64,000 nt of DNA from Botryllus schlosseri. Its lineage: Eukaryota. Positions 1 to 64,000 of this stretch are shown one piece after another. The stretch covers positions 15,314,001 to 15,378,000 of the forward strand of contig CM119378.1 of NCBI GenBank assembly GCA_051294905.1, read 5' to 3'. The notes under the pieces are model-generated. The model did no database searches and was not told where the DNA came from. It saw nothing but the letters and a program-made list of their open reading frames with translations. The translations under genes were made by a program, and so were the position numbers. The number at the start of each line of letters is the position of its first letter. Within the stretch, counting starts at the first letter, position 1.

Positions 1-357
1 GAATTGATATCTTGGTAAATTTGGGGTACCGGGCTTATCGAACGCCTTGAAATCTTAATTAAGAATTGCACCGTGTGTTGATTGATCAGAGAGAAGCAGA
101 CATGGTAGTGCATGTATGACAATGCTGTTCTCAAATCCACATTGTCCTCGTCAGTATTGGCGAGAAATGGCTTTAAAGTTACATTGCTATCGTTAAAATA
201 GATTCATTAAATGCGATTTATTCCTTGTATATGTAGATAAATGGGCGAATAATGTATCGATTCAGCAATCCGGCCCGCCAAGTTCCTAATTTTCCTATAT
301 CCGGCCCGCCGACTGGAGAAGTTGCCCGCCCCTGCCTTATATGAAGCTTCGGTTCGC

Positions 358-612
358 TTTATTAGCAGTTTTTATCAGTTCAATATACACCACAAAATTG
401 CGATACAATGAAAAGATAGGAAGGTGTCGAAACGACTTGGAGTAGTCTTTGGAATCAGACAGCCACCTTGGCCAAGGCGATGTAAAGAGAAGGCATGCAC
501 ACTGAATGAAAAGTAAAAGAAGATAGTACAGAAAACAGCAAGCGACAAAAAAGGAGTGGCATGTCACGGAAGGCGAGATCGATGGGTCAGGTCGTGGTCC
601 GGTAATCTTGAG
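358..612 (-). mobile_element. 5'-truncated LINE 3' end (family E, tail type a)
   Basis: Reverse complement matches 62925-63175, i.e. the last codons of the LINE ORF2 remnant plus its 3'UTR (aagattaccggaccacgac...ttgtatcgca...tgaactgataaaa...gctaataaa). Confidence 0.85.
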
Positions 613-629
613 CACGGACTAGCTTCAAA

Positions 630-790
630 CTATAGATAACTAACCTACGGATAGATACGCAACACCCGTCGTCACGCTTGCTTGCTCGGAGGGAATTACT
701 TCTCAGCAATCTGAACGCAACGTAAATTGCCAATCGCATAATAGCTCACGCATAATAGCTCACGCTTGCGTAGAATTGCTAAACTACGTA
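630..790 (+). mobile_element. Left arm fragment of foldback element family D
   Basis: ctatagataactaacctacggatagatacgcaacacccgtcgtcacgcttgcttgc matches the termini of the complete foldback at 61301-61887. No right arm here; right boundary approximate. Confidence 0.8.
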
Positions 791-822
791 AGTAACCCTC
801 ATGATAATTATTATCCTCCAAA

Positions 823-889
823 ATTGTATCGCATTGTATCGCATTTTTGTGGTGTATTGAACTGATAAAATTGCTAATAAACCAATGAT
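823..889 (+). mobile_element. Extreme 3' tail of LINE family E (type a)
   Basis: ttgtatcgcatttttgtggtgtattgaactgataaaattgctaataaaccaatga, as at about 23985-24040 and 63123-63178. Confidence 0.85.
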
Positions 890-1574
890 ACAGAATACGA
901 AACCTCAGATACTTGAGACGAATTTATGTAATGCACTACCTAAGTAGGCCGGCATGTCCATGGGTTGCAATTTAAGCATGTGTCAATGGTTGACGAGTAA
1001 TATAAACTATTTTCGAACTCAATTTAAATCATACAAGAGGTTTGGTTAGGGGGAGCACCGGGCATCATGACCACTGACCAGTCTAAAGAACAGACAGGAT
1101 GATAATTGCTATTACATTGCTTTCCTACTAGTTAATGACAACGTACGTAGTGAGCTGCAATTACTTCGTTTGCGGTCAATTTATTTGTGGAGTTTCAGTA
1201 AAAAGACTAGAGTCAAGTCGGGTCCACCGAAAATTGCCACCCGAATCTGACGCGAGTCAAGTCAAGACTCGAGTCATCCCAACACTGTATGGTAGGCCTT
1301 TCGAGTCCAATAATGCCCGGAGCAGGCCACATTGCAAGCCGTGCTCAATGTCTCATAGACATTATTATAGACTGATTTGTAACTGTCCTGTTGTCCGTAC
1401 CAGTGCCACACCTGACCATTAGAACAGGTCTGAATAATAGATTTAAGAGTGAACGCTCAATTTGGAAGGCCCCAGCAACGCGATTAGTTAGAAAAGTTGG
1501 CGTCAATATAGGCAACAATTGTTAACTTTTTGGAGGGTTGTTGTTAAATAATGTGAACTCAGCCAATTGTATAA

Positions 1575-2829
1575 CAGGGTGGTGATGACTCGAGTAGCAA
1601 TTTTTGGTTGACCCAGCTTGACTCGAGTCATTTTCTTAAAAACGAAAAATGACTCGACTCGATTCTACTCAATTTTTGCATTAAATCGACTTGTACTAGA
1701 GCAGTGGTTCCCAACCTTTTTCGACTCATCGCCCCCTTTTGAAGCTCCACACCGATCATCGCCCCCCAAATATTGGGAACCGAAAAACAGCACTTCGTCA
1801 GCCCCCCTCTCTGAAAAAAATGTTGGTCTTTGGCCCCATAGGGTGATAAAACAAACCCCAGACTCCCCTCAGTCAGTGGGCTTTTTGTCGCTACATATCA
1901 GCTATACCCTATTTCATGTACTGTCTGGTGAGTCACCGTATTTCACCTAAGCGCGCGAAGCGTGACAAATTTATATAATTCATGTTTGAATCGGTCAATA
2001 TGGTCGATGTGGTATGTTGGAAAAGGTAGGACTCCTAAATAATAATTAAACTTCTTCGGGCGGAATCGTTGTTATATTGACTTCTTTACATGATGCTATT
2101 TCGTGACCTCCTATATCTGCTATGTCAGAAGATATGGAAATCGTCAAACTAAAAGACGCACATGATTTCATATTGGTATTTCTTTACTGGCAAATAATTT
2201 TTTCCTTGCGGGATGGCATTTGTCCTGTAGGGTTAAGGTCGCCAGGACAGGACCATTCGACGCCAGCCATTGAGGCGCCTATTGACAATTAAACATATAT
2301 GTTGTATATATATCGAAGTTTTCGGTCAGCACACGGGCATTCCTTTTCGGCCAAGGTCTTCTCGCTGATGATAGTTCTGGCACACTTCTCGGAGTCGCAT
2401 GTTACATGGCCTCTAACTTCATATGTCTTGGTGCGTCGTGGCGCAGTAATGGCCGACGCCGAAGTCTCCCATTTCCATAAATCATGCGTACTTTTGTTGG
2501 GTGACGGGGACCCCAACATGAAGATACATGAAGATGTGAAATCGCGCGAGGCGCGAAAAATTCTTGAAAAAATCGCATGAATTTCTAAAAAATTACTTTA
2601 TCATTCATGTTAATTCACGAAATAATTTTGGGCTTCCTTCGATTTCGGGCGCCCCACCCCCAATTGGGGGGTTTGGGGTGCGGTAGTTACGGTCCCGACC
2701 CCCTTCGTTATTTTCGCCCCCCTAGACCGCCAAATCGCCCCCTGGGGGGCGATATCGCCCACGTTGGGAACCACTGTACTAGAGTCATTGCTCATGACTC
2801 TATCAAGACATATGACTCGACACAACCTG
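1575..2829. mobile_element. GACTCGAGTC-rich MITE-like element interrupted by hAT element A
   Basis: Termini cagggtggtgatgactcgag / gactcgacacaacctg with internal gactcga repeats on both sides of the 1702-2776 insertion. Related sequence at about 1190-1288 and 3040-3125. No clean TSD seen. Confidence 0.55.
1702..2776. mobile_element. Non-autonomous hAT (Charlie/Buster-type) element A carrying a family B copy
   Basis: TIR cagtggttcccaac / gttgggaaccactg; exact 8-bp TSD tactagag (1694-1701, 2777-2784) with central TA. Interior about 1780-2697 is family B sequence. Confidence 0.92.
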
Positions 2830-3135
2830 TATTACTTATTCAAGTCTTGTACGTATTAGGATAATTGAAAAATAGTCCCTGAAACTGTGTTTTATCTGTT
2901 TGAATCAACATGTTTAGAGTTGGAGAATTCAGTATATCATGAATTCGAGGACTTCGGTATCACTTACGAGTTTCACAGAAGTGAGCTGAACATGAATTAA
3001 ACTAGAAACGTAGCAGTAAACACTATGACTGGAACTCGGACACGACCCATTGTTGCCTGACTTGAACTTGACTCAGTGGTGAATTGAAAATGACCCGACT
3101 TGACTTGTGACTTGGTTGAGACCCAGTTGTATATA

Positions 3136-4050
3136 CAGGGTTGCCATACCGTCCTTATTTCTAAGATTTGTCCTTATTTTGAAGGGCCACATCTTAGAAA
3201 ACTCAACTGTCCTTATTTCTAAGAAATGTCCTTGTTTTCGACTTGCGTCCTTATTTTGTCTTAGTTTTAACAACTATAAAACTTCGATCGTTGCCCAGTA
3301 TCTGTGTTGCATAATATTATAAAATTATGCTTTTACGTCGATATTTTATGACATCATAAATGAAAGGAGCTCCGATGGCGTACACAGCACAGGCTTTGAC
3401 CTCGAAGTGGTGAGATAGATAGCTAGGGCATGTGCATGATGGCGTAGCAGTTTTGGCTGTACCAAGCTATCGCAGCGGACGCCATTTTAGCAGTAAACAG
3501 CAGTACCAGGTTTCTGAAGCAGAATAAGCGGTGGGGAAGGCAGCATTTATTGCGTATAACTGAAAAAGGGCGCAGTGCAGTCGACACTTGAGTTGAAAAG
3601 TAGTAAAGCTATAAATCATTGATAAATTTATCTAAATGATATTGTACATATAGCTTTAGCTACTAATAAGACTAAATCTGCTTAGTTAAAATGAGCAGGC
3701 GTACAAACGTTTTTCGCGGCGATTATGGGAGAGAATTCAAAGGTATCAAACCTGGTGAAAAGTTTGGTCACCCTATGGGGGACCCAAGACCATCGTGTTT
3801 TTTTGGGGAGGGGCTGCCAAGGTGCTGTTTTGGCCCAGAGCAAATGTAAACCTAGACCTGAGCTGTCGAGAGATCCATGAAACACTTTCTAATAACAAGG
3901 AGTTGCTCGAGCAGGTTGTTTCTGGCGAAAAGTATGGGATGTGATATGCCACGGCTCGTATAAATACAACGTATGTGCAAAAACGCTTTTTAATGCAAAT
4001 CTAATTTTTCGATTGTCCTTATTTTGGGGCCCATGTCGATGGCAACCCTG
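3136..4050. mobile_element. Non-autonomous hAT element, family I
   Basis: TIR cagggttgccat / atggcaaccctg; 8-bp TSD tgtatata / tttatata (one mismatch); subterminal gtccttattt repeats. Contains a family B 5'-end fragment at about 3765-3838. Confidence 0.85.
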
Positions 4051-4159
4051 TTTATATAGTAGCATAGTATCTTGTGAAATACATCCGAGCCGGAGTTATT
4101 TTTCAAACAAATGTCCGCAGTTACCACGGTAGTTCCATTTGAATTTCACGTACAACTCA

Positions 4160-4213
4160 TGGCTCCAACCCCGTTAAAAATGCACGGCTTCCGGGCTCCG
4201 GCTCCAAAGCCTT
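4160..4213. repeat. Right-end fragment of GGCTCC-rich hAT family F
   Basis: cacggcttccgggctccggctccaaagccttg resembles the family F right end at 51830-51881. Confidence 0.6.
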
Positions 4214-4681
4214 GAGTTCGACTACACTTGATCAAGAAGTAAGTAGGGCTGGGCAAAATCGAGTAGCTCAGTGATTCGATTCTGAATCACGTATTATGCT
4301 TCGAGTCGAGTTGAGTATTACTCATAATGACGTCATACCAGAATGCAAAATGGAAAGTTCAAGTATGTACCTTTTATGCCACCCAAAAAATATAATGCCT
4401 CTTATCCATCACATTAAAAGTACTTTAATGTTTTTCGACCATACCGATTTTATTGTAGGCCTACTTTGTGACAAGGTTGTGGGATGATCATGACTTCAGA
4501 AATGTGTTATCTCCAGTAACGTTGGCAGCTTTGTGGTATGTTTCGTGTGCTGCGATACGCGTAATCAAGGTTTCAAGGCTTGCACACTGCACAGTGGAAA
4601 AGAGTATCGAAACTATAATTTTCGTTGATAAATTAACCTTCAGTGCTGAGAAGCGTATAATTTCAGTACTCGAAAAAAATC

Positions 4682-5275
4682 GTCTTCCCGGTTCGATTCC
4701 CGTCGGAGGTTCATTTGGGCTCCTCTTCCCCCGCTGTCGCCGTTCTTATGGCGACAAAAAAGCCCAGAAAAAAGACCTGAACAAAGAAAGCACTGACAAA
4801 GAATGGAAATAACTAGTAGAAAGGGCCACGGCTTCAAAAAAGATCATCATACAAAAAGAACTGTGACATCGGGCACTCACCGAGCGAGATAGTGTAATGG
4901 TTATGCGTCCGGCTTCTCGAGCGTCTCGAGCGGTAGGTCGTGGGTTCGATTCCCGGCCGGGTCATACCAAAGACTCGAAAAAATGGTATCCGCAGCTATC
5001 CTGCTAGGCGCTCAGCAGTCACGGATAGCATGGAGGAGAAAAAAAACGGGGGCGCAGACTAGATGACCTCATGGGGCCGTATCGCAACTCCGTCGTCAAA
5101 GCATCTCGATGGTGCAGGCGAAAAAGAATATCATATCTCTCTCTCTCTCTCTCTCTCTAGGCCGAGGTGAATGTTTGAGTAAAGGATCGCTACTGATGCG
5201 TGTCGTTCGACATCCTCCTATCTGTTCGTTACATTGCATTGTAAGTTGTATGTGTAGCTTGTTCAGATGTATTGT
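4682..5275 (+). mobile_element. tRNA-derived SINE family L (5'-truncated), split by SINE M
   Basis: B box ggttcgattcc (4690-4700), then gtcggaggtt.at.tgggctcctc...aaaagcccaga...actgtgac..ggg.act, shared with about 7855-8035 (+) and 19925-20075 (-). Resumes as aggccgag after SINE M; right boundary approximate. Confidence 0.6.
4879..5159 (+). mobile_element. tRNA-derived SINE family M with a CR1-like tail motif and (CT)n end
   Basis: A box tagtgtaatgg (4890-4900), B box ggttcgattcc (4943-4953), body gggtcataccaaagact..aaaaatggta, motif cagactagatgacct (5056-5070), terminal (ct)n. Confidence 0.85.
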
Positions 5276-5529
5276 ACTGTACAACTCGACTCGAATCATT
5301 AAAATTAATATTCGAGTACTCGAATCATCGTGCCAGCCCTAGAAGTAAGACACCCGTTTTTTAATAAAAACGTATATTTAGCTGTACCATTTGGTATCCG
5401 TGAATATTTCACATATATCTACGGGAAAACATCGTTACATAACTTGCATCTTACATGTTGTAAGAAAATTCAGCACAGGTAGCCAAGAACAGTGATAGTG
5501 ACCTGATTATACACATCACACTCTCTTTA

Positions 5530-6010
5530 TGTATATGCCTACCATATACAATTATAGATCTATAACTCATCAATTGCCATCTTCATATCATCAGCCGATG
5601 TCTTCGACAAATCGGGCCAGTGTGCTTTTGCGTAAAAAAATCTTTAAGCCCCCGGCAGTATCGCTGCTTCATTAATTTCATTTTTTCAGTTCGTTGTCAT
5701 TCCAGTGTCATTAATCCGCTTTTGCGTGTCTTTCCGATTCTCGCCTATCGCCAGAAGCCGTTGGTATGAGAATAATGCTCGACATGCAGCTCCCTGCAAA
5801 TAGTGCGACTCCAACGAATCCGCCAATTACTCTGAAAATTTCCAAACAGATTACAGTCCGAGTGCTGCGTAATCGAATTGTAGACAAGGTCAGTTGATTA
5901 GGATTGTCAACTTACCTGCAGAGCGGCTGCACTAGTAGGAAAAGAAGCAAAATATTTGTCGTAGCCCTGTAATCTGTGACTACAATCTGCCCTTCTCTGT
6001 AGCGATGCAT
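5530..6010 (-). pseudogene. Possible degenerate exons, weakly resembling Cys-loop receptor exons 1-2
   Basis: ATG at 6010 reads MHRYREGQIVVTDYRATTNILLLFLLVQPLC to a cag|gtaag donor at 5916; acceptor at 5831; a stop-containing frame reads LKDFFTQKHTGPI...LMSYRSII. Similarity judged by eye and weak. Confidence 0.2.
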
Positions 6011-7854
6011 GAATAGTAACATGTAGGCGATATTAATAAATCCATAATATGATGCAAACAGCGACATCTTGAACTATAGGCTATATTTGATACATATGAC
6101 AATTGCACGACCCCTGACAAAAGTTTTCGAGAGCTTATAAGCTCTAACTATGCGCCTAATAGATGCTATATGCGTCTATTCAGCGGGCCGAGTTAATGAA
6201 TAACTCTTTCCATGCAAGACCACGGCCGACCAAGGTAGCCAATGCTACGAAGAAATGATTGCTGCCTTTGCTAGACTCGCATTGTGGTTTTGATATTATC
6301 CTAATAGTATCCGCCGTTCCGGCTCATTTTCTGTACATCATTTGGGGCCTCGCCATATTTCATTCATATCTCGTGTATGCGTACTGTTTAGCCTACTCAA
6401 ATCCATGAGAATATCCACTACAGTCTTCATTCTCACTTAACCCATGTTCATTTTTGTTCAACACTATCGACCTCGCCGCCATTCTCTATCGATGTATTGC
6501 GTTGTAATACGTTAGTGGCCAGATGTGATTGATGTGATGATTCAGGGCACAGTGCACATTGCACACTGCACAGTGCACGCAGTTTGTTATTATCTTATAT
6601 GCACTATATCTGACCAGTCAACATTGGCCAATCAATTCCGTCGCTCGTTCCCCGCCCCTACAAATGTTTCGGTGAGCAATACTGAGCAATGAGTTTAAAC
6701 AATGACCATGCGATACAGTATTAGCATTGCGACATCAGGTGAGGTCTGCTTGAAGCTGATGGTTAAATATGGATTGTAGAATGTGGAGTGAGAGTGCGAC
6801 TGGATGATCTAATATAGCAGGCAATGTTGATACATTTTAAAGATACACCGAAAACTCCTTCATTATTATGGTTACGTGATTTGGTGACGTGATGATACGT
6901 CGCTTCTATACTTTTTATATTTACATGTCTTAATATATCTATACTTACGTTCGCTACCCATACCGATGGTTTCTCAAACCCGTGTGGCGTATGTTATAAA
7001 ATCCTACCATACCAATGACCAATGTGCTTCAATGCGATGAAGGGCACTGTGCGATAGTAACCCGAATATTCATGATTATTGATTAACTGCGACCGACCAT
7101 TTAGCGAAAGATTACACTGTAACGTCATTTGCTTCTGATAGGAAAACAGTTGATTCTTATGCATTTCTGGACACCGGATGCATATATGTGAGTTTCAAGT
7201 TGATATTCGGGATCAGCAGCACCAAATAAGCCGGGTTTGACCGCATTCGTTTCGAAAGCAAATTTGTCTGTTGACTAGTTGTTACCGATACCAATGATAT
7301 ATCATTGCCGCTGCAGAACATATATGTTTACTAGCAGTACATCAGGGAAAATCCTTTTAACAGATCCAGATCATTATTGATAGCCAATAAGGTTTGACTT
7401 ATTAACTATACTGATCGTCGTACCGAGAGCGAAGGCACCATGTTTACAGTTTGACGCTACCCATTTCTCGCCAACATATTCGATTTAATTTCTGCTATTC
7501 GAACGTAGAATGACATGGGAATGTCGCATGGTCAAATTCACTGCCAAGCAAATACATGTAGGATCTACATTGTAGGTAGATGAACACCGTGAGTTTTTGA
7601 CAAAATGGAAGATATCATCTTGTTATTGTGCGTAAGGCTTCTGCCGCCCTCATCCAATTTCAGACTTGGTAATTGTAGTAGCCTGTATTCGTTGCGTGAT
7701 GTAATCGATAGTTGAACAATGAACATGGACCACACGACCATATTGAATTTATTTGTTCCCTAAAAATCTACAACTGCAAACCTTACTTCATTTCCAAACT
7801 TACGTCGCAAATCAAGATAAATCAAGTATGTTTGGTCTCGGCTCTGCCATGTTT

Positions 7855-8035
7855 CTATGTGTCGGAGGTTTATCTGGGCTCCTCATCGCCGATCCCGCTG
7901 TAGGCCGAAATACAGCGTCTTCAAAAGGCCAGAAGGAATAGAGAGCCGAACTCAAGGAGATGGCAGCAGAGACCAGAAAAAGGACGCAAGAAAGCGGAAA
8001 AAGACCTCAAAAGACGCGAACTTATGAAATTACTG
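7855..8035 (+). mobile_element. SINE family L fragment
   Basis: gtcggaggtttatctgggctcctc...cccgctgt...aaaaggccaga aligns with 4700-4780. Confidence 0.55.
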
Positions 8036-9424
8036 TGCGGGCGCAAATGACCCAAGTGTTGATAAGCGACAATTGTGTTAATAAAACAAACAAACAAACG
8101 AAGTATGTTTGGTCAGTGGCGTATGGGAGCATGTGCTGCCGCCCCTGGCTTTCGTTGAAAATGCCGTCCTGAGTAGACCGCAGTAAATTTTGAAATAAAT
8201 TCATGTTCAAGCAATCTTTTCAATAGAAATATATACAAATAATGTACCGAGCATCAGAAGTTCTATATTGCTTGAGAAAGAGGCATCACTGTCTTATATT
8301 GAGGCCAAAAGTACATGACAAAAAATGGAAAAAAATGTATTAGACAAATAAAAGATCAATAGCCGCCTCAAAATTGAACTTTTCGAGCTTTCGCCGAAGC
8401 AAAACCCGCAATAATATCCCCAAAAACAATTTTTTGAACGTAATCTCCTTCTATAGAAAGAATCGATGGAGCTGATAGCCGATGCTCATTGATCATTCAT
8501 GGTAAATTGAATACGGCTTTATCATTTTGAGCTTTGATAAACTCTTCTCACAGCTCGCAATGGAAACACCATTGGTATATAAGATAACGTGTCAGACACA
8601 GGCATAAATATGGTGTCGAATCTAGTAGGTGTGATTTACCTGTAAAACATCAAACGATGTTGCATTACGATCGAACGTGATGTCACTGCTTCGCACCAGC
8701 CTCTTAATTCTGTCAATTTCCACAGCCAACTCCGATTCCAGTCTGGATCGTAAAAAATTAGCTCGTGATTAGCCATCTGCAGATGTGCATTGTGCAGCTT
8801 CATTTTGCCGCCCCTTGCAGCCTGCCGCCCCTGGCGTAAAGCCAGAACCTACATGTGGCTGCTATACGCTACTGTGTTTCGAATTGGTTGGATCAACGTT
8901 GAACATTTTCTTATCGCACCAAGTTTCGGTCAACATGCGACGTCATTGAGTGCGTTGCCAAAACTATACCTGACTCTATAATACCTTGGCAAAAATGACA
9001 ACCCGATCTTGGCGGAATCTTTCCGTCTAGTCTCTAGAACACTAGATAATTATTTTTCGTCTAAAAGTCTGTATGGCAGTAAGGAGTACTCAAGTAGGTT
9101 TTGCCTACTTGTGATACTTATTTAGGTGATTCGCTTTTTAGGCATTTCTATACTTTTAACAGATTAGTGTAGGCGACACTAGCTACTTTTTCAGAATCTG
9201 TACTTTGTAAAATAAAAAGTAGTTTCGACGTATGATTACATCGCCTTTGTGAGTGAATTGCCAGACCAGCTGCTGCGCATAATAGCCCCTGTGGTAACAT
9301 AATTTATTATACAAATTGTACCATTGACCCAATAGGCCCCTCTTTCACGTTTTAACCACTGCTCGTGTGGTCTAGTTTTTATGTTGTCAGTTATCTGGTC
9401 GCGGCCAGCGTGAACATTTTCCGG

Positions 9425-9800
9425 AATTCATGATTCAATCTGGTCGACGATATTGACAATTGCATATATTACTATAGTTTTTTGTCCTCTCCGCCCGCGT
9501 GATCAGATTTACCGGTAAAGCTGAAGAAGGAGGTGATGTCTTTAAAATTCCGGGAACATAATTAATTATTATTAATAATTACATCTTCGGGCGGGCCCGT
9601 TGTTAGTGATTATTTGTCGCAAATTTCATACGTCTTGGTGTGTCGTGGCGTTGCAATGGCTGACACCGAAATGCCTATTTCTATAAATTATGTGTAATTT
9701 TCATTAGGGGCAGGTGTACCCGTATTAAAATCAAGACATCTAACGACTTAAATTTTAAAAAAGTTGAATATTACTCCAACAAATACCCCATAATTTATGT
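9425..9800 (+). mobile_element. Internally deleted family B fragment
   Basis: atcagatttaccggta...aataatt...acatcttcgggcgg...gtcttggtgtgtcgtggcg...ctataaatta match the family B core; no termini. Confidence 0.75.
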
Positions 9801-11203
9801 TGATTCAATAGATCATTTTGACACCCCCTTCGGTATGTGGCGCGGCATGGAACATATGATTACAAACGAGGACGGTATTTCTAGGCTCCTCCTCGCCATC
9901 CGGCCTGCGTATAAGCATTGTCCTAAAGAAGCCTGGAAGTGAGCCGTGCTCCCAGTCGGCATATGCGGATTCATAATAAAGAATATAGGCCTGGTGTAAA
10001 TGACCATTGTAGTCGTAAAGCATCATGAATACCACAAACAACAAGAAACGGGAAAGCGCTTATCCAATCAGCAATTTGTCTTTTACATCGAACACAAAGT
10101 GGTTGTGAGTAGCTTGCGTCGCGGCAATTGTTTGCTGATTATAACGACAAATCAGACAAAATGACTGTCATGTAAACCTGGCACACAAATTATTGCGAGC
10201 ACAGGGACGTACCTTGGGGTGATTGGGTGCAATTTAATTTAGAGACGAACGTGTATTTGCTCGTCTAATCTTGAGAAGATAAGTGTCTGGAGCATTTGGC
10301 AAATGTAATAAACTTTAACATTTAAGCATTCTTCGCGACCCACCTGAGCCTCGCGAACCACCGTTTGGGAAGCACTGCGGCTACGCTACGACTTAATTGG
10401 CTCGATTTTGTGTAACTGCAAACGTGCATGTCTGTTGTCCGCAGGACCTACATTTTGGGGTTTTCGTACAATCGCAGGAAGATGGTATCGGGTATTTCAC
10501 TCTAGAATGTCGTTTCGATGCCTTTACCTTAGTCACCGCGATAACATGTAACCGTAACATTTAGAAATGATGTAAAAGGTCATCCAACCGAATGTTCCAT
10601 TCTCATTTTTCCGGTCATCACGCTCCGCGGTAAGGGAGAAACAACAGAAAGAAACTCTGAAGGGCAAGATCTTATCAATAATAAATATATCCCCGGTTGC
10701 AATGTGATGCCACAAATTATGGTGGGTATCGTAATCAAATTAAACCAAATGATTAGACACAACTCAGTAAGTCGTACTACCGTACGTGGGAGTAACCAAT
10801 GTATTATGCAATACTCCCGCACATAACTATGTTAGTTGCACTCGGGTCAGATGTGGCATAACTACCGAATAACTGAGCGAATGCGAATGCATGGTTTTTA
10901 GTCCGTCGCAATCACAAATACATCGATCCGTAATCTAATTTCGAGTACATAATTCGACAGTAGGCGACACTGTGCAATGGGCATGCGATAACATACGAAC
11001 AGATGTAGGGTATTATGCTTACGCGTAACCCTGTGTTTCAATGCCTTATGAATACCAGTAGAAGATTGTACTTGTACTAACTCAAGATTTGATTCGCACT
11101 TCCTAGATCATTTCCCTTGTATACGCGTAGTACGTATATGTACTTCAGTTTCGGATTAACAAGCAGTTGCAAATTTCTTTCGCCGCAGCGGTAAGCAATA
11201 GCA

Positions 11204-14200
11204 ATGAAAGTCAAGTTAGGCCGAGACCGATTTGTGCTTTGGATGTACCTTAGTATATTCCTTCAGCCTTTGCTATACCGCAAACATGTCGCGGCGGAAA
11301 GTGAGAAAGCTAGTATTGGAAATGATACTATTGACGAGCCAGTAATCACAACTAAAAGATATGGTACGAGTTACAATAATATATTGTGCTATTGTGTGTA
11401 TATTGTGCTTGTCTGTATATTTTAACCAGTTCAACATTATTACTCTGCTCAGATCACAACAATGCCAGCAGGATATACACTAAAGACAGGGTCGACGAAG
11501 TCAATACCGCAGAAAATATCACGGTGCTTCAACGATTGATTCGTGATTTATTCAAAGGATACGATAAAGATACGCCACCCATATTAAACCATCAAGATGA
11601 CATTGACATTCAAATTGATCTCACGTACAGACAGGTGACAGCTACATTCACGCCGAAATTATGCAATCTCAAACTATACATTGCATCTTATCGGCCTCTA
11701 TTCGTACAATATACAACACGTACGTCGTACATTGTGCGATTTGCTTTATCATATGAAGCTTTATCCGTTGGTAATGCATGTTGAGCAGTTGAGAACCCTA
11801 CGAATTCTTTCATAGCCCAATTCCAGAATAGGATTAAATCAGTACATTACCGGTACTTCGGGTTCGGGATTAAATGACTAGCATGCCTTATCTTAGCCGC
11901 TTAACACTTAGGCTCTCTAAATAGCATTTACGTTTTTGTAGACTGAATAATTCAGAATTATTTTCAAATCAGTAAACTACTGTTACTCTTACGAAGACGT
12001 TGTCAGGGGCGCCAATGATGATTTCGGCCGCTCAAATTTCATGACGCTGATATTTGGTAAGAGGTGTTCCTATTTCCGTACATCTGACATCATAGATTTC
12101 CCCATTCAAATTTGATCCTGAATCAACCGATCCATGTAGCATGGAGGTACACCCAGTACCGTAATAACAGCACTTCGTCAGCCCCCCCCCAAAAAAAAAC
12201 GTTAGTCATGGGCCCCCATAGGGTAATAAACCGAACATCTAGGGGGCTTCACCCCACAGACCCGCTATTCGGTTGTTCGTTTTTCTCGCTACTTATCACC
12301 AAGATTTGTTGTCCTCTTTGGTGAGTCGGCTTAAGCGCGCGAAGCGCGAAAATGTTCAATAATTCATGATTGAATTGGTCAATAGGATCGCGAATACCAT
12401 TTATATTGCTATCAACTTTTTATCCTCTCTACTCACGTAATCAGATTTACCGGTATGATAGGGCTGAGTGAGTGAGTGAGTCTTGGAAATACAAGACCCG
12501 TAAATAATAATTAAACAATAAACATCTTCGGGCGGACGGACCCATCATTGGTATAATGACTTCGTTACATGATGCTATGCCGTGACCTCTTGTCTGCTAT
12601 ATCAAAAGATATTGAAATTGTTATTTCTTCACTGGCAATTAATTCGTCCCTGCGGATGGCATTTATCTTGTGGGGCTCAGATTGCCAGGACAGGAAAATT
12701 CGGCGCCAGCCATTTAGACGCCTATGGACATTGGACATTGGACAATTAAACATACATGTAGCCTGTATATTGAAGTTTTCGATCAGCATATGGGCATGGG
12801 CAGTCCTATTCGGCCAAGGTTTAATCGCTGCTAATCGTTCTGGCACACTTCTTTGAGTCGCGTGCTACAAGGTCTAAAACTTTATATGTCTTGGTGCGTC
12901 ATGGCGCGGTAATGACCGACGCCGAAACGCCCATTTCTATAAATCATGCGTATATTTTCTTGGGGGAAGAGTACCCACCCAATAACCAAGATATTTGGAA
13001 ACGTTTTGAAAATTTTGAAAAGTTGCATAGATTACTAAAAAAATACTCTATAATTTATCCTAATTCACGAAATAATTTTTGGCCCCCTTCCAGCCCCCCC
13101 CCCCCGCATTGGGGGGTTTGGGGTGCGGGAGTTACGGTCCTGGGTACACCCTTACTCTTATAGACTCATAAATTCCAATGCGTTCTGCGATGATTGAATT
13201 AGCGCTGAAATCAAGACATTGCATAATTTAGGTGATCGATATGAATGAGAAAAATCAAGTCTTGAAAAGCTTGATCTGGTACCGGCAATACTGGACAGAC
13301 GCGAACTTGAAGTGGAAACCGAAAGAATATGAAGGAATAAAGCACGGTACAGTTTCTGTATCTATATGCTATCTCTCTTATCAAAACCGGATTGTTTATA
13401 CTATTATGATTTTAAAACACCCAAGAAGGCTATCAATCTAACATTTTACTCAATACTCAACAGCGATGCCGATGAAGAATAAACTTTTGCAACAAAATTG
13501 TCGCCCCCAGACCCCCCTCAGGCTCTACGCTTTTTGTCGCTACTTATCAGCGACATTGGGACTTGGGAGTACTGTTTAATCTGTTAGCTGATACCGCATA
13601 AATGCACGACGCGCGAAAATTTCTTAAAATTCATGATTTAATAGGTCAATATGATCAAGAATTGCGTATATACAGCTATTAATTTTTTATCCTCTCTCTA
13701 TTCACTTAATCAGATTTAGCGGTAATACAGCTGAGTAAGGTGTGTTGGAAAAAGTAAGACCCCTAAATAATAATTAAACATCTTCGGGCGGATCCGTTGG
13801 TATAATGACTTCGTTACATGATGCTATTTCGTGACCTCCTATCTGCCATGTCAAAAGATATTGAAATCGCCCAAACTTAATAAACTAAAAGACGCACACG
13901 ATTTCATATTGCTATTTCTTTAGTGGCTACTAATTTTTCCTGTGGTATGGCATTTGTCTTGTTGGGTTCAGATCGCCAGAACAGGAACATTCGACGCCAG
14001 CCATTTAGGCGCACGGACAATTAAACATTATCGAAGTTTTGGGTCAGCATAAGGGCAGTCCTTTTCTATCGGCAATACTGTTAGCGAATTCTCATTGAGT
14101 GTGCAAGTGCATGCCTGTTTTCAACACTTTCGTCCATTTTATTACAGGCCAAATTGGAAATTTCATTGATTGATTTCACCAAGTCACTTCGACTCCTTCA

Positions 14201-14795
14201 TCTGCTAGTTGCATCGCAATCTTGTGATGTTTAGAATCCGTGAAACTGATCATAAACGAATGCTGAATCGATCAAGTAATCACGGTAAACTCTGCCAATG
14301 CATTTTAGTCAGCATACCAGCAACGAAAATATGGCGGCCTGACATAGCTGTATACGAAGAAGTCAGCGCCAGGAATTTAACTCCCAGACTGCCGTTCGTA
14401 CGTGTGTTACACACCGGGGAAATAATGTTCGCTGAACCCACTATCTTGGAAACATCATGCAGCGTGAACACAGCGTTCTTCCCATTCGACACTCAGGTAT
14501 ATAATATATATTAATACGTATTAGAAAATTGACAATACCGTGATATGTTTGTGATGCAACTGACGATGATTTGATATCTTTCTTGGCCTTTACCTCTGCG
14601 TAAATGATAGACAGGCGTTAGCTGAATCATTCTATATCCCAGATATGTTACATTACATTTGTGTCGTGGACGCAAACCGTTAAGAACATCGACGTGAGAG
14701 CCAGGAGAAAATCGGAAGCATTGGACAGCGAGTCGCGTCAACTTTTCATTAATAGCGGAGAATGGGTTCTTGAAAGATGTTGGATCACGAAGCAG

Positions 14796-14841
<46 letters not shown>

Positions 14842-17800
14842 TCAACAGTCCGGTATTTCCAAACGATGTCGTGATAATTAAGTAGCATTCGAGTGCAAAA
14901 ATCAACACCCAAGTTTTGTTTTTAGTCGTCCGTTAGACAATTAAATTTTAAAAACATAATTAATAAGAATACAGTGGATTTGTCCTATGAACATGCTTTG
15001 TTCCTCAATGTGTGTTAAACATTTGAATGTATTCAAGAATGTGAGGGTATAGCTATTTTCACAGATTGCAACCTACTATACGGTCATACAACGCGCCGGC
15101 GAATCTCCGGGGAACGAAGTTTCAGAAGTGAGTTGAACTAAACTGGCTTTTGTCCGACTTCATATATTTAATATTACATGTGTATCAAGTGACATATAGT
15201 TTTATACTTTTCAGAAATCCTATGCAAAGATGCCACCTACCCAAAGAACTACTGCTGCTCATGTTGGCAAGAACCTGACTCATAATATGTACGCCGAGGT
15301 AAATATAAAAATACGCAGTGTGAATTGCAAACAACGTAGGCTAGCCTACGTTGAATTAATTAATTGGATCGGCATTGGCATATAGAGTCATAGACAGTAG
15401 GCACGGACCATGTCCCATAGTGCATTACTTGATTATATCGGCGGATTTTAGTAGATCGGTTATGCATTTGTTGATCTTCCAGTTGGTGTTCGCGGTAATG
15501 CTTCGAAGAAACCCATCCCTGTATCTGCAGAGTATGCTCTTTCCCAGCGTAGCACTCACAACTGTCGCGGTATTCGGATTTTACTTACCTCCCAATTCCG
15601 GCGAGAGAGTTGGTCTTCAAATCATCATCTTGCTGACGTTCATGGTGATGTTTTATCGACAATACTCCAACGAATACCTGTCTAAGAATATATAGTCTGT
15701 TGCAGGTTTTCTTGCTGACTGTCGGAGAAATGTTTCCGGCGTCTACCGGTCCATACATAGGCGTCTACTTCGTAATAAGTATGGTTCAACTTGGAGTCAA
15801 TATCGCAATGACGATCTTTGTACTGCACCTGCATTTCAAGCCATGCGTTAGAAATAAGTCGACGTGGATGTCACAAAGATCGCGTTGGTTCATCATGGGA
15901 GGTGTGTAATAATAGCCTCTNNNNNNNNNNNNNNNNNNNNNNNNNNNNNNNNNNNNNNNNNNNNNNNNNNNNNNNNNNNNNNNNNNNNNNNNNNNNNNNN
16001 NNNNNNNNNNNNNNNNNNNNNNNNNNNNNNNNNNNNNNNNNNNNNNNNNNNNNNNNNNNNNNNNNNNNNNNNNNNNNNNNNNNNNATTTAGGCTATACAC
16101 TGCGATAGGGTTAGTCAGTTAGTCTGGGATAGTATACGGCAAGTCCGTAGTCTACGGATATATCAGCTTACAGTTTATACTTAACTGGCACTTCCGCCGT
16201 AGCTGACACGAACGTCCTGTGTTCTGTGTAGTTGTTGACTGCAGTTCAATAGACGACAACAATTGCCTTTTCCAGATATATTGTACGATGGATAGTAATT
16301 AGGATACTTAAAGCAGCAAGTACAGTACAGCGTACATGAGTCTCTTCAATATGAGTCAATTATACCAGTGGTTCTCAACCGCCGGTCCGCCAGGTATATT
16401 GCAATTTTATACCTTAATTTCAAGATGAAATATGTTGAAGGACAAGCCGTTTATAAAATAAATAAAACATCAAATTTTAAACTGATTCAGAGCTTCGTGA
16501 GGTTGCATATTAGGTCTGGAAACATGTTCGATTTGACTTGAAGTTCGAGCCGCGTCATTTGACGACATGTAAGCGACTAGTATGAGCTGATTCACCAAAT
16601 CGCGCAGTTTGCACAATTATTCATTTTCGATAAATTCATTTTGTGCGGGACAGTAACTGCCGCACCCAAACCCCCCAATTGGAGCGGGACCGTGTTTGAA
16701 GGGGTCCAAAATTAATCCGTGAATGAACATAAATTATATAGTAGCTTTTGAAACTTTCTACTACTTTAAAAAATTCTCGCTTTGCGCCATTTAGTATCAC
16801 AAAATGTCTTCATTATTGGGTGCCCTTCCTCCAAGAAATACGGTACACATGATTTATAGAAATAAGAATTTTAGCGTAATCCATTACCGCTCCACGACGC
16901 ACCAACACATAATGAAGTTTAGAATGACATGGGACTCCTAAACGTGTGCCAAAAATTCGGCAGCGAGAAAACCTTGGCCTAAAACGACTGACCTTTGTTG
17001 ACCGAAAACTTCGCCTAAATGGCTGGCGCCGAATCTCGCCGACTGGCAATCTGTGTCCCACAGGACAAATGCCATACCACAGAAAAAAATTATTTTATAG
17101 TGAAGAAATAGCAATTTGGAATCGCGTGTGTCTTTTAGCTTAGAACTGAATTTCAATATCTATTCACCATATAACGCAGGCCACGAAATAATAACAGGCC
17201 CTCCCGGATATGTTTAATAAATAATTACACACCCTAAATTTTCGAAGCCAACACCTCACTCAGCTGTATCGGAACATTTGATAATTCTGAAAGGATAAAA
17301 AAAATATGGCAGCATATATGCAATTATCAATACTATTGACCGATTCAGTCACGAATTATAGAAAATTTTCACGCTCGGTGCGATTAGGTGACATAGACTC
17401 TCTGCCTATAGGCAGAGTATGAGTAGAATGAATGTGCTCACAAGTACTGGTGAAAACATCCATACAACTGTGAGTGTGGAGTCTTTGGGGAAACCCCCAC
17501 AAATTTGGTTTATCACCCTATGGGTGGTCCAAGATCAATGTTTTTCGGGGACTGACAAAGTGCATTTTGGCCCTGAATTTACAGATGGCCAGGCATAGCT
17601 GTTGCCAGGTGTTTTCATGCGATGCATTGTATTCGTAGTAGCCTACGACTGGTGGCAGTGGGCAATAATCAAGGTACCACGACAAGGTGCTTGTTTCGAC
17701 TCCGTAACAATTCTTCTCTCGCTATTGTCGAAGAGAAGAATCTTATTCGAATTAGTGTGGTCGGTTAAATCCACGACCTTCGGCGCGAAAGACTATAAAC

Positions 17801-19762
17801 GACTTTCGGCAACAGCACGTTTATCTGGGCAAGGTAATTTTACCTCGACTCAGCAGAATCACTACCGTACAATCATATGCATACCACCACGAACATAATT
17901 AAGTACGATCAAAACTTTCAATATGCCACTCTCTAGCACCATATGCTTGCAAAAACTGTTGAATACATTACATTTTGGGTTAATTTCAATTTTTAAAAGT
18001 CCGCCGGTCCGCCAAATATTTTTTGAAATTTTACCGGTCCGCGAGGTGAAAAAGGTTGAGAACCACTGAATTATACGATATGCGCTAGGTGATATACCAG
18101 CGATAAGTCACGTGATATAGCATTACCATAACAGATAGGAGAGAGAAGGGGCCAGAGCTCCACAACACGCAGTAAACTCCGTGAAAACGTTGCTGATATA
18201 TAGCATTTTCCTGGATTTGCTTGACGCTAAGATGGAATGTTAATGGTCCCGTACAAACTGATCTCAAATACAAAACGTTTGCGTTCGCCAGGGGAAACGT
18301 TTGAGGGAGAGAGTCTAATACCTGTGCGATATCGCCGCATTCTGCAGTTTCTTTCAAAAATATGCGGTGTGGCGGATGATGAAGCTGCTTGGATGTTACC
18401 GATTTCAAACCCTGATAGCATTCACGAAGGAACAGCAGATCGCAAAGCTGGTACAAGTAATGGTGAAGCGATGATGAAGACTTCGATCGAAAACAGGTTA
18501 ATTCAGAGTTAAGTGGACGACCGTTGCCAGCTTGTCAATATCGGTTAATGTAGTGTTTCTTAACTGGTTTGTAGTTGAAGCCCACTTTCCACTGGGAAAA
18601 TATTCCACGGCCACCTACTTCTCTTCGAAACATTCAAAATATTTTAAGCAATTCTCTCTTTATGACGTAAGACGGACAAGTCAAGACTTGCCTTAAACCG
18701 GAACAAGAGTTTCGGGGTCACCAATCCTTTAGGTTTATTTAAGTAATATTTATAGTCAACTAGTGCAATTTATAATCATGGATTAATCGTGGATTATTTG
18801 CGGCATTTCGCTGAGTCGACCTCTTATTCCTGCTATATACGCGATTAGGACTATCTGCGAATTCGTTCTGATACTTGAAAACAATTCGATATTTGGTATT
18901 AAGTAGAAGAATAAACCGTGAGAAGTATTCATGTATCCACGTCCTGTGTCTGTAAGCGTGATTTTCACGATGGCGCTCTGTCTATATGCACATTGCACAC
19001 CGCACAGCTGTTACCCGCTAGTCGCCAAAACAACAACCTTATATCAAGACCTTCGCGAATCCCTACCATACGGGTGGCTTCATCACGGTTGTGTTACCAT
19101 AACGAAACACATTCCTGGTCAGATCCATAGAAATTTGCGCTACTACAGCACGGCGAACAAACATAACTAATTACGTCATTTTTCAAATATGGTGCGGTAG
19201 CGGTGGTCCATCCCAAAAAGCTCCCATGGCCCACCAGTGGGCCATTGCCTGCTGATTAAAAACCACTACGTTATTATTCCTATTTCATAGTCTAGCACCA
19301 GCGAAATCGTGATCCCCTATGGATGATATTTGCATGACATGTACTTTCCTTTCGGTGACGTTTCTTTGATATGAACAGTACCATAGTAGATTCACTATAC
19401 TTTGCAGTGATCTGGATTATGTGACCGAGGGTCTTGGCAAGCGGCCCACAGACGCACGGGCTGGCGTAGTAACTGACGAAGGTGCGAATGCAACGACAGT
19501 CGAAAAAACAACAGTACACAAAGCTTTTGGCAAGTTTCGATCACAAGTCGACAAGGTGATGGAAGACATCAGGGCGCAGAAGGAATTCGATCAAGAATAT
19601 CAAGATAGCCTGAAACAAGAACGGCAAGAGTGGAAAAGTGTAGCCAGAATGGTCGATAAATTGTTCTTCAGAGTGTACATCTTCATGCTGCTGGCGAGCT
19701 ATGTCGGTTTGGGCATAGTTGCCATTTGCGGAGATAACAATCTGGCATCGGGTGTTGCATGA
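11204..19762 (+). CDS. Nicotinic-type Cys-loop (pentameric ligand-gated ion channel) subunit, non-alpha, extended loop C
   Basis: Phase-consistent exons 11204-11300, 11453-11634, 13232-13346, 14309-14496, 14643-14795, 15065-15127, 15215-15298, 15483-15644, 15706-15901 and last exon 19408-19762. Candidate loop exon 18232-18450; at least one M3-M4 loop exon is unresolved. Motifs: signal peptide, DMNEKNQVL..IWYRQYWTD..LKW, WRPDIAVY, Cys-loop C-SVNTAFFPFDTQI-C, SWT, FINSGEW, LRRNP-M1, SGERV-M2, M3, EWKSVARMVDKLF-M4. Confidence 0.9.
12154..13142 (+). mobile_element. Full-length non-autonomous hAT element, family B (989 bp), in receptor intron 2
   Basis: Termini cagtaccgtaa / gttacggtcctg; exact 8-bp TSD ggtacacc (12146-12153, 13143-13150). 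Confidence 0.92.
13495..14066 (+). mobile_element. Truncated family B copy in receptor intron 3
   Basis: Colinear match to about 12230-12810; both termini missing. Confidence 0.85.
14799..14840. repeat. (GT)n/(GC) microsatellite directly after the exon 5 donor
   Basis: cag|gtttgtgtgtgtgtg...gcgcgcgtgtgtgtg visible in the sequence. Confidence 0.95.
15921..16085. other. Assembly gap (165 N)
   Basis: Run of n; lies in the intron after the M3 exon and could hide an exon. Confidence 1.
16366..18068. mobile_element. Non-autonomous hAT (Charlie/Buster-type) element C carrying a minus-strand family B copy
   Basis: TIR cagtggttctcaacc / ggttgagaaccactg; exact 8-bp TSD aattatac with central TA. Family B at 16646-17575 on the minus strand. 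Confidence 0.92.
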
Positions 19763-19924
19763 CTATCGGGATGAATCTATAACAGCTAGATATATGCATG
19801 CAAACAGTCAATTGCAAACCTATTTCATTTAATACTCATCTGCTCAAGACACAAAATGTAACATGCGATGCACAAGATAAAATGCTATATAATGAACAGA
19901 TTAGAGGATGTTGAAACGACCAAT

Positions 19925-20075
19925 TGCGGTCTCTTGGCCTAGTACCCAACGTCACAGTATTCGATCTTGATCTTTCGGCTGTCCTTCTTTAGACGTTCTT
20001 CCTTGCGTTTTTCGTCCGATTCCATGTCTATATGTCGTTCATCGGGTCTTATCTCTGGGCTTTTTGTAAAGACGC
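19925..20075 (-). mobile_element. SINE family L fragment
   Basis: Reverse complement ggcgtctttacaaaaagcccagagataagacc...actgtgacgttgggtactaggcc aligns with 4748-4878 and then 5158 onward. Confidence 0.5.
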
Positions 20076-21834
20076 CGTAAAAATGAGCCATACATATTGA
20101 TATGAATATGCGATAACTTTTTAGAGAAGTGATAGGTTATAGATATAGAATGTTACGAGGTACGGGAGAGTGCATAATTTCAGCTGGACGGCTGAATCTG
20201 AATCTGTTTGTGGGTCAAACTATAGCCAACATATTTCTTTATCTCAGACTTCCGTGGGAGAAATACCAATTTATTGGTGAGATCGATGCATCAATCTCCG
20301 ACTTTTCGTTTGTTAAATTGCTTCGAACGCAGGCCGTAGCTTATCCATCCTGAACTAGAATATAGGCCTAATGCCCGTGCAAAAACTCCGGTAACTTCAG
20401 TGCAGCTATATGCTTATGGTACGGGCGGGATGGAACTCATCCGGTACGAATGATTGGAGACATAGAACTTCGGGTTTAACTCAAAATTGTTTTACGCTAC
20501 AATCTAATCAGCTCCTCAATCATTTCGTGCTCGGGAACTTCACAGAATAGATTCATTATCCAATGAGGAATTTCTAATTGGAATATATCCTGGAAGCAAA
20601 TCACCATATCATCGTTCAATTTTCTGAAATAATTGATATATGTTTCTCCGTCAAAATCGGGTATTCGAGCTGGACCGATAGCTCATGCAAGCTTGAGAGT
20701 TCGAGCAGTTCACGTGTCGCAAAACATCACTGAATCCCGACAGTGCCGTTTTCACCTTCATCAGGTTTCATCATTGCTATGACCGGATATATTCTACTCA
20801 TAAATTTTGCAAAATATGCTCCTCAAGTAGAAGCGATATCGTTTCTCGCAACAAGAACGCCGTGTCGGAGGCCTCATGTCGTGCCGTGTCGAATGCGCAC
20901 TGCGCAGTGGAAAATCCACAATCGTTTGAAACAGAGAATAAAATGACGCAAGACAGTTTCTCGTAAAAAGCCATCACACCTTGCGGTGACCAATAACTGC
21001 TTAAATACTTCGTAGTTCCCACAGCACGCAATGAACCACGCTTTTCAGGGATACTACTGCCGACTGCTAAATTAGCTCATTGAACGGCAGGATCAACATC
21101 GTTAAGTAACAATGGACTCTTCCTGTACAGCTGAATAAATAGACAGACGACACTAAACTGCCCTGGCTGAATCGATTCTGCATAGCCTATTTACTGCGAA
21201 TGTAGCTGCTTATTTATCAATCGTTTCTACACCACGCAGCAGTTGCCTTCTAAACCCACACCGCCTCATTTGCTCACACCGCCCCCTACCACCTAAGTTT
21301 ATATCCAGCGCCCCTAATCGCCCGTTTCATGGCCAGTGCCCTCTTCCCGCTCGCGAACACCCCCAGGGGGGAGCTGGCACCCACTTTGGATACCACTGCT
21401 ATAGCAGAAGAATAAAACACTCACGGCACACTCACAAGAAAGTTGCTCATAAAAGTAAAATTTACGCGGTAGTGAGACGGCTATTCTTATTATTACGTGC
21501 AACGAGGTTGCATTGGTAAAAACAGACCCGCATTTCGTCGTCAATTCCAAGCTGTCTCTCTCGTGTACAGGCTCAAATATCAGCCAAAAAAATATGTTCA
21601 CCTAGTCATAGAGATGCATGTGGCAATTAAATTCGTGCCTTTGTGCCTATCATGGTATAGGATTTTGAAGGAGACACACAAAACTTCATTATTTTTTGGG
21701 AACCATCAGCGATTAAAAGCGGGACGTTTCTTAGCCCAATGAGAAAGATTGCTTGATTCGTTGCTTCCAAATGGACTAACATACCCGTCTGAAGTTGTGA
21801 ACAACAAATCCTGGAAGGTCCAGTCAGTGACCTC

Positions 21835-23541
21835 GTGTTTAGCGGAGTAATTTTTGTTTATGAGTTGATTCAGGGCTCAGTACTTGGACCGGTCCTTTTC
21901 ACCTTATATGTCAACGACATTTTTGAAACCTCCTCATTGAACACCACACTGTTCGCTGATGATACTCACCTCCTCTCTTCCGCATCTTCGACGGCAGAGC
22001 TGGATGCCCTGACTGGTGACCAAATGCCCAAAGTCCATGAGTGGACGGCCCAGAACAACCTTTGCATAAACGCCTCGAAATCGCAATTGCTGACAGTAAA
22101 TTCAAAAAATAACCTAACCGTTAATATCGCTGGTCAGCCCGTTTCCAACACAGATAATGCCAAATATCTCGGAGTTTTACTGGACTCGAACATGTCCTGG
22201 AAGAGTCATATTCAGTCCCTAGAAACTAAATTATCACCGAAGTGCGGCCTGTTCTACAGCCTTGGGCGCTTCATGCCAGCATGGGTTCTTCTGATACTCT
22301 TTAAATCCTCAGGGTGGCTGAAATGCAAAGAGACGCTGCATGGCCCACTAAGGCCATACTGGAATGATAGAGCCTGTTTATCTACTTATGAAGGACTCCT
22401 GCTCAAAGGGAATCGCTTGGTGATCCCCTGTACGCTGAGACAAGACGTTTTAAGATACCTTCATGATGCTCACCAAGGGGTGATAAAATCCCGACTCAAT
22501 GCATCACAGTCATGCTGGTGGCCTGGAATTTCTAAGGACATTGAAGAAACCGTCAGAAATTGCGAAAAGTGCACGGAGCATCAGCGAGAAAAGGTTGAAC
22601 CGATGCTGTCAGCATCCTTCCCAGAGAGACCCTGGTTCCGTGTTGGTGCCGACTTCTTTCAATACCAGAATTCCATGTACCTGCTAGCCGTTGACTACTA
22701 CTCCAGGGACATTGAGATTTGCATAGTCTCCAAAACAGTGAACGCAGCAGAGACGATTCTGAAATTCAAGAAGATTTTCTGTAGGCATGGCATCTGCGAG
22801 ACTTTGGTCACCGATGGAGCACCTATGTTCTCTTCCCGCGACTTTGCGGCATTTTGCGAAAGCTGGAAAATTGAACATATCATGTCCTCACCTAGATATC
22901 CACAGGGGAACTCGGAGGCTGAGCGTGCCGTTCAGACCATCAAAAACCTTCTGCGAAAATGTGACGATGAATATCTGGCGCTACTCACATACCGCAACAC
23001 GCCATTGGCTATCGGCTACTCGCCGGCAGAATTGAGCATGGGCCGCAAACTAAGAACAAGAGTACCGTGTCATCCAGACGATCTTCTGCCCAAGTCTGTC
23101 GACCGAACCGCCGTGAAGAAAGCTGAAGCAGATTACCGACGCAGAGTTACTCATCGTGATTACAACAAAAGACACAGAGTAGTACCTGGAGATGAGTTCA
23201 AGGTGGGAGATCGCGTCTGGATTCCGGACTGCAAATCGCAAGGTGTTGTGGAAAAACTTGACACTGACACTCAACCCAGATCCTTGGTTATCAGAACTGG
23301 GCGTGGCACCTTCAGAAGAAATCGCCGAATGGTGCGGAGATACCAGACGGAGAATGCCCCGCAAGAAGGCGTCGACATTACCGCCAGTGAGGCAGCTGAA
23401 TTCTTCAAATTTCCCGATCAGGGAGGAGATAGCAGTTCGAGCGCTACTAGTGTCGATCGTGATGACCATCATGAGGCGGCGATAGTCCGACGGTCGGATC
23501 GGAACAGAACCGCACCTCGCAGATACATCGAGGAGTACTGA
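21835..23541 (+). mobile_element. 568-codon chimeric ORF: non-LTR (CR1/L2-type) RT fragment fused in frame to a Gypsy-type integrase
   Basis: About 21862-22300: QGSVLGP...YVND...LFADDT...KYLGV..D.NMSW (C-terminal half of a LINE RT). From about 22310: GW...PYW, HHCC finger (LHDAH...CEKC), DDE core (GADFF, VTDG, AER; 35 residues between the second D and E), LTYRNTP, and C-terminal VGDRVW. Annotated start is GTG. Confidence 0.9.
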
Positions 23542-23721
23542 ATACTGATGTAGTTATAGGAGTAGTGTGTGTAAATATGTTGTGTTCTTCATTCACCTCT
23601 TGCCTGCCAATTGCTTCATACCTTTGTACCGCTAACTGCCTCAATTCGGATTGTTTATTGTCTTCATTCTGTGCTTTCGTCGTATATGTTTGTGCTGCTT
23701 ATAAGCATTTGTGCTTGTCCC

Positions 23722-23867
23722 GAGAAGGGAGATGTAGTGGTAGCTCTATGGCGCCACTAGGGTGTGACGACATCGCAGGTGCTTCGGTGCTTGGTCGTCA
23801 CTGAATACATGGCTGCTTGAGGACTCACGTCTCGTATATTAGACAGACCGTCAGTCACGCTACTACA
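23722..23867 (+). mobile_element. Polypurine tract and single 135-bp LTR
   Basis: PPT gagaagggaga (23722-23732) directly before tgtagt...actaca (23733-23867, 6-bp terminal inverted repeat TG...CA). No second LTR found in the window. Confidence 0.8.
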
Positions 23868-24058
23868 ACTATCTTCTTTACTTTCATTCAGTGTGCATGC
23901 CTCCTCTTTACATCGCCTAGGCCAAGGTGGGTGTCAGTTTCCATAGACTACTCCTTGTCGCTTCGACATCTTCCTGTCTTTTCATTGTATCGCATTTTTT
24001 GTGGTGTATTGAACTGATAAAATTGCTAATAAACCAATGATGATGATGATGATGATGA
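23868..24058 (+). mobile_element. LINE family E 3'UTR with (TGA)n tail, abutting the LTR
   Basis: Near-identical to 63005-63192; ends aataaaccaa(tga)n. Confidence 0.9.
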
Positions 24059-24763
24059 TTCATTAGAAGCGCGAAACGAATGAAAGACTTTCTTCGACTG
24101 TTAGCGTCCCAATTATGACGTGCAATCAGCCAACTCATAGGCAATGTCATGACCAGTTCCATTGCAATGGTCACATGTTCGTATAGCTATCAGCCATGAA
24201 GCAGTTAGAGTGCTTTCAAGTCGCACATGTTCAGTGTTCACCTGCATGCCCCATTTTAAAACTTTTGAAGATAATTTTCAAAATTACAGAAAGATTCGTG
24301 GCACAATTGAGAATCCGTGGCGGCACACACAGTTTGGGAATCACTGCTCCATAGTTATATGATGAGGGAATGTGAGTTCGTCATCTACACTACATATACT
24401 TAATACCTATACCCCCTGTAGTAGTGCAAAATATGCCTCTACGCACCAACCTTACATGTTTTTTTCGTAATCGAAATATCGCACGTCTGCTTTCAATTCA
24501 ACGTTCATCGATTTCTTGAAATTCTTCGTTTCGAATTAGATATAAACACAGGTCAGATTTCTACTAACTACAGAAACGATTGCTCAATGCTTGTTATTAC
24601 AACGCAATATATAATCAATAGCAAATGCGTTCACTATCAGACGTTACATTTCATCGCGTCATTAACCCATCTTCTTTGTGCTAGGATAAGCAATAAGCAG
24701 CATACAGATTCAATACAGGTTCGCAACCGGGTGAAAGTGTTTATTGGACGTTTTGGGAATAAG

Positions 24764-27700
24764 ATGACATCCTGTCCGACATCCTACAAGTCGTACTCGG
24801 AAGATAACGCCTTTCTGCCGCTTTTTCTCATTGTCTGCATCGTTTTGACGGTTGCGTGCAACCTCACAATGTTGGTGACTGTCTTCAAAGATAGTCACCT
24901 GGATCGCAACGGTCACTTGAAAGTAATGTGCTGCGTTAATCTTGCTGCTGGCGTGGTTGTCATACCGATGGTGCTTGCTATCTCTGTCTGGAGTGAAGTC
25001 GCCACGAATAATGCCTTTTGCAGTTTATCAGGCGTGTTTACGAATTCCCTTCACGGTGCTTCGATGCTCAACGTCTGTGCGATAAATTATGAAAGGTAAG
25101 ATATAAATTGGACAGAAAAATATCACCTATTGTGTATATATAGGGGTAGGGGTGCAGTGGCCGCACCCTCGACGGAGGAATACATCGTATATTTTGGGGA
25201 ATTTTGCCAGATATTTGGACGAAAATATTGAAATACTGATTTGAGATTTTTTCAAAACAATTTTATGGTATCATGTGTTCTTTATTTATAAAATCGGTAG
25301 TGAACAGTAATGAGGACAATCTTGTTAGGCTGTTAGGCTGTCTGTCGCGCAGATTATATAGAATTTGGGTAAAATCTGTATTGCATCCCAATGTTTCATG
25401 ATTCCCTTCTATACCAACGGCTTTGAAAGATGCCCGTCTCAAATTCCTATATATGTTACCTAAAAGAAGTGATTGTTGTACTTTCTGGTATTGGCTTAAG
25501 TTTAGTCGCAGTAACACATGGTATATGATCAAGGAAAATTACGAGCAGTTATAAGTTCTTCATCACCGTCTCCACCAATATGATCACAGACCGCTAATAA
25601 TATCCATTGGCATTTTTATAACCATTGTTATGGAATATTTAATTCTTATTACAGGTACCAAGCGATTGCACATCCGATGAAATTGCGGTATTCAAAAGAC
25701 ACCACCAAACTTTCCAAGCTGTGGCGCGCGATTACCATACTGCTGCCCGTGATACTATCCATCAGTCCTTTCTTTGTTATTGCGATACCATATGGGCCGC
25801 TGACCCACGCCCCGCTTTGCATGGTACTTCCGAAGACGACAGCTCTTGTTATTATTGGCTACGTGGACGTCTTCCTGACATTTGTTGTCCCCTGGATCGT
25901 GATGATATGCGCTGGAGTTGGTATGTTGCTTATTTCCATTTCCTGTATTGGATAGAGATAGACAAATATAGCCAGCAAATGTAGCAATTTCTTCTGATAT
26001 TGGCTACCTGTATATGTCAAGTCAACTCCCAGATCCTCACCATTCAACTGATATCCACGTGATAACTGACCCGGTACATTTACGTATAATATTCTTTAAT
26101 ATACAATAAAATATCTATTTCACTACGTCCCCAACATTGTTTTTTGAATTTGCCTCACGCTTGCCATAATCCTGGATACCCATGACCGCCTGAAAACTTC
26201 TGTAGGCCGAAACCTGCATATATGTTGTATAGCATACAGGCGATGTGAGTTATTGTTCTGGGCATGGTGGATTCACAATTTTGCTTGTGAATAGGATTTA
26301 GAGATTCTTAAGTCCATAGCGGAATCGCATATTGTTTCAGCCGGGCTTGAAACGACTGACGAAGACGTTAAATAGATATTTACTTTCGCAGGCATGTTGA
26401 CAATCTCGTGCAAACTGTCTCATTCGGTCGTTCACCCAATTCATGTAGCGCCAGCCAACGTGCAAGTTACAGAAAGTAAGATAGATATAGTATGGAGATT
26501 ACACTGGGCCGACTAGGGTGACCATAAGTCCTTCTTCAAGAGGATTTGTCCTCCTTTTCGAAGAAATGTCCTCCCTTCGCCCAAATATCCTCCTTTCTGA
26601 CAATTTGTACTCATACTCATTTTTAGCCTAAAATGCGAAACACGTTAAATTTTGGCCAAAAAAAATAGACGATGGGTTACACGGTAGTAAAATCTGAAAA
26701 CTGACCTTTTTTTAGTTAACACCAGATACGTACAGTAAAAAGGGTAATTCGGGATTTGCGTCAAAGTGATGACCTTTTCAACACAACAACATTTCCAGTA
26801 AATATTCCAAACTCTATTTTTTCAATTTCGGTCAAATAACTTTTCTGGTTTGAAAAAGTGTCCTCCTTGAGTCCTTTTCCGATTCCAAAATACTGTAACT
26901 GGTAACCCAACATTGTCTGTTTGTTATCATATTCATGGTGTTTCGACTACATTGGTCCTTTTAAACCAGGCCGATATACTTTATTTTAGATTCTGTATTT
27001 ACCGACTTGTAGCGCGGCCCACGCCTAGGCGTTTTTATAAGACAACCGCTTATGCGGATCACGTGGCGAGGAAGAACCTAGATAAACCTATTGTAGTGTT
27101 TCGTCGAATATAGACGGTGGAGGCCAAGTATGGTTAGAAGACAAAAAATAATGATCCAACTACATGACGAATTCTATCTCTTATTCTGCAATATTCACTT
27201 CAGACGTTCGTGTCCGAGGCCGCAATCGTAACGTGGGCGCATTTTCAAATCAGCGTAACAGGACAACACGAATCAAAAAAGCAATGCGAACGAGGGTAGA
27301 GCGGACGGCTTCGTCTCCAGCACATAATTTCAAAGCTCTGATCACCGTTGCTACGACATTTTGTATTTTCTCTGTATTCAACGGACCGTATGCAGCCTTT
27401 GTCATTACAGTTAGCAGCACGTTTACTTGTTCGTCTTCGCAGAGCACTAACCATCCAGCTTTGGAATATATTTTATGCGTGACTTGGCTAGCGGTCTACG
27501 CAATTTATCCTTTACTAAACGGCCTGACAAGCCGGGAGATAAGATTGAAGATGCTACAAATGGTGCGTAACAAGCTCAGCGTTAACATAGTGGATGTTAA
27601 TGAATTTGAGGGGTCAAGCGTGGCTAAATGGAACCAGGTTGACAGAGACGGATTGGAAGACCGACAATTATCCGGGAAGCTGACGAGCTTTCGCAAGAAA

Positions 27701-27985
27701 CAGCTGGTCGAGTTCGCCACACTGCGATCAACATTGAGAAGGAAGGAAGTAGCTGCTATCATGATCCAGCGATGTACGTGGAAGGAGTATCGGTCAAACG
27801 CGAGAATCACAAGTGCACCGCCACGGAGAGACCAAGTTTTGACGAGGAAGGTAGTCACACGTGGCCCGCATACTCCTCATCGAATACCAATTGCACTACT
27901 TCCTCAGTCGCTATCCTGTCCAACGACGCGGAGAACATTCAATTATTTCAGCACCCCGAAATCGAGCACAAATTTGCCTACTTAG
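24764..27985 (+). CDS. Orphan rhodopsin-like (class A) GPCR, 487 aa, with degenerate motifs
   Basis: Exons 24764-25095, 25655-25920, 26392-26475, 27204-27985 (1464 nt, phases agree). Seven hydrophobic segments; TM3 FC...INYER|Y.AI.HP, ECL2 Cys, TM5 FVVP, TM6 KALI...F...GP, TM7 YPLLN. Confidence 0.85.
26514..26910. mobile_element. Family I-related hAT MITE in a GPCR intron
   Basis: tagggtgacc / ggtaacccaa termini and gtcctcc subterminal repeats; no TSD retained. Confidence 0.6.
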
Positions 27986-29314
27986 GGTGTTCCATATCTA
28001 TATCCGGCTATGCATAAATGTATAAAGGATATGATGTATAGAATCAAGCCCGATGTGTAAGTTATCATTAAAGTATTTAGTTAGTGCAGTGTCATGGTTC
28101 CCAACCGGAGAGAATTCCCCCTTAGAGGGGATTTTGCGTTAGAATTGTAACGGATTAATCAAATTTTTCATGCCCGAGTCGTCAAGTAGGAAAAAATTAC
28201 CATTTTTTAGTCAACCCGACAATATGTTCAGTAAAATTTACTGTATTAATGGCTGATACTTCGTCTTTTCGGACTTGCGGAAGTATCCCAATTTGCAGAT
28301 CTCAAAATATGGTAACCTAGTTAATGAGCCAAGCAAATACAAATCACCTAACACTAACCATGCCTTTTGGAGCAGACTTGGACAACTAGGAAAATTTGAG
28401 CTTTTCTGAATTAGATTTGGATTAGAATTGGAGCTATAAAGTTTTTTTCCAAATTAGATTAGAATTAGAGCTATAGAAGTTTTTCCTAGTTAGATTGGAA
28501 TTAGAGCTACACAGCTTTTTTCAAATTAGATTAAAATTAGAGCTACACAGTTGTTTTTTTTAAATTACATTAGAATAATAATAATTACTGAATTCGCAGA
28601 AACTTCGAAATTGAAAGAAATCGTGAATGGGAAATAAATACAGCTAAAATCAGTTCATATCAAATCACAATGCTTTCCGATAACCATGAGAATGATTAGG
28701 CTAACGTCTGTACACCAAGCTTGGCTCGTTTTGTACTACACCAGGGGTCAACGTTTTCGCGCCCGGCGATCTGATTTGTGATTTTGGAAGAACGCGAAAT
28801 AATGCATATTGAAATGATGAAATAGATTTCAGCTCCATATTACTATTGTTGTTGTTTCAAAATGAGCTGTTCGTCTGTGCCGAACAACACTATTCCACAC
28901 TAGCCGAAACGGCTTCGTCGATGGCAACAGCATTCCATCGATGGAGAGTCAGCTAATATCAAGAAGCGTATTGCGTCGACGTGCACGTTCAGTGGCCCAG
29001 ACACTGCCAAGACCGATACGCTTAGAAAACGGCACAAGACGTCCCAACAAGATCAATCTTTAGGATGAGATAGTCTTTCAGATAGCAACATTTCTTGCTA
29101 GCCCCAATATCGATTCATCGGTCGCTGGTGTAACTGAAGGCTGTGTCGTGTCTGGAGCAACAGGTAGCTGAACTGGCGACTGCTGGCTGTCTTTAGGTTG
29201 GCGACTACTTAACCCACAGTTTCACGCGGTGCGGATGCAGTGCAGCAGAGATAGGTACGTCGGGTAGCGTAATAAAATGAGTCTGATGATATTCGAAAGA
29301 GATCGGGTGTTTAT

Positions 29315-29835
29315 TAGGGCTGGGCAAAATCGAGTACCTGAGTGATTCGATTCTGAATCACGTAATATGCTTCGAGTCGAGTCGAGTAATCGAATATCAC
29401 TCGTTATGACGTCATAAAAGAATGTAATACGTCAAAACTCAAATATACTATGTACCGTTTATGCCCCCACAAGGAATATATTGCCTTTTATCCGTCTCAT
29501 AAATGATAATTTGGTATTTTTCCGACCATACCGATTTCATTCCACTTGGTGACAATGTTGTGAGATCATCATGACTTCGGAAATGTGCTACGTCCAGTAA
29601 TCTTCGTAGCTTCGTACTATATGTTTCGTATGCTACGATACCGCCAATCAAGGTTTCAAGGCTTCACCAGTGAAAATTAGTATCGAAACTATAATTCTCG
29701 TTGATAAATTAACTTTCAGTGGCGAGAAGCGTATAATTTCAGTACTCGAAAAAATCGTATTTTATTACTCGACTCGAATCATTAAAATAATACTCGATTC
29801 AGATTCGAGTACTCGAATCATTGTGCCCAGCCCTA
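29315..29835. mobile_element. Non-autonomous hAT element, family H (521 bp, no insertion)
   Basis: TIR tagggctgggca / tgcccagcccta; exact 8-bp TSD gtgtttat. Confidence 0.93.
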
Positions 29836-30358
29836 GTGTTTATACCCGAGCGATACGAAAAAGGGTGGTTTGCACGAAAAAGGGTAGACTTGCGCAATGC
29901 GCGACAGGATAGCGAAGCTGGTGCAATGCGGTTGGGGGCGATTATTGCGCAATACGTCAAAGGATTATGATGGTAATCAAGCAATACGCGACAGAGAATT
30001 ACGAAGCCAGGATATTGTGCAATCGTATGTGGGTCACATGGTAATCCCAGTACTACGAGCAAAGTGTAGTTCCTTCGTAACAGATACCTGAGGACATTGC
30101 ACTAAGGGCCAGCGGTCTGCCACACTGGGAAGCGTTGTCTCGTATCGTGCGCAGCTCACAGTTCAAAATAAAATGACGTTTATGATCATGATATTTCATG
30201 TAGTATTTGTACTACTTTAATAAAATATTACTTATTCTTTTTGGTAACCATGAGCATCGCCCATGTAAGTCAGCGCGGCGTTGTACTAACCCAACGTAAA
30301 GTTTCAAAATCTAGAATGTTGTTCGCAGACTACAGGCTAGCAGGGTATTATTCGTCAC

Positions 30359-31631
30359 CAGCACCGTAACTGCCGCACCCCAAACCCCCCAATTGGGGGG
30401 GGGGGCTGAGCTCGAAGGGGGCCCAAAATTATTTCGTGAATTAGCATAAATCAGAGAGTATTTTTTGAAAATCTGTGCAATTTTTTCGCGCTGCGCGCCA
30501 ATTCAAGTAGCCATTTATCTATATTATTGGGTATTGGCCCATTACCGCGCCACGACCAACCAAGACATACAATAAAGTTTTAGGCCAGATAACATGCGAC
30601 TTCAAGAAGTGTGCCAGAACGATCGGCAGCGAGAAAAGCTTGGCCGAAAAGGTCTATATATGCCCTTATGCAGACCGAAGACTTCTTTATATATGCTATA
30701 CAAAATACATAGGTTTAATTGTCTATAGGCGCCTAAATGACTGGCGCCGAATGTTCCTGTCTTTGCAATCTGAACCTCACACGACAAATACCATCCTTCT
30801 GGGAAAAATTTTATGCCAGTGAAGAAATACCAATTCGAAATCGTGTGCGTCTCTTAGTTTAGAAGCCTACGTTTGGGCGATTCTATATTTTTTGATATAG
30901 CAGACCGGAAGTCACGAAATAACATCATGTAACGAAGTCATATCAACGGTTCCGCCCGCCCGAAGATATTTAATCATTATTTACGGGCCCTCCCGTTTTC
31001 AAGACATTTTACTCAGCTCTACCGGAAAATCTAATTACCTGAATAGAGAGGTCAATAAATCGATAGCATAATATTTATGCAATCGCCGATCTGATCGACC
31101 GATTTTATCATGAATTATCGAAAATTTTCGCGTTTCGCGCTGGCTCACAATACAGTTCAGATAATTTCGTGACAAACGCGAACAACGTGATGGGGGGGGG
31201 GTCGTTTTATCACCCTATGGGAGCCCTAGACCCACGTTTTTGGGGGCCTGACGAGATGCTGTTTCGTTCCTGCCAACGGGTATACGCCTGAAGATGTTTA
31301 ATTATTATTGAGTGGTCCTACCTTTTCAAACACACCTCACTCAGCTCTACCGGCAAATCTGATTAGGTGAGTAGAGAGAAGATAAAAATTGATAACAATA
31401 TATGCAATTCCTGATCATTCTGACCGAAGAAATCATGAATTCCAGAAATTTTTCGCGCTTCGTGCGCTTAGGCGACAAAAGCTGATTCACTGAAGAAAGT
31501 CTCAAAAAACATGATGAATAGCGGTAAACAGTGTATCGGCGGAGGGGGGTCTGGGGTTCGGTCTATAACCCTATGGGGGCCCAAGACCAAAGTTTGGGGG
31601 GGGGGCCTGACGAAGTGCTGTTACGGCCCTG
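30359..31631 (-). mobile_element. Family B hAT element with a duplicated 5' third (1273 bp)
   Basis: Termini cagcaccgtaac / gttacggccctg; exact 8-bp TSD ttcgtcac. The 5'-end block occurs twice (about 31190-31270 and 31545-31631). Confidence 0.9.
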
Positions 31632-31872
31632 TTCGTCACAATAACTACTAGGACTGTACGGTGAGGCGATGGCGACTTGGCATTGGATTTCCCAGCGCGG
31701 GAGGTATATTCTTGTTAACTCCTGCAAAATGCCACGGACAAAGAGGCATTTTCAGGAAAACAATAATTAAGATCAGAATTGAAATTAAAAACATAGGAAC
31801 ATTTCACAAATTAGATTAGAATTAGAGCATATGAAACATTTCACAAATTAGACTACTGGCATTTCGTTTTAA

Positions 31873-31917
31873 CTATAGATAACTAAGGTAAACCTTTTTT
31901 ACCTTAGTTACCTATAT
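31873..31917. repeat. 45-bp hairpin made of family D termini
   Basis: tatagataactaaggtaaa and tttaccttagttacctata pair at 18/19 around a loop of about 5 nt; ctatagataactaa equals the D terminus. Confidence 0.75.
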
Positions 31918-32684
31918 TTTAACTCAGTGAAATTAGACAGCTAGAATTATCTAGTCGTCCAAGTCTGCTTCAGAGAGGCTGTATTTCAGCTCAAGTTGTA
32001 TAATTAGGAGCCTACGATAACATTACCCAATTTGGATTCGGACGTATTGTTCCTCAGTTAGCCAAGCTTTCTGACTTATTCTGAAAACGCTACATCACTT
32101 AACTCGAATCGGGATCGAATCACTCGGCTATTCCATTTTGCCCATTCCTAATCATTGGATCGCATTATTTCTACCACAACTCGAGCAGGAAAAAGATTTA
32201 TTGAATACTATACAGGTACGTCGTACAGTCATAGTTATCGAGAAAATTCAAAAAATCATGGTGTCGGCTACAGACCGCGAAGATGCACGAAGGACAGATT
32301 GTCATCAATCCCAACCCATGTAGGTCGATCATAAAACGATAAGTCAAGGTAGTTCTTCGTAGCTGAAAAAACGGCTGTCTCCAAGGACATCGGGACTGCA
32401 TATCGACCGGAAATGAACGCATCTATTTCGAAACGCGAACGAATAGCGCGGATTTCAATTAGTACTAGAAACCTTATCTCGGAATTGCAAGAAACGGAAA
32501 ACTTGCTGACGATTCAGAATTACGTCATAATGTGATTAAAACGTCACAAACACAAAAATACCGAAGCGTATCGGACGTAAAGCATCACAGCGCGAAAGGG
32601 GCACAAAACTATCGAATGTATCTTCTAAAACACGGCGTTATAAATATGGAAAATGCACGGGAGGTAGTCTTGACACACTGCGAA

Positions 32685-35600
32685 TTACGAGAACGATCGC
32701 GGTCCTTCGCCGGCCGCCATGTCGTCTTGGATATGCCCGTCGGCTTCTTCCTTCAAAATCTGATGCTTACGATTTGGCGAAAACGGCCTTCTTGGAGGGC
32801 CTGAGCGGAAATTACCGGAATTAAACAGCCGTATTAGAGTGAAAATCGTGAAGGGAACACTTACCTATATAGCTTAGAAGAATAGGTAAAAATATAAGCC
32901 CGTGCGCCGCGCCCAGCAGCACGATCGCGAGGTACATTCGGAAATAGAAGACGCGGAAAATCTGCGAGGTGCTGAATGCCAGTACCGTGATCCCGACAAA
33001 CTTGGTAAGAGTGATACCGCTGAGCACCTGAAATAAAAAACAAGAAGCCGGTCAATTTCAGTCCAGACACTCCCAGAACTATCACAACAAGCATTGTATT
33101 CAATATTCATATTGCCAAATTTATTCCGCTTCAAGCTTTTCGACCGACTCACATGAGTAGGTCGAAAGTCAGTAATTGCAATTAAACGAATTTGAAATAT
33201 CGATAACGCTAGATATTGTTCCAGAGTCAGTCGAAAAGCTTCCGAGAGTAATAAATTTGGCAATATGAATATATTGTTTGTTGCGATATTGAAGTTCTGT
33301 ACAACAAAAGACCCCCTCACCGAACTGCCCATTTCGGACAGGGCCTCCTTGGAACGGAGCAGCCTCGTGGGCTGACTGCTGAGAGCGAAGGCTCGGGTGA
33401 TGTGAGCGCAGAATTCCACCGATATGCCGACCGCCTTTCAAAAGAATCGGAAATGTTAGACGTGGGGCGAACACAGCCTGACTCAATTGGCACAGGAGGA
33501 CCAGAGATGGTGAAAGTAGTCACTATTGCTACTCAGAGATAGGTAGAAGTAACGCTGTATATATCTTCTCAATGACAAGTATAACTAAAAATTTCCAGCA
33601 TATTCAAAAACCTCTACAACTAGAAGTAGAAAATAGAACGTCTGTAGAGCACTTATGTATTCCAGAAAACACACTAGATGGGGGTATTTCGCCCATTCGA
33701 TATGACACAAACTAATCCCAAATCTACTTTCTACCAGAAACCGAGAAGTGACTATTCTAGATTACTAATTGGTTCGCCGCTGCTTTAGATCGTAGAGCAG
33801 ATCAATAGTAAAGCAATTCACAATGAATAAATAAAGACATTCGACTCCACAATCGATACAATGCCAACGGTACAAAAAATTGGCCACTTACCATGACGAG
33901 GTTCACCAAAGACACCGCGTTCAGAGGTATGCTCCACAAGTACATGACGCCGAACATGTTAAGAATGATCAGCGAAATGGTGAACACCACGTTCAAAGCC
34001 GACAGAACATCCAGGCCCATCATCAGCAAAACAATAATAAATATGACAAGAAGGGAAATGCCTGCGAACACAAATCGAACAGGCGGTCATAAATCTCCCC
34101 ATATTAAATCTCCCCAATTTTTGCTACTTACCGAGATTGAAAATGGTGTCGTGAACGATAGTAAGGTATTGCTCGTAGTAGACATAAAATATCGAATAAG
34201 GGAACACTTCCACCGAGCTGTTCAAAGCGGCCGTCATATTTGCGGCGAGCGCGTTGGCTTGTTTCAAGCACGAGATGAAGTCGGAAGATGTCTTCGCCAC
34301 AGTGTGATACGTCATGAAGTAGGTCGCTAAAGAAGATAGTCATTTGTTTTATTACCCCTCTAGACACTGCTGTCTATAAACATCGGTACCTCCTACATCC
34401 GTCTTCAGATCAGTGCCCGTGGTCGTCTTGTTGATGATTTTCACACCACTGCCATATGCTGCGTGGCCACTGAATGCAGAAACAAACGGTTTCAATGCCA
34501 AATTGATATCAACGCAGCAATATTCAGCGACATGACTAGCTGTATCGGAGAGTGAATGCATTGTCTTCCTATGGAATAACCACGGTCACGGTAAAGGTGC
34601 TCGTATAAATCCGAATTTATAGCAAAGCGACAGGGTCATTCAACTACAACCAGCAAAATTCATTTAGCAAGATAACCATACCCTTTGGCACACTGCGTCT
34701 CTGGGTTGTCGTTCAAAAACCACGGCAAGAACTCCATAAATTCTTCGGCGGTCGGCCGCGGATGTTTGCCGACTTGGTCCATGGATCGGCAATTCGTACA
34801 ATTCGCAGTAGACGGGATGACCTACGAAATGTACAGTCGATTAACAATCAAAACATATGTTTCTATTCGTCTAGCAGGCACGGGGTGGCCGGTAACAAAG
34901 TACTTCACTTTTTTAGCCTACTCAATGTAGGTATCGCAAACGCTCACTACTTCGACAAGTTTTCAAGCAATTACTTTCTAATTCACCATAAATTAAATAG
35001 TTTCCGGCTTCATTAATCATTCCGCAATAGCCGTCTACAGAGGTGGTCAAATTAGTTAGCATTGGTTCCAAAAAGTAGATTTTGTCGAGGGCTAGCAGAG
35101 ATCTCAAGTTGCATCTTCACGACTAACACAAAATGACAATGACAGTATAAAATAGGTGAATATCCAGCGAATATCCAGATACCGCCATTCCGGGCTATTC
35201 TGGCAAATCGTTATAACAATTTCACTTATAAAACCGCGCAAGCCTATCCTAAACCAAAACTACACTCTACCTGTAAAAAATTAGAATTTTTCCTACAAAA
35301 ATGGTTGAGTATTCAAAAACATACCCGCTTGATTAGTGCAAGTCAGCAAAACCTACCACAGTACTTGAAAAAGTAGACCCACTGACTACGTCTGGTTGTA
35401 TATACTTTGTCGTGTCATAAGTTAACGTCTTGACTGTACAACACGTGACAATTTCTGAACATTTTTATAGCCAGGGAAATCGCTGCTAACACGAGTGAGC
35501 AAACCGAATAATGTCCTACCGTCGCATTGCAGAACATGTCATTGTCATCGTTGTAATATCTGCAGCACGACGACTGCGGCTTGAGCCAGCTGAAATAGTC

Positions 35601-38600
35601 GTCTATCCAAGACGAGGCCTGGTACGCGATGGTGGAGCTGCAGGAAGCATAAAGGTTTCAAATTGATTCGCACCAGGGGTAACTACCTAGCCACTCACTA
35701 ATTCGGCATTTGCGCCGCTGCCGATATTTTCTGCGTCAGTGAATTATCATTGCAGCCGTTTCCACCACAGATTTTATTAGATCCGTTCACTGTTTTATAA
35801 TCGTATCCTTCGGGCACTACGAAATATACCGGAGCGCCGACCGCGAGGTAGCTAAAACGAAGGCAAACGGTTTAAAAGTTTACATTTGAGAAGTAAACAG
35901 CAGACCACCTACTTGCTGATGCCGTCAAAGTAATCTAAGACGTACGAGTCGCTGGGCATGGACAGGCTCTGATCCAAGCCAATCTCGATTTTGTGAAGCA
36001 CAGCGCCGCTGAAACACGCGATTCCTGAGAAAAAAGGAGATTAAATATTAGAAATAATAAAAATATACTTGAAGAGCTAGTTGGAGGTACAGAACTTCAA
36101 TATACATATATACAATACATACATATATTGAATAATATATTCATATTTGTGTGCCTTGCAGTCGAATTTTACCGAAATACACCAACCTAGCCTGTGCCAA
36201 CAGAAGGAATCCTGTACCATCTAAAAATAGCACATTGAGCACAAGCGATCTCTCCGCCCTGATTATTCGAAATTTCGTATCAGTTACGTCATATTTGATT
36301 ATACAATTGTTGATTTACAATTTTCTTTCCAATTCTCTACTAGTTGCTGACGATCACCCCTGACGAGTGTCAGCAAAAATATTTGAGCTTATTTCAATAC
36401 GAATATACTGTTCAAAATTATACTTTTTCGAGATATCTAACTCTTGATGTTTACTTATGTATGTGTGTAGTCTTGATGAGATGCACCCGAAAAATTCCCA
36501 GGTTTCAAGACATGTATTCTTGCAGCGGGTGTTGTAATGAAACAAGATCAATTGGGACACAAGTCGAAGTATTTACAATGTCGAAGTGAGCACGCGTGAA
36601 ATCCAATTAACAGAGTGAGCAATGTCCACTCTTTGGTGTGCGTGTGTGTACTACTGCATCAACAACACCCGGATTAAACATCAACGTTTATGCACATACT
36701 GATTTAATCTGCACCCGGCATGTTAGTTTTCGACCAAACTATGTAAGCAAAATAAACTAAAAATAGCACCCCGGCGAACACTAGTGGAGATTGATTGTAA
36801 CCGACCGGTGACTAGGCACGAGTTCCTAAAATAACACAATGTGCACAATGCAGCATATTAGCACTATTCTGTGGAGATATCCGTCTCCATGCTGCTATTT
36901 ACTGTTACCGTTCGCCTTCACTCAAGTTTCGTTATTTAACATAAAAAAACTTAGTCAAGCATATGTAAGGGCTTCATGGGAATTTAAAGTTGATTTAAAA
37001 AAAAAAAATGGATTAATTGAAAAATCCAGTTGCAAACAATTGGAGTCGTGTATACACTGCTGTAGTAACTTTTGACTTTGCATCAAATTGATTACGGTTA
37101 CAGCAATCATCGACAACCGCGATCACATCCTCACCCATGAAAAAGACAAAGAAGATAGGCCGGACGTAGTCCCACAAGACAAAAGGGGCGACCACGCAAC
37201 GCATGATTTTGTGTAGCAGCCCTTCTGAATTTTCCGGTGACGACGAGGTATCTTTCACGCAACAGCAGCAGTCGTACCGGTTGCTATTCTGTAAGTAAAG
37301 ACAGTAGCTGACGAGAATGAACACAAAACTTTCAGCCACAAAGCCCAAGACCAATTACAAGAGTAGAGAAGTCGAACACGTAAAGAATGATAACGTTCGA
37401 TTAAAAAGAAATTTCCAGGCTACCGTGCCCCACACGTCCTTACCTCTCTCTTTGCATCGAGCGCGAGAACGGCCACAAAGCAGGTCATTTGCAAGAGAAA
37501 GTCGGTAAGCACGGCCAGGCCCGCGAACAGAGAAAACGTGCGGACGGCAGGCATCGTAGACATACCACCTGTTACAAAACGAACAATTATTATGAATGTG
37601 TTTCAGTCCCCGAGCTTCAGAGTCGAAGTTTCGTTAAATTTTCTCCCGCCAGAGTCACCGAGTCACAGAAACTTTGCTCCACACTACGTAGTCGGAAAAT
37701 ACACACTGGCTGGAGTCAGAGTTTCCTAAAATGCCCCGAATCCGACACCAACCACTTAGAAACCAAATGATCTAATGGGTTACAGTTACACTTACAGAAA
37801 TTTAATCAAGTTTCACACCTAGGCAGACCTTCACAAACGTAAATTCTTCCTATGAGTGCAGTTATATTTAAAAATGTTGATTTTCTTGGTAATAAAAACA
37901 ATCAAATAGGTAACAAATGCATAATTTCCTGAAATGATTCACAAGAATGTTGGAGTCAAGAGTCAGTCGGTACTCGAGACAAAGTTATGTCCTCAAAAAT
38001 ATCAAAAGTTCAAAAGTCACGAATCATACCCAAGAAAAATGCCATCGATTCAGACAGCGACGACATCAGCATGCTGGGCGCCACGTCGCCCAATATCCGT
38101 CCGATTTGCTGCTCCACGCTTTCTCTCGGGTCCCTCTCGTCCCTGAAAAATAGTAGAACAGTCTCAGTAAGGGGCGATTCCCGTGCGTTTCCCCCGCAAA
38201 AAAACAGTACCTTTGGTAGTGTTGCACAAGAATGAAAATATTATCGACACCAACGGCGAGCACGAGAAACGGCACGACTTCCACGATAATCAACGTCAAC
38301 GGCACCCCGGCGTAGCTGAAGATACCCAGAGACACGCCCACCGAGCAAAGCACGATGAGAACACCGCACAGGCCCACCGACAATTTCAACTCGATCTGTC
38401 GACGAAAAATATCAAATTTACACCCCGTGTCCCGATTTTTTTCTCGCGTGTGCGCATACCATGAGGCGTCCGAATTGCAGCGTTGAGAATTTGCCGAGGA
38501 ATATCGCTACGTATCCGAACATGATGATGTACGACACGGCGATGGTGATCATGTCGGCGCCCGACTCGCGGTTGATTTCGTCCTCGATGGACCGTTCCGC

Positions 38601-41600
38601 CGAGAAGGAGATGTTCAGGTTGTCGCTCGAGTAATTTTTCATAAATTTCAGGTACCTGAAAAACGGGACGACGGCTTGGTAAGTTCTGTTCACTATCGAG
38701 TATGGATAAATTGAGTGACTCAATTACGAATAGAGTATATACTTCAAAACGAGTCGACTAGTCCAGTATAACTCATCATGATGTTATACGAGTATGGATG
38801 ACGAGGAAGGTTCAAATATGTACATGTACGTACAAGTACATACAGTTTATGCGACCACAAAAAGAATGCCAATTCTACACCTCATTACAGATAATTTGGT
38901 ATTTTTATGAACTTTAATAATATATGCACTTCATACGCAATATTGCAATTTGCAAAATACACCGCTCTAGTGCAATAACAATTGATTAATGACATCATGT
39001 ATAAAAAAAGCCTTCTTCAGTGAATTCTTTATAGTATACCGAGAGATCAATGCGTTCTAGTTCCCGTCAACACCATTCGGGTACGATTGGCATTGAAAAA
39101 TGTAGAAGTGAAATCTGGAAGTAGTGACCTCCAACCAGCAGTGCTGCATGAGAGTGCAATTTCTCAATTATACCTTGCGAATGCAATGTAGGATAATGCC
39201 ATCCCTGTCCCATGGGGATGACACCAATAAAACTACCAATCCAGATCAATCAATCAATCAATCCAGAACTCTAAAAACCACAAATACAATCTTACTCTTT
39301 CTCCCACGCCAAGGCTCTGCCCAGCTTCAAAGGGTCGTTGTAAATGTTATTGACAGAAAAGGTGATAACCGCCGCGGTGGCGTTGAGATAATTTTTGCCG
39401 CCGAATCCGCCGAGGCCCACCCACGGAAAGACGGGACCGCCGTAGGTGCCGAGACAGCTCATGTGAAGTTTGGTTGTGTCATCGACGGACGTCGGACCAC
39501 TGAAGGAAAAAAAACATGCGATGAAGACTTGCACAAAGAACGGTTGATCGATTGGAACGGATTCATTTCGTTCAAAACAGCGTTCAAAGGTCACTTGGCA
39601 CATGGAGGACGAGTCTGGATTTCGTGTCAAAGTCCAAAAATGTTTGGTAAAAGGATATCGATACGAAATCGGCACAAATCAAAAAGCCATGCTTCCAAAC
39701 ATAATACCACCAACAGCTGTATCGACATATTGAAGATATTTGATTATTTGTTCTTGCCCATCAAATCAATAAGAAGTATCACGTGTCTTTACTCTTTACG
39801 AGTGCGAGCAAGAATTCAAGTTTTCCTCCCGCACAACAGCTTGCCCTACTTCTAATTCTCAACACCATTCGTTTATAGTCAGCGATTATACCAAGTTGCA
39901 GTTTGACCGCTTGGCGTGCCCATTCATAAAAGAACAATTCAGATTTTCTTTCTGCTTCTCAGATATCGCGTAATACGTCACACATTGAAACATGACTCAA
40001 CGATTCATTGAGCGTTGCGAAAACAAAGTTTCGAAGTCCGGTGTTACTGAGAGCGATCCCATGACTGTAAACGTTTAAATTATGCAAAGCGCAGCAGAAT
40101 AAGATTCCAATACGCTGTCGGATAGAGAGGTATAGAACACACCTCACGTGACATAACGGTAACACAGATTCCAAATCAGCATATTCTATTCTAGTACAAG
40201 GACTTTATGTTTATCACAAATCAGGAATCCTCGGGCAATTAAACGTATCTGTTACTGTACAGTAGGACTGTTCAAAAATGACTTTTTTTCTCAAATCGTA
40301 CTGGCTACTTGATAAAATTGTTAGGTTACCTAATTTAAGCCTACACACAAAATTTGGTTCAATTCCAGCCAGTAACCGCTTTGCTACAGGAGAAGAAAGT
40401 TTCTATTCATTATATAAAAATAAATAAAAAAAATTAAAAAATTTCTGTTCACCCCATGAAAGTGTTGGGTTGTCTAAAGAAACGATGCTCACCAAATTTG
40501 GTTCAATTCCAACCAGTGGAAATGGAGTTATTGCCGTCGAAAAATTTGGATTTGAATAAAATAATATTTACAGTGGGCACCACCATACTAAATAATTAAA
40601 GAATTGGCCACCGTAAATACTATTTTATTCATAATCCAAAGACTTTATCGCCTTTATACCTTATTCAAATTTGTGATCAATTTTCAACTCACGGTGCATA
40701 TCAATTTGGCAGTGCAGTGAACTTCGATGCCACTTATGTCGAAATTATTGACAATTGGTAATAAAATATACAACAGACACCGATTCAGCAATATCAAGCT
40801 CACTTGGTGCACGAAATCAGATGGTCGTGGAAATCGGCTTGAAGCCCGAAGAAGTCCGAGAAAGTTTTATGGAGGTTGGTTCGGTTGTTCTGGAACCAGT
40901 TCAACGGCGACATGATGGCACAGTTCTGATTGTAAGGCGCCAGCGGCTTCAAACAGATGTCTTCCAAGGTGATATTGCGATTTTCGTCAGGATAAAACGC
41001 GGTGATGTTTTCAACCGCCAGCTGGAGACTCAGAATCTGGCAAGAGGTAGAATCGATTTCAATTCACAATTTAAACTGTGCGCAGTTTGGCACGCTACCA
41101 AACAGTATAACCTGTGCCGCTACGATCAATACAACGCGTGTCTTAACGTCATTAGCAGTAGTGTACTGATGCCGAACAAATAGTTACTAGTGCAGGAGTA
41201 GTTGGATTCTACTTTAACAGCAAAAAGCGCAGCACACCTCATCAAGAACATCCCGAAATCCCAATATCGGTCCAAAATGGACGTATTTAATATCCTTCGG
41301 GTCCGTGCTGTCCGTGTACAGCTTGTAGTCCATGCCTGTCCAATTTTTTGCCACTATGATCAATTGCTCGGTCCTGAAAAAGACCGCAAGAAAACTATTG
41401 ATACAGACACGAATTACTTAACAGCGGCAACACACAAACCTGTAAAAAGGCTCAAAATGACTGTCGAAGTACTCTTTCTGTATCCTAGCTTCGCTCTCTG
41501 GCGACGACCACAATTCTACAGGGTCGGTGGTCACTTGCATCTTCACAAGACCAGAGGTGCATACGGCGACAAAAACGACACCTGAATACAGCAGAGTGTA

Positions 41601-44600
41601 AAACTGCGACTGTAAGATTTCAACCAACAACAAAACCCACCGATCAGGATTATCAAATACGGGCGACTGGCACAAAAAGTACCCCACCGACTGAACACAC
41701 TATGCAGGACCCTGTCCATCTTCATGCCTAGCTTGACGCAACTGGATGGAACATCATTGCTAACGACTTTCGGAGAGTAGTAGGGATCTGCGTTCTCTAA
41801 CAGCGTGTTACCGTACGTCGATTTCTGATGCTTTGATTTGTAAATGTACGTAGACACATTGCTATACACTGTACAACGATTGAAGGTCGTAAGGCAAACT
41901 ATTTTCGCGTCCCGCTACAGGCTACACTCACGGTATACGAAAGACAAAGACACAAACACAAATGTCATGACGACGTAATACCCGTCCAGTCCAAAGATAA
42001 GCCACGGTTTTGCTGGCGGTGGTGGAGAAGGAGGTGGCCCAGAGCAGCTGGCGGGACAGTCGTTACAGCTGCACCCACCTTAAACAAGAAGAATTTGATC
42101 ATCTGGCTGTGGTACATGTATGCGACATGCAGACAGCTATCGCAATATCAAACATACAGCCGTATAGGCAGGCTTGCCATAACATCCTTATCAAATATTT
42201 GTCCTTATTTGAAGGGTGATGTCTTATAAAACTACGTTATCCTCATTTCTAAGAGTTGTCCTATTTTCACTCGTGTCCTTAGTTTGTCTTATTTTTGGCA
42301 ATAACGCCACGACTAAAACTGGGCGAAAATGATGAACTTATCTTTGGCCATCAGTTTACAATTTACAAATTTCACGGTTACTCAAGTCAGAGTTTTTGGC
42401 TGTCCTTAGTTTTTGATCCATATATTGCTTTAGCATTGTTGCGATCGACCATTTGGCTAGTCCTGGGACAGGCCAACAGAATTGATTGGCTTGACACACG
42501 GTACACACTTGACTATGTAAATTTCTCCACAATCCACCACTATCTGAATCTAAGCCAATATGCATTCAAGGTTATAGTACTGAATACACAAGAAACAAGT
42601 AGGCCTACAGTTGTTGCTAAGCGGAATAGGACAAAGAAATATTTAGACTTCGAAATATAAATTGACCATAAATGTATTGGTAACCGTAAGATATCTATAA
42701 CGTGAAATATATTCGTGCTGAATAGTTTCAACTCACCATCGCCACCGGGAACGCTCTGGTTGCACGGTATCGCTGGGGCGTTCATCGATCCCCCCTCATC
42801 TCCGGGCTTCAGGTAATTCACATCGATTTGAAACGGGGCAAATCCGTTGCTCGCTGAGTTCATGTAAGATATCCATTTCTGCAAATTTTGCAATGTGAAA
42901 CAGATCATAGAACACGAAAGGAATCAAGCAGGAACGTACCTCGGCCGTGCATTTATCTGCGTACGGCCCGCAAAGTAAATCTACCGCCGGCGCATTGGTC
43001 GAGGGATTGGTAACGTGTTTGCATGAATCGAACATGCTTTCTGCGTAAACGGTGGAGATATTATAGTACATCCCGGTGACAAAAGTCTTGTCCGAGAAGC
43101 TGTGGTAATTCCCGGCAGCTATAAAAAAGTACGATTAGGAGTCCTGAAAAGGGCGGAAACCTGGTTAAACCCTACATCCGTTCTGGTACCCTGTCGGGTT
43201 GGTGTAGACACTTTGGTTCGGACTGCATGTCATGTAGCAGAAGAGCGATACAAAGTTATAAAAGCACGTCGGACATCTGGAGAAAGCCTGGTACGGCACT
43301 TGAATGTTCGATTTGATGGTGTTGAGTTGGGACGAATCGCAACATGTCCGTGTTTCGTTGCCTGCGAACACACACCAAAGAGAATCATCACGGTATGGAA
43401 ATATATATATAAAACTACTGCTCAAAGAATTAGATGTGCATAAAATTGTCTAGAATTCACTCAGTAGCACAAATGTGACGCTTGTCGAGGCAGGCACAGG
43501 CACAAAACCAATTTCAACGATAGAGTAACGAAAACGAAAGGTAAATTAAACCTAGGGTTGTGATGGTTTGTACCTGAAGTCATAGGCAACTTTCAAGATA
43601 GGAATAACACTACATAGGACAGTCAACACTGCATGGATCTAAGTGAAACCATGAAGTGATTTTTAAGTTACGGATATCCCTTTTGGCCGCGACCATTTCA
43701 TAAATAAACAAATAGATTGACAATTCTACAATTAATTAATATGACAGGACACTGTGTAGGCAACCCAGGCAATTTGGCTTTCCAAACAGAATTACCTCCT
43801 TAAGGTATATACAAACATAAGAAATTACGTAACACACAGGAAATGTAATGTCATTTCCTATGTGATTTGTAAACTGATTAACACAACCCTAATGTTGGAT
43901 ATTATTAGTCATATATGTCAAATTATGTCATTATTACCATTATAGAGCATTGGGCAAACTTCCAGCAGCAGATCAAGATCTTTTGAAGGCAATAAGGGAG
44001 CTTTATCGTTGCTGTAGCAGTTTAGATTCTTATTAGTCTGTGTGTTTGTGGCACATTCTCCATACATAATGCATCGTCCTTTTTCATGTTTCACTGTAGG
44101 ATTACTCGCGACCACCAGTACCTGAAGTAAAACGCGATTGAATAGGCAACATTGTGTCAAGAGATACAAGTGTGGGTGAAACCATATTAAATAGTGGACA
44201 TTAATAGGCCACAAAGCACATAGGCCAAAGATCAATGAGACCAAAGTTCAAACTATAGGCACAATATTGACATGCACAAACAAGCCAAGTGTGACATATC
44301 TGATACCCGAATCATATAACACCAATATCGGCAATATGCGAACCCGAATGATATAACACCAGTTTTGGCAATATGCAATCAGATCATTTCAAGTCTACAT
44401 GCGTTCAAGGGTCAACCTACAATGATGAATAACAACTTATATACGCAGGTATAACTGTTCAAATTGACAATCATGTTCCTGTGGCACAGTCACCACTGTC
44501 ACCAGTACATAATTAGATAACACAGGTACGATCTCTACTACAGGATTGTGAATGTGAAACAGCCATTACACCAGGGTCATATATGGATAACTGGGGGGCC

Positions 44601-45572
44601 ATACTACATACATATATTCGACATAGGCTTTCTGTACGGTCGCCACTGAATTCCTGTTGAATTCGGCGCTTAGTGATTGTGATAATTAGTTACTATATAC
44701 CCTCTTCATTAAACGATGGCTCATTCATGCACCGTAACCAATGCTATTGCTGCATAATAACTAAAGCTGGGCAAATTGAGTACCTACCTAATGACAAGTC
44801 TACACCATATTAAGAAAATTTGGTAGCCTACTATTGGTAATATCAGTACTCCCTGTCTAACAATTCACGATAACATTAATTTTGGAATTTTGGAATACAA
44901 CATTGATGTATCGCTTTTACAAATAATGGCAGTTATTACGTTGCTAATTACATTTCTAATGACGAATTCACTGGTAACTTACTCTAGTTAAGTTTTTGCA
45001 AGCACACAATAATCTGGAATTTCACAAACATTAACAGTATCTCAATAGCAGATAAAATGAATAACCAGTGTGGCAAACAGCATTAATAAATTTCCTTTGA
45101 GTCACCAATTAATTTCATTTGTTCATTTAGTAATATTTTAGCTACTTTTATCTGTTCAGAACTCCACAAGATTGTGACAGAATGAAATCACAGTCAAAGT
45201 GTCTAAAAGGCTTGGTATAGTGCATCAATGACACTCCCATCACTTGTCGCTTAAGTCCTGATATCAGTTTGGACTCAATGAAAGTCAGTCAGTCAGTATA
45301 TTTTTATTCATTTCACCAAGAAACACAACAGACAAATCGTTTGGGAGACGGCAGGCGACCGTTACGTTATTCAAGTAATCATAATTAAGCATAGCTGCAT
45401 GTATCAGTAGGCCTACTCGGCATTCGGTAGTGACGTCTGACGTGAAACTATCATAGGCTACACATACAATTTGCCAAATGAAACGACACTTTCCATCACA
45501 GGTAATTCAAAAATGTTAACTCACTTGGACAACGAGAAGACACAGAGAACATATTGAAATCACACGATCCAT
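32685..45572 (-). CDS. NPC1: Niemann-Pick C1 lysosomal sterol transporter (NPC1/NPC1L1 family), about 1320 aa, 26 coding exons
   Basis: Exons 5' to 3': 45572-45525, 44121-43938, 43361-43176, 43118-42940, 42878-42737, 42078-41932, 41868-41641, 41581-41440, 41373-41238, 41036-40804, 39499-39296, 38655-38460, 38395-38211, 38142-38030, 37568-37444, 37288-37135, 36024-35913, 35851-35699, 35637-35520, 34821-34682, 34469-34390, 34326-34132, 34061-33892, 33434-33321, 33027-32865, 32800-32685. All GT-AG with matching phases. Motifs: signal peptide [50 protein letters not shown] ([29 protein letters not shown]), [38 protein letters not shown]. Confidence 0.97.
40290..40560. repeat. Intronic repeat with two aaatttggttcaattcca.ccagt units; possibly a Helentron/HINE-like remnant
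   Basis: Direct repeat at about 40349 and 40494. The class assignment is inference only. Confidence 0.35.
42169..42465. mobile_element. Degenerate family I hAT MITE in an NPC1 intron
   Basis: caggcttgccat...gtccttattt repeats...ggctagtcctg; aligns with 3136-3270. Confidence 0.65.
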
Positions 45573-46893
45573 ATTGGACAGACCGACAACCAAAGCAGTC
45601 GGGCCACAAGCTATTGCAACTTGCACTGTCAAACCAACTAACAATCTGTAAAAGTAAAGAAAGAGTTGATGAAATAATTCTATTGGTCAACGGTCAATTA
45701 TTGGCCAATGATACCCTAAATATAATGATTTTGAATCCCATTTTACACCATATAAAATACATGAAGTTCAACTTGAACTACTTCCCCATAAACAATCTTG
45801 CTGGTGGCAACTCAATCAGTGATCTCAATACAGTATACAGTAAAAGAATGAATATTGGATGAAAACTAATAAAACTGTGAATCACTCATTTCAATCAAGA
45901 TTACACACTGATGTTTCCGACACTCCACAAATTCCGCGGCTGTCAATTACCAGGGCCGACGTATACTAGACAGTCTCACATTAACCGAGTGGTTGACGCA
46001 TTTACAATTACGCAAAATTAACGCACGTTATATAGGCGTCATCACGATAGTCACTCACGACACAGTCACTAGACCAGCCTGCCGCTGGCTGTCTTTCAAC
46101 AACTGACTACGGACAGCATATAACGCATTTAGTGCGATACTGGCTATAGTATAAACGAAAATAACGTAGCACCAACAACCCAGGATTCAGATTGTACTAT
46201 ACGACAAGCAAACAACGCGACCACGGCGTTACGTTAACGAAGCTTCTCCGCAGACCCGCCCCTGGATACCACCTAGAAATCACGCCACTTTTTACGTAAT
46301 GAATGAGTTGTGTTCATCCAAGCATCACCACCAACATATTCAGAGTAATGTTTACATATCTCAGTGAAGAGAGAAATCATCTGTTATAGTGAGCACTAGA
46401 TGGTGCAACTGCAGGGCTTCGGAGCAGCCGTAAATTTTAACTGCTCCAGCTCCGGCTCCGGAGCTTTCTTCTATCATACATTATCTCCGGCTCCAGCTCC
46501 GGAGCCGCATTATTACCACTGCTCCGGCTCCAGCTCCGGCTCCGACAATTATCGAATAAGTCTGTCTATATATAGACATGGGTGGCCAACCGGCGGCCCG
46601 CGGGCCGAATGTGACCCGCGAGAGTCTTTATTTTCATCGAACCAAAATACATAACAAGCGGCAGTGATGGTGGTACAGAAAATATGCGTGCACAGTATTC
46701 GGTATTAGATAGGAATGATCGATAAGACCGTGAAGGTCATCTAGTCTGATCACACCAGCATCAAACAGGTACACTTGACTCTGAACAGTCTGGCTGTAAA
46801 GAAATGTTTAGTTAAAGGAAAATAGAAAGAAAAATTAAACAACGGTGGCAAATGATCAATGAAGCAATGTCTGGGCGAGGTAGGGCAACAGTG

Positions 46894-49809
46894 TTAGTGT
46901 AACGACAAGAGGTGATCAAGTAGGGCTTTTTTGAATCTATTATAAGGCAATTCACGGATATGTGGTGGTAATGCATTCCAGATGATAGGTCCCGAGTAGT
47001 CGATAGATCTCTTAGTTAGGTTGCTATTGGGTGGGGGTAAGTAGATGTTTCCTTTAGACGAGGATCTCGTGTAATGGGAATGGACATGTTTAGCAGGTAT
47101 GAAAAAGTCATCAAACACAGGAGGCAGACTATTGGAAAAATATTTGTGAACAACTTTTGATACTTCGAAGCGATATAGTTCATCAACTCGCAAAATTCGA
47201 TGCTTACGGTAGTAAGGCGATAAATTGGTACGTAAAGGTACAGATGAGATCAGCCGTATCGCACGGTTTTGCAGGGTTCGAATTCTGCACAAAAATGTTG
47301 TGCATGCATTTCCCCATACTAGGATTCCATATTGCAGATGAGAGTGGAAAAGAGAGAAGTAGATGGTTCGTAGCACTGATCTGGAAACCAAAGATTGGAG
47401 ACGGGTCATTATTCCCACACACCGAGCTAGTTTTGATATTGTGCATTCAATATGCTGCTTCCAAGACAATCTGGAATCAATGGTGACGCCGAGATATTTT
47501 GCTGAGTCACATATTGAGATTTGTTTATGATTGATGTTCACAGTGAAATCATGACTGGCATTATTTAAAACGAGCATCTCGGTCTTATCTGCATTCAAAC
47601 TTAGTTTGTTTGCTTGGAGCCATCTCGACACTTTTGGGAGTTCCATATTCACAGATGCATGCAAACCATCGACAGTGTTGGAGGTTATGAAGAGGTGAGT
47701 ATCATCAGCAAATAGCGTTGTGCGGAATAAAGATGCATTAACAATGTCGTTAATATAAATGAGGAAAAAAGTCGGTCCAAGGACTGAGCCTTGTGGCACT
47801 CCACAAGTTATATCTCTGGTAGTCGTTCTTAATGACCCCAGTTTAACAAATTGTTTGCGGTTTGCCAGGTAGCTTTCAAGTAGAGTTGCTGCAATACCCC
47901 TGATTTCATAGTGTTCTAGCTTGTATCTTAAGATTCTGTGGTTAACTGTGTCGAAAGCTTTGCGGAGATCGATAAAAATGCTGCAGCCACTTTCTTTTTG
48001 CCTGATGGTTTTGTAATAGTCCGTTACAATTGACAGTATTGCATGGTTGGTGTTGTGGTTGGATCTGAATCCATGCTGAGTCGGAGACAGTACTGCATTC
48101 AATTCAAAAAAGTTCTTTAGTCGGCAGTCAATCAGTTTCTCAAAAACCGTGGCAAGATTTGGCAAAACAGATATTGGTCGGTAGTTAGAAATTAGCTTTT
48201 TACAGCCTTTCTTAAACACTGGCATTACTCTGGCAGTTTTCAGTGCATCTGGGAAAATGCCTAGACGTATCGACTCATTAAAGAAAATGCATATAACATC
48301 ACCAATAATATTAAAGACTAGCTTCAGAAAGTGAGTTGGGATGAGATCGGGTCCTACTGCTTTGTTACTTTTCATTTCAGATAATACGATCGCAACTTCT
48401 CCTTTACTTGTCGGCTCAAGAAAAATGGATTTCTGAGGGCCAGGACTCAAGTACGAGAGAAAGTCATCGGAGGAGTCTGGTATTGAAGCTGCAAGATCCG
48501 GACCAATGTTGCAAAAATACTGATTGAACTTTTCTGCTACTGCAAGCTGGTCTTTGATGATGCTGCCATTCTCGAGTAGCTCGATGTCATCAGCACTCTT
48601 GGGAGCATTACCTTTAGTTAGGTTGATAATTTCTCCAATGGTTTTCCATGTGTTCTTGGGATCTTTGGAGCACTCTTCAAATCTTTTTTGGAAGTATGCT
48701 TTTTTGGCATTTTCTTTCATATGCGTCACTTGGTTTGCATATTTTTTGTACACTTTTTTGCCTTCGATGGTGCCTTGCAGATAGTAGTGCTTATGCATCC
48801 AATCCCTTGTTTTGATCGCAACTAGTATGTCATGACCAATCCAGGGTTTCGATTTCAAGCGCCTTGCATTGCGGTTGACTTTCCTAATTGGGAAAGATGT
48901 GTCGAGGGCTGCCCGCAGTTCCTCAATAAATTTTTCAAAATGGCGGTTGTAGTTGTCAGTTGTGAGTGGAGGAATTTTGTAGTTGTTGAAGGTATTGCTG
49001 ACAATTTCAATATATTCCTCAATACCGCGTGGGTTTAAGGGCGTTCGAGATTCAAATTCTTTAGCACAATGTGGCAGGGCCAATTTCATGTGGCAGATGA
49101 TGGGATAGTGATCGGTCATACTGTGTTGGAGCACAAAAGGGGACAGGTGATATTGATGAGTGTTGCAGTAGAAGTGATCTAGTAGAGTTTTGGATTGATC
49201 AGCTATTCTTGTGGGTTCAGTAATTATCTGAGCTATTCCATAAGAATCAAGCATTTCACGGTACCTTGTGTTAAAGTTGGTGGTCTTCAGCAAATCAATA
49301 TTTATGTCTCCCATAATAAATATTTGTTCGTTAGCTGCCGTTAGCGTTTCCAGAATATTTGAGAATTCGTCAAGAAAAGTCTCTTGCTTTGTTCCTGGGT
49401 GTTTGTAGATGACTGCCACTGTGAGAGCTTTTGGTACATGTACTCTGACAAATATATATTCTACGCCTTCGGTTTCAAATTTTACGTCGGGCATCATGTC
49501 ATATCTCAGACCTTCGTTGATGTATAGTCCAACACCTCCAGCGTTCGTTTTAGATGGCGAGTGTAAAAAATTGAAACCTGTCAGGTTAACATTAGTCGTT
49601 GGATGTTCTTTCAACTTGGTCTCAGAGATTCCGATGATGGTTGGTGAGCAATTGAACATTTTAAACAGGGGGGGAATTTCATCTAGATGAGCTTGGAGGG
49701 ATCTTGTGTTTAAGTGTGCAAGTAAAATTCCTTGAGATGATGGGATATCACTACTATTCGTTGAGTTGATAGATCTGCAGTTGCTCACGTTGAAAAAGTT
49801 TTGAGCCAT
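46894..49809 (-). CDS. LINE ORF2: APE endonuclease plus reverse transcriptase (971 aa)
   Basis: APE motifs HLNTRSL, ISETKL, GGVGLY, MGDINID, LLDH, TDHYPI; RT motifs YRPISVLP, QHGFR, IDLRKAFDTV, GVPQGSVLGP, FADDT, KYLGV. Confidence 0.97.
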   Translation of the reverse strand: MAQNFFNVSNCRSINSTNSSDIPSSQGILLAHLNTRSLQAHLDEIPPLFKMFNCSPTIIGISETKLKEHPTTNVNLTGFNFLHSPSKTNAGGVGLYINEGLRYDMMPDVKFETEGVEYIFVRVHVPKALTVAVIYKHPGTKQETFLDEFSNILETLTAANEQIFIMGDINIDLLKTTNFNTRYREMLDSYGIAQIITEPTRIADQSKTLLDHFYCNTHQYHLSPFVLQHSMTDHYPIICHMKLALPHCAKEFESRTPLNPRGIEEYIEIVSNTFNNYKIPPLTTDNYNRHFEKFIEELRAALDTSFPIRKVNRNARRLKSKPWIGHDILVAIKTRDWMHKHYYLQGTIEGKKVYKKYANQVTHMKENAKKAYFQKRFEECSKDPKNTWKTIGEIINLTKGNAPKSADDIELLENGSIIKDQLAVAEKFNQYFCNIGPDLAASIPDSSDDFLSYLSPGPQKSIFLEPTSKGEVAIVLSEMKSNKAVGPDLIPTHFLKLVFNIIGDVICIFFNESIRLGIFPDALKTARVMPVFKKGCKKLISNYRPISVLPNLATVFEKLIDCRLKNFFELNAVLSPTQHGFRSNHNTNHAILSIVTDYYKTIRQKESGCSIFIDLRKAFDTVNHRILRYKLEHYEIRGIAATLLESYLANRKQFVKLGSLRTTTRDITCGVPQGSVLGPTFFLIYINDIVNASLFRTTLFADDTHLFITSNTVDGLHASVNMELPKVSRWLQANKLSLNADKTEMLVLNNASHDFTVNINHKQISICDSAKYLGVTIDSRLSWKQHIECTISKLARCVGIMTRLQSLVSRSVLRTIYFSLFHSHLQYGILVWGNACTTFLCRIRTLQNRAIRLISSVPLRTNLSPYYRKHRILRVDELYRFEVSKVVHKYFSNSLPPVFDDFFIPAKHVHSHYTRSSSKGNIYLPPPNSNLTKRSIDYSGPIIWNALPPHIRELPYNRFKKALLDHLLSLH

Positions 49810-49856
49810 TTTTTAGGGTGGGTTGCGTTTGCAGTGAGAGAGCAGTATAGCAGTTT

Positions 49857-50687
49857 CTATTTGAGTTTATCAAGGTCATCCTTTGACTCAATGTGGATTC
49901 TGGGTGCGCCATCATTCTTTTTCATGTAGATATTTCCATTTGCAGTCCAGAGGTATTTGAAGCTTTTTTTTTGTTTCGCAGCTCGCGCTTCAAAGAAAAC
50001 ATCTCTTCTGTAATTTGTTAAATTTTCGTTTAGGAAGAGTTGCTTCATTCCATCTACACCAAAGTCCTTGATATCCCTTTTGGCCTTTTTCACTTTGAGG
50101 AATTCTTTTTTTGGTTGCTCTGAAGAGAATTTGGCTATAACGGGTCCTGTTTTGTCCTTATTTTTGAAGCGCACTCTATAACACTGCACAATCTGTGGCG
50201 CAGTAATCTCAGCTTTCAAGGCGTTAGCTATTTTCATGATCGTTTCAGGCAGATTTTCTTTTTCGGAGTGGGGAACACCATGAAATTCCAGGTTGTTGTT
50301 TCGAGATTGCTGCTCCAGGTTGTCGTTGGTGCGTTCTAGGTCACATATTTTTTTGTTCAGGAATCTCATAGTTGACTCAATTTTTTCGTGTTCCTTGAGC
50401 ATGGATTCTTGTGAGGCGAGTTCTAGATTTTTTTTGGTCTCCTCAAATTCTGCATTCATGAATTCCATGCCAGTCTTGCAAGATTCTATCTCTTTTCGCA
50501 GCTCTTCTACGGCAGAACCAGATTTTTTGATATCTTCAGCTGTAGTCTGCAGTTCTGAGATGATGTTGCGCAGTTCCTTGTTTTCTTCCTTTAACACTTT
50601 GACTTCAGCGAGTGTATCTTCCAGTTTTCTGTCCATCTTTTTCAGTCTCAGCAAGATGACATCTTCGTTTGTTCCGGGCTTTGTCAT
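49857..50687 (-). CDS. LINE ORF1 (276 aa): coiled coil followed by an RRM/CTD-like region
   Basis: Heptad-rich N-terminus, LEQQSRNNNLEFHGVP, C-terminal LFLNENLT...FFEAR...KYLWTANGNIYMKK. Lies directly upstream of ORF2 on the same strand. Confidence 0.9.
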   Translation of the reverse strand: MTKPGTNEDVILLRLKKMDRKLEDTLAEVKVLKEENKELRNIISELQTTAEDIKKSGSAVEELRKEIESCKTGMEFMNAEFEETKKNLELASQESMLKEHEKIESTMRFLNKKICDLERTNDNLEQQSRNNNLEFHGVPHSEKENLPETIMKIANALKAEITAPQIVQCYRVRFKNKDKTGPVIAKFSSEQPKKEFLKVKKAKRDIKDFGVDGMKQLFLNENLTNYRRDVFFEARAAKQKKSFKYLWTANGNIYMKKNDGAPRIHIESKDDLDKLK

Positions 50688-52009
50688 TTTGTTTCTTGGA
50701 TGGGTATATAGCCTAGAATATAGCCTAGATTACTTTAAATCTTAATACAACCAACAACACACGAGCATGGATACACGTGAGCATAGGGAGGGTTTTGAGT
50801 GGGCCGCGAGGTAATTTCCTATTATATTATCGAAATCCTGTTATAATTTTCGAAAATGAATTGCTCAGATTGTGAACTTGCAAGGCCAACCTAAAATTAC
50901 AAGTCTGGCTGCGACACTTGGGATGTTGATGACTAATATATCAGTTCCGACGCATTGGCAGATCCACGGTCCAGTCATATTTTTAGTAAATCGTCGTACA
51001 TTACAATAAACTAATATAGTAGTGAAATTTTTCTTCACGCTTCGCGTATTTAATTGTCACACGATTTCTTGCTTGGTAGCCTACCCCCTCCTGAATATGA
51101 AAAAAACGCCTAATTTACCCGATTGAGTCTAACTGTATTCGCAATTACGGAGAAAGTCTTTTCGCGTTTGCGCTCGCAGAAAGATCGTCGACGATGAAAT
51201 ATAGGCACAAAATAATTGTCGCATATTACCGGAAACCTTCGATATCGATGTATCCAGACGCCGAATAGTCGTGTCCTTGCTAAATGAGCCCAGAGGGAGG
51301 TATACAGTAGACCCGCAATAAACTAAGTAATGATATTATTGACCTATAGGTCATTTATAGACTTTGAAAATTTTACTCGCTTGGCGCGGCTAGTGGACCG
51401 CGCACTCGTTCGTCAATTGCATGTGCGCCTTTAGCCGAAAAGGTTGGCCATCCCTGGTCTAGATTAATAATCTACCCATAGCTTAGTTATCCATCGTAAT
51501 CTAGAGTCTGTCAGCCGTCAGTAACATCGGATGCAGCAACAAAGACATACGTGCCGCCGTGCCGGCTTGTGACGTCATAATGACTACTTGTCAATCGTAG
51601 ATAACATCATAGTTGCACCAGAACGCACTTTACTCCATGCCATTGCTGCGAACAGCATTAAAATTCAGGCCTGCTGTTAAATTATGTGAAATCAGCAGAT
51701 GTGGTTGGTGCATATAGCATCTTATGAAATACGTCGGAGCCGGAGCTACTCCTCAATAACGGGCTCCAGCTCCGGCTCCGGCTGAATTTTATGTAGAGCT
51801 CCGGCTCCGGCTCCAGCTCCGGTGAAAATACACGGCTCCGGGGCTGCGGCTCCTTGCTCCGGCTCCATGTCCAAAGCCCTGGGTGCAAGCACGCTTCGAG
51901 GATGTTGATCTTGACATAGTGTTCTAAGGAAATATGATCTAATGATCTTGGTAATCGAGTCAAGCTAAACTCGAAACTTCTTTCAGGTCTGGCGGACTGG
52001 CGCTGGCCT

Positions 52010-52137
52010 AGAAGTGGGCCGTGCTACAAGTCTGCAGCTACGAAATCAAAAATAAGGAATATCGGCCTTGTGTAAATGACCATGACCAGTGTAGTCGACA
52101 AACACCATGATTATCACATACAAACAAACAAACCCTT
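52010..52137 (+). mobile_element. 3' tail of SINE family N
   Basis: gtgggccgtgctacaagtc..cagctacg...gtcgacaaacacc..(caaa)n matches 55748-55829. Confidence 0.65.
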
Positions 52138-52639
52138 CCTATCTTTTTCTTTCAAGTAGTAGTGAAGTGACCCGAGTCTGATCTGTGATTTATTAACCGT
52201 CATCAAGGTTTACTTTACAGAGAGTCTTTATTTTCATCCAACAATATAGGCTATTTCATTATAAAACATGATAATTCATCTTCGTTCAGAATTTCTATCA
52301 CCGTGTTGAAAGTATAATTTGACTGATGTGCATTTGATGTCATTTGGTACTGGCATCAGACGATAGGTTATCTTTAGTGCTCTGTGTGATACGTAGTGTA
52401 CGAGCATAGCAATTTACAGCGTAGCATCGAGCACCAGCCATAAGAATTGCAATGTGTTTTATGTTACTCGTCCTTAGTAACTTGTGCTAAAATTATGTTG
52501 CTTTGTCTTAGCTGCTTACCGTTATCCTTCCTGCCAGCGCCCATAAGTGTCGTAAGCTGCGTTCCCGAGCTCAGAATAATTCGTGTGCCAGATTTTCATG
52601 ACAGTCGTTTTCATTCAGTGTGTTTGTGTGATGTCTGCT

Positions 52640-52785
52640 CTTTATTACATCGCCTTGGCCCAGGGGATGCCTGATTTCAAAGACTATTCCAAGTCGTTTC
52701 AACACCTTCCTATCTTTTCATCGTATCGCAGTCATGTGGAGTTTTGAAGTGATGAAAATTCTTGATAAAACTGAACTGAAATTGG
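52640..52785 (+). mobile_element. LINE family E 3'UTR core with type b tail
   Basis: acatcgccttggcccagg...ccttcctatcttttcatcgtatcgcagtcatgtg..gttttgaa.tgatgaaaat; tail matches the reverse complement of 62040-62100. Confidence 0.7.
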
Positions 52786-53564
52786 ACAGTGTGTTTTTGT
52801 GTAGGCTATATGCCTTAAATTGGAATTCATCCTTTCTTCCAACATAGGCTTTGCAAATGTTGATTGGAAAATGCAATCCTGCCCGATTGTAATCACCAAA
52901 CAATTGCCGCGACGCAAGCTATACTCGAACGGAACCCTTTTGTGTTTGTCGTGAACGACGAGTTACTGCGTGAATACGGACTTATTGTGTGTATTCTTAC
53001 CTGCTTGATACACTCGTATTCTCGAAATGTAGCGCAATTTCTCTCGTGGAAGTCTAGTTTCACTTAGCTCATACGTCGAACCACGTTCTCATCTCATTCT
53101 CATTTGCTTGGTAATATCTCATGGTGGGTCGCAACATGAAACATGCATATCAAAAGCGGGTTGCAAACTGAAAAGGGTTGGGAAGGACTGCTCTAAAGGA
53201 AACCAAGATTTGTCGGGTCAGTCAATGTCTTGGAGCGCGAAAATAAAATGCGCCTATTTTTATGTTGAATAATATAATAATCTTGACCCGTCTTCGAGCT
53301 TTGCCCCTCCCCATTGAGAGGTTTGCGGTACGGCAGTTACCTGGCTACCTGGACCGGTTCTTATGACAATTGAAACGACCTCCTAATCGCTAAATATTAT
53401 ACATATGTTACTCATATATCTCTTTTCTAAAAATGAGAAAGAAATGTAAGAATTATGCCCATTCTGACAGAAGTGTAAGTATGACCTATCGTTTAATAAT
53501 AAAATAGGATTCAATCCTATAATATATTTACTATAATAATCAAATTATGTCTCATTGATGTCTT

Positions 53565-56500
53565 TCAGTGCCGATTTTCAAAAATTGCGTTGAAGGCGTG
53601 CGGAACATATGTTAATCCAAATAGTCCTGTGTCGAAAGAGGGAGGCGCACATTTTGGATCAGGTTTCACTGAGAATTTTTGAAGTAGGCTGGCGAGGAAT
53701 ATGAACATTTCCATCTTCACTAGCTGGATGCCGAGACAATTTCGCGGGCCAATTGAGAAAGGGATCACACGATCACACGAAATGTATTTTCCTTCGGCAT
53801 CGATGAATCTCTCCGGACGGAACTCCTTCGGATTTTCAAAGTCATCTTCATTGTAGTGGATGGCCCATATATTTACCATGACCTGAAACATCATTTAAGC
53901 CAATGAAGTAAGTTGCAGTGGTAATATATCTATCCGGTGTGGGCAGAATGGTCAAAGTAGTCAGAGTTGCTACTCAAGCATAAGTAACGGCGTAAATTTC
54001 TACTCAATTACAACTAAGTAGAGATTTCCAAGATGTGTCAAAAGTACTTTTATAGTTGAAGTAGAGAATGAAATGTGCGAGAAGTGATCAAGTAAATATT
54101 TTTGAAAAGTATAGATTTGGTCGAGGGTACGCGTTTATATTTAACTGTTGATTATTATAAATGACTTCATTAGAAATCCCAGGGTGCGCCTCTGCAATTA
54201 ACGCAAAATGACGAAGGATGTTACAAATAGGTACAATCTTCAAAAACACCAGGGATATATAGAAGTCAGTCATTCCGGAGTTCTATATATCCCTGGAAAC
54301 ACGTTCAGAAATTACTGTGATGGGTATTTCACGAGGTTGTTGCGACCATTTTACACATCACAGTCACAAAGTGATGAAATGCCTACATCCCAAACCACTC
54401 TGTACTTTCAAAAATATAAAGTAGTTAGGCATAAAAGATGTTCAAGTCAAAGTGGAAGTAGTCAAAAACATTAACACTCGAGAAATAAGTGCAACTAGGC
54501 AAAATCTACGCGAAGAGAGTGTGTAATCACACGCCAAAGGTGTTACACTAAAACAGAACTTAACTCAGAACTATATCGCGGTTATAAATCCGACTTGCCT
54601 ATACGTGCAAGCATCATTTGGATTAAAATGTTGTGTTTGATTTATACCTTGGTGTAAGTATGAGGTATGCTCTGGTTACTTTTACCACGGATGTATATTC
54701 ACGCCCGTATCTTGGGTGGTACATATTGGTCTGGTATACATTTTTTCGCCAGGAGTGTTGAATATTTCGTAAGGGTAGAAGTATACATCGTTACTGGCCA
54801 CCTCTGGATGGAAGCCATACTTGATTATAGCTATAGGCGCGAAGGCCTCACCGCAGTATCTTTTGGGATCTTGAACTTTCCTAGTTTTACATCAGCGGTC
54901 GTCCTTCTAGGCGCCATCAGCGGAAGGAGAGGGCGATGTCGTAGTACCTCTTGAACCCACGCGCAAAAGAACGGCATATGTTCGCGGTGGCGCATACTCG
55001 GGTGATCCTGTCCTAAAAGCAATAAATATATGTTAATCGCGTAAAACGCCCGGAAAGAAGAGGCGGTGTGAAATCGCTGCATGTAGGTACAGGTCGGTAT
55101 TAACCAGACACTCTTTATCAACCCTACCTATATGTCAGTGGTAGCTCAGCAGTGTTGAATGAAACTACTCACTCTTCAGGCCTTCATTTTCTACTTCCTC
55201 TTGAAGTAGTTTTGACATGTCTTGTAAATAGCTACTTCTACTTGTAATTGAGTATATATTTATGACGTGACTAGTTGAGTACCATGCTGAATAATTTGAC
55301 CACATATTGGCCTATACGTTGAAATATATGGAATTCGATTCACCAATCACGCTGTCAATTTCTTCCTGAAGTCTTTCCTGATATTGAGGCCAGTGTAGCA
55401 AGGAAAGCAGTGACCACCTTATGGAATTACTTGTTGTATCCGTACCGGCGACGAAAAGATCACGGACGTAGTGATATAACTGCCTTTCCTGGAGTTAAAA
55501 ATATAGAGATGTTCAGAGATGTATACATGACAAACAAGCCTTGATGAGTCAGGGGTGAAGACGGCTTATTCTGCGTGGCGAGATAGCGTATAGTGGTATA
55601 AGCAACAGCTGCAACACCAATAGGTTGTGGATTCAAGTCTGACCGAGGTCGACTCTAGAATTCCTACACAAGTGTTGAAGATTATCTAGGCTCCTATCCT
55701 CGCCATCTCATCCGCGTAAGCGGTGTCTTAAAAAGCTATAAGTAGTAGTGGGCCGTGCTGCAAGTCGACAGCTACGGAGATATCGACCTGATGTCGACAA
55801 ACGCCGTGAATACCACAAACAAATAAACCGCTTATTCTGCTTATGACGCGAAAAAAGGTCAACTCAACGCAAAGTGGAAACGCGGTGGAAACGCGGAAAC
55901 CGGTTTTCCAATCACTTCCTCGGAAAGCCTCCCATACAATTTTTTGGAGTACTCAAGTATGTGTGGTAAATTAATATTAGGCCTACTCAATTACCCAATT
56001 TCCCCTCCAATTTAATTGTACTCTATGAAGTGATTTCTTTGAATACTGCTATACCTGTGTACCGTATACTTGTGGTAGGCCCTATATTGGGTCTAGCTCG
56101 CAAATTGAGACTTATACCAACGTAGAAAATTTCCGACAACTCGTCTATTCATGTAGCATGCAAAATAATTTGTTCGAGATTTTACATTCTCACAAATGGT
56201 GACACTATTTTATAGACAGCATAATTTTCAATATAGCTCTGAGCGATAACATTTCTTTGTAGTCAGCGATCAGCATTAAGGGATTTCTAAATTCTCGCAC
56301 TTACCGTAAAGATATCCTGACTTTTGTCCTTATTCATCTCATTGATGAAAGCGTCGATAAAATCTCTTGATACCCCCTCCTTGAATGTGCGTTTGTGGTC
56401 CTGAACTATGCCACCAAGTGTGTCTGTTATGCAAGAGGAAGCGGTATTTTACGGAACTGGTAGTGAAGCCCGTTTTATGAATAAAGTGGTCTGTGTGGTC

Positions 56501-59500
56501 AAACGGTCGAACCGCTTCCTGGATCAGAGCTTCATACAATTTCCGAGTCGTCTCAGCTTCGCCGAATCACAAGATTTGACACAGCAGGGCCCCTTATGCA
56601 AATTTCTCCATCGCATAGTATTTACCTTTATACATGAGGATCAGAGAATCGGTTTTTGGAGCTTTATGAAGGTCCCGGCATTATGAAGCTACAAAGCCGA
56701 TTTTGTGTCGCAAGAAGGAACATCTCAACAATCTCGGAATATTTCTCATATGTTTTGTGCTGTTGTTTTCGGTTATTTATATCCGAATTTATATGTCAAC
56801 ATCACTATCGGTATTGATAATCGACACTAATTCGAACGGATATTTCTACATTTTATACGTTATCCGTTGTGGACACATTGGACTTATTCCATTTCAGTTA
56901 TCCTATCGCTACAATCATAGCAAGTATACCAAATATGGAGTCAAGGTCCTCAAATTGACGCTTGTAAGCTGCCCTGAACATCGGGAAAAATCGAAAGGTA
57001 GGAATCAATGTCATCAACGCCAACAAAGTCGCATCGATGCTATCTGAAAAGCTAAAAGTATATGGTATCGATATTGACGTCACCAGGCCATGTCTTGCAT
57101 AATTGCAGGCCTGCATCAGAATGTAAACAAACCTTCTGCGCAGTCTTGAAACAATATTACGAAATCTTGGGTCATCGTAAGAGAACCTGGAGCCCATGAC
57201 GATACTGCAAATTATGTTGGACACTGCATTTGTCAGCACTTCCTGGCAATTTACCGGTTTGTTCTTAATCTTTTCGAATTCGTGAATCATGTGCTCAGCC
57301 TCCGTGTGAATCCTAGCCTCCAAGCTGCTCTTGCCGAGACCAAATCTAAAAAAATAAGCAATAGGATTCGACATGTCATGCTTCTCTTAAGATCATTCCA
57401 GCTATCAAATCCTGTAATGAAAACAGAGTGCTGGGCTTTCTCCTGATTACCGCTCACCAATTGATTGTAATAATGCGTGTCCGTATATCAGTCATGCTAC
57501 CAGTTTACCTCACAGCACAGAAAAGATGGGATAGTGATTTAAATGCAACGTCGAGTAAAGGTATATTCAAACCGTATTATTTGAATTACTGTAATGACAA
57601 TATGGGTTCGTGTTTAAAAAGAACTGTATGACGATGATGAGACATCATAAAACTTGAAACAGTAGGTCACAAGCAATAATATCAAATATACATGAAATAA
57701 AGACCAATGCGGCAACGTATGGCTTAATAATGTAATTAAAAAACACTAGACGAAGATTAGTGATGACAATGAGTTTCCGCTTGAAAAAATTCGGCTAATA
57801 AATAGGAATATATAGCCCAATTGTATAATGATGTTCTGTAGTCCTTGCGCGTCTCTGTGTACACGACGAAGTCAGCTGTACTGGGAGCTAGTTAGCTGTA
57901 TGGGGTTTTTGCAACATTTTTTACAGCTTCCGACAGCTTCCTATAAATACTCAGTCAGAAGTTTTGTAGTAGGCCTATGGTGTTTTAAGCTGTCTGGAGT
58001 AATCTTATATTGCAAATTTTGGCAACTTTTCTCCATTTTTTCATGCAACATTTCTGATTTTTCATGCTTTTTTTGCAACTTTTTTCAATTTTTCATGCAA
58101 CTAACTTCTTACTGGAAATATTTGGCACTATATGTAAATAGATCGCTTGATTAATTCACTGTCGTTTAAATTTGAGGTCCTCTCTTGACGGACATGCAGG
58201 CTAGCCCGCCGAAAATTATATTTTCGCTGGGTCAATTTTTCAGGCTATTGACTTTGTCGAAATCGCCAACACTGAGTTTTGTTACAGTGTCTTGGATACG
58301 GATCGATTCCAGTATCTCATGCCCTAATAATTTCAAGGAACTTGTCCATAAATGCAAATTTTCAGTGCGACGTTTGTGAAAAATAAATGCAACATTTTAC
58401 TGCTAATTTTGTGAAAAATATAAATGCAACTTTCCACGGATTTGACTACAACAAAAACTTACCCTAAATTGAGAATCAACTTATAGAATAAGTATTCAAG
58501 TTGAATAAATTATACTGCAATGTATGTGGTTCATCAGAAAAGTAAACGGTCCGGTCAAATTTTAGTTTCGTATTCGTGCCACCGTCAGCGTGACCCATTT
58601 ATCGAAGACTCCGCTAACAATGTTCGCGCCCCTACACAAGGGTTTAACGACACTAATTTAATATGTCGGTCTCTTTCAGTTGAATGGAACTCACCCTGAT
58701 AGAGTGACTAATCCAAATCTCCGAAGAGTTTTCCATGTTGGTCCGGAGTCCATCATTATGATTCCAAGACCCTCTGATATTCTCTTGGTAACAAGCAAAT
58801 CAGGCCGCCCAGAAAACTTCTCGCTATTCTTCACAAGTGCCTGTACGAAAAATGTCGCGCTGGTAATAATCATTGTTATAACAACAGCTTATTACGATGC
58901 ATCAATATAATCGATAATTTTGTTCCGGGAAAGACGACTGAACGTACATATGAGGTATGTTGATATTTAAGATGGAGTAAAATCCGGGAAAAGGTCAATT
59001 TTTCACAACATTGCGGTTGGTTGACTAAAAAAATAGATCCACTTTCGTTCGAACCACGAATTTCCTATTGAGTGTCACTCATGCCTATTTTCACTCGATT
59101 CCATCCACTATCTTAGCTCTAAAAGCTGTAAAGGAGGACGAATTGCCAAAAAGGAGGGCATTTAGGCGTCCTAGGGGAAATTTTCAAAAACCTGAAAAAG
59201 GAGGACAAATCCTCCTAAAGGAGGACGTATAGGGACCCTACGTTTTCGGAAAGACAAAAGTCTAACAATACATGGACGCAAATCCCCACTCCGATCCTAT
59301 TGCTATGCGAATAGTCTAACATGTGTCATTCATTTTAGCCGCGCAATAAATATACTACATGCCATTTCCATATTACTATTGACTGCTATATTTTCGCGTG
59401 AGGAAATGTTAATGTATCCGTATGCATAATATAGTTCACTGTGACGTTGCCAATTCAAATGAAATGTTAGAAGCTAAATGATTTGTTAATGGAAGATTTG

Positions 59501-60294
59501 TACATAGTCTTTCATATCGGGCGACGTGCTGAAATATAACTTGGTGTGATGAATGTTTAAGTTCGATTTATTTGCAGAGTCTTATTGGTGACCGAGTATA
59601 TAGGCTTGTAACATGTCACCTGTTGCACGCAGTGATCGACCAATGCGTTATGTATATTTAGCTATCAATATAATCGTCGCTTGACCGATGTGATGGGCAT
59701 TGTTCAAGAATCCTATAATGAACATACGTTGAATACTTTTCCTAATCGGAATCTGCAGAAAGTATCTGCACCGTGCCATCTTCTTTTGTAGTCAGTATGT
59801 AATATGAATTGCAAATACGGCATCCGCCCTTGATATTCGATTTATAGGCTACATATAGTATAGCGTTATTCATTTTCATATGCCTATGCCTATATAAGGC
59901 CCATTCTATGCGAATCGCATAATTAAGGGATATCATAAAGGTTATCCATTGGTATATTGACTGTATAAAGTTATTTAAACCTATGAAACGGCGTTTCCGA
60001 AATCTGAAGAAGCAGCATGAAATTGTTGAATCTTACTTCGCGCGCTGACTGGTAATCGTTGATAATAACCCACTCCCTCCAACCCATCTGTATGGAAAAC
60101 ACGCTTCCATATTTCAAGGAGTGATGCAAGTATGTTATTGACGGATTCGGGGACATCGTCAGCATCGATCCTATACCAGGCAACCCAAGTGGCCCTGCCG
60201 GATAGTTTCGCCCATAGCTCTTTTTCAGCAGATATCGATATGTGTAAATCAAAATTAACGCAGTTAAACCTACAACGGCTAAAGCAGCATCCAT
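53565..60294 (-). CDS. Cytochrome P450, CYP2 clan, 493 aa, 8 exons
   Basis: Exons 60294-60037, 58840-58695, 57345-57133, 57051-56930, 56423-56305, 55488-55344, 55012-54852, 53882-53565 (1482 nt, phases agree). N-terminal anchor with PAGPLGLPGIG, W..LRRF, RDFID, I-helix AGTDTT, K-helix EVLR, PERF, heme motif FSIGPRNCLG. Confidence 0.95.
55575..55829 (+). mobile_element. tRNA-derived SINE family N with an 11-bp TSD, in a CYP intron
   Basis: Degenerate A box tagcgtatagtgg and B box ggattcaagtc; caaacaaa tail; exact TSD gcttattctgc (55564-55574, 55830-55840). Confidence 0.8.
59090..59240 (-). mobile_element. Family I-related hAT end in CYP intron 1
   Basis: aggaggac repeats ending gggacccta are the reverse complement of the 26514 left end; left boundary approximate. 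Confidence 0.55.
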
Positions 60295-61300
60295 TTCTAT
60301 ATTTTGTTGTGCGATAGAAAAATAAAGTCATAATTAACCGACCCGTTTAGGAATCCTTAGAACAAGGTATCCCTGAACCCGCGACAAGCAGAAACAGGTC
60401 GAAGTGATGGCAATGTTGAGCAAGCGACAAGATCTTGAGAACGACGAACTGACGATAAAAATAAGATACGACCAGCATCAAACAATATAATCTGAACGGG
60501 AACACCTTTCGGATGTAGGGATACAAAAGTAAAAGCCAGCCGTTATTCATGCAATACAATAAAGTGTAAAAGCTATGCAAACCTATACATCGTTTTTTAG
60601 TCAATTTCATTATAAGCGAAAAAGAGATATTTAAAAGGAGCGACAGCAAAAGATAGATGTTATATTCTTCACGTCAATGTTTCCCACACAGTCACACCTT
60701 CATCGTCCCACGTGATGTAGGCAACTAGCGTTGGCAGAGTTGACTGCGAATGTACATTGTACACAATATACTTATTTCGTCAGTATGCAAAACCTGGTAT
60801 CCCGCGGTTTAAATTTTATCGGTTCTCTCGTCCGTGTACGGTACACTGTACGACGTACGTACAGTCGCAGGTTACAGTGACTTTTCAATCTTTTCATGGT
60901 TGCTTTGCTATATAATGTTAATAAACTGTACCGATACTTATGGTCTATCTATATAAACGGAATCACAACTGAAGACAAAGGCAATTCTAACAAACACACT
61001 TCCAGCAATCTCCCTTGCAAAGCCATCGAGGTGCAGTTTACTCCGTTTGTGACCAGCGATCAGCTGATCACCAACCGCGCAGCGGACATACCCCAGGCTG
61101 CTTGATTGAGCAATGAGCATATGTTATTGTGTATATTGTGTAGTGTAATCGTGTGCCGTCGCAAAAGTTCACGAGATCGGTTGTGTGCTAGGAAGGGTCA
61201 AAGGAAATAATGTTTTACTTTGTAAACACCATTACTGCCAATCAGCTATATTTCAGCAAATGATCGAGAGACACCATCTATGGGTTATAGGTGCGTATAA

Positions 61301-61887
61301 CTATAGATAAGTAAGATAACTAACTTACGGATAGATACGCAACACCCGTCGTCACGCTCTCTTGCCCGGAGGAAATTACTGCTCAGCAATCTGAACCTGG
61401 CATAATTGCTAATCCCATAGCTGACGACCTGAGCGCTCAAATTAAATAGAGTTGATCTTATTTGAAAGCTACTGTCGCGTTGATTCTGAAAATATACATT
61501 AAAAGTTCATTAAGGGGATGGAACCAGCTCGAAATAGCCTTCAAAGTCTGAAAATCGGCATTGTTGCTAACAATAGCAGCGACGCAGCACAATGACCATA
61601 ACAATGACCCTTGCATGGTTGCGATCGTTGACAACAATCAGATTTTTAGACTTTGAGGTGTATTTTGAGTGGATTCCGCTGCCCTGGTCAGATTTCAATG
61701 TATATTTTCGAAATCAGTGCGACAGTAGCTTTTAAATAAGATCAACTTTATTTAATTTGAGCACTCAGGTCATCAGCAATGGGATTAGCAATTATGCTGC
61801 GTTCAGAATGCTGAGTAGTAATTTCCTCCGGGCAAGCAAGCGTGACGACGGGTGTTGCGTATCTATCCGTAGGTTAGTTATCTATAG
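61301..61887. mobile_element. 587-bp foldback element, family D (superfamily unassigned)
   Basis: Inverted arms of about 270 bp around a spacer of about 55 nt; termini ctatagataa / ttatctatag. Flanks read tataa on both sides (or ata if one more base is TIR). Confidence 0.92.
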
Positions 61888-62012
61888 TATAACAAAGCTC
61901 CACTAGATATAGTCAATTCTAATTTAAATTTACAATACGAAGTTTTCCAAGTATCCGTGCATAGCTGATTGCTTAAGTAATATTTTCATTGTGTTAACAT
62001 TAATATGCATAT

Positions 62013-62165
62013 CAATCAATCAATCAATCAATCAATCAGGTTTATTAATATTTTCATCGTTTCAAAACATCACAAGACTGCGATACAATGAAAAGATAGG
62101 AAGGTGTCGAAACAACTTGGAGTAGCCATTAAGATCAGACACCCACCTTAGCCTAGCCTTAGCCT
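62013..62165 (-). mobile_element. LINE family E 3'UTR core with type b end and (ATTG)n tail
   Basis: (caat)n run then tttattaatattttcatcgtttcaaaacatcacaagactgcgatacaatgaaaagataggaaggtgtcg, sharing the core with 358-500. Confidence 0.85.
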
Positions 62166-62664
62166 AGCCATAGTGACGTCACGAGTATCGGATCATTTTA
62201 TCGTCTTTTATGCTCGGGAAATTGATACGGCTGGTATAATTTGACGCACTCGATATATTATACCCAGGGCAATTTTTTCGACCTAAAAACGGAAGATTTT
62301 GACCTTAAAAATCAGAATTTTGACATTTTTTGATCATAGAAAAACTTAATTTTGGCCAAATTTTTACTTAACGTATGCAAATCAGGTGTTTTCCCACATG
62401 ATGTTAGAATTGTACTACTTATCTTCATTTCTGGTTCGAACTGTCTGTCCTAACGAAGTAGTTTGGCATGGAAAAACTTTTTTGACTCAAAAACTGACAA
62501 ATTTATTTATGCGAAATCTGGCCCTATGAAGAATTCCAGTAGACATCACGTCTTATGGTAGAATAAATAATTAAAATTTGTTGTAGTAGCCTACAAAGAA
62601 AGGTACTGTCCTACATTCTCGGGTAGAAAGTGTCTGTCCTTACAAAGCAGCTTGCCAAGAATGG

Positions 62665-63192
62665 AACCTACAATCTCCATAATGGTCGTTGCCCCGAATA
62701 TTTCAATGACTTCTTTACCTCTGAATCAAAAGCGCACAAGTACAACACACGCGCGTCAACGTCGTCCAAATATCATATGATCGACCGAAAAGATCATCGC
62801 TCTATCAAATATGCCGGACCTAATGTGTGGAACAGTATCCCGCCGGCCATCCGGCAGTCGACGAGCATGTGCACATTCAAGTCGAAATACAAGCAATTAC
62901 TACTAAATAAATACAGTCCATCCTCAAGATTACCGGACCACGACTGACCTATCGATCTCGCTTCCCATGACATGCCGCCCTATTTCTTGTCGCTTCCTTT
63001 TCCATACTATCTTCTTTACTTTCATTCAGTGTGCATGCCTCCTCTTTACATCGCCTAGGCCAAGGTGGGTGTCCGATTCCATAGACAACTCCTAGTCGCT
63101 TCGACATCTTCCTTTCATTTCATTGTATCGCATTTTTTGTGGTGTATTGAACTGATAAAATTGCTAATAAACCAATGATGATGATGATGATG
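62665..63192 (+). mobile_element. 5'-truncated LINE family E: ORF2 C-terminus, 3'UTR and (TGA)n tail
   Basis: PEYFNDFF...HKYNTR...SIKYAGPNVWNSIP..IR...FK..YK..LL parallels the C-terminus of the 46894 ORF2; stop at 62947; tail aataaaccaa(tga)n. Confidence 0.9.
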
Positions 63193-63746
63193 AGTACGCG
63201 GACGCATGTACTCCAAGATCATATAGAAGTGCCATTGCTGCAAAATCCAATTTTCATTTGCAGAGCCTCAGTGTAGTGGGTGCAGGGATTCTGCAGAGTG
63301 CAGACTGTTAATTGCGAAGTGGTAACTGTGTGCGTGTAAGTATCCGTCATATTATGTGCCAGAATATCCGTTCGTTCGGTCAGCCACCCACCGACTGAAG
63401 CGGCATACAAAATGTAATGCAGTATTTATCCTAACTATATAAGGATGGTATAGGAAGACTTGCAGCTAAAGTGCCTTACAAAACGGAGCTGTCTGAGTCA
63501 AAAATCATTTTTTACCTTACAGTCTGGCGTTGCCGTTGGTCTGTCATTCTGACCCACTGCGATTGATTTCGCAGTCACATTTCATTCCTGCATGGCAGCA
63601 GAATCTAGTACTGCAATATATCATTCGTATGTCATACCGTAGGCTATCGGGCTATGATATAGTTAAGGTCTAAGGTAAAAAAAATTTGTTTTAGAACTAC
63701 TATTTAGAGTTTGGGTTAGCAATCTGTAAGTTGCCAAGTTTAGACC

Positions 63747-63996
63747 ATGGACCCTGCTGAATGCCTGCTTGTTCTGGGAGATCAATCCAGGCCGTCCAAG
63801 ATTTCAAAGAAAGCCACACACGATTCATTAAAAAATGAATTTCAAAACCAATATCCGCATCAAATTCATGATGCAGTTCCAGTAGTGTTGCAGATCTGGG
63901 ACAATGATTGGAGTTATTGGGTAGACATACCGACCACTGATGATATTACATTGGTCTCTGGCAGCAAAGTAAGGATGATCCAGAGAAGTAATGTTG
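63747..63996 (+). CDS. Probable coding exon of an unidentified gene running off the window
   Basis: accATGg context; open for 83 codons (MDPAECLLVLGDQ...VVLQIWDNDWSYWVDIPTT...GSKVRMIQRSNV) to a g|gtaa at the window edge. Not in the supplied ORF track because it has no stop. Confidence 0.45.
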
Positions 63997-64000
63997 GTAA

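Follow-up and report, generated by a model that had tools for sequence, protein, structure and literature searches.

An intact and transcribed Cys-loop receptor subunit gene lies on the + strand at about 11.46-19.76 kb of the window, the 64,000-nucleotide stretch of ascidian DNA analysed here, and the protein that it encodes has a loop C greatly lengthened by two small exons. The explanation that best accounts for the evidence overall, to which we give a probability of about 0.7, is that this is a transcribed cation-type subunit from a tunicate-only clade with a long loop C, in which the ligand pocket is kept and the insert sits on the lid.

Gene structure and transcription

The gene model has ten exons, with a frame that is open throughout and introns that are all GT-AG:

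11461..11634, + strand: exon 1 (first confirmed coding exon), N-terminal helix and beta1, ending ..DLTYRQ
13232..13346, + strand: loop D exon (..IWYRQYWTD..), PF02931 match
14309..14496, + strand: exon with loops A (WRPDIAVYEE) and E and the first Cys-loop Cys (..CSVNTAFFPFDTQ); Neur_chan_LBD, E 2.3e-13
14643..14795, + strand: exon with the second Cys-loop Cys, loop B Trp, loop F and beta9 up to its tenth residue, ending ..SGEWVLERCWITKQ
15065..15127, + strand: small exon A, 63 nt, 21 codons, phase 0-0; end of beta9 with a conserved aromatic (IATY), then a variable spacer
15215..15298, + strand: small exon B, 84 nt, 28 codons, phase 0-0; conserved loop-C module and start of beta10, ending ..NMYAE
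15483..15644, + strand: exon with the rest of beta10, the pre-M1 RR, M1, the M1-M2 loop (PPNSGERV) and the start of M2, beginning LVFAVMLRRNPSLY; Neur_chan_memb, E 1e-6
15706..15901, + strand: exon with the remaining part of M2 and M3; cDNA piece 15705-15902
18292..18496, + strand: intracellular-loop exon, predicted from sequence (AG/GT sites, fitting frame), beginning ..ETFEGESLIPVRYRR
19408..19762, + strand: last coding exon, predicted; end of the intracellular loop, M4 and stop codon in a fitting frame; Neur_chan_memb C-terminal match, E 1e-3

The domains follow one another as Neur_chan_LBD and then Neur_chan_memb, with PF02931 found on 14309-14496 and 14643-14795, and PF02932 on 15483-15644, 15706-15901 and the M4 exon. 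The joint 14496|14643 falls within the Cys-loop hallmark C-SVNTAFFPFDTQI-C, in which FPFD lies between two cysteines 13 residues apart. The sequence of the M2 region, ..PPNSGERVGLQIIILLTFMVFLLTVGEM.., places Glu at -1', Leu at 9' and Glu at 20', and it has the cation-type combination of a GE[KR] motif with no Pro-Ala-Arg before M2. The predicted exon at 18292..18496 is homologous to an exon of the tandem paralog and to Styela.

The exon model was then compared with spliced cDNA contigs. The first confirmed exon is defined by X4 record 6 (11461-11638) and X2 record 4, together with the joint 11634|13232. This joint and 13346|14309 are present in the contigs of three runs, the joints of the exon at 14309..14496 were seen in X1, X2 and X4, and 14496|14643 was again found in three runs. 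Further downstream, contigs from runs X1 and X2 contain the GT..AG joints 15127/15215, 15298/15483 and 15644/15706, which include those of the exon at 15483..15644. Small exon A is present in X1 record 3 and in X2 record 5. The latter (1282 nt) covers 14350-14788, followed by four letters and then by 15062-15127; since 14793-95 and 15062-64 both read CAG, it fits the join 14795|15065 exactly and is continuous from the exon at 14643..14795 into 15065. As the joints 14795|15065, 15127|15215 and 15298|15483 are all found in the spliced cDNA contigs of two samples, the mRNA has both small exons. These are the three junctions proposed in the earlier note on this DNA, whose exon coordinates and phases also proved accurate: the translations are exact, and the RNA joints support both small phase-0 exons, all four boundaries of which are AG|..|GT.

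Every contig that spans the region contains both small exons, and these are the only such contigs. The exon peptides occur at just two genomic loci, the window gene and an intron-containing tandem paralog, so the spliced form is not a genomic retrocopy. When the cDNA contigs were compared with the reference, eight of 13 differences were synonymous, including all five in the two transmembrane exons. Contig depth is low (3.5-7), and a deep RNA run, X12, has no reads on the exons and is uninformative on isoform ratios. The mRNA is made and correctly spliced in samples from two studies, and the gene encodes an intact, correctly spliced and lowly expressed subunit of a cation-type pentameric ligand-gated channel. 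A contig from an independent study (X4) ends at 14776 with 14 unmatched letters, which have no match in the window at up to 2 mismatches.

At the 5' end, the frame is open from 11380 and contains no in-frame ATG, so that a start codon was not found. An ATG at 11361 starts a good signal peptide, but its frame differs by one base from that of the first confirmed exon, and the mini-introns that could link the two (24-38 nt) give the wrong frame. No copy of the N-terminal GKTATxxG motif of the clade described below was found upstream of either the window gene or its paralog.

A long loop C and conserved pocket residues

Between SGEW and the Tyr of YAE the window protein has 56 residues (10+21+25), compared with 20 in nAChR-like sequences, an excess of 36; our recount against nAChR-like sequences therefore agrees with the figures of 56 and about 36 given in the earlier note. 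The interval between the GEW Trp and the pre-M1 Arg is 66 residues long; in 21 vertebrate 5-HT3 subunits the corresponding distance to the pre-M1 basic residue is 27-31, and nAChR-like sequences have a median of 30. The reading frame contains no Cys-Cys between GEW and pre-M1, bearing out the claim that loop C lacks vicinal cysteines. This absence is ordinary, because 5-HT3A, the nearest characterised relative, never has them in loop C. A Cys-Cys reading does occur in frame +2 of the 84-nt exon, as ..NYCCSCWQEPDS* (..NYCCSC..). We attribute it to chance, since it is private to the window gene, ends in a stop and is missing in any frame from the homologous exons of the paralog and Styela.

Comparison across relatives, together with structural models, shows that the insert is made up of two unlike parts: a variable, poorly modelled spacer encoded by exon A, and a conserved module of about 25 residues, encoded by exon B, that leads into beta10. 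Exon A is weakly constrained (dN 0.71, dS 1.17), exon B has dN 0.34 and dS 1.46, and M1-M3 has dN 0.10 against a saturated dS. The exon-B module is alignable across both subclades of the clade. In AlphaFold models of two relatives, on which our structural statements about the window protein are based, the spacer has pLDDT values from under 50 to 71, and the module is modelled in both as a strand plus a short helix with pLDDT 79-94.

The residues that form the pocket are, by contrast with the tip, largely unchanged. Residue comparison confirmed that the loop A Tyr, the loop B Trp and the loop D Trp are retained in the window gene. Loop C retains the aromatic 14 positions past the GEW Trp (Y of IATY, at the nAChR Y190 position), the Tyr 10 positions before the pre-M1 Arg (Y of YAE; nAChR Y198, 5-HT3A Y235) and the Glu of YAE. 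These two aromatic positions are separated by 42 residues, and the sole part replaced is the 5-6-residue hairpin tip between them. With both loop-C aromatics and the YAE Glu retained, the ligand pocket does not have the look of the remodelled one that the earlier note proposed. The five aromatic-box positions and both principal-face Glu residues are likewise kept throughout subclade A.

For a comparison with serotonin receptors we used a published list of serotonin-binding residues (W91, R93, E130, W184, F227, Y235, E237, Y144 and Y154; PMC9977066). In human 5-HT3 numbering, W91, R93, E130, W184, Y235 and E237 are kept, and four positions differ, with Ala at F227, Arg at Y144, Ala at Y154 and Tyr at N129. 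As the loop E tyrosines of 5-HT3A are replaced (by Arg and Ala), serotonin is only one candidate ligand. The kept aromatic box, the 5-HT3-type Glu residues of loops A and C, the -1' Glu, the 9' Leu and the 20' Glu point to a small-cationic-amine channel, and the subunit would most likely still form a channel gated by such an amine, whether serotonin-like or choline-like.

In such a channel the insert would sit atop the lid without lining the pocket. Its structured module would probably pack against the lid's outer surface or the adjacent subunit, probably altering lid closure or access to the site, and the spacer would probably project into solvent.

A tunicate clade outside the 5-HT3 and nAChR-like groups

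The earlier note had used vertebrate alpha7 as its comparator. The 20-residue nAChR span taken from it is right, but by both sequence and fold the nearest characterised relative is 5-HT3A. A PDB search with the Styela ortholog returned 5-HT3A at 2.5e-63 and alpha4 at 7e-49, and the alignment of this ortholog with 5-HT3A breaks exactly at the loop-C tip, where 51 query residues face 2. In comparisons with the window protein itself, 5-HT3A scores 205-230 bits, and nAChR-like sequences reach at most 205 (typically 175-195). AlphaFold models of the two relatives (overall pLDDT 87-89) show the beta-sandwich ectodomain on a four-helix bundle and have a TM of about 0.8 to 5-HT3A, and the top 28 Foldseek hits are all 5-HT3A (TM 0.76-0.84). 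In the fold search, where 5-HT3A (e.g. PDB 6W1J, 4PIR, 6HIN) is the best solved relative of the Styela ortholog, identity is 35-38% for 5-HT3A as against 28-31% for solved nAChRs; 5-HT3A is also the best non-tunicate match of the window protein. Group HMMs contradict this ranking, with the clade scoring 5-63 bits higher on the nAChR-like set; since that set was chosen as matches to the window gene's own exon, neither the HMM nor the pairwise and fold ranking is decisive.

The likeness to 5-HT3A extends over most of the functional regions: loop D (IWYRQYWxD, with its Trp and Arg), the loop A Glu, the loop B Trp, the loop C Tyr-x-Glu, the lack of vicinal cysteines, the M1-M2 sequence PPxSGERV, the -1' Glu and the 9' Leu. 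The window protein differs from 5-HT3A in having Arg and Ala in loop E, Tyr for Asn in loop A and Ala at the Phe227 position. The gene structures differ as well; loop C lies within one exon in the HTR3A gene of a shark relative, whereas the window gene carries the tip on two exons of its own. With nAChR alpha subunits (alpha7, alpha9 and invertebrate alpha7-like) the window protein shares all five aromatic-box positions and a cation-type M2, but where these have an x-C-C-x-x-x tip it has 42 residues without Cys-Cys.

The best matches of the window protein are proteins of Styela, Clavelina, Ciona and Phallusia; a database entry for the window protein itself was not among the hits. In a maximum-likelihood tree, the tunicate proteins form one clade (100/100), and the window protein falls outside both the vertebrate 5-HT3 clade (100/100) and the nAChR-like clade (100/99); in a quick tree the tunicate clade has a support of 98. 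The nAChR-like set comprises 20 sequences that are uncurated database matches to the window gene's own exon. The tree is unrooted with three clades, in which a sister relation to 5-HT3 is unreadable without an anionic outgroup; the anion-channel signature is absent from all 287 proteins fetched, hence the tree has no outgroup. On this phylogeny, the sequences are placed in a tunicate-only clade outside the sampled vertebrate 5-HT3 and the sampled nAChR-like clades. The names that its members carry in databases are inconsistent (alpha-9-like, beta-3-like, acr-16-like, 5-HT3A-like, uncharacterised).

The long loop C is not a one-off, because the trait is common to the whole ascidian clade. The tandem paralog, 47 kb upstream of the window gene, also has it, and so have all but one of 11 relatives in Styela, Clavelina, Ciona and Phallusia, with 61-77 residues between the GEW Trp and pre-M1. 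Across the clade, 12 of 13 members are in this range, the exception being Styela P0271 with 37, and in 12 of 13 the 5-6-residue beta9-beta10 tip is replaced by 37-53 residues. In the paralog, the homologues of exons A and B measure 48 nt and 87 nt, and in Styela 90/51 nt and 90 nt, respectively. A subclade-B gene of the same genome also has the two-exon layout.

The closest counterpart in another genome is Styela clava LOC120331651 (XP_039254706 / XP_039254707), a predicted protein that scores 559-569 bits against the window protein. It shares the positions and phases of the loop-C introns, the two small phase-0 exons, the IxxY start and the exon-B module, and it has the N-terminal GKTATxxG motif. 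Its first small exon is 90 nt long, with an internal in-frame donor that shortens it to 51 nt, and the NCBI-predicted isoforms X1 and X2 accordingly differ by 13 residues, giving 77 or 64 loop residues. This bears on the earlier suggestion that loop length might be tuned by splicing: the contigs, from which rare forms could escape, gave no example of a transcript lacking the 63-nt exon, and the predicted Styela isoforms lend the idea indirect support. Exon A of the window gene also contains a potential in-frame donor (GAA|GT) at 15118. The gene is single-copy in Styela and a tandem pair in the species of the window, and the window gene and its paralog are together sister to XP_039254706 (100/99); the duplication that produced the pair is younger than the split from the Styela lineage.

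In Styela, the ortholog is nested within a gene for a dynein heavy chain, in antisense orientation. In the genome of the window gene, a dynein AAA1 region is located at C8:15.247-15.250 Mb on the minus strand, and no dynein-like frame was seen among the window's long minus-strand open frames (seven checked against Pfam). What the two loci can be said to share is the dynein neighbourhood only.

Alternative explanations and significance

Other explanations fit the data less well. It is possible, if unlikely, that the insert is a functional novelty of the kind put forward in the earlier note, turning loop C into a binding surface for something larger than a transmitter (such as a partner protein or peptide, or a metal ion) or into a shield against peptide toxins, with the classical pocket secondary. 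The exon-B module, conserved in both subclades and forming an ordered, exposed part of the lid in the models, would suit this role, and the complementary-face residues of loop E are unlike those of both 5-HT3A and nAChRs. Metal or proton binding would in turn be favoured by the His/Asp/Glu-rich spacers of several paralogs (Ciona P0152, Phallusia P0155 and the C6 gene of the same genome), but the spacer of the window gene is neither His- nor acid-rich and evolves almost freely. No partner is known, and the retention of the aromatic box and both principal-face Glu residues throughout subclade A would be odd for a disused pocket.

Less probable still is that the window copy is a decaying or silent duplicate of which the upstream paralog is the functional version. 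The terminal branch of the window gene is 2.6 times longer than that of the paralog (0.55 vs 0.21). At positions that do not vary among the other 12 members of the clade, the window gene has four changes of its own, among them Thr6'->Ile in the pore and Asp->Asn in the M1-M2 loop; the paralog has none. The missing start codon, with its out-of-frame signal-peptide ATG, the low contig depth and the lack of reads in run X12 could be read in the same way. Against this, the ten exons are open and every intron is GT-AG, correctly spliced mRNA is found in the samples of two studies, all five differences from the reference in the transmembrane exons are synonymous, and dN in M1-M3 is low against its saturated dS.

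That the small exons result from an artefact or form only a minor cassette, the main mRNA having a normal short loop C and perhaps a mis-assembled YxCC exon, is very improbable and already largely refuted: contigs cannot reveal rare isoforms, the X4 contig stops short with unmatched letters and another frame of the 84-nt exon reads Cys-Cys, but the only contigs spanning the region contain both exons, those letters occur nowhere in the window, the Cys-Cys reading is private and runs into a stop, a transcript without exon B would lose the conserved beta10 Tyr-x-Glu, and the same exons and frame recur in the paralog and Styela, with an equivalent form in subclade B.

In all pentameric ligand-gated channels, the coupling of binding to gating starts when loop C closes over the agonist, and the tip of this loop is a main contact for antagonists and peptide toxins. 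To our knowledge, the characterised cation-selective members all have a tip of about six residues, and we know of no pentameric channel for which lid length has been described as a regulated parameter. The literature that we searched, on long or extended loop C and on tunicate 5-HT3 or Cys-loop receptors, yielded no description of the feature. A survey of metazoan 5-HT3 receptors had no tunicate sequence among its first search matches (PMC9977066), and a study of nAChR evolution set aside, without description, any amphioxus or Ciona sequences that grouped with HTR3 (PMC6354393). Since the members of the clade are already in public databases, the novelty lies in recognising the clade and its hallmark, rather than in a new gene.

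A broader and more speculative proposal, which we think rather doubtful though somewhat likelier than any of the three alternatives above, is that ascidians have no conventional 5-HT3 receptor and that this clade is its counterpart. Its lid would bear a structured cap and a spacer whose length is set per gene and, in Styela at least, by the choice of splice site; lid length would regulate gating or access, and His- or acid-rich spacers would make the channel sensitive to metals or pH.

Tunicates are the sister group of vertebrates. Under the preferred reading, that of a pocket kept beneath a loaded lid, a whole tunicate branch keeps the pocket residues and carries 37-53 tip residues, partly ordered and conserved across three ascidian orders. 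The long-loop-C clade is thus a natural experiment on how much loading the lid of such a channel tolerates, and it is also a concrete candidate for the ionotropic receptor of serotonin type that is ‘missing’ from tunicates.

Gene model and transcripts of the receptor gene

A multi-exon Cys-loop receptor gene (W1) lies on the plus strand of the window. In our ten-exon model the reading frame runs uninterrupted from 11482 to the stop codon at 19760-19762 and all introns are GT-AG, and the exons named in the earlier note yield exactly the translation that it had given.

Exons of W1 in the ten-exon model (window coordinates, plus strand, Pfam domains)
Exon 1: 11461/11482-11634
Exon 2: 13232-13346
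Exon 3: 14309-14496; Neur_chan_LBD
Exon 4: 14643-14795; Neur_chan_LBD
Exon 5 (exon A, the spacer): 15065-15127; 63 nt, phase 0-0
Exon 6 (exon B, the module): 15215-15298; 84 nt, phase 0-0
Exon 7: 15483-15644; Neur_chan_memb
Exon 8: 15706-15901; Neur_chan_memb
Exon 9: 18292-18496
Exon 10: 19408-19762; last exon, Neur_chan_memb

An N run (15921-16085) sits within the intron 3' of the M3 exon. At the 5' end, an ATG at 11361 starts a frame with a good signal-peptide-like stretch (MVRVTIIYCAIVCILCLSV.., 11361-11480) that is one base off relative to the first confirmed coding exon, for which there is no in-frame ATG back to 11380. An indel in the assembly, an allele or an upstream exon that escaped detection might explain the offset, and in tunicates the trans-splicing of a spliced leader is a further possibility.

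Four RNA runs were compared with positions 11300-15915 of the window, X1 and X2 coming from the same study and X4 from another. Contigs of these three are spliced, and are therefore mRNA-derived. The joints 13346/14309 and 14496/14643 were seen in all three, and 15644/15706 in X1 and X2. The earlier note had predicted three joints around the small exons: 15127/15215 and 15298/15483 were found in contigs of X1 and X2, and 14795/15065 could be deduced exactly from one X2 cDNA contig (record 5, 1282 nt), which runs through 14350-14788, four letters and 15062-15127, on to 15902 and further. Since 14793-14795 and 15062-15064 both read CAG, the four letters are 14789-14792 and the join falls exactly at 14795/15065. 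A six-frame search of the whole genome with the peptides encoded by exons 14643-14795 and 15215-15298 matched only W1 and one intron-bearing paralog, so that the spliced form is not a retrocopy. Eight of the 13 differences between contigs and reference are synonymous, including all five in the two TM exons. Contig depth was low (3.5-7), and X12, a deep raw-read run, gave zero reads on W1 exons. No exon-skipped W1 contig was seen; contigs lose rare forms.

One X4 contig (record 7) matches 13262-13345, 14308-14493 and 14640-14776, followed by 14 terminal letters with no match within the window at up to 2 mismatches; behind this loose end there may be an allele, a graph artefact or an unrecognised junction. 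The donor GT of exon 14643-14795 is also the start of a ~48-nt (TG)n/(GC)n microsatellite (14796-14843), which is absent at the equivalent position in W2, the tandem paralog. UG repeats beside splice sites can bind splicing regulators, and this one might influence how the small exons downstream are used. Within introns, summed contig depth was very high (60-390) at 12070-12223, 12378-12531, 12994-13147 and 13764-13917; these stretches, with many joints to unrelated sequence, are copies of dispersed repeats that are well represented in RNA. ORF-like fragments of a similar kind (..RNIRRQPFRR..), some on one strand and some on the other, recur near 12.6, 13.9, 16.9 and 30.7 kb.

W2 (G000:C8:15278420-15289179, L001+L002) lies 47 kb upstream of W1 on the same strand, with ~60% identity. 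The Styela ortholog (L003, OZ123517.1:7389215-7404306) is antisense within a dynein heavy-chain gene, and in Botryllus a minus-strand dynein AAA1 region is found ~28 kb upstream of W2 (G000:C8:15247226-15250394); with dynein sequence near both, the neighbourhood is conserved between the two species.

Other features of the window
32800-44250, minus: NPC1-like gene (NPC1 N-terminal domain 43921-44247; sterol-sensing domain 38069-38506)
46897-50729, minus: apparently intact non-LTR retrotransposon; ORF2 (972 codons) encodes endonuclease and reverse-transcriptase domains, and upstream of it a coiled-coil ORF1 of 290 codons whose end matches the Baculo_FP_2nd family
53560-60330, minus: cytochrome P450 gene (haem-binding exon 53568-53894, PF00067, E 5e-30)

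A modular insert at the tip of loop C

Loop span was measured on one alignment for all sequences, and this count bears out the loop-C excess of 36 residues described in the earlier note.

Loop span, from the Trp of GEW to the pre-M1 basic residue
W1: 66 residues
W2: 62 residues
Ten tunicate relatives: 61-77 residues
Styela P0271: 37 residues
21 vertebrate 5-HT3 subunits: 27-31 residues
nAChR-like sequences: median 30 residues; outliers 44 (insert acidic and lacking CC) and 45 (apparently duplicated internally)

Two landmarks frame the excess. At +14 from the Trp of GEW stands an aromatic residue (Y of IATY in W1, the nAChR Y190 position), which is kept in 12 of the 13 clade members, and at -10 from the pre-M1 residue a Tyr or Trp (Y of YAE in W1; nAChR Y198, 5-HT3A Y235). 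Between them W1 has 42 residues, as against 6 in nAChRs (x-C-C-x-x-x) and 5 in 5-HT3A, so that with the landmarks fixed the insert takes the place of the hairpin tip only. Aligned with 5-HT3A by phmmer, the Styela ortholog splits at the same tip (51 residues vs 2).

Every intron of W2 matches its W1 counterpart in position and phase. The two small exons measure 48 and 87 nt in W2, and the intron between them is 4.2 kb there vs 87 nt in W1. In the Styela ortholog both small exons are 90 nt long and occupy the same positions, the first containing an internal in-frame donor (GAG/GTGG) that accounts exactly for the 13-residue gap between NCBI predicted isoforms X1 and X2. In a Botryllus gene of subclade B (the C6 gene, G000:C6:34001-44000, L006, minus strand) the insert is likewise on two small exons, its 3' intron offset by two residues from that of W1. 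The first of these encodes ~56 residues with a very high content of His, Asp and Glu (..EHDEEDDDEEHETKTHHDEPGDHHG..), and there are similar tracts in Ciona and Phallusia relatives; the tract looks like a possible metal- or proton-binding lid. The short-loop C14 gene has the first intron and lacks separate tip exons. In a sawfish HTR3A gene a single exon covers loop F, beta9 and loop C as far as the beginning of beta10, whereas in W1 the tip is on separate exons.

Divergence between W1 and W2 (rough figures, dS being saturated)
Exon A: dN 0.71, dS 1.17, identity 29%, conserved at IATY only
Exon B: dN 0.34, dS 1.46, identity 50%
Ectodomain core: dN 0.28, dS not defined, identity 60%
M1-M3: dN 0.10, dS 2.35, identity 84%

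On the alignment, exon B is a module common to all long-loop members, with the pattern hydrophobic-x-M/I-x-P, V/I-x-x-V/I, L/T-T and the beta10 aromatic. For residues 84-420 of Styela isoform X2, the AlphaFold model (pLDDT 88.9) gave 57-71 for the spacer and 79-86 for the module, which is modelled as a strand of four residues followed by a short helix. The strand-helix pattern recurs in the model of P0005, a subclade-B protein (pLDDT 86.8; spacer <50 to ~62, module 87-94).

Relatives and phylogeny

Among 1.8 billion representatives, the best matches to exon 14309-14496 were proteins of Styela clava, Clavelina lepadiformis, Ciona intestinalis and Phallusia mammillata, bearing inconsistent automatic names (alpha-9-like, beta-3-like, acr-16-like, 5-HT3A-like, uncharacterised); the nearest annotated relative is from Styela. 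The careful maximum-likelihood analysis covered 51 sequences (a quick tree, 68 rows) and resolved three clades: tunicate (n=13, 100/100), vertebrate 5-HT3 (n=18, 100/100) and nAChR-like (n=20, 100/99). W1 has W2 as its sister (100/99), and the pair is in turn sister to Styela XP_039254706 (100/99), so the tandem duplication postdates the split from Styela. The short-loop lineage of Styela P0271 is the first branch of the tunicate clade (93/67), a placement consistent with the long insert having arisen once, in the common ancestor of both long-loop subclades.

Built without an anion-channel outgroup, the tree gives no sister group (5-HT3, nAChRs or both) for the tunicate clade. Pairwise scores of W1 were 205-230 bits to 5-HT3A vs at most 205 to nAChR-like sequences, a PDB search with the Styela ortholog gave 2.5e-63 for 5-HT3A vs 7e-49, and in fold comparison the top 28 matches were all 5-HT3A (35-38% identity); group HMMs ranked higher the nAChR-like set, which had been picked as matches to W1's own exon. 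A vertebrate 5-HT3A query found no better candidate elsewhere in the Botryllus genome. A survey of 5-HT3 receptors had first search matches without a tunicate sequence (PMC9977066), and the methods of an nAChR study set aside amphioxus or Ciona sequences grouping with HTR3 (PMC6354393). Taken together with this literature, the genome search makes a fast-evolving counterpart of the HTR3 family the likeliest reading of the tunicate clade, at somewhat better than even odds. In the open-access papers and preprints searched, we found no tunicate receptor described as having a long loop C.

Pocket, pore and the proposed role of the insert

Pocket residues, listed from PMC9977066, were compared on an alignment to 5-HT3A. 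W1 shares with 5-HT3A the Glu of loop A, the Trp of loop B, the Tyr and Glu of loop C, and the Trp and Arg of loop D; it is nAChR-like in loop A, with Tyr vs the Asn of 5-HT3A, and differs from 5-HT3A in loop E, where the tyrosines are Arg and Ala, and at the Phe227 position, which is Ala. Counting the +14 aromatic, all five nAChR aromatic-box positions are filled. Its M2 is of the cation type (Glu -1', Leu 9', Glu 20'). W1 also carries four private changes where the other 12 clade members are invariant; W2 has none.

Private changes of W1
Before M1: Ser to Pro
M1: Leu to Ala
M1-M2 loop, 15589-15591, exon 15483-15644: Asp to Asn (the invariant Asp of PPDSGER)
Pore, 15619-15621, exon 15483-15644: Thr6' to Ile

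Three other explanations rank below a modular insert on a working amine site. The insert may itself serve as the surface on which a partner or a metal binds, which we consider unlikely; that this copy is drifting toward loss is less likely again. An artefactual origin of the small loop-C exons is very improbable.

The evidence shows W1 to be a genuine, transcribed gene, belonging to a clade that spans the ascidians and is marked out by a modular insert at the tip of loop C. For the modular insert on a working amine site, we infer that the site would still bind a small cationic amine, while the module would cap or brace the lid and the spacer would serve as a flexible, evolvable linker, whose length splicing may adjust in some species.

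What the first reader, a model, noticed from the sequence alone, without database searches (positions are those of the whole stretch)
21835..24058. LINE-LTR chimera: RT fragment fused in frame to an intact Gypsy integrase, ending PPT-LTR-LINE tail
Seen: one 568-codon frame joins the C-terminal half of a non-LTR RT (QGSVLGP, FADD, KYLGV) to a Gypsy integrase with HHCC and D,D35E intact (junction about 22300-22311). Then come a PPT, a single 135-bp LTR and, with no spacer, a family E LINE 3'UTR with (TGA)n tail. Known: LINE and LTR enzymes normally belong to separate elements. Inference, simplest model: a Gypsy inserted into a LINE 3'UTR and one deletion removed the LINE ORF2 end through Gypsy RT/RNase H. 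The unit has a LINE-type 3' end, so a LINE RT could copy the integrase cassette in trans. If it is multi-copy it would be a new composite element. The RT lacks its N-terminal motifs and is unlikely to be active.
Basis: partly seen in the sequence, partly recalled or inferred. Interest (0 to 1): 0.75.

Follow-up and report, generated by a model that had tools for sequence, protein, structure and literature searches.

The report
One-off LINE–Gypsy deletion remnant
A young LINE copy in a sea-squirt genome was hit by a young Gypsy-type element, and a 3.6-kb deletion then fused their leftovers into one open frame; it exists once in the genome, shows no transcription in the one RNA run checked, and is an ordinary piece of transposon wreckage.

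Summary
Window 21835-23541 is one 568-codon frame joining the C-terminal part of a non-LTR RT to a complete Ty3/gypsy integrase. It is followed by a PPT, a 135-bp LTR and the last ~190 nt of the same LINE with an (ATG)7 tail.

- The 2.18-kb unit (21873-24055) is flanked by a 7-bp target-site duplication, TGATTCA. A sequenced older paralogue carries one uninterrupted TGATTCA.
- The LTR ends exactly at its terminal CA against LINE 3'UTR sequence, which is the mark of an integrase-made junction.
- 550 bp of LINE and about 3.07 kb of Gypsy are missing.
- The deletion joint carries 5 bp of microhomology, ATCCT.

Both parents are abundant and young. There are about 2,600 LINE 3' ends and 46 Gypsy integrase copies, at 95-100% identity.

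The exciting reading, a new LINE-mobilised composite element, fails. Both junctions occur once in the 495-Mb assembly. In the one RNA run sampled, no reads carry this copy's private alleles and the unique flanks have zero depth. All three private coding changes are non-synonymous.

Read support for the junctions could not be obtained. Interest is low: a single-copy, apparently dead deletion product.

The parts
21866..21872 (+). Left copy of the target-site duplication TGATTCA. Its last 2 nt are ambiguous with the LINE 5' end.
   Evidence: Sequence. Paralogue L011 has a single TGATTCA at the uninterrupted site.
21873..22309 (+). 5'-truncated LINE ORF2 fragment: the RT C-terminal half from the QGSVLGP motif through FADD to ...LILFKS. 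It corresponds to positions ~615-1053 of reference copy L032.
   Evidence: 99.8% identical to L032. Pfam RVT_1 profile 120-203. No private substitutions against 30 copies.
22305..22309 (+). ATCCT, a 5-bp microhomology shared by the LINE end and the Gypsy start. This is the deletion joint.
   Evidence: LINE copies match through 22309. Gypsy copies match from 22305. Direct comparison.
22305..23541 (+). 3' end of Gypsy pol: the RNase H-integrase linker and the complete integrase (HHCC zinc domain, DDE core, C-terminal region), down to the TGA stop.
   Evidence: Pfam Integrase_H2C2 and rve. Same order as the full copy L062, RT-RNaseH-IN. At least 23 copies match full length at 95-99%.
23542..23721 (+). 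Gypsy 3' untranslated internal region.
   Evidence: Part of the 22305-23867 block shared with all Gypsy copies.
23722..23732 (+). Polypurine tract GAGAAGGGAGA.
   Evidence: Sequence. Same tract lies before the 3' LTR in L061 and L062.
23733..23867 (+). The only remaining LTR, which is the 3' LTR: 135 bp, TGTAGT...ACTACA.
   Evidence: Matches both LTRs of full copies.
23868..24036 (+). Distal LINE 3'UTR (L032 positions 1604 onward). It starts 59 nt after the ORF2 stop of the reference copy.
   Evidence: 99.5% identical to L032. About 2,600 copies of this segment in the genome.
24037..24055 (+). LINE microsatellite tail, (ATG)n read as TGA repeats. It merges into the right TSD.
   Evidence: Sequence. 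Same tail in L032.
24056..24062 (+). Right copy of the target-site duplication TGATTCA.

Best explanation
This is a single-copy, non-functional relic made in place by three ordinary events.

1. A 5'-truncated copy of a very abundant, recently active non-LTR (LINE) element inserted by target-primed reverse transcription into an old interspersed repeat. This duplicated the target TGATTCA.
2. A member of a small, recently active 4.6-kb Ty3/gypsy family integrated into that LINE copy, 59 nt downstream of the ORF2 stop. The integrase made the exact LTR-end/LINE junction.
3. One deletion of about 3.6 kb removed 550 bp of LINE and about 3.07 kb of Gypsy (5' LTR, gag, PR, RT, RNase H). It was joined at a 5-bp microhomology, ATCCT.

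The joint happens to fall in frame, which has a one-in-three chance. Both parent copies were young and still open, so the result is a 568-codon frame.

Shown here: the anatomy, the TSD, the missing segments, the microhomology, the copy numbers and the uniqueness of both junctions. Inferred: the order of events and the repair mechanism, which would be microhomology-mediated end joining or replication slippage.
For: **Single insertion with TSD.** TGATTCA lies on both sides of the unit. Paralogue L011 has one uninterrupted TGATTCA. In two further old paralogues (C6:26.04 Mb, C5:3.38 Mb) matches to the left and right flank lie 80-83 bp apart, which is consistent with contiguity, though their sequence was not inspected.

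**LINE parent.** Reference copies carry 550 bp between the two LINE parts that the window lacks. The family shows a ladder of 5' truncations.

**Gypsy parent.**
- In other Gypsy copies the 1.5 kb upstream of the 22305 equivalent is mutually homologous, while the downstream flanks are not. The window copy is therefore a truncated ordinary element, and 23867 is the true element end.
- The family makes 5-bp TSDs and has 135-bp TG..CA LTRs.
- Its pol order is RT-RNaseH-IN.

**Deletion joint.** The ATCCT overlap is seen.

**Single copy.** 100-bp queries across each junction give a full-length match only at the window. 32-nt junction patterns with up to 3 mismatches occur once each.

**No sign of use.**
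- Private changes of this copy are 3 of 3 non-synonymous in the integrase, plus two indels.
- In RNA run X23, at the window-private positions 22484, 22637, 23677, 23681 and 23938, every read carries the family letter and none the window's.
- RNA depth in the unique flanks is zero.
Against: - No read or contig was shown to bridge either junction. The short-read contigs of X4 break at the repeat borders and do not display the window-private alleles, so assembly correctness rests on the coherence of the structure.
- No intermediate allele was found, whether LINE only or LINE with a full Gypsy, so the order of events is inferred.
- The lost 5' TSD of the Gypsy cannot be checked.
- A second locus, L005/L061, has a full Gypsy inserted in a LINE at GGCTC (= window 21874-21878). 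That is 1-3 nt from the window LINE's 5' end, an unexplained near-coincidence.
Confidence: 0.8

Rival explanations
1. The chimera formed at another locus and was then copied here as one RNA by the LINE machinery in trans. It would have been recognised through its LINE 3'UTR and tail and 5'-truncated at the QGS motif. This makes it a LINE-mobilised integrase cassette whose master copy is missing from this assembly.
For: The whole unit has a LINE-type 3' end, a microsatellite tail and a clean 7-bp TSD. That is exactly what a retrocopy would show. The LINE family is very recently active, with about 2,600 copies at 98-100% identity.
Against: Neither junction exists anywhere else in 495 Mb, although copies this young should still be recognisable. 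The same TSD is equally expected from the initial LINE insertion, so this model needs an extra, unseen locus.
Confidence: 0.09
2. Template switching during a single TPRT event. The LINE RT started on an RNA ending in the LINE tail that already contained Gypsy IN-LTR. It then jumped at ATCCT to a LINE RNA and copied the RT region.
For: Five-nucleotide microhomology at the 22305-22309 joint is typical of RT template jumps as well as of DNA repair.
Against: The template RNA would have to come from a locus carrying the LTR-end/LINE-1604 junction, and that junction is unique to the window. The full U5 end of the LTR is present, so genuine Gypsy mRNA, which ends in R, cannot be the template (established LTR-retroelement biology).
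Confidence: 0.04
3. Assembly artefact: a false join between repeat copies.
For: Both parts are high-copy repeats. No bridging read or contig could be displayed, and X4 contigs lack the window-private alleles.
Against: Both joints sit at biologically exact positions, namely the LTR terminal CA and a microhomology. The unit is framed by a perfect TSD in unique flanks that are present in the short-read contigs (X4 contig 21519-21873, depth about 11). The piece is only 2.2 kb, well within single long reads.
Confidence: 0.04
4. A domesticated or functional RT-tail::integrase fusion gene.
For: A long open frame with an intact HHCC and DDE integrase.
Against: There is no ATG upstream of the RT fragment, and the frame opens inside the flanking old repeat. 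RNA depth in the flanks is zero and no RNA reads carry this copy's alleles. The 3 private coding changes are all non-synonymous. The frame is open simply because both parents are less than 1% diverged from active copies.
Confidence: 0.02

Closest known systems
Nested transposon insertions trimmed by microhomology-mediated deletion (general phenomenon in eukaryotic genomes)
   Same: One element sits inside another, with exact element termini on one side. There is an internal deletion joint with a few bases of microhomology, a single copy, and no function.
   Different: Nothing essential. The only unusual point is that the joint is in frame, so the two pol fragments read as one ORF.
SVA / LAVA composite retrotransposons of hominoids (PMC3287187, PMC7353768)
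   Same: A unit containing a fragment of an LTR element together with a 3' end that a LINE machinery can use.
   Different: SVA and LAVA are multi-copy, transcribed and experimentally trans-mobilised by L1. The present chimera occurs once, with no evidence of transcription or of any daughter copy.
Ty3/gypsy (Metaviridae) LTR retrotransposons
   Same: The right-hand part is the 3' 1.56 kb of such an element: integrase, PPT and a 135-bp TG..CA LTR. Full copies are 4.63 kb with 5-bp TSDs.
   Different: The window copy lacks the 5' LTR, gag, PR, RT and RNase H, and cannot transpose on its own.
Stringent-type LINEs with a microsatellite tail (CR1/L2-like; clade recalled from memory, not tested)
   Same: RT ORF followed by a C-terminal domain, a ~245-nt 3'UTR, an (ATG)n tail, variable 5' truncation and short TSDs.
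   Different: The window copy keeps only RT profile positions 120-203 and the last ~190 nt of the 3'UTR. The endonuclease and the clade assignment were not examined.
Domesticated gypsy integrases such as vertebrate GIN1 (from own knowledge)
   Same: A gypsy-type integrase ORF without the rest of the element.
   Different: Domesticated genes are single-copy, conserved across species, spliced and expressed. Here there is no expression signal, and the copy is under 1% diverged from active elements.

Membership tests
Ty3/gypsy LTR retrotransposon (right-hand part) | Pol domain order RT - RNase H - integrase | tested here: met
   Full copy L062 has RVT_1, RT_RNaseH(_2), Integrase_H2C2 and rve in one ORF in that order. 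The window keeps only the IN part.
Ty3/gypsy LTR retrotransposon (right-hand part) | Direct LTRs ending TG...CA, a PPT before the 3' LTR, and a short fixed-length TSD | tested here: met
   135-bp LTRs TGTAGT..ACTACA, PPT GAGAAGGGAGA, and 5-bp TSDs GGCTC (L061) and CTAAG (L062). The window has only one LTR and no testable Gypsy TSD.
Ty3/gypsy LTR retrotransposon (right-hand part) | gag and aspartic protease upstream of RT | tested here: inconclusive
   The two upstream ORFs of L062 gave no Pfam hit at E<=0.01.
Non-LTR (LINE) retrotransposon (left part and tail) | RT of the non-LTR type, with many copies 5'-truncated at different points | tested here: met
   RVT_1 at 1.9e-35 in reference copies. 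A ladder of 5' ends is seen among 30 copies.
Non-LTR (LINE) retrotransposon (left part and tail) | 3' end with a simple-repeat tail and a TSD of variable length at each insertion | tested here: met
   (ATG)7 tail and a 7-bp TSD TGATTCA, confirmed against an uninterrupted paralogue.
Non-LTR (LINE) retrotransposon (left part and tail) | Endonuclease domain (APE or REL) upstream of RT | tested here: inconclusive
   No endonuclease hit in the 360 aa upstream of RT in L033.
Composite LINE-dependent retrotransposon (SVA-like) | Several copies sharing the same internal junctions at different loci, each with its own TSD | tested here: not met
   Each junction occurs once in the genome. The apparent crossing of junction 2 in L025 is a different junction in a ~80% related tail.
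Composite LINE-dependent retrotransposon (SVA-like) | Transcription of the unit | tested here: not met
   In RNA run X23, with about 6% of the run read, there are no reads with window-private alleles and zero depth in the unique flanks. One sample only.

The most novel reading that the evidence does not exclude
The chimera is a retrocopy: a Gypsy integrase cassette carried between LINE pieces and moved once by the LINE machinery in trans from a master locus that is polymorphic or unassembled. That would make it the founder of a LINE-dependent composite element carrying an intact integrase gene.
Probability: 0.07. Interest if true: 0.5.

Novelty: new member of a known kind. Interest (0 to 1): 0.12.

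Why it matters
It matters little in itself. It is a clean, datable example of nested insertion followed by a microhomology deletion in a genome where both a LINE (about 2,600 copies at 98-100% identity) and a small Gypsy family (46 copies, some with identical LTRs) appear recently active.

It is useful for annotation, because the 568-codon ORF should not be called a gene. It also shows that in-frame RT-integrase fusions can arise trivially. Had it been multi-copy it would have been a new composite retroelement, but it is not.

Tried and rejected
1. **Shared origin with locus L005/L061 (C8:10.42 Mb).** There a full Gypsy is followed directly by the same LINE from window position 21874. I considered circular permutation, read-through RNA and template jumps. 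I rejected them for three reasons:
   - L061 is a plain Gypsy insertion into a LINE with its own 5-bp TSD GGCTC.
   - The window's LINE carries at least one more LINE base upstream (G at 21873).
   - The window's Gypsy piece shares 5 derived variants with L002 and none with L005.

   The 1-3 nt near-coincidence is left as chance.

2. **The many Gypsy matches starting exactly at 22305.** This could have meant a 1.56-kb mobile unit. I rejected it because the upstream flanks of those copies are homologous to each other, so they are full elements and the boundary belongs to the window only. The same artefact made the LINE look like a 1.79-kb element with a fixed 5' end, which one search corrected.

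3. **L025 aligning across junction 2.** This is a different junction, 95% in the Gypsy part and about 80% in a related SINE/LINE tail, with about 45 non-homologous bases after the LTR.

4. **Read support.** Read laying on X4, X19, X15 and X23 displayed no bridging contig or read. Loose ends at 22309 and 23868 only show the canonical LINE continuing. The result is inconclusive for assembly validation.

5. **Relative dating of LINE against Gypsy by private changes.** There is 1 private substitution in ~600 bp of LINE and 5 in 1,563 bp of Gypsy. These are too few to order the events.

6. **Consensus sequences.** Column majorities were used only to count differences.

Full report
**What is there**

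The + strand of window 21835-23541 is one open frame of 568 codons. Pfam finds three domains in it:
- the C-terminal part of a reverse transcriptase (RVT_1, profile positions 120-203 of 205, aa 12-114);
- an integrase zinc domain (Integrase_H2C2, aa 197-250);
- an integrase core (rve, aa 280-356).

Read from the translation, QGSVLGP, FADD and KYLGV are present. So are an H-x3-H...C-x2-C motif and D, D-35-E residues (GADFF, VTDGAP, NSEAER).

The frame opens on GTG inside the flanking sequence, and the first in-frame ATG is at 22024. Downstream lie:
- a polypurine tract at 23722-23732;
- a 135-bp LTR at 23733-23867 (TGTAGT...ACTACA);
- from 23868, with no spacer, a LINE 3'UTR ending in (ATG)7.

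**The two parent families**

All matches start at 22305 only because that is the window's breakpoint:
- In the other copies the 1.5 kb upstream are homologous to each other.
- The downstream flanks are unrelated.

They are therefore ordinary full elements, and 23867 is the true element end. Full copies (L061, L062) have these features:
- a length of 4.63 kb;
- 135-bp LTRs, which are 100% identical within L062;
- a TGG... primer-binding site next to the 5' LTR;
- 5-bp target duplications (GGCTC, CTAAG);
- the pol order RT - RNase H - integrase.

This is a Ty3/gypsy architecture. A 32-nt integrase pattern occurs 46 times in the genome.

The left part (21871-22309) and the tail (23868-24059) match another family at 99.5-99.8% identity. 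That family has an RT ORF (RVT_1 at 2e-35), a C-terminal domain, a ~245-nt 3'UTR and an (ATG)n tail. It also shows a ladder of 5' truncation points among copies. A 32-nt pattern from its 3'UTR occurs about 2,600 times. It is a young, very abundant LINE.

**How the pieces are joined**

Compared with reference LINE copies, the window carries LINE positions ~615-1053, then the Gypsy piece, then LINE 1604 to the end. It lacks the intervening 550 bp. The three junctions read as follows:

- **Right junction.** It is LTR...ACTACA|ACTATCTTC, that is, the exact terminal CA of the LTR against LINE 3'UTR. It lies 59 nt after the ORF2 stop of the reference copy. A junction at the very end of U5 is what integrase makes. 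Gypsy mRNA ends in R, so it cannot supply this junction.
- **Left junction.** It carries 5 bp, ATCCT (22305-22309), that belong to both parents.
- **Outer boundaries.** The whole 2.18-kb unit (21873-24055) is flanked by TGATTCA at 21866-21872 and 24056-24062. The flanks belong to an old repeat family at 67-79% identity. In paralogue L011 the sequence reads straight through a single TGATTCA. In two further paralogues the matches to the left and right flanks lie 80-83 bp apart, which is compatible with contiguity.

The simplest history has three steps:
1. A 5'-truncated LINE insertion with its TSD.
2. A Gypsy integration in its 3'UTR.
3. One ~3.6-kb deletion (550 bp of LINE, the 5-bp Gypsy TSD and ~3.07 kb of Gypsy) repaired at a microhomology.

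The in-frame join has a prior chance of one in three. The frame is open because both parents are less than 1% diverged from intact copies.

**Is it a new composite element?**

No.
- 100-bp queries centred on each junction give a full-length match only at the window. All other hits stop at the junction.
- 32-nt patterns across each junction, allowing 3 mismatches, occur exactly once in the genome, with zero in the controls.
- One locus, L025, seemed to align across junction 2. Inspection shows a different junction in a ~80% related tail.

**Is it used?**

In bulk RNA-seq run X23, with about 6% of the run read, the unique flanks have zero depth. At the window-private positions 22484, 22637, 23677, 23681 and 23938 every read carries the family letter and none the window's. 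The RNA seen over the repeats therefore comes from other copies.

The copy's private changes are:
- three substitutions in the integrase, all non-synonymous;
- a 3-bp insertion;
- a 7-bp insertion at the stop codon;
- two non-coding substitutions.

The LINE parts carry one private substitution. The numbers are small, but nothing suggests constraint.

**Loose ends**

- **No displayed bridging read.** The Logan contigs of the probable source sample (X4) end at the repeat borders, for example a contig at 21519-21873. They do not show the window-private alleles, and contigs drop rare variants. The exactness of the joints and the TSD make an artefact unlikely.
- **A near-coincident second locus.** L005/L061 has a full Gypsy inserted in a LINE at GGCTC (= window 21874-21878). 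That is 1-3 nt from the window LINE's 5' end. I tested whether the two loci share descent. The window's Gypsy piece groups with L002, sharing 5 derived variants, and shares none with L005. The window's LINE also has at least one more LINE base upstream. I treat the match as coincidence.

**Comparison with known things**

This is a new instance of a very common kind, a nested insertion trimmed by deletion. The nearest interesting analogue is the SVA/LAVA class of composite, L1-dependent elements that contain LTR-element fragments (PMC3287187, PMC7353768). The defining features of such a family are shared junctions at several loci and transcription. Both were tested here and not met.

**Verdict**

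The composite-element idea is rejected and interest is low.

Noticed in passing
L061 (G000:C8:10418000-10427999) 3246-9547: A full 4.63-kb Gypsy copy is inserted in another copy of the same LINE, with TSD GGCTC. That is 1-3 nt from the position where the window's LINE copy is 5'-truncated. With L025 this makes three of about 46 Gypsy copies lying in LINE or SINE-type sequence, possibly more than chance.
   Followed up: partly
G000:C1:18712670-18863895 (one search list): Dozens of same-strand copies of the LINE 3'UTR pattern lie at about 1.9-2.9 kb spacing. This looks like long tandem or head-to-tail arrays of the LINE.
   Followed up: no
G000:C3:2692614-2693703 (one search list): Five perfect copies of the LINE RT segment (window 22256-22309) lie at exactly 259-bp spacing. 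This is a satellite-like array derived from the LINE ORF.
   Followed up: no
L025, L018, L030, L006, L013, L023: Internally deleted Gypsy derivatives have a 5' LTR 27-1,100 bp upstream of the integrase region. L025, for example, is LTR, 27 bp, then IN from window position 22432, then LTR. The family readily produces deletion derivatives.
   Followed up: partly
window 62684-63193; 358-620 (-); 52609-52769; 62039-62156 (-): Further copies of the same or related LINE 3' ends lie in the window at 97%, 87% and 75-79% identity. The tail family has both older and younger layers.
   Followed up: no
window 24587-25099 (+): A 170-aa ORF just downstream has a weak 7tm_1 (rhodopsin-family GPCR) match at E=0.008, below the Pfam cut-off. 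It is possibly a receptor exon or pseudogene.
   Followed up: no
window 21250-21872 and 24057-24350: The insertion site lies in an old interspersed repeat. Hundreds of candidate copies exist at 67-85% identity, and the 21250-21405 part appears to be a separate short repeat at 80-85%.
   Followed up: partly
window 22484, 22637, 22780: Contigs of DNA run X4, possibly the source sample, show only the family-majority letter at the three window-private integrase substitutions. This may be because contigs drop rare variants, or because the alleles differ between individuals or are consensus errors.
   Followed up: no
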